From NCBI GenBank assembly GCA_900617105.1, contig UYFQ01000385.1, forward strand, positions 1-33,209: 33,209 nucleotides of DNA. Reading direction: 5' to 3'. Shown here piece after piece: positions 1 to 33,209 of the stretch. The stretch's first letter is position 1; each line of letters opens with the position of its first letter. Source of the stretch: Hydrurus foetidus. Taxonomy: Eukaryota. A model generated the notes under the pieces. The model was not told the DNA's origin, made no database searches, and saw only the letters and a list, made by a program, of their open reading frames with translations. The position numbers and the translations under genes were made by a program.

Positions 1-90
1 CTGAGTGCGTAAAAAAGAACATTCTTCAGAACTTTCGTCAGAACCAGCAACACAAGACACCGTGACACAAGATGAATTGCAACGTGCAAA

Positions 91-176
91 ATGACATGCA
101 TTTGATAACATGCATCAGATAACATGCATTAGATAACACTCATTAGATAACATGCATTAGATAAGACGCATTGATA
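91..176. repeat. Short tandem repeat, about 6 imperfect copies of a ~14-bp unit (AGATAACATGCATT), probably intronic
   Basis: Repeated gataacatgcatca/gataacatgcatta units are directly visible. Confidence 0.85.
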
Positions 177-311
177 GAGCAGTAATTGTTCCTAAGGACA
201 TCGTCTAATCTTTCCTACAGCTTGTCAACTGCGGCTATTTCCCTCTTTTATTCCTGTAATTATTCCCAATCTTATTTCTACACCTAATTAATGTGTTCGC
301 ATCATATATAG

Positions 312-969
312 GTATTGGGGAGCTCTTCCACACATCTCCCACAGTGCCTCACTACCCCGGTAACAAGAGTAAAGGGAAGATGGAAGTAGGACACATATTC
401 ACGATAGAACCGATGATCAATATCGGGAGGGCCAAAGACGGACTGTGGCCCGATGGTTAGTAACTGCTCCCCATCACATTTCCTCTACACATCACAAAGC
501 GAAAAACAATGCGACAAGACATAGTAAGCAATCATGGCATCCCTGCACCTCATCCTACAGAGCGAGTCTCTTTTTTCACTGTACGCGACATAACAGAACA
601 TAATGCTGAATCGCGGAAATGGTATTTGTGCACTCACCCACCTTACCTCATGTCGTCTCTCCTCTCCTCTTCTCTACACAGCACAACACGACAGCACATG
701 GTGCCCTCATAGTAGCTACACTTCTGCATCCCTGCACTTTTTCTCACTCTACTCAATCACTTCATCTTCCTTCATTCTACTACTTCAACTCGCACTCCTT
801 CACCAATCATCATCATCTAGGATGGACCGCTGTCACCATGGACGGATCACGATCGGCTCAATTCGAACACACTATGCTTGTTACAGAAACAGGGTGCGAG
901 TTGCTGACTGTTAGAGCAGGAGAGCCCTCTGACAGACTTGTTTGGAATGCTGACACGTGGAAGAGGTAG
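312..969 (+). CDS. METAP1: Methionine aminopeptidase type 1, last two exons (312-455, 821-969); 5' part lies outside the window
   Basis: Spliced translation [37 protein letters not shown]...[28 protein letters not shown] carries the MetAP1 FTIEPMIN and SAQFEHT metal-site motifs; GT-AG intron 456-820. Confidence 0.93.
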
Positions 970-1905
970 AGGTGGGTTTGGGTGGAAGGCTGTCGAATGG
1001 AAGAGGTGGAGATGGACGAAGAGGTGGGATTGTTTGCAATGCTGGCATGTGTCAAGGGTTAAGGTGGAGAGAGAATAGAGAGGCAGATGTGAATTGCCAT
1101 CGGGGAGCTTTCTGTTGGAATGGAATGGAACCATTTCTAATTTCATTGTTGTCCACTGATATCTGGAGGAATCCAATCATAGCCTGTTCATTTTCTTTCA
1201 GTTACGCTACATGCAACTTCACGTGGGAATGCAGTGATGTAACTAATTAAATCATAGCATTTCTTCACAGCTGTCATTTTCTGATGAAGTGATCAGGCCT
1301 GCATATATCCTATCCACACCACACTTATTATTCGAGACCAGGAAGATGTGAACTTCTCCATGCAACGCAGTTTACAATTAGAGCACTTGATATCAAAAAA
1401 ATCCATCATATGAGATAGAGGAATAAATCGGGTCGCACGCTTCATGTGCCAAAATGAAAAAGTACGGGGAGGGGGGTGAGAACGGTAATGACCGTTGGAG
1501 TCCGCTGGTACGGGTGGGGCGGGGTGGTGGGTGATGATGCGGTCAAAATTGTATGAGTAGGAAGTACGTACGTGCAAAGTAGTAGGCAGCAAGTTGCTGA
1601 ATTAATAAGAGCGTTTGTGTATGTGTATGTGTTGTAAACGTCCATCCATTGGGGCTGCGATATTGTAATTCATTGTATTGTACTGAATTGTATAGCATTA
1701 TTGTTGTTGTTTTGTTTCTTGTCTTATGCAACCAACTCACATGAACAAACTAAAAGAGAACAGACCAGCGCAGCGCCTGAGACACAATGATAAGGATGAT
1801 GACGGTGGTGAAGGGATATCGGGATGAATCTGATAGATTGAACAGCTCCGCTTATCCATCTAGTAACAGCTCTTCTTCAGTTCTATGTTCGTTGCCCAGA
1901 GTTGC

Positions 1906-3067
1906 CTAGTAGGCGGGGATGGCGCTTGCAGAGCTTCTGTACCATTCAACGAACTCGGCTTCGCTGATCTGTCCAGACCCGTCCTTATCGAGTATGAACA
2001 GCGCAGTCTCCATCTCGAAGCGATTCATGACTGTGCCGAGGGAGGCGCATAGCTGCAAGTGTGACATATATAGGAAGATGTTAGCACGGTGCTACATTCA
2101 CTGTCACGATGTGAGAGGCATGACACTGACATTCTAAGTCACTCCTTACGCAATAGATACAACACGAACACATACCTCGGAAAATTCCTTCGTATCCAGG
2201 TGGGCATCTTTGTTGTGGTCGAAATCTCTAAATTTCTTCACGAGAATAGCCTCCGAATATTTGGCATTGTGCAGCTCGTTCAGCGCACTGTACGCATTGC
2301 GACAGCTGTAGTGGATGACGCCTCCAACAATCATGAGAAAGATGCCAGCAACGAGATTGATTATGCTTCCCTTCGATACGATCAGAATACCGACAAAGAA
2401 ATAGAATGCCGCACGCCCGCATGGAGTTGCCAGAAAGTGTGCTTCCCTTTTTATAATATCGACATTTCTTTTCATGAAGACTTGGTCTTTGTACTCCAAG
2501 CAAATCGATAGCACCCCGAAACATAAAATGTAGATGTCCAGACAAGCGCTGAACGGATTTAGGCTGAAGATAGCATTCAAAAAACCGAAAATACTTGTGA
2601 TTATCATTAAGCAACCGCAGGCCATCCCAGCGAGTTTCCACGTCCAGTCGCCCTCTTCAACGTACCTGTCAGATAGATAGCGATAAGTGTTTGATTAAAA
2701 CCAATAAGTGGAGAACATCATTTGTGGACGCTGATACTTCATAGAAATGGCGTTTACCGTAGTCTTAGAGTTTGTTTAGCCTGTGCGGGTATATGATTTA
2801 GTGATAGAAATTCATGGACTAAACAATCAAAACGGCTTACTTTCTGATGATCAGAGCTTCTTTGGTTGCATATTCCATCGCACTAGTAACTCCTTTTATT
2901 CACAATTGTATATGTGGTCGATCATAGGTCAGACAGCATAACAATAGCAAGAAGTCGTTTAGACAGGACAGCCTACCTGAGGAGGCAAGTTTCTGAGCTG
3001 ATTCTTCATCGATTTTAGAGCCCGTAACTGCACCATAAGCGGAAGATAATGGAGTGGCTCCGAACAT
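1906..3067 (-). CDS. COPI-associated/TVP15-like multi-pass membrane protein with two C-terminal EF-hands; exons about 3067-2977, 2892-2841, 2666-2176, 2052-1906
   Basis: Exons join in frame across GT-AG introns; hydrophobic core with 'FLATPCGRAAFYFFVG' typical of COPI_assoc family; EF-hand loops DHNKDAHLDTKE and DKDGSGQISEAE. Confidence 0.8.
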
Positions 3068-4047
3068 AGTAAACAGCAGTCAGCGCTTCTTGGTATTTAA
3101 AGTTACGTAATTGTTTATAATACAAAGTAGACATCACTGAGCTGTTGTGAAACGCTCGAAGAAAGTCGGCAAGGAATCATTCCACTCCAGAATTTTGGAA
3201 TCTGGTTGGGAGGGGTCGGATGTTGGACGGATACTGGGGTCGGATCGGGAGGTCATCCAATTGGTTGCATATTCCATCGCACTAGTAACTCCTTTTATTC
3301 ACAATTGTATATGTGGTCGATCATAGGTCAGACAGCATAACAATAGCAAGAAGTCGTTTAGACAGGACAGCCTACCTGAGGAGGCAAGTTTCTGAGCTGA
3401 TTCTTCATCGATTTTAGAGCCCGTAACTGCACCATAAGCGGAAGATAATGGAGTGGCTCCGAACATAGTAAACAGTAGTCGGCGCTTCTTGGTATTTAAA
3501 GTTACGTAATTGTTTATAATACAAAGTAGACATCACTGAGCTGTTGTGAAACGCTCGAAGAAAGTCGGCAAGGAATCATTCCACTCCAGAATTTTGGAAT
3601 CTGGTTGGGAGGGGTCGGATGTTGGACGGATACTGGGGTCGGATCGGGAGGTCATCCAATTGGTTGCATATTCCATCGCACTAGTAACTCCTTTTATTCA
3701 CAATTGTATATGTGGTCGATCATAGGTCAGACAGCATAACAATAGCAAGAAGTCGTTTAGACAGGACAGCCTACCTGAGGAGGCAAGTTTCTGAGCTGAT
3801 TCTTCATCGATTTTAGAGCCCGTAACTGCACCATAAGCGGAAGATAATGGAGTGGCTCCGAACATAGTAAACAGCAGTCAGCGCTTCTTGGTATTTAAAG
3901 TTACGTAATTGTTTATGATACACAGTAGACATCACTGAGCTGTTGTGAAACGCTCGAAGAAAGTCGGCAAGGAATCATTCCACTCCAGAATTTTGGAATC
4001 TGGTTGGGAGGGGTCGGATGTTGGACGGATACTGGGGTCGGATCGGG
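2862..4047. repeat. Three near-identical tandem copies of a 399-bp unit (2862-3260, 3261-3659, 3660-4047) containing upstream region, exon 1, intron 1 and part of exon 2 of the COPI-associated gene
   Basis: ttggttgcatattccatcgc recurs at 2862, 3261, 3660; only a few substitutions between copies. Confidence 0.97.
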
Positions 4048-4491
4048 GGGATCTCAGGTCCCAGGCTCATCAGCTAGATCTTGAAGGCTTTTAAATATAA
4101 CGTGCAACTAAAATCTGGAAATTGTAACTATTCTATGGAATCGCAACTTTAAATCTGAAATCACCACTATTAACCAATCTGTAACTTTTTCTAACAAAAA
4201 GAAACTTTTTATCACAACTACAACTATTTCTGTTAAGGACAGCTATTTTTGTGAAGGACAACTATTTCTGTTATAAACAACTTTTTCTGTTGTAATGCAA
4301 CTTTTTTTATAGAAACAGCACTATTTTGCGCTTGGAACAGTCGTTTTATTGAGAAGCTGAATTCTTCATGGGATGGATATCATGTCAATCAGTGTCAGCT
4401 TTGCCATTAACATGTGACTTTCCCTTTTGTAAATTGACTTTATCATGGACAATTTCAACTTAATTAAATTACTGCAGTGTAGAGTCAATAA

Positions 4492-5006
4492 TCAACATTC
4501 GACAAATTCAGCAGCGAGATCGGCGCCCACTCCATCGAGCTGTATCGCAGCATGAGGTTCAAGGAGGATTGCAGCTTCCTGCTGTGGATGCTGTGGTGGG
4601 GTGTCTAAGGCAAATGCCATCCGCTCCCATGCAGGAGCAGCAAGTGGCTTCCGACCTCGTCTTCTTCTCCGTCCTAGTAGCTGGACCTGCGCTGCATTCG
4701 GTGGAACAAGAGTCCTTTTCATCATCGCTACTCCCAATGAATGCACGCATGTGAATTCTTTCGCGTTTGCGCTGCACGTACAGTTGTGAATTCAGGACGT
4801 GTTTCATCATGATGCAATATACATACATTGAAGAACATTGATGTGCTCGTCAAATGTATCCCAGGCACAATTCTCAAAAGTGGTCGTACATTAGCCTTAG
4901 CACCAGTTAGATCACCTCTAACACCGCAGCCAAGCGACGTATATATTCAGGAGTGGCACGAACAATCTGCTTGATGTACTTTATCCATGCGTTTGCAATA
5001 AGTTGT
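4492..5006 (-). pseudogene. MULE transposase C-terminal part, separated from the core by the Gypsy insertion; several small frameshifting deletions
   Basis: SWIM-type zinc finger NCTCSANAKEFTCVHSLG followed by basic RRRRRGRKP motif, as is typical at MULE transposase C-termini. Confidence 0.8.
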
Positions 5007-5214
5007 TGTGGTCGGGCAAATGTAGAAAGGGGGGCGAGAGGAGGTAGGCTTAGTTACAGGTGTCTAGGCTAGAAGCTAGTTAACTTCTAAGTGGACGCTG
5101 TAGATGGCTACGACGATACGACAGCCTAACTGTAGTGTACAGTAGTAGTACCCGGTAGGATCCGGTAGAGTCGGTACCCGGTAGGATCGGGACCCTGGAC
5201 CCGGTACTATCACA
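5007..5214 (-). repeat. 3' LTR (208 bp)
   Basis: tgtggtcggg...actatcaca; direct repeat of 11605-11812. Confidence 0.97.
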
Positions 5215-5241
5215 TTACCCCCACTTATCTTTCTTTCTTTC
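5215..5241 (-). other. Polypurine tract
   Basis: Minus strand GAAAGAAAGAAAGATAAGTGGGGGTAA immediately precedes the 3' LTR. Confidence 0.85.
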
Positions 5242-5583
5242 GAAAAAAATCTAAGCTAAATCTAAACTAAATCGAAACCCCCGTTTCTTTGCAAAACTTA
5301 TTATATAACTTAATCGAAAAAGAAAATATACAAAAATTTACAAAATCGAAAATATGAAACAAAATAAAAGTGAACATAAAAAGTTTTACAAAAGAAAAAT
5401 TGGAGAAACTTGGGGTTCGATGTCGAAAGATAAGGTGGGGTTGTACAAAAACAGTAGAGTACTGTTGTACGAGGGTCGAAAACGTAATTATGTCAGATTT
5501 TTACTGACTAAAAAACCATAAAAATCCCTTAGAAAAGGGCAAAAATTAGGCTAAAAAATCTTCAAAAGATAATACGTTCGAAC

Positions 5584-8500
5584 TCAAACCTCATCGGTTG
5601 ATCCCTCAAGATTCTTGGGAATAAAACGTGACATGTTATTATTCCTCAAGTATACATGGAGTGCATCACAGAGCCGGAGATTCTTCCAAGGCTCCCATGT
5701 ATTATGTGAGTTATCATAGTTGAGCCATTTAACATGGAACGACATGGATGTCGGTTTCTTTGAATCACCAGTGTGACTAAGAACTTTCTCAACGAAATAC
5801 TCCATGTAATCGCGACGTGCTGTATCAGCAGGTATGCCCAGCGATGGGTCATAATTGAAAATCTTAAGATTCTTCACATGTACACTATTGTGCTTGTGTG
5901 TAATTAAGTTCGCGAGAACATACTCGGATCCCTCAAGGGAGACAACACGGAAAGGACCTTTCCACTTTGTGTGTAATCGAGTAGGAGGGTGTTCCTGTTT
6001 TACAAGAACATATGACCCTATGGGGAACACTGTCACACCTTGTGTGGACTTTTTGTGTTTGTCATCACATTTCTGAAGAGAACCGATTGCTGCATCGAGG
6101 ACCTTGTCCTGTATATCGATGAGATCTGTGATGTATGTTGAATTCGAAGATGTCAACGTTGGTAATAGATGAGGTGTCAAAATACCCCGATTCAAATCAA
6201 GTTTATTGCCGAATAAAATCGAAGCAGGACTTGCATTTGTTCGTCGATTAACTGAACTGTTAATGATACGTTGAACGAATGGTATGCATTTAGCATAGTG
6301 TTCAAGAGATGGTGTATCAAACACGAGACCGCGTAAGTGTCTATTCACTTCTTTGTTGACCCTTTCTACAATGGCATTCTCTTGTGAGGAATAAGCCAAA
6401 GTGAGATTATGGGGTGTCCCCGTAAGGTCTAAGAACTCTTTAATGAGATCATTAGCGAAGTGGGATCCTCGATCGGATCTAATCATATTTGGCGATCCGA
6501 ATCGACCAAAATGAGTCAGTAAGCATTCACATGCAGACTGAGCCGTAGCATCCTTACACCAGAACATTTCTGTCCATCTGGAGAAGGTGTCGATTATGAC
6601 AAGGATATACCCTTTATCAGGGAATGGGCCAATATAATCGATATTTAATGTATCGAAAATAGCATGCGTTGAAGTTGAAAAATGAGCAGCGCTGATATTT
6701 GTATCAACTGCGCTCAATTTCTGACAGCATGGGCAGTTTCGTATGAACGAGCGTACGTGCTGTTTCATATTTTTCCACACGTGGTTAAGACTAAAGAGTC
6801 GAGTGAGGGTACGGTCGACACCGTTGTGACCAACAATTGCATTGTGGCACATTTGAATGTAAACATTCTGTTCATCTGTCGGCGGTTCAATAACCGTTAA
6901 AGCCGAAACTGCAGAAGATGACGATGAAGAAGATGATGGTGGAGTATCACCCTCGGACCTGATTGTCTTAGGCAGAGCAATTTCGGTAAGGTTTGGACAT
7001 AACCGTGACAGAGCATCGGCAAGTTCATTATCTGTCCCTTTGACAAAGTGTACGGTAAAATCAAGTTCTTGCATTGCAATGAACCACCGTGTTACCATTG
7101 AGGTAGGGTTTTGTTTCATATAAGTCAAATTCATATGATCCGTATGAATAGTGAACTTACGGTCTCGAATGAGATAATCGAGTTGTTGGCAACAGAAAAA
7201 GATAGCATAAGCTTCTTTCTGTATTGTCGACCAATTAATTTGTGTTGCCGAGAGAGATTTGCTGATGAAGGCAATTGGTCTCCACACGGTGTCGACAATT
7301 TGGAAGAGTACACCACCGATGCCATAATCGGATGCATCAGTATATAATCTGATGGGTGAATCATCATTGATGAAGTACATTAAAGGACAACGCGATACCG
7401 CGATTTTAGTCTCATTAAATGCTAAAGTCCCCTCGGGGGTCCAATATATGGGGAACGTTTAAGTGCCTTTGGGTCCACCATCATTTGAAGTGGTTTGACA
7501 ATGTCCGAATGAAACGGTACAAATTGACGAAAGTAGTTGGCTAAGCCAAGAAATCCACGAAGGGATGTTACTTCTTTAGGAAGAGGGAAGTTGAGTACTG
7601 TCTCAATCTTTTCTTTAGACATGGATAAACCATCTTTGTCTATGACTCGTCCCACGTATTCGATACGTTTGAGACCGAATCTGCATTTCTTTGCTTTGAG
7701 CTTAAGATTTTTAAGGCGAAATCTTTCAAAAACGCTGCGCAGATTCTTGAGAAACTCTGCTTCGCCCCGGCCATATACGATACAGTCATCGAGATACATC
7801 TCGCAACAGCGGTATATAAGACCGTAAAGGACCATTGTCACCATCTGCTCTTGAAAGTAAGAGGGGGCTCGACAAGGGCCAAAAGGCAATCTCGTGAACT
7901 GAAACACCCCCATGAAACATATAAATGCGGTATAGATTCGGTGGGGTGTGTACAGAGGTGCTTGGTGGTAACCCGCGGTTAAATCCATCACTCCGTAAAT
8001 ATCCGGTTTTTTATTACCGATCCTCTCAAAGAGGTGTTTGATATTGGGTAGGGGAAAGGAGGCCGGCTCAATGCATTCATTGAGTGCACGATAGTCGATG
8101 CAGGTTCGATACGTATCGGCTGTCTTATTTACCATTACAGGATGACTGTAGTATGCAGCGTTCGACCTCTCGATCACACCATCCTCCAGCATCTCTTCAA
8201 TTGAAGTGCGGAGGTAATGTTCCTTTTAGAGGATTGTGGGCGCACTGGTGTGCGGTTCGATGGAACCTCCCATTTTTGCCTAGGCAAATTGATCTCAAAC
8301 GGTTTGAGGTGTGCAGCTTGCGGGGCTAGCTTATCACTGAAAATATCAGCGAATTCTGAACAGAGAGTACGCAAATCCTTCTGAAGGCTTTCATCTCCCT
8401 CAAAATGGATTTGTGACAAAAATCATCCGGCCCATTGGGCGGTACATTTCGGCACGTCTTGTCACGCAAGAAAGGTGCGAAAGTGTCAGTCTTGTCATTG

Positions 8501-9660
8501 TCAATCTCGTCAACGGAGAGTGCGACACCGCTTGGCCATACGGCTTCCACGTCATAGTCTGATGTAACAGAGTCCCCAGAGGTATGTGTGAGGGTGGGAA
8601 TCGAGTCACCACCTAGGTGCGGGGTATCACCCGTACGTTTTGCGAGTCTAGTCGTGACACTAGCCAGTCGCTCACAACCCACATCACCACATGGACTTTG
8701 GGTCATGACTCCCTCGGAACCAACCTGGGTAACGCTACACGTGAACGTTGCATGACAACCTGACCCCACGACTTCCTTGGTTAAAGGTGCGTGCAAAATG
8801 GCCTTCTTTGGTTTTGGCTTCGGGCAAAGGCCGTATGGTTCTCTTTTCAGAGCGAGTTTCGTCTGTGTGATTCCCTTCAACAAGTCATATGTTGGGGTAA
8901 TCGACTCTACCTCTGGTTCTTCGGGTTGGAATCCCTCCGATATCATACGCCTGGTGTATTTGCTCCAGTGAAGTGGGTCAAGCTTTGTTATTGCTTCCCT
9001 TTCTTCAAATTCGCGCCAACGAATATCCCTTTTCCTTTTGTTCTCCGCACTGAGCTCAGGAGAGATACCAAAAGCAAAAGGTGTTAATGACATAAAATCA
9101 TATTTATTTACAGTGTTGCGACTTAACAAAAGTTCAATATCTGTATTCCGATTAACTCGCAAGGTTAAAAGGATTTTGTGACATTCGCCATCATAAGAAT
9201 GAAATTGGAGAGTCAAATTAATAATTTCGTTATTTATATAGCAATGGCCATCAAGACCAGAGCAAACAGTTATGGCTTTAGGAGCCTCATAACAGAGATG
9301 CATAGCATTTAGTTTTTGAATCATAATGAAAGAAATAAAATCCTCTGAATAATTGGCGGTGTCCAACACGGCCTTGCCCACAATGCGTCGTACGCTAGTC
9401 TGGTTATCCGTATCCTTATCCTGTACCGAAACAGTAACGTTTAAGTAATTAGAAGGAAGGGTAGACGGGTCATGCAAATATTCATCTTGAATAAGCGTTG
9501 GAAGTGTATCGACATGTGAAATGAACGACACAACATCCGGTAGGTTTAAAATGTCAGATGAATCAACATCATAATCATTTATACCTTGATTTTGTCCCGC
9601 TGAATCGGAAGACGAGTTGGGTCCCCCCTGGGGTGGGTTGTATTTACCCCCACGGGGTTT
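5584..9660 (-). CDS. pol: Pol polyprotein (protease, RT, RNase H, integrase, chromodomain), split by three single-base frameshifts in this sequence
   Basis: PR LDTA; RT CIDYRALN, LPFG, YLDD; RH TDASDYGIG, DALSR; IN H-x5-H...CPCC, DYIGP, SDRGSHF, ERVN, KWKGPF; chromodomain YFVEKVL...VKWLNY...TWEP. Confidence 0.95.
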
Positions 9661-11030
9661 TTCCCTTGGTAGCCTCTACCAGCATTCTGGTTACCATAAC
9701 CTTGATTTTGGTTACCGCGGTTATTACCTTGGTAACCGGGATTACCCTGGTTGTTTTGGTTACCCTGGTTATTACCTTGGTTACCGCGGTTATTACCTTG
9801 GTTGCCTTGGTTGGGGTTGTTTTGGTTACCCGACCCATGGTTATTCTTTGATTTCTTGTTAGTGAACATCAAGAAGGGAGGGGAACCAGCGGGGTGGTGC
9901 CGCTGACGGTTTTCGTAACCAGGAAGGATTAACCTTTCCTGCCACATGGATTCACCGTTGGCTAACCATGCCTGCCCCACAGCTGATTCAGACCATTGAA
10001 TGGAGTGATCGTTGTTTGTGTCAGTGTAATATAACACAGGGCATGCGGGAAGCATGTGTGCAGGATTGCCACACGAGCGGCAGACTCGAGGAGCCACTGG
10101 GGGTACATCCAATGAGGTACGAACCGCTAGGGTGCTTTTGCCGCTCGGTGGATCCACATCGCGAATCGCGAGTGTACTCTCCCTCTTCTGTGATGCACGT
10201 AGAGGGGGTACTGCGGTACTCGGAAACGAGTAGATGAGATCAGGATTGCCGTAGCTCCTGCTCATTCGAATAGCCTCGCGCGCCGCGGAGACGACAGAGA
10301 TGAGGCGCATCATGGCGGACTCCCATGTAGGAGGTGACTGTGTGTCGACCCTCTTAGACTCAAAGTAGTCTGATTGGATACGACTGCCACGAGCAAGTCG
10401 TTTCTCCAAAATCGATATCAACTCCGACTGTTGGTTGGGAGTGATACGGCGGGTGCGCTCGTAATTGGTTACCAATTCTTTGTACGCCATGTACGTGCTC
10501 AACTCTTCCTCATCGGAATTTAATGAGTAATGAAATGGTACCTTAGCGAAAAGTTCCGCGAGGGTATGATCGGCATGGTCTCGTTGTTTATTCGAGCCAA
10601 AATACTGCATGATTAGTTTCGCAACATAATCAATGTCAAGTATATTCTGCCATTCGAACCTCTGTTCTATTGTCAGAGACGAAGGAGCGGCGTCTGTCAT
10701 AATCTTGACGTGGAGCAAGTCAATCGCTTGACGTTGCATGCATTCATTAATGCGTAAGCGAGGCAGCCGCTGAGCTTGCTCAAAGAAGCTCTCAGCGTCT
10801 TGCGGAGTGATGTAATCGCCTTTTAGGACGAATATCTCTCGCTGCATCTGCATAGTCTGTGGAAACAGTATAGTCTGTGCCACCGAAGACTGTGAGGTTT
10901 GGGTGGCATTTAAAATACCCCCGTCCTCTTCTAGCGCTTCCTCTTCCTCAGTGTCAACCACTGGAGGATGTTCGATGAGGTTACCCTCATCGTCGTAGCG
11001 AGGGTAAGATGCTTCTTCGTCATCGGCCAT
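9579..11030 (-). CDS. gag: Gag-like protein with CCHC zinc knuckle and N/Q/G-rich C-terminal repeat
   Basis: CRSCGNPAHMLPAC fits CX2CX4HX4C; first ORF after the 5' LTR. Confidence 0.88.
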   Translation of the reverse strand: MADDEEASYPRYDDEGNLIEHPPVVDTEEEEALEEDGGILNATQTSQSSVAQTILFPQTMQMQREIFVLKGDYITPQDAESFFEQAQRLPRLRINECMQRQAIDLLHVKIMTDAAPSSLTIEQRFEWQNILDIDYVAKLIMQYFGSNKQRDHADHTLAELFAKVPFHYSLNSDEEELSTYMAYKELVTNYERTRRITPNQQSELISILEKRLARGSRIQSDYFESKRVDTQSPPTWESAMMRLISVVSAAREAIRMSRSYGNPDLIYSFPSTAVPPLRASQKRESTLAIRDVDPPSGKSTLAVRTSLDVPPVAPRVCRSCGNPAHMLPACPVLYYTDTNNDHSIQWSESAVGQAWLANGESMWQERLILPGYENRQRHHPAGSPPFLMFTNKKSKNNHGSGNQNNPNQGNQGNNRGNQGNNQGNQNNQGNPGYQGNNRGNQNQGYGNQNAGRGYQGKNPVGVNTTHPRGDPTRLPIQRDKIKV

Positions 11031-11593
11031 GGTATATGACTTCGAGACGTTATAATTCCGTCAAAGTCTAAGCAACGAAGGGATCTCGGCGTCAAAAAAA
11101 TTTTGCCAGAGCTTCGCCTTGTTAGCTTTGAGGGTACTTTACGCAAGTAACAGCGAATAAGTCGATTTCAACCAACTCTTGTTGAGAAAATCTCTTAGGC
11201 GTGAAAGCCAATTTTTGAGTGGTGAAATTTTTGGTGTCCGTAAAGGATGAAGGAAGTAATTCCCACCAGCCAAAAGAAGTCGTTAGACTAATTTGGTGTC
11301 GTTAGCAATGAATCCAATGTTCAAATTGCAAACCGACGAGTTTGAGAATGTCGAGTGGTGAAGGCTTTCGCGAATTCAACCAACTACGAACTTTGGAGAC
11401 ACCAATAATGGGTTCCAAGAGGAAAGAGGCTAAGCCCAACTTTCGCTAACTTAAAACTAAGTTCTTGGAGCGTAGCTCAGCAAGAATTCGACTCCGCAGA
11501 TGTCGTGAGTAATAATACTCAGGTGGTGGAAGTCGTAACTAAAGTTGGGACGAGTAGAGGGGAATTAGAGGCAGCAGAAAATTTCCCGAGGAT

Positions 11594-11605
11594 AATAGTA
11601 CTATT
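11594..11605 (-). other. 12-bp perfect palindrome AATAGTACTATT at the primer-binding-site position of Gypsy element 1
   Basis: Overlaps the last base of the 5' LTR; no TGG-initiated tRNA-type PBS is present. Confidence 0.85.
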
Positions 11606-11812
11606 GTGGTCGGGCAAATGTAGAAAGGGGGGCGAGAGGAGGTAGGCTTAGTTACAGGTGTCTATACTAGAAGCTAGTTAACTTCTAAGTGGACGCTGTA
11701 GATGGCTACGACGATACGACAGCCCAACTGTAGTGTACAGTAGTAGTACCCGGTAGGATCCGGTAGAGTCGGTACCCGGTAGGATCGGGACCCTGGACCC
11801 GGTACTATCACA
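11605..11812 (-). repeat. 5' LTR (208 bp)
   Basis: Direct repeat of 5007-5214, upstream of gag on the minus strand. Confidence 0.97.
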
Positions 11813-13621
11813 GTGGTAAAAGTATGACGTGTTACAAACGTCAATTTATTGGGATTGGGAGCCCCATCAGGTCCATCTGATCTACTCTTTGACTGCTCCT
11901 GAACCTACTCTAGTCCTTTCTGCAGGAAATCCAGAATCGGAAGAGGTTGTCTGTACGTCAATTCGTCTTTTACGACTTTGTTTGTACCTTCCAGTCCATT
12001 TGTGTTTACAACATAGTTGTGGGCGTGTCCTGATGTCCAATTTCCGAGTCGCTCATTGCACCATTCCATTCCGACTTAAAATGCTCAGTAATACTAAGCA
12101 CAACAGGGTTTGGACGCTGTTCCCACTTTTTGAAATATAGGGCTTTCAGCAGGATTGCAACTGCAGGTGTCCATGTATAGGAAATTGCATTTATATCCTG
12201 CATGAATTCAGCTTTAACTTGTAGGTCCACGATTCTCTTCGCGTGCTTTTCCGTTGCCTTTAAAAATTCATGGCATAAAAATAATTTAAAAAATGAAAAA
12301 TAAAAAAGTTTCATGTAGAAATCGGATGGGTGATCGAACTTCTAGGAAAGGTTCACACAACGCCAGTATAAGTGCTAAGGAGGTTGTACCTTGTACACAT
12401 GGGCAAAGCACATCAATCTTGAAGTTATGGAGTCAAACACTGCGATGGCGGCATTGGCAAATGCCTCAGCTCCGTCCCCTAGGTAGGCCGTCGGAAGAAA
12501 TGCGGGGGCATGCTCTCGGATTGCGCGAAGGTAGATTTCGCCGACCTCCTGCGTCGAGTTTGTAGAGACGCCGATGGCCCTGATTTTATAGGGATAAGGT
12601 AAATTACATGACAGATACATCTCATTTCATAGAAAATTAGCGCCTGGATACCTCAAATGCCAGACTCTGTTCATGTCGCTTTGGCCGATGAGAGTCAGTG
12701 CGTAACCTTCGTGGACTACTTTAAATCTTTTATCAGTCTCGATGGGCGTCGAGCTGTCCAGCTCGCTGAGAAGTCGTCTCGTAGATAGAACAATCGCAAA
12801 AAATGGTTCGGACTTCTGACTGTCGATTACACAATCTATGCTGCAGGCGTCATGATCTCTACTCTCGGGCTTGAGTTCGGTTGCCGCTGCAAAGTCGAAG
12901 ATGTCCTGGAGGCTTTGATCTCCAACGGCCACGCCTCCTCTTTGCCTTTTTTTTAAGTACGATGTATAGCTAGATATCATGGCTGTTTTCGGCGTTGGTA
13001 TGGGGTCTTCATTAGCCAGATTGGCTACCTGCTGTAGTCTGTTGAATTCCCTGATGACCTGAGATAAAGTAATGACGTTTTGTTGGTTACAGATGTCTTA
13101 TCTTTTCAGGAATCATATCTGACGAGCAAGGTGAAATAGAGTACCTTTTTTGGCGTTGCCTGCCCTCTTTCAATACTGAGCCGAACAATACCTTTCTGCA
13201 GTGCTGTGAGTCCTCTTTCGCGAGCGACTTCCACCTGGTGATTGTGCTCGGTTGCCGTAAGTACCTCTATTTCGAAGTGTGGTATGTCTTCATTGTAGTC
13301 TAGATTTTCTAGTAGTCGACTCCGATATGGGCACGCGGATACAGAGCATCGAAGGTAAGTTACTCGTACTCCGAAATTATGATTCATGCGGTGCTTTGAG
13401 AGCTTCATCTCCCTCAAGTACTCATCGACCTGCAAGACTGTACACGATGCAATGATCAGATTAGCTCGTCGGAGTACAATGACTATGTTATCAATCAATG
13501 ACGCAGAAACTTCTTTACCAGTGTCAAAAGTCAGGCTTGATGCCCAATCAAGACCTTGACCGCGGCCGCCCTCAGCTGCTGCATTGATTGCTGCTACACC
13601 TGCATCAATTTCTGGATCCAT
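11813..13621 (-). pseudogene. MULE transposase, 5' and core part with four introns (13430-13510, 13059-13144, 12580-12651, 12258-12389); frameshift, stop codon, then LTR insertion
   Basis: N-terminal C-x4-C...HNH zinc finger (RCSVSACPY...EHNH); DDE core IETDKRFK, LGDGAEAFANA, CFAH, TNGLEGTNKVVK; 5-bp duplication at 12061-12070 and in-frame TAG near 11907. Confidence 0.88.
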
Positions 13622-14175
13622 CGTCAATTGATTTGATTTAATCTCGCTTGTGCTTTGCACTTTGCACTGCAGTGATGCTCAGATATCTCTGAATCAAACT
13701 ACAGATTTGTCCGATATTGGGTGATGTTGGTGAAAAAAGTCGGTGGCTGTCAGAAATAACGATCTTCAACTTTATAGCTGTTTTGTGTATAAAAAAGTTT
13801 CCCGTTCCATATTAAAGTTGTAAATTACCAATTAAAGTTGAAATTCTCATTTTACAGTTGCGTAAAAAAAATAGTGCCGCCATACACCAAAAAAGTGCTA
13901 TATTCCAGAAAATAGTTGCATTCCATAGATAAAGTTAATTATTACAGATTTTAGCTGTCCGTTATTGTGGTCCCGATCTTGAATCTATACACGTCACGTT
14001 TTTTATCGGGGGGAACCTGGACTTGATTGAAGCTTTTTGTCGAGTCAGCAGTCTAGCTCGAGCCAAAGAGCTCAAAACAGTACAGTACTTGTTCACCGAG
14101 TTGTTGCGTGACGAGGTCACCCACCGAAATGTTCACCGATAAGAAGAGGACACTGTAAAGTAAGTGAGAGCATAC

Positions 14176-16351
14176 ATGGCTGAGGATTCCAGGGAGTTGA
14201 ATGCTCCCGCCAATGACGACGACGAGACGACCGGCGGACGGAAGAAAAGACTACTCAAAAAAGCGCCAGATGCACCGAAAAGATTCAAAACTGCCTACAT
14301 TTGTTTCGTCATGGAGAAAATGGATATAGTGAAAGAAAACTCTTCGAAGGAAGAAAAGGTAACTTTCCTATTTGAGAACCTCGTGGACGAAATTTTCGGA
14401 AGGGGTTTATTTATCTCATGATCACGAAATGTTTCAGGTGACCGAACTGATGAAAAAACTTGCGTCGATGTGGCAAGACTTACCTGCGGGCGAGAGGCAA
14501 AAGTATGATGCAATGGCCGAAGTTGATAAACTCAGGTGCTATCGGTGAAGGCACTACACGATGGTTACGCATCTTCAACATAAGACAACTTCTCTCGTCA
14601 TCGTCAATCATGCTGATGAACCGTTATGCACTAACATATTTCCCTTTCTCATCTGCTCTAGATATTTATCTGAGATGTCCAGATACACAGGACCGATGCA
14701 TGTTCCGAATAAGCGCATCAAAAAGCCAATTGGAGCACCGAAACGAGCCATGTCGTCATTTCTTTCTTACAGTCAACTCATGCGTCCTGAAATTCGATTG
14801 CAATACCCTCATCTAAAGAATACAGATGTATCTAGTGTACTCGCCCAGAAGTGGCACGAGGCGAGCAAGGAAGAAAAGAAACCTCATATCGAGAGAGAAC
14901 TCAGAGATCGGGAGAAGTATCACGAAGATATGGCTCAATGGAGGCAAGATGAGCAAGAGCGATTGGAATCAAACAGGGCGTCTACGGAGTTCGCGAACGG
15001 CCATTTCGAGGAAATAGGGCAACGCCACCTGCACTCGAGCATTCCAAAAGAAACCTTCCCGTCGATATGGGCCGCGATGATTGATGTAGATGAGCCTGGC
15101 GGGACCGGAGCAGGCACATATTCGCCTCTCTATGACGACGCCATGGACGGCTTCTGGGACATCGATGTCGAAGACAATAACGAAGAAGGAACCTCCGATG
15201 GCAGTGTCCCGACCACTATATCAGCCCCTGCCGACGGCGTTAATTCTGATTCTTCGAGATTCTTAAGTGAAAATACGACCAATCAGGCGACCGTAAAGAA
15301 CAGAAGGCTAGCGGAATGCGTCATTCCTCTCACGGGGCGGCAGCTGGAAGTCCAGCAGAAGCGACAGCAACAACAGCACCAGTATCAGATGTACCAACAG
15401 CACATCTTGAACCAAAAACATAAAGTCGACAAGGGCAGAGATGACCTAAGCATGTCCGGAACAATCGTCGCGCAAATGACTCAGGAACGGGTCTTTCAGC
15501 GTGAGAGTTCCATCAGGTCCTTGTCAGCAGGCGCCATCGTGAAGGGGGGTCGTCTGCACTCCCAGAGCATGGTGAACGAGAGGATGTCATCTCGAGAGGC
15601 GCAGCAGGCGCACATGCTGCCGGCCTATCAGGGCCTACAATCCACCCACATGACCCGGTCGTCAGAGAGGCCGGACAGCCCTTATTGTCCCTCATCCAAC
15701 TCCTTCGCGGCCGCTACGCAGTTGCCACCAATTGTAGGAGACGAGAGATATTCGCACGATCCTCCTCAAAGCTACTCGTCTCAAAGTTCAAAGTCACCGA
15801 CTTTAAGTCAAGGAGTTCCTCTCCCTCAGCCCCAGTCGATGAGATATTTCCAATTCGAAGAGCAGGATCAGATGAGCGTTATGCAGACTTTGATGGCAGT
15901 GCACAGAGCTACAGCTAGTCGCGCTGGCGACTCCGAGACCGTGAGATCACTAGACCGCATGCAAATGGGCCAACACAGTCAAGGTCACGGTCTTTACTCC
16001 GACAGATCGATTACGTCTAGACCGATGCAACCTCCAAGCCAGCTCATCCAACCAAGTAGCAACAGGGAAGGGCGCATGTACACTTCCACCAGCAGTGACC
16101 TACTGTACGGGAGCATAGCACCAGCCGAGTGCGCACCACTAAGTCTCGTACAGCAGGAAAGACAGAATCAAACGGAACGGATGCAATTGTCGAACAGGCA
16201 GCAGAAGCAGCTGCAGGACATGCTCGCACTGCAACAGAGGGAGCAAGCGGAGCAGAGCCACCAGCACTCCTTCTCCATAGTATCAGCGTCCTCCGCATCA
16301 TCGTCATTGAGTTTTACCAACTCAGTCTATGGACGAGATCGAAACGCCTAA
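14176..16351 (+). CDS. Protein with two HMG boxes and a long Q/S-rich tail; exons 14176-14358, 14438-14535, 14662-16351
   Basis: APKRFKTAYICF...LASMWQDL...QKYDAMA and APKRAMSSFLSY...LAQKWHEA...REKYHEDM; GT-AG introns keep frame. Confidence 0.9.
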
Positions 16352-17626
16352 ATGTCAGCAAATTTCTTATGCAATAGAAACACAAAACAACAACTCAATG
16401 TCCCTAAACTAACCAGTTAGGTGATATCTTATTCGCAAGACCTCAACACAAAACTATTCAATATTTCCACCTTTGTGTCCATACCACTAATCACACATTT
16501 TCCCAATAGCGAAGGATGGGGCCGATCCACGTTAGTCATCTTAGACTCCAACACGCACATACCCTTACAGACAACGAATGTGACACAACGTCTGGGACCA
16601 GTCAGTTGGCCAGTCGGCGACAGCAATTATCATGTTTCAGCCCCTTCAACGTTCAGCTCCGCAATGGGCATAGGCCACGCGCTATCGATTACTTTAGGCA
16701 TGGACGCACGAAACATCGTCTCGTCCGGATCCGCTTCTTGTTTAGCATCTAACCCGCACTTTTCTGTTTCATAGATGCCTTCATGTCCATCTGGTGATGT
16801 AAATAACGTTGTTAGATACTCGACACATTCTGTAACGACAGAGGCAATTTTTTATGACGACGATAAGAATGCATGAGCACGAAATGAAAAGGCCACCCAC
16901 TCATGAGATTTTTTCAGATCTCTCGTTGCCACCAAGATACACGATGCTTACGAATCGAGAGGCCATTCATGTGGTCCATACCTCAACCACTTCCCAAATT
17001 CACTAACAAACGCTGTCCTTGAGTAGCGTATTCTTCCATGGAAGAGCGCCTCCAGTTACAGAATACTATCCAAAAATAGAAAATAGCGAAACACCCCTTG
17101 TACTAGAAGGAATCTCGCTTCATAATCATCGCGTTTGCAAAGGATTTCATTGCATCAGTCCTTCATACTACCCTCAGCGACTTCCCAAAAGTTCCAGAGG
17201 CAAGAGGCGTGAATAACCAAGATAAATTCGGAGACGCTCGCAACACAGCAGTGCCTTCCGATTTTATGATAGCTCTACTCTTATCTCTACTAATTTCACG
17301 ACTCTCTTAATTCATGATAGCTCGACTCTTCAATATTTGCTCCTCACCGCGAAACTGTTCACGATGACAGTCTGGCGATGCATTTAACCTGATGCCGAAA
17401 CCCAGACCCAAAGTCGCTTTTCATTTTTCATGGGCTGAAAGTTGAAAGTCATCGTTTTTGAATTATGGAGCGAGTTCGAGTTGAGTGTTGAGAGAGTTGC
17501 CTTCTAATTTCTAATTTCTGTCTCCTTCACCCTTCACTATACCAGAAATCCTCACGAATCAGATCGCATCTCGATCTGGTATCTGGTTCATCCGTAAGCT
17601 CTCGCGAAAAGACCGTTATTATCGAT

Positions 17627-18166
17627 ATGACACTTCCTGAGTCCAGTTCGGATCTGGTGATTGCAAATCACTACCCAGCTATTGAAAGAGTCCTCGGACA
17701 CCTGAGAGCAAGGCTAAACATACCGTCTCCATTAGAATTGGTCCAGGACGTAGCAGTGGACTTTGATCATTCTAGAAAATCCGATAATTCTATGTCAGAA
17801 CGAGATTTGAAAAGCGCTGACTGGATCGGCACAATTCAATTTGAGGATCAGAAGTCTGACATAGATTTCAACGATAGTGCAATTACTCAAAGCCCATGTC
17901 CTAGGCCTCAAACAAATTTTCAAGTAGCCTCCGTAACTCACTTTTCATCAGCATCGGAGGCAAACAATTTAGCTGTCTCATTGGGGGATAACGGTGGCTT
18001 TCACGGTGATAATACCTCAAAACCTTCCTCTCAATATTCGCATCAGGAGAGAACTGCTTTCATAAGAAAACTTGCGAAAGAAGTGACGCCGGGCAGCAGA
18101 CGTATTTACTTTATTGCAAAGCAGCTCGCTCTTTCGTCGTCTGCGGAGCCTACAAAAGTCTATTGA
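17627..18166 (+). CDS. Hypothetical protein, 179 aa
   Basis: ATG-initiated ORF with protein-like composition; no recognised motif. Confidence 0.45.
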   Translation: MTLPESSSDLVIANHYPAIERVLGHLRARLNIPSPLELVQDVAVDFDHSRKSDNSMSERDLKSADWIGTIQFEDQKSDIDFNDSAITQSPCPRPQTNFQVASVTHFSSASEANNLAVSLGDNGGFHGDNTSKPSSQYSHQERTAFIRKLAKEVTPGSRRIYFIAKQLALSSSAEPTKVY

Positions 18167-18600
18167 GTGAGCAGCAACAGCGAACTCTATGTCTAAGCTG
18201 GTTCCGACACGACAATGGATGCTTTTTAATCTTAAAGGATTCCGTGTTCTACATTGAAAGAGCCAAATAAAATCATTGAAGAAGTACATTTGAAAATGTC
18301 GAAACGACTCTGCCGCAAAATTCATTGGGCTGGAACATTCAAAGTAGGAATTTCCCGAATATGTTCCGTAGGAATGAGAGTGATTTGGGCAGACAAACAA
18401 CTCGCGCAAAGAATAATCAGGATGTGAGATGTAACAGATGCACTAAATGCAGTGAACAGACGTGATTGAAATGGTATGTGCGCGCAATGCAGTATTTGTG
18501 TGATGCTAATGTCAAATCAGACTTCATCACATGAAATGAAATATACCTCACTGTTTCAATTCGTAACAGTTTGCATATTTTTCACTCCGCACTTGTTCAT

Positions 18601-20689
18601 CTATTTCTTCGACTCTCTCTCGAGTCTTGCCTGAATTCTCGTGCTCTCCTTTAAAACCCCTGCGACAATTTTTTCTTTTTCTTTTTCCCAGGCGTATTTT
18701 GACTTGAAGTAGTAGGATATTTTCTCCACTGATGGATTGTACAGATCGAACGATTCATTGAGCCAATTCATTGATGTAGAATTAAACCGTATGCCCTGAA
18801 GAATTGAGTAATTTAGAATGCAATACTGTTAAATAAATGAGCGAAAGATGGTATTTGGACGCAGTATAAGAAGGGTGCATAGAAACGCACATGTTCCGAT
18901 TCATCATCGTTACCACAGCTTTCTCTCTTACCTGTGCGATGAGCTCTGCCCCCTCTACAGCGAACACTTCCTAATAGGATATGACGAAATGGAAGACAAG
19001 AAGAGGAGTCAGATGGGTCTAATATGGGGAACGCGTCTTGAGGAGGACAAAACCAATTGTGACTTCCATTGACTCCATCAAGCAGAGGTCAGCGAACAAC
19101 ACAGCGCAAACATGAAAAATCAATTAAGCTACGACACAATCGACTGGTGAAAAATGCGCACACAACTTAATCTCACCACTTTCGTGTATGCTATCCCCGA
19201 TACGGGTGACGCTGTTTTGGGACTTAACACGGATATTTCACCGAATATCTGTCCCGCCCCCAAGAGCCCTACAGTGGATGACCACATCTCCCTCGTACTG
19301 TCGAAGGCACTTGCCCTATTCTTGCTCTCCTTGAGCTTAGAAGGCGAACAGGATCGTAAGATGTCTCTCAGGTCTTTTGCTTGTCTGCTCTGTCTTGTTA
19401 TATCCCTCGGGAGTGTCGATGATTCTGAGGGGGAAGGTGTACCATGGTGGTGCCAAGAAGAAGAGGAAGACGCGGAGGGAGATGACGCACGTGAGCTAAC
19501 CGTTCTCTTCACTAGTGAACTCCTACAGTAATTGATTTCAAAGCATTAAAATTGGCGTACGAAAATGACGTCTGATGATGTGCCACCAGGTAAAAGGAGA
19601 TGAAGATTAGAGGGGTCAGCTAGAGCACTCACCTCCTCGCTCTCGGTGCAGAAGATTCGAACTGGTCGATCCACTTCTTCTCAATGACCCACAGACCGGG
19701 AGGAGCCAGCCCTGTTAAATGGGCAGAGCCCACACCGATATCGGACATGACCACTTCGTCATCGTCACTTCTCCTGTTTCTCACTGCACTGCTACATCCT
19801 CTGTTTCGATCTTTGTTCCCGTCCCTAACTCTGATCGATGAAGCTGATGTGCCGCGTATACTCTTGATGCCTTTCGTCGGGGATGATATGTTGATACCTG
19901 TGCCTGACATCGGTCTCTCTCTGTCCCTTCTTCTCGTTGATGTGAGACTGAGACTAGGCACAGGAATAACAGCATCCGCTGCAGAGGGACAGGACATAGG
20001 CTGGGGCAGCTCCTTAATCAATTTAACCACACCCGATCTCACGATGAACAAATCTCTCATCACCTCTCCGCTAGATAATAATTCCTCTCCCATAGTATAA
20101 TACATCACTTTCATTTTTGAAACGATGTAATTGATTTTTGTTTCATCAAAATTTGAGAAGGGTTTACAACTCAACACCATCTTTTTCATTTCTGCTCTTA
20201 AATCGACATCACACCTTCTCGTCACTGCTTTATAATCTGTAGACTGAAGTTCAAGAACTGTTGACATTTGAGTGCATACTGCTGATGATGTACGTCTCAC
20301 CGGATAATCTCCGTAATCTATTTCTTCTTCTCCAACTACCATTCCTTTTGTCAGTTTTTGCATTGATTTAAAGGAGTACGGAACATTCCCCGCTGGAGGA
20401 ATATTATCAACATGAGTTTCTGTTCTTTCGAAGGGCACGAGTACAATTTCTCCAGACAGTACTATCAGTAGGGAATGAGCATGCTCCCCTACCCTGTATA
20501 TAACACCGCCCTTCTCAATAGTCCTCATGTCTAATTTCTTTGCGAAGTCACCTAGTGCTCTTCTATCACAAGAATAATGGCTGAAGAAAGGTACTTTAGT
20601 GAGGAACTCAACCACAGCATCATCCGATGAAACCTTCAGAGATACGAAAAGGAGAAAAGAAGTGAGAAAGGTAGAAAGAAGAAAGAGAA

Positions 20690-20724
<35 letters not shown>

Positions 20725-21821
20725 GAAAGAAGTTCAAATGCCATCAGAAGATTATCATTGCATTCAAAACAATGCGAAAGTTGCTGTACCTCCCCTGCTG
20801 AGGAAAGATGTAGAGCGGAGTGCTGGTGCATCATAGAGTCGATAAGTGATTTCTTCTTTGACAGCGATTTCCGCGAATCTAAAGACGACTTATTCATGCG
20901 CCTCTGCATGCTTAGTATCACGTCGTCTACTGGCGCACTCTCTCGAAATGATTGCAGCAGCTAAGGAATTGTATCAAATAGACGATGGAGATTTTTCATT
21001 TTAGTGCGGAGATAGTCACGGAGAAGAAGACAAATAACAGCTGTATAGCAGTGAATGCTTCACATAGCAGGCACAAATAATTTGGCATTGTCAGCTTCAA
21101 AGCAGAGAAAGGGAATTTCTGCTGCATTGCTTACTTGAGTTGAATCAGGAATTGTCAGGGTGTTTCCTGCAATTAGTTCTTTACCCAAAGAGGGCTGCAT
21201 TATCACAGCGCGACAAATTATGGTCTCATTGATCGCTTCTATATAATTGCCTTTTTGACGTAGTAGCAAGCTTCTATTTTTCCGGAATATCAAATTTGAA
21301 GGATCGAGAGAGATAGCGCGATTGATACCCTGAAGTGCAAGTTCTGTGCGGCCCTGGGCATTATGCAGTCCCGCTCTATTGAAATGAGCTGGTGCGTAAT
21401 AAGGATAGATACTTAGGACCGTTGTGTAATCACTGATAGCAAGATTCACTTCCCCGACTCGCTCGTAAGCGAGAGCGCGCTGAAAATATTGAGGGAAAAG
21501 GTGGTACTCAGGCTGATTTGACTGGCCATCCACGCCATCGTTCTGACCACCACCATGGAGAGAATTCAGCATAATGATATTCGTGTTGCTTTTAATATCC
21601 CTTTCGAAAAGACCACGCGATCTATGATGCAGTCCTCTCGCTGATAGTTGAGCATCAGAGTTCTGGGATGGTTCTATCGACCTCTTCATTAGCAAATTCA
21701 ACTGCGTCACCTGAAATGTACCGTTTCCCAAGTAATCAATTTCGAATGGCATCATTTCTTTTTGTGTGGTGTGTTCAATATTTGGCTTAAATGACGTATC
21801 CTCGACAACATTGCAGTCCAT
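18601..21821 (-). CDS. TPR-repeat plus cyclic-nucleotide-binding domain protein; exons about 21821-21135, 20960-20790, 20633-19633, 19522-19177, 18970-18932, 18795-18601
   Basis: TPRs (YFQRALAYERVGEVNLAISDY; AHFNRAGLHNAQG; FRKNRSLLLRQKGNYIEAI); cNMP motifs (IYRVGEHAHSLLIVLSGEI...GEEE...RTSSA; LFIVRSGVVKL...GQIFGEISVL); all junctions GT-AG and in frame; start codon uncertain. Confidence 0.82.
20648..20731. repeat. AAAG/TTTC microsatellite within an intron
   Basis: aagaaagaaagaaagaaaga run. Confidence 0.85.
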
Positions 21822-22264
21822 TTTAGACCCTTCTCGGTAGTCGCCTGAAAGTTTGACGCTGACGTCGCCGCTGTGCAGTTTCAACAACTAATTTAGTCTG
21901 CTGAGAAGAGAGACAGAGTCAATGTCTTCCCCGCCCAATATTCTCTAAATAGCGATAAGGGTGTATGTGATTATGCCAGATGATGTCACAATTTTACTTG
22001 TTGCCGTGTTCCTGAACACAACGACATCACTCGGACATCGAGTTCAGTTTCAATCCATCCGTTGAAACGGTACTGCGGCCCTTGGGCGCAGTACGGAGTA
22101 CTACGGTACAGAACAACAGAACCGTGTAAGTTCAACTAAACTCAACTCAAGAACTGTGGGGAATATTATTCACTCGGTGGAAGTTTGTCATCCGAATCCA
22201 GTCCAAGTCGTCTGCTTCACTGTGTTTCTCACTCATTGATGGTATTTGGACTTCGAGATTGCAA

Positions 22265-23306
22265 ATGAGCAGCCTAGCTGACGATGAAACCTTTGAACGA
22301 ACTCTTTGTCAGCTCTCGCAGTGTCATGTGTTCAAGATTCCAGTGAGAAAGACTGCAGGTAAACATTCAGTAGATGTTTAGCAAATCATAGCAACAAGCA
22401 ATCATCATTGGATCATTCGTCGAGAGTTACTATACAATAGCGGCTGATAAGAGCTACCAACAACTGCATTCATTTAGATGGGCATAGAGCATCGGACTGG
22501 CCTAAAGAACATACATGGGCTGGAAAATTGAAAATTTCAGCGAGAGGTCGTCTGGCCGTCATTACTCTTCTTGATAGCAAAACAAATCAAGTTTTCGCGA
22601 CATGTTCAGTCACAGATGATTCTTGTGTTGAGAAAACCTTAGACAGTGGAAGGTACTTCGTGCTGAAAATTCAGAACGCCCAAGGACGTCATGCCTTCAT
22701 CGGCATTGCTTTTAATGAAAGAAATGACTCCTTCGACTTCAATGTGGCGCTTCAAGAGCATAAAGCGGAATGCGAGAGAGAAGATCGGGCGCAATCAGAG
22801 CCCGTCGCTTCTTCCATATGCGCTCCTCTCCGTGACTTGAGCTTGAAGGCAGGGGAGAAAATTACTGTAAAATTAGGCGGCGCCACCAATGTTAGTCGGA
22901 GTCAATACTTCATATAATGCCAACATAAGTAGACCCACTCAGCCCGTGATAGGAAATCTAATTGCGAACCTATAATTTCTCGCAGGCTGTCAAGAAAGAA
23001 AAGAAACCGATGGGTGCATTGCTGCCTCCTCCTAGCGCGGGAGGCAGTCGCGGTCTACTCGCTCCGCCTCCTAACAGAGGACTTCTTGCGCCGCCTCCAG
23101 GAGATTCTCGCTCCAGCTTTGACACCTCGAAGTCTGCTGCAGTGGCTCCTTCCTCTTCATTGGTGGATTTCGGTAGCGTAGATCATTTTGGTTCTTCAGT
23201 ACCGAAGGCTTCTGGTGCTACGGATGCGTTTGGATTCCCCGTAAGCGTCAGCACGACTACTACTGCACCGCGGCAAAATAATTCCTCAAGTTTACTTGAT
23301 TTCTGA
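22265..23306 (+). CDS. NECAP: Adaptin ear-binding coat-associated protein; exons 22265-22358, 22478-22890, 22986-23306
   Basis: PHear domain motifs HVFKIP...GHRASDW...WAGKLKI, DSGRYFVLKI, HAFIGIAFNERNDSFDFNVALQ, DLSLKAGEKITV; LLPPP repeats. Confidence 0.92.
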
Positions 23307-23525
23307 AATGATAGATGCTTCCAATATCAAAAAAAGCGCATCGCCAGCACATGATGTAAGAGGCTTCTGAGTTGAACTGTGATGTTGTCTGGTTTTAGTT
23401 ATACATTTCGATCAAAGTAGTTACATTTGTTATATTTGCTCATTCATGGCATTAGATAAGGGATCCGTTCCACGTATTAATCGCGCTCCGCTCCATGCTC
23501 CATGTAACGACTTGTAACTTTTTAC

Positions 23526-24295
23526 TTAGTGGGCCTTCTGGAGTGAGTCTAGAGTGTCGGTCACTTGCTGCACAATGTCTGATGTGCCGTATCCTTTCGC
23601 GCCGTCTGCGCCCTCAGCAACGATTTGTTCCTTGATCCATGCGCAGGTGGTCTTAAGTCCGACTCTGATTGGGATGGATGGGGCCCATCCGATCTTGGCC
23701 TTGATCATGGTGTTGTCACTGTTTCTGCCTCTCACACCCATGGGGCCGGGGATATGCTTGATTGGTAGGTCCTTGCCCTCGAAACTCATCGCGATCTTCG
23801 CGAACTCGTTCATGTCCACCATTTCGTCGGTACCCAGATTGAGAGGCTCGTGGCAGTCGGAAAGCATGATTCTGATGGATCCCTCCACACAGTCATCGAT
23901 GAACATGAAGGAGCGTGTCTGGAGTCCATCTCCCCACAGCTCGAATTCTTTGTCAGAAACAATCGCCTTACGGCAGAAGGCGGCGGGACTCTTCTCTCTG
24001 CCGCCTTTCCATGTTCCTCGGGGACCGTACACGTTGTGGTAACGTGCGATGCGGGTCTTGATTGGGAAATCTTTGGCATAAGCTAACGCCATCTCTTCAG
24101 CGTAAAGTTTTTCGAGACCGTAGGTGTCCTGAGGACGAGCGGGCCAGGCCATATCTTCGCTGAGACCGACATTCTCTGGATCCATCTGAAGTGCCTCGTT
24201 GTAGACACATGCGGTGGATGAATAGAAAAATCTGGGGACGTGGTTCTGTCTGGCGGCATCCAACATGTTGAAGGAGATCATGGTGTTGTTGTAGA
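23526..24295 (-). pseudogene. GME: 5'-truncated tandem duplicate of GDP-mannose 3,5-epimerase lacking the NAD-binding N-terminus
   Basis: 23354-24295 repeats 24329-25270 (offset 975) with about 5 substitutions. Confidence 0.85.
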
Positions 24296-24500
24296 AAGTA
24301 CAAGTTGATTTGACTCTTTGAACACGTAATGTAAGAGGCTTTTGAGTTGAACTGTGATGTTGTCTGGTTTAAGTTATACATTTCGATCAAAGTAGTTACA
24401 TTTGTTATATTTGCTCATTCATGGCATTAGATAAGGGATCCGTTCCACGTATTAATCGCGCTCCGCTCCATGCTCCATGTAACGACTTGTAACTTTTTAC

Positions 24501-25680
24501 TTAGTGGGCCTTCTGGAGTGAGTCTAGAGTGTCGGTCACTTGCTGCACAATGTCTGATGTGCCGTATCCTTTCGCGCCGTCTGCGCCCTCAGCAACGATT
24601 TGTTCCTTGATCCATGCGCAGGTGGTCTTAAGTCCGACTCTGATTGGGATGGATGGGGCCCATCCGATCTTGGCCTTGATCATGGTGTTGTCACTGTTTC
24701 TGCCTCTCACACCCATGGGGCCGGGGATGTGCTTGATTGGTAGGTCCTTGCCCTCGAAACTCATCGCGATCTTCGCGAACTCGTTCATGTCCACCATTTC
24801 GTCGGTACCCAGATTGAGAGGCTCGTGGCAGTCGGAAAGCATGATTCTGATGGATCCCTCCACACAGTCATCGATGAACATGAAGGAGCGTGTCTGGAGT
24901 CCATCTCCCCACAGCTCGAATTCTTTGTCAGAAACAATCGCCTTACGGCAGAAGGCGGCGGGACTCTTCTCTCTGCCGCCTTTCCATGTTCCTCGGGGAC
25001 CGTACACGTTGTGGTAACGTGCGATGCGGGTCTTGATTGGGAAATCTTTGGCGTAAGCTAACGCCATCTCTTCAGCGTAAAGTTTTTCGAGACCGTAGGT
25101 GTCCTGAGGACGAGCGGGCCAGGCCATATCTTCGCTGAGACCGACATTCTCTGGATCCATCTGAAGTGCCTCGTTGTAGACACATGCGGTGGATGAATAG
25201 AAAAATCTGGGGACGTGGTTCTGTCTGGCGGCCTCCAACATGTTGAAGGAGATCATGGTGTTGTTGTAGAGAAGCACAGATTGATTCGACACGATGAAGC
25301 CCATGCCGCCCATATCAGCTGCAAGACTGTACACGTGCTGGCAACCAGCTGTCACTTTGATGCAATTCTCCAGGATGCGCAAGTCAACTTTGTGGAACTC
25401 GTTGCAAAATTCTGATTGCTTCATGAATTCATTTTCTTTCCAGTCCGCGCACACAACGTAGCAGCCCTATTGATAATATCTAATGCTGTTGAGACGGATT
25501 GCGGCTTATGGAGATTTGAAGTGCAGCAAAGTATGCGTGATGTACCTCTTCCATGAGCCTTTTGGCGATGTGTGAACCGATGAATCCGGCACCTCCGCCA
25601 ATGCACACTTTGATGACGCCATCGGCACCAATTTCTTCAGGATGGTTCTTCTTGAAATCGGATGCAAAAGTGTTTCCCAT
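24501..25680 (-). CDS. GME: GDP-D-mannose 3',5'-epimerase; exons 25680-25546, 25466-24501
   Basis: GGAGFIG, LAADMGGMGFI, YSSTACVY, YGLEK, GTWKGGREKSPAAFCRK, WGDGLQTRSF, GVRGRNSDN. Confidence 0.96.
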
Positions 25681-26041
25681 TGTATTGGCTCTTTTGTGTT
25701 GCTAAGTTGTGAGCAATATCGTGACGAAGGTTTTAATATTTCATACTTGGCGAAAGCGAAAGATACAAATATCAAATATTCCAATCCAAAATTTGGACAT
25801 TCTTTCTCGCATATGACTCGCACTCGCACGTCGCGTCGGGTATATATTCTTTCCTGTGGATGTAAAACCGCAATCGAATGTACGTACGCTCAGATTTTAT
25901 TTTATTCATACCTACGTGATATCCGTTGGACTTTTTTTTTAAATTTTGAAATTTTTGGATTACGACTTTTTCCAGAGGACGAATTTTTCCAGGACGTGGC
26001 CAACGGCTGCATACGGTACGATCCCCCCTCTCGGTACGATA

Positions 26042-26612
26042 CCGTAGTGACCGGATACTCCATAAACGGCTAACTTCATAATCGAGATCTTTTTATAAGA
26101 GCATCCGATTCTCACTGACAGTTTCCCAAAGGCAGATATTTAGGTATAATGAATTACTTTTTTACTTTTAAACTATCTAAAAACTTGTACTCTCCCCTCA
26201 TCCGTTCGCTTGTCTTCAGCAATTTCCGCATTCCTCGCATCGCTTCTTCTCTTTCTCGTGGCCAGTCTGATTGCCTCCCTCTGCTCTTCCATTTGAGAGC
26301 GTCGCATCTCTTTTTTGGCTGCTTCTGTTGCTTCCTTCTCCTCGTCTCTGAAATTCTGGACGCCTAAATTTGCCAAATGATGCTTATTCTTCACAGAACT
26401 GAAGAAGTTTCTGAGATCCATTTTGCGCCGAGTATTCGTGACTGACACTGTTGCCTGTGCTTTCTAATGTGAGTTTGACCGCCTACTTCATAATCGCTTG
26501 TCCTAATAATTTTGAAAAATTAATTATAACTGCATCCGGTTTGCAGTCAAGGTCCAACACCAGAATTATGAAGAACTTGTTGTTACGATTATGGAGTATC
26601 CGGTCACTACGG
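26042..26612. mobile_element. 571-bp non-autonomous TIR element with TA target duplication (Tc1/mariner superfamily, pogo-like CCGTA ends)
   Basis: TA|CCGTAGTGACCGGATACTCCATAA ... TTATGGAGTATCCGGTCACTACGG|TA, 24-bp perfect TIR; internal minus-strand ORF 26421-26173. Confidence 0.9.
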
Positions 26613-26811
26613 TAGACAGAACATTGGACAGAAGTTGAGTGTTGAGTTGAGTGTTGAGTTCTTGTTCCAGATTCCAACCAACCTTTAGATACTACACTAT
26701 ATCCTGTACGCAGCAGATAGCGAGATGGCTGCAGGCTGCTGGTACCTTACTCGCTATTTTACTACGCAATCTATTTCTTTTCGACCTCAGTCAACTTTGA
26801 GTCATTCTGCC

Positions 26812-27852
26812 ATGAAGTGCGGGAAATCAATCATATGTTGCCTACTCCTCCTCGGCATTCATTCGTCAACAAATACAGCGTTCACCGTCCCAGTGCTACT
26901 GAAATCAACATCAAAGTATAAAAGAGGCAGCCTCCCCAGCACCACATTTCACAAGCAGAATGCCATTATCAATATGAAATTTAGAGATTCTCCCTCAGCA
27001 TTACATGCTATTTTCGATGGTAAAGGAAGCACAGAATCCGCCACTCAATCTGTTGGAAATATTAACAGGCTCTTCACGCGCTGTTCATGGATAAGTTGGT
27101 ATGGTCGTGCTACTTCTCATCTAGAAATTTTTACAAATTTGACGAATTATGCACTACTGCAGGTGGTTTCAAATAGTTCTCAGCATTATAAGTGCGGTAA
27201 TCTTAACATTTGCCAACACCGTCCGGAGGGCAGGGTCTTCTCAGTCCCTATGGGCTTCTGGTTTTTCATTCAGCGCAATCGGTGTTGTAGTCGCTTTCGT
27301 CAATTGTTTCTGGACTTTCAGTAGCACCAGGTTGGCTCGAAGAGTATCTGCTAACAAGGTCGAAACCAAAAAAATCTTCCCAACTTTGAAGCGGTATTGC
27401 AAGACTTCAGTGATAATAAGCCTTGTCGGTCTCCTCATATCATTGATAGGTAAGAGTTTCGACCGATCGTATTCAATTACGCTGACTTCGACTGGAATTG
27501 TTCGACCTCTCCAATTCACCGAATTTTCTATTATGTTCCTTTTCACTACATAGGGGCTGAACAAATAGTTGGAAACTTGGCATCAAAAGTCTTAACATCG
27601 CAGGGGACTTTTATTCCAGTCATGAATGCTGGTGGGAGCGTAAGTGCTCTTCAAGCACTAGACATATTTCTTGTCCAAGCAAACACCAATGTTTTGGTAG
27701 CTCAGTTTGTGCCGTTGGTGTGCAATTTATTTCTTCAGACGCAAATACCACTCCAAGGAGGAAGTGGATTGAAATTATCAGATCTACAGGAACCGAATTC
27801 AGCTGTCGAAAAACCTACTGAGAATACCCCGTTAGTTCCAAAGCCGATTTAG
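26812..27852 (+). CDS. DUF3611 / TIC21-PIC1-like plastid membrane protein with bipartite targeting peptide; exons 26812-27098, 27163-27449, 27554-27852
   Basis: WISWWFQIVLSIISAVILTFA, GAEQIVGNLASK and ALDIFLVQANTN motifs; N-terminus MKCGKSIICCLLLLGIHSSTNTA-F followed by basic S/T-rich transit-like stretch. Confidence 0.85.
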
Positions 27853-27974
27853 AGAGCGTATTTTTGTCACATTTGCTGTTTTGTTGCGTCGGGACAGAGA
27901 ATTATGTAGTAGAAGATTTCCTGTACGTCGGGAAACTGAATAATTACACAGAAGTAATGATAGTACCAATTATC

Positions 27975-29061
27975 TTAATTTGTGGCATCTTCAACAATTT
28001 TCCCAACAACGGGATATTTCTTCACATCGATAAATCTCTTCTCCCAATCAGCAAGTGTTTTCTGCTGCTCAGGAGTGAGGTCGCTGAGATCTCTGCTCTT
28101 GAGATCCTCCTCTTTAAATGACATTTTAGCAAGCGCCTTAGACGCATCAATTCCAGCGAACAAGAAGTAGGGACCTCCTTTTCCGTACATCTCTTTCCCA
28201 CCGAAACTCACATCAATGACTTTCCCGTTGATGCCCATTAGTATAGGTGCATCTAGACGACCTTGAGGGATTTCCGTGCATTCCTTGTAGGTCAGCAACT
28301 CACTCAAAGAATAATCTTTAAACGGTAAGGGAGCGCTGACTCTGCCGATAATTGGGTAGCATTTGTAGTCCTTGAACTTCGAATACCAGTCATCTAAATT
28401 GCTCCTATCTAGGGCGTTCAAGTCATCCAAATTCGTGTTGCAGAGATCCGCCTCTTCGAATGACAACTTCGCCATCGCTCTAGTAGCCTCTCTGCCAGCG
28501 AAACAATTGTATCTAATAGTCGACGAAGATTGGATAAGTGACACAGGTGAGACTTTAAGCGAGGAAGGCATGGAATGATGAAATAGAAGTAACTTAAGAA
28601 TAATGAAGCTCCAGTGATATTCCAGAAGAGAGATGATTGAACTCACCCAGACCCTTCCCCATAGAATTCTCGTGCTGAAGATACGTCAAAGATGTCTCCC
28701 TTCAAGGCAATGTAGATGGGCTGCTCGCCTTTTCCATCGAAGATTCGCTGTAAATTCGAGAAGGAATGGTTTTAATACAGTGACGTTCAATCTAAGGACA
28801 ACTGGGAAAGGATTGCATCTGATTTCATTTAAATTCCAAAATATCTGTGGAACACGAGATACTGACCAGCTGCTCTATAGTATAATCCTTCAATTCAATT
28901 TCTTCCTTCTTCTCTTCGGAAGGTTTGCTGCTCTTCTCATCTGTATTCCCAGAGACAGCATTCATGAGCAAGTAGGACAGTCCCAGACATAAAATGGTGA
29001 CGCCACAAAAAAAGATTGTCTTGGTGTCACCCCCCTTTAGCTTTGCGAAAACAGACTCCAT
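27975..29061 (-). CDS. Membrane-associated progesterone receptor (MAPR) family protein with N-terminal TM helix and two cytochrome b5-like heme/steroid-binding domains; exons 29061-28867, 28747-28647, 28512-27975
   Basis: Domain 1 PIYIALKGDIFDVS...FYGEGSGYNCFAGREATRAMA...YPIIG; domain 2 PILMGINGKVIDVS...YGKGGPYFLFAGIDASKALA...YPVVG; start codon could lie further upstream. Confidence 0.88.
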
Positions 29062-29478
29062 CGTAAACTCTTTGAAAGCTATTCCGAACTCGGTGTCGTT
29101 GAACTTTTCAAGAAGTGACTCGATGATGTCGGAGATTCCGATGCGGCCCGAATGATTGTTTGAGAAGTCAGCCCCGAGAGGAACGTTTTTTCCTTCAACT
29201 TTGAAAGTAACCATAAGACTTGATAAATTTATTGGCGTTTGCAAATGTTCAGACTAAACTTCGGAGAACAATATTTGCTCTCTTGGGCCTGAAGGTATAC
29301 GTCACATACGGAAAATAACCGGGATGACGGTATTTCTCGGCCAAGATTACTTGATTCATATTTCTTATATTTCTTGTATTTCTTATTTTTGATTTTTGAT
29401 CTGATTGATCTCTGTTTTCTACAGCACTCTGTCATGTTGGCTGGTGCTGTTGCTGAGAAACGCTCGTCGATCGATTAA

Positions 29479-29700
29479 GGGTCGTATTCCATCACAAAAA
29501 AAAAATACGAAAAATACGAGATTTCGAAATACGAGATTTTTTTCACCACCCAAAAAAAATTGCAAAACGAGTTCCAGTACCGGGAATATGTCGACCCCTC
29601 GGGAAAATGTGGTACCATACCTCAATTTGCCGTACTCGACCAATAAGCCGCTCACACAGGAATTCCTTGTACCGGTACCATTTTTTTCTCAAAGTCGAAC
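29479..29700 (+). mobile_element. Candidate left terminus of a DNA transposon preceded by TTAA, with subterminal AATACGA and GTACC repeats
   Basis: TTAA|GGGTCGTATTCC then aaaatacga aaaatacgagattt cgaaatacgagattt; right end not in window. Confidence 0.4.
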
Positions 29701-29904
29701 ATACTCGAGCAACCAGATCACAATTCACCACAACTCCAGAAACGCTTACAATTACAACTATCAACCAATCAAGACGCCGTAAGGATTTTCTAGTAGCTGG
29801 TATCGTAGTCAGTCATCCACTGTAGCGGCGAAATCAAAATCGCAATCCTAATCGCGCAGTAGTTAAGGACATTCTGTATCGTTGACATCTTGTTTGTTTC
29901 ACTG

Positions 29905-31289
29905 ATGGGCATCAAGGATCTAATAAGTAAGATATTTCCAGACGAACTGAAGGTGGAAACAACTCTCGAAGTGTTGAAGAACAGAACTATGGGGGTAGAT
30001 GTCTCTAATTACATGTTCAAGTTGGTGACATCGAGGGACAATCTAGTCCGAGATTTTCACTCTGATCCTCGCGTCGATATTTCAGCTTACATAACTAAAT
30101 TCTGGGACTCATTTAAGAAGCTGTGCGACGGATTTTCTATTAAACTAGTATAGTACTAGATGGCCGGAGGAATCCAGCCAAATTCGACACCAACGTTCTC
30201 CGGGAATCGGAAAGAGCTGATGCATTTCAGAAACTAAATGCACTCCTTCAGACCGGTGACGAAGATGATGCAGAGAAAGTTCTGAAGCTCCAAAAATCAA
30301 CAATGTATATCTCGGAGGACATGCTACTCACTATCAAAACTTGGGCGGCAACGAATGCTGTTGTTTGCGTAATGTCGCTGTACGAAGCTGACGCTGGGCT
30401 GCAGCACCTAGAGGATATGGGTATAATGGATGGGACGTTTTCGGAAGATGGGGACTTCTTTCCTCTTAACAGTAAATCATGGGCTACAAAGGTCAGCATA
30501 ACAAAAGGCACGATGATACTTTTTGATAGTGAAGTTATCAGAGAGGCGTTATCCAAAAGACTTTCCACCGATGGTAGTATCATTATGACAGCCGATCATG
30601 GGCGAGTCCTCAGCGTGTTATTAGGGAGCGATTTTCTTGCACGACCAACAGGATTCGGACCGAAGAGTGTTGAGAGTTTCCTTTCCAAATGGATGGTATC
30701 ATCAGCAGATGAGAAGGAAAAAATGCTCCAGGAGATAGAAGTAGGAAAAAGAAAACGAAAAAATAGCGAAAGTGGGAGTGAGAACACAGATGCATTTCCC
30801 AATTACCGTGTGAAATTTTGGCACGCCTTCAACATGCTGAAACACCCTCCGGTATTCAAGTTTGATTCTTTAGACGATGATGCCAGTGTTCAAGTGGGTC
30901 TCCTCGGCATTGAGGACCTATTATTGACCGATGAATTCGTGATGGATAAGCTAGGACATAATCCGTTGAATGAGGTGCATGAGTTAGGAGATTTCAGAAA
31001 ACTGCTCTTCATGGATAACAACATCTTCATCAGAACGATGAGCCCACTGTTACCTGTAATGCAACCTCGCAATGCTGGAGGACTTTTATTGCCTTTGGGT
31101 AGTCAGCACAACTTTGTGAAGTGGCCACCATTAATGTGTCCCTCTGACATGCTCAACAGATGGTTGCGCGCTAGGGGGGTTCGCTATTCACCTGCTGTTG
31201 CTCACAGCGATCTAGTTCAGTCCGTTAAAAGTCTCCTCATTGAAATCACCCCGAGAGAAATTATACCCGTGGACGATCTTCCTGAGGAG
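29905..31289 (+). pseudogene. Intronless EXO1/XPG/FEN1-family 5' nuclease with a SAP-like motif; one frameshift near 30150 and truncated by LTR insertion at 31290
   Basis: MGIKDL, GVDVS, VLDGRRNPAK, YEADA, SEDGDF, LLGSDF, GFGPK; SAP-like MLNRWLRARGVRYSPAVAHSDLVQSV. Confidence 0.85.
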
Positions 31290-31485
31290 TGTAGCCGTCT
31301 GGGGCCCTCGGGACCTTGGACCCCATTCCGTCTGTTTGGGTTCATACCCAAACACACTGTAGACTTCTAGGTAGACTCCTAGCACCCTAGTAGGATGTTT
31401 CCCTGCTCATATATAGTTCAACAACCCCTTTGTAAGCCTAACCCAACACCTCCTAGCCCTCTAGCCTAGTTCCTTCAGGGCCACA
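31290..31485 (+). repeat. Candidate 5' LTR (196 bp)
   Basis: TGTAGCC...GGCCACA imperfect inverted termini, internal TATATAG, size similar to element 1 LTR; partner LTR not in window. Confidence 0.68.
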
Positions 31486-31496
31486 GTGACGTCACT
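31485..31496 (+). other. 12-bp perfect palindrome AGTGACGTCACT at the primer-binding-site position of Gypsy element 2
   Basis: Overlaps the last base of the candidate LTR, same register as in element 1. Confidence 0.7.
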
Positions 31497-32280
31497 TCCC
31501 ACTTCCCACCAGCTTCTATAGTTTCCTAGTGTTCATTCGTGTTTTTCGCCGTCTTCCAGTGCTTCGCTGGAAAGTTAAGAAATCCCTCGTGAAGAGGACT
31601 TTCCAGAGTTCCCTCTACTCAGAGATCGATTGTTTTTGGCGGAGCAACGTGCTATTCGAGAGGAACTCGAAAACCGCTGCCCAACTCCGGAGATTACCTA
31701 CGCCGACGACGATCCAGATCGTCCGCCTGACAATCCTCCGTCTAATCCATCAACTTTCACCGACCCACGTCCGTGGACAGTAGCTCCTACAGTCCTACGT
31801 CATTCTCTTGATAGAGAAACCGCGAGTTCATCGCTTTATAACGCCTCTAATTACTACTCTACTCCTTCCACACACCCAGCACTCTCTTGCGTAACCCCTG
31901 CACCTTCAGCTTTTAAGCGAAGTCGACCGGTTTTCAAACCGAGAACAGTTGAGAAGCGACTTCCAGCAAGTTCGCTCCGCTGTATACCGAGGTTTCAACA
32001 CGAAACCTTGTCGAATTTGTTGGAAACCAACGAATTTCTGAGTGTTACGCCTGTTTCTGTTTTGCAAACTCGACCAACTTATAAGTCGACATTCACACCG
32101 GTTCAACAAACCGAGTCAAACCTAAGCAATCCACTTAGAGAGAAAAACGTTCCGGGGTTATATCCCGTTGAGCGTGGAAACGCTTCTTACGAGGCGTCGG
32201 GAGATAGTTTTCTATACGAAAATCTCCAGAATATAATTCCAACACTTCGTGTGGAATTATTGACTGAAAACACTCACCCT

Positions 32281-33209
32281 ATGGTGAAGAAGAACCCTGT
32301 TCAGCCTTTACGGCGTGGATCTAACCCGCAAACAAGGCGGAGAAACCCCTTGATGGAGTCGGAGTATGAGAATTCAACTTTGGAAGAAAATTCTGATTTA
32401 CCCGCTTCATATGCGGATGATAACCCTGATGAGGGAGATATGGACATGGAATCCTTTCCTTCTGATCAACATCTGACTGATCTAGAAGAGTGTGGAGAGA
32501 TTCCATACGACGCCCAAAGTCCTTTTCAGGAACTTGTTGAAACCGAACCGTCGATTTCGAGTAGCTCGTCGAGCTCATCCAGCGTCATTGCTGTACCGCG
32601 GACTCCTGAACCTCGCGTTCCCGATCCTACCCTGCTTAACGCAGCAGTCGCACCCATCGTTAGCGATGGAGTACCACGTGAGAAACCACGTGAGCAACAG
32701 AGACAGATACCTCTCTCGCCCGTCGTCATCGACGTAGTACCCAACCCACAACCGAACCCTCAGTACAATATGGAACAGGTTACGACGGCGTTGAAGCAGA
32801 CAATGACTGGCGGTTTGAACCTACAGAAACCGTTATTCATCATTGATACCCCAGAGATAACTGGAGAACAAGCTGCCCAGTTTCAGAACCAAGCCAATCA
32901 ATGGCATGAGAACTTCCTGGTACACCAGGTGGTGGTTAACCCTGCCACCTATGTGGTACAGTATGCGTTCGCGAGCGATCCAGAGTTCACTCTCATCCCT
33001 CCAAGCAAATACTCAACATGGTACAATCATGTTACAGTCAAACAGGCTGCCCAAATCATAACCAAATACTTTGGCGACAGAAATGATATTGGTAGAACAC
33101 TCGTTGAGAACTTCTCACGACTTGAAATCTCTTTCTGTTACACCAACGCAGACATTGAGAGAAAATCCTTCATGGCTCTCAAGGCGTTAACAACGGTCTA
33201 TGAGAATAC
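32281..33209 (+). CDS. gag: Gag-like ORF of element 2, 3'-incomplete and absent from the ORF track because no stop lies in the window
   Basis: ITGEQAAQFQNQA...W...AAQIITKYFG...TLVENF...SFMALKALTTVYE versus element 1 ITPQDAESFFEQA...W...VAKLIMQYFG...TLAELF...TYMAYKELVTNYE. Confidence 0.82.
   Translation, partial: MVKKNPVQPLRRGSNPQTRRRNPLMESEYENSTLEENSDLPASYADDNPDEGDMDMESFPSDQHLTDLEECGEIPYDAQSPFQELVETEPSISSSSSSSSSVIAVPRTPEPRVPDPTLLNAAVAPIVSDGVPREKPREQQRQIPLSPVVIDVVPNPQPNPQYNMEQVTTALKQTMTGGLNLQKPLFIIDTPEITGEQAAQFQNQANQWHENFLVHQVVVNPATYVVQYAFASDPEFTLIPPSKYSTWYNHVTVKQAAQIITKYFGDRNDIGRTLVENFSRLEISFCYTNADIERKSFMALKALTTVYEN

Follow-up and report, generated by a model that had tools for sequence, protein, structure and literature searches.

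Layout of the two elements

The window, meaning the whole 33,209-nt stretch of contig UYFQ01000385.1 (Hydrurus foetidus assembly GCA_900617105.1), carries two LTR retrotransposons, termed here element 1 and element 2 (Table 1). No tRNA gene was found within the window. Metagenomes from freshwater, biofilm, sediment and air also contain this stretch.

Table 1. Features of elements 1 and 2, in window coordinates
Feature	Position	Strand	Remarks
Element 1 5' LTR	11605-11812	minus	208 nt, TG..CA; ACCAC flank upstream (11817-11813)
Element 1 candidate palindromic primer site AATAGTACTATT	11594-11605	minus	begins on the 5' LTR's terminal A
Element 1 Gag	9579-11030	minus	483 aa from ATG 11030; capsid-like predicted core fold
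Element 1 aspartic-protease-like piece	8326-9675	minus	LDTA motif, by eye; frame differs from Gag
Element 1 reverse transcriptase piece	7422-8225	minus	RVT_1, E 1.4e-18
Element 1 RNase H - integrase - chromodomain piece	5584-7458	minus	Gypsy domain order, chromodomain last
Element 1 3'-UTR small hairpin	5492-5508	minus	GTCAG-7 nt-CTGAC; paired changes in part of the clade
Element 1 polypurine tract ending GTGGGGGTAA	5215-5235	minus	adjoins the 3' LTR
Element 1 3' LTR	5007-5214	minus	208 nt; downstream flank ACAAC non-palindromic
Element 2 5' LTR	31290-31485	plus	196 nt, TG..CA; ends from loose contig ends, public runs
Element 2 candidate palindromic primer site AGTGACGTCACT	31485-31496	plus	perfect 12-nt palindrome
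Element 2 Gag ORF	31579-33207	plus	still open at window end; homologous in its core to element 1 Gag

Element 1 is a Ty3/Gypsy LTR retrotransposon, as its paired TG..CA LTRs, polypurine tract, target site duplication, RT-RNase H-integrase order and Ty3-like reverse transcriptase show; a chromodomain at the integrase end (PF00385, E 4.9e-10) fits it to the chromoviruses. Its two LTRs differ by 3 mismatches over 208 nt, the flanks form a 5-bp duplication with one mismatch (4/5 match), and the nearest solved structure to its reverse transcriptase is that of Ty3 (E 5e-46). Neither Gag nor the protease-like piece had a Pfam match, and Foldseek on Gag returned nothing at E 0.001; the top three matches to the predicted core fold of Gag were retrotransposon capsid domains, with middling VIA-align Z scores of 7.6, 6.8 and 6.2. 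In one relative (P0012) the protease-like piece and Gag are joined in a single ORF.

Element 2, whose pol and 3' part lie beyond the window (no 3' LTR was found within it), is classed with element 1 through Gag homology and a polypurine-tract core common to element 1 and the family of element 2. The two Gags share 23% identity over 133 aa (E 2e-9), homologous yet distant, as the earlier note had described them. Because the polypurine tract forms the loose end before 31288 in public-run contigs, we place the LTR start at the TG at 31290. Mixed loose ends lie behind 31485, in 4 contigs of X2 (agreement 0.52) and 8 of X4 (agreement 0.49); this heterogeneity puts the LTR end on the first A of the palindrome and upholds the earlier assignment of that end. 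No letter change in the element 2 palindrome is listed at a 1% share in four runs, and a common 7-nt deletion at 31493 drops one CACTTCC repeat while leaving the palindrome intact. The observation from which this work started, that both elements carry a perfect 12-nt palindrome beginning on the terminal A of the 5' LTR, was thus confirmed.

A palindrome in fixed register at the primer position

LTR elements normally bind a host tRNA at a primer binding site (PBS) just after the 5' LTR. A TGG-initiated PBS was found after the LTR at none of the 50 clade junctions tested. Outgroup Gypsy elements (L106, L110 and L113) have TGGCGACGAG 1-2 nt past the LTR, from which we conclude that the palindrome occupies the primer position.

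Palindromes of this length are not rare as such, the window holding nine that measure at least 12 nt against 8.6 expected, while the chance of a 12-nt palindrome at one fixed position is ~2.6e-4; it is therefore the position that carries the signal. Among relatives chosen on Pol protein alone, 46 of 51 junctions carry a perfect palindrome of 10-14 nt in the register of elements 1 and 2, representing 35 of 38 families and 28 distinct sequences; most of these junctions were found by eye, at the palindrome itself, and an independent LTR end is available for seven families (from paired 3' LTRs), for element 2 and for L097 (whose contig ends on the A). Many of the relative contigs are collapsed assemblies of multicopy families. 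When the register was tested, 34 of 37 families were perfect on the LTR's last A and none at any offset of 1-4 nt. A blind scan found a palindrome in 23 of 54 scan windows where 1.48 were expected, the other 31 taking in false purine tracts within ORFs, 3' LTRs entering flank, and L005, L022 and L029, which belong to families with a mismatch. None of the seven 3' LTR ends tested has a palindrome. The pair one step outside the terminal A can form in just 11 of 38 families. The outer bases fit the symmetric ends AN|TG..CA|NT (A at -2 in 22/23, T at position 3 in 36/38).

Three families have one mismatch each, L005 and L019/L022/L029 at the end pair and L053 inside, so perfect symmetry is not obligatory; L019, L022 and L029 are diverged members of a single family and all keep an A.A mismatch at the 1:12 pair. 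Two loci run counter to the clean picture: at L056 a 10-nt palindrome comes after an LTR end that was taken as 3' flank, and at L091 a palindrome lies 90 nt past pol and no LTR start is visible. In 10 contaminated MAGs, searching with Gag found two loci, one with a junction (L120), and a search of viral contigs gave no relatives; the Gag alignment showed too much divergence to support a DNA-pattern scan. Monophyly of the palindrome clade is at most suggested by a quick tree of the fetched loci that has two outgroup rows and omits L106, L110, L113 and element 2.

Signals of self-priming within one RNA were also sought. The longest match of the site to a complement in its own LTR was 5.36 nt, against 5.32 nt in the LTRs of other families (25 families). 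The 7-nt complement in the LTR of element 1 (at LTR position 5), the only one that the earlier note had seen there, is real and no more than unrelated LTRs give; L021 has a 9-nt match in its own LTR. A second inverted copy downstream (CHSeq2) was found in 0 of 38 families within 80 nt, allowing up to 1 mismatch. The tRNA-type and Tf1-type signals reported missing from the two elements are thus absent across the clade junctions and families tested.

Probable two-strand pairing and a proposed start of reverse transcription

The conserved feature across the clade is supported as self-complementarity, not sequence, as had been proposed from the two elements. Of 192 pair cells 190 pair, 51 of them via double changes, a level reached by 0 of 500 shuffles and set against 34-58% in slid controls. 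The centre pair is complementary in all 38 families (in 32 12-mers: UA 13, CG 10, AU 5, GC 4). A hairpin loop could not require pairing there, so an always complementary centre argues for a duplex of two strands; the palindrome likely pairs two copies of the element RNA, as the earlier note had envisaged, and the fold-back primer that it offered as another option is disfavored. Homodimer energies for perfect sites range from -6.2 to -19.3 kcal/mol, many sites being A/U-rich and weak (about -7 kcal/mol), and self-folding energy is 0.0 in 36 of 38. Close relatives show paired changes too: L010 and L014, 99% identical over 4.5 kb, have 4 differences in 100 nt, of which 2 fall at partner positions 6 and 7, and the sisters L033 and L037 likewise differ at positions 6 and 7. 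The CG/TA swap between L010 and L014 could be two CpG deaminations.

We also considered a conserved U5-leader stem around the palindrome, and rejected it on a mean z of -0.30 (n=36; own versus swapped p 0.23). Single elements (element 1, L027 and L073) are able to form a stem around the palindrome.

We propose, with a probability of about 0.5, that the self-complementary 10-14-nt site, which stands in place of a tRNA primer site in this chromodomain Gypsy clade, primes in trans. Pairing through the palindrome would join two element RNAs, as the always paired centre suggests, probably in the packaged dimer. By analogy with Tf1, whose reverse transcriptase RNase H is described as able to cut an RNA duplex and yield a primer (PMC7175516), the RNase H of the element may cut one strand. 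The cut would probably fall inside the duplex, after nt 9-11 and not 12; a cut exactly at the U5 boundary, as first envisaged, is doubtful given the A.A at 1:12 in L019/L022/L029 and element ends that point to a 2-nt overhang. From the 3' end so created, minus-strand DNA synthesis would begin on the partner RNA. During plus-strand synthesis the primer half would be copied into the site again, keeping it symmetric, and a single mutation could in this way become a change at both partner positions. In a variant, a short RNA of the element in sense orientation would act as primer, such as a transcript that begins at the A. A possible objection to trans priming is that a long primer would need a plus-strand stop at the palindrome edge, and in the sequences we see nothing that would provide it.

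The data presented fit a dimerization signal with another priming route equally well. A palindrome serving only dimerization or packaging, like retroviral dimer initiation sites (DIS) and Ty1 PAL, would explain the two-strand covariation just as well as trans priming does, and palindromic dimer signals have been proposed for Ty1 (PMC4974528). We nevertheless think a dimer-only role unlikely: it leaves the elements with no primer site (no TGG in 50/50, no LTR complement) and leaves unexplained why 10-, 12- and 14-mers all start on the terminal A, and the DIS is described as sitting in a hairpin loop (PMC5445492), yet the flanking stem is not conserved here.

It is rather doubtful that the primer is a separate short sense RNA containing the palindrome, either a transcript from the LTR's last A, with the Tf1 geometry acting in trans, or a small RNA released by cutting the duplex. 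Such an RNA would account for the halt of pairing at the terminal A and give plus-strand copying a natural stop, and 10-14 nt resembles the 11-nt Tf1 primer (PMC7175516); but it would need either an additional start site or processing, and 22 of 34 families have, 30-90 nt upstream, a TGTA[AC] motif that may serve as a poly(A) signal, which would imply an ordinary R-U5 layout.

Symmetry acting on DNA, whether during the second strand transfer, in forming the ends or as a site for a dimeric protein, would likewise need a paired centre, and the outer bases match the symmetric ends given above. We judge it improbable, since 28 different sequences are hard to reconcile with the binding of a protein, the palindrome is missing from the 3' LTR ends and priming would stay unexplained. 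Intramolecular priming, whether by fold-back of the palindrome, pairing with the transcript 5' end as in Tf1 or a hairpin formed with a second copy as in GalEa, has precedent in Tf1-group chromodomain elements that self-prime (PMC4600332, PMC7175516), and LTR matches of 7 and 9 nt do occur; own-LTR matches at the level of swapped ones, the missing second copy, the always paired centre and the absence of self-folding largely refute it, and we hold it to be very improbable. Annealing of some host RNA at the palindrome, be it a tRNA, a fragment of one or another RNA, is hardly credible: TGG is absent, 28 sequences with paired changes even in 99%-identical copies cannot track one host RNA, and there would be no reason for symmetry.

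If trans priming is true, genome dimerization and initiation would be one step, the element would be independent of host tRNAs, and annotation tools demanding a tRNA PBS would under-call a large clade. The question of priming is now testable with a few paired mutants.

Comparison with known systems

How priming proceeds where a tRNA site is lacking has been left open for GalEa, Skipper and SM-Tcn1 (PMC5445492, PMC5006619, PMC2864245). The last two (Skipper is from Dictyostelium), likened to our elements by description, are also chromodomain Gypsy elements, described as lacking both a tRNA PBS and a complement of the Tf1 type, and their priming is unexplained; instead of a palindrome they carry a stretch that is polypyrimidine or T-rich (PMC5006619, PMC2864245).

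Tf1/sushi elements are likewise Gypsy elements that use no tRNA primer and have the site directly past the LTR (PMC7175516, PMC4600332). The use of the element's own RNA as primer through an RNase H cut is reported as shown for Tf1 and would apply here by inference. In Tf1 the first 11 nt of the same transcript pair with the PBS, the complement lying in the LTR; in our clade the LTR holds no complement beyond the chance level, the site being complementary to itself (PMC7175516, PMC4600332).

Ty1 PAL and retroviral dimer initiation sites are alike in being palindromes that pair two genomic RNAs. They are described as existing besides a tRNA PBS, the DIS in a hairpin loop, whereas here the palindrome takes the PBS position (PMC4974528, PMC5445492).

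We found no paper on a palindromic PBS in Gypsy in the literature searched, whose coverage excluded subscription journals and Repbase Reports. The earlier note knew of no family with such a feature, and here it must be corrected, for fungal GalEa Copia elements are described with a 10-nt palindrome into which the final A of the 5' LTR falls, its mechanism left open by the authors (PMC5445492). This Conserved Hairpin Site resembles ours in lacking a tRNA PBS, in register and in being proposed as a PBS replacement. GalEa elements differ in being Copia where this clade is Gypsy by domain order, and their 10 nt are near-fixed, as CTGATCAGT or CTAATTAGT, against 10-14 nt and 28 covarying sequences here. 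Further, a second copy forming a hairpin is usual in GalEa (absent in 5 of 44 table rows) and was seen in 0 of 38 of our families (PMC5445492). Because their palindrome is near-invariant, the GalEa authors were unable to separate sequence from symmetry or hairpin from dimer (PMC5445492); the 28 covarying versions, paired centre and lack of a hairpin partner reported here narrow the options to a two-strand duplex. We consider it fairly probable that an element's own sense RNA, acting in trans, through a self-complementary primer site, is a third start mode for LTR reverse transcription alongside tRNA priming and Tf1-type self-priming in cis, used by a whole deep Gypsy clade of microbial eukaryotes and, separately, by the fungal GalEa Copia elements.

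Two elements and their palindromes

Both perfect 12-nt palindromes reported in the earlier note at the LTR-leader junctions of two Gypsy elements are present (Table). Palindromes of at least 12 nt number nine across the window against 8.6 expected, and therefore only position is informative; a 12-nt palindrome would fall on a given fixed position by chance with a probability of about 2.6e-4.

Table. Coordinates of features of elements 1 and 2 in the window
Feature	Position	Strand	Detail
Element 1 palindrome	11605-11594	minus	12 nt
Element 1 LTRs	11812-11605 and 5214-5007	minus	208 nt, 3 mismatches between them
Element 1 flanks		minus	ACCAC/ACAAC
Element 1 PPT		minus	ends GTGGGGGTAA
TGTA[AC] motif, element 1 LTR	11656-11652	minus	
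Element 2 palindrome	31485-31496	plus	12 nt
TGTA[AC] motif, element 2 LTR	about 31431		

Element 1, complete and encoded on the minus strand, is a Gypsy element whose coding region falls into four pieces with alternating frames (Gag, protease-like, RT and RNase H-integrase-chromodomain); relatives have a single long ORF. The best matches to the predicted fold of its Gag core were retrotransposon capsid domains (Z 7.6, 6.8 and 6.2), and Foldseek with the same core gave no significant match. Upstream (11820-13678, minus) lie broken ORFs whose resemblance to a Mutator-type transposase was seen by eye and was not supported by Pfam; going by that likeness, element 1 may have inserted into such a transposase. 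Directly downstream (2862-3959), a 399-bp unit occurs three times with 99% identity between copies. Elsewhere in the window, a tandem duplication at 23348-25466 (975-bp step, 99% identical) spans an NAD-dependent epimerase gene.

Element 2 is incomplete, extending past the window end. Among contigs assembled from public sequencing runs, loose ends before 31288 carry the same PPT core as element 1 and those behind 31485 are heterogeneous; the LTR therefore spans 31290-31485 and ends on the first A of the palindrome, where the earlier note had placed its end. Contigs matching to 31496 and diverging thereafter were found three times in each of two runs (X2 and X4). No letter change inside this palindrome was listed at a 1% share in four runs. 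A 7-nt deletion, common at 31493, takes out one unit of a tandem repeat without disrupting the palindrome. In 4/4 runs a single-copy contig covers the flank to 31289 and from 31290 continues into other sequence, which suggests that an empty site exists and that the insertion is recent or polymorphic. The ORF broken by element 2 (30144-31370) has a weak XPG_I match.

The junction among relatives

Relatives were selected on Pol alone, with an alignment of 36 Pol proteins as query. Among metagenome contigs 421 of 621 stretches were confirmed, the best 80 giving 64 loci; genome bins searched with the same alignment gave 54 and Gag searches two more, 120 in all. The LTR-leader junction was readable in 48 loci (49 junctions, L032 having two), making 51 with the two window elements; the remainder are outgroups, stop short of the junction, or show no LTR except a 3' one that passes into flanking sequence. 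Longer loci were inspected by eye, short ones only in part, and no junction without a palindrome was seen among the longer loci so read. Many bacterial genome bins (within L065-L104) contain contigs from this eukaryotic clade, suggesting that the bins are contaminated.

At 46/51 junctions and in 35/38 families, a perfect palindrome begins with the last A of the LTR; the remaining three families have one mismatch each. Across the 38 families the sites measure 12 nt in 33, 14 nt in three and 10 nt in two, and 28 distinct sequences occur. A quick tree holds 44 such elements and sets them as a group apart from two distant rows (SH-aLRT 99); their Pol identity spans 31% to 99.7%, with a median of 42%. 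The LTR ends in TA, not CA, in five of the 38 families (L001, L019, L021, L040, L073), with the palindrome register retained.

Selection by eye was controlled for by a blind scan. Wherever a purine tract plus TGT occurred, the following 510 nt were taken as a window, and an A-initiated palindrome of at least 12 nt was found in 23/54 windows versus 1.48 in dinucleotide shuffles. For 3' LTRs paired on the same or a sister contig (seven cases), the match stops at the A (+0 to +2) and the flank is palindromic in 0/7; an ambiguous eighth case, L056, carries a 10-mer palindrome. Three outgroup Gypsy elements, handled alike, have the canonical TGGCGACGAG site, and TGG occurs at 0/50 clade junctions. 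We conclude that the junction palindrome is a real, clade-wide cis element.

A small 3'-UTR hairpin behind the pol stop (5492-5508, minus; also in L001, L002, L006, L027, L031, L099 and others) is possibly a second cis signal. It shows paired changes (GTCAG/CTGAC, GTGAG/CTCAC, GTGGG/CCCAC, GTTGG/CCAAC), and its pattern, drawn from these same sequences, fits 33/68 3' regions versus 1.9 in shuffles, a few of them by chance. In 22/34 families the LTR carries TGTA[AC] at 30-90 nt from its end; this motif may be a poly(A) signal of the UGUAA type.

Strand pairing and a possible primer

That self-complementarity rather than sequence is conserved, as proposed earlier, is supported across the clade: in 32 family representatives with 12-mers, standard pairs fill 190/192 pair cells, with 51 double changes. 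None of 500 shuffles reached this pairing, and slid registers gave 34-58%. Kinship inflates the pair-cell counts, yet each of the two inner pairs shows all four Watson-Crick types. In near-identical sisters (L010/L014, 99% identical, and L033/L037) positions 6 and 7 have changed together as a pair. Pairing does not extend outward beyond the terminal A, since only 11/38 have a complementary pair there; no conserved flanking stem was found, and a second copy downstream occurs in 0/38. Judged from these sequences, selection acts on a two-strand duplex, because the centre pair is complementary in 38/38 families whereas adjacent bases cannot pair in a hairpin, self-folding is absent in 36/38 sites and perfect sites form homodimers (-6 to -19 kcal/mol).

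In the simplest reading, two element RNAs would pair at the palindrome and one strand, after cutting, would prime the other, since the palindrome sits at the primer position, no other primer is on offer and only a palindrome can be bound by the element's own sense RNA. The RT RNase H of Tf1 is described as able to cut an RNA duplex to prime (PMC7175516). The same data fit a palindrome that is purely a dimer signal, and likewise a separate short primer RNA seated there. No Tf1-type complement is found in the LTR (longest match 5.36 nt in the own LTR versus 5.32 nt in LTRs of other families); the fold-back primer considered in the earlier note is disfavoured by the 36/38 sites without self-folding and by the complementary centre pair.

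Under RNA-RNA self-priming the primer may end inside the duplex. Element ends read AN/TG..CA/NT, with A at -2 in 22/23 and T at position 3 in 36/38. Retroviral ends have 2-nt overhangs, and by analogy the primer would stop close to nt 9-10, against nt 11 under Tf1 geometry. The U5 boundary (after nt 12), suggested previously, is disfavoured as the cut site because position 12 and the LTR end are both still A in L019, L022 and L029. Should plus-strand synthesis copy the primer, every cycle would rewrite the palindrome from its mirror image, and paired changes could then arise within one round.

Comparison with known elements

No described family was known to the earlier note, but the motif itself has precedent: in the GalEa Copia elements of fungi, a palindrome of 10 nt lies in the same register and takes in the last A of the LTR (PMC5445492). 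In GalEa a second copy is usual and forms a hairpin, being lacking in 5/44 families of table MOESM4; the authors could fit no model to it (PMC5445492). A bivalve TRIM paper cites this work (PMC6934838). Skipper and SM-Tcn1 are described as lacking a PBS but having pyrimidine-rich stretches (PMC5006619, PMC2864245), Tf1 and Tj1 as self-priming in cis (PMC7175516, PMC4600332), and Ty1 as having dimer palindromes in addition to its PBS (PMC4974528). A palindromic PBS in Gypsy elements was not found in the literature searched, subscription journals and Repbase lying outside that search. What appears new here is the covariation support for a two-strand duplex, together with the trans-priming mechanism toward which we infer that it points. 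The clade's site would work like the GalEa site, yet the clade is not a member of the GalEa family.
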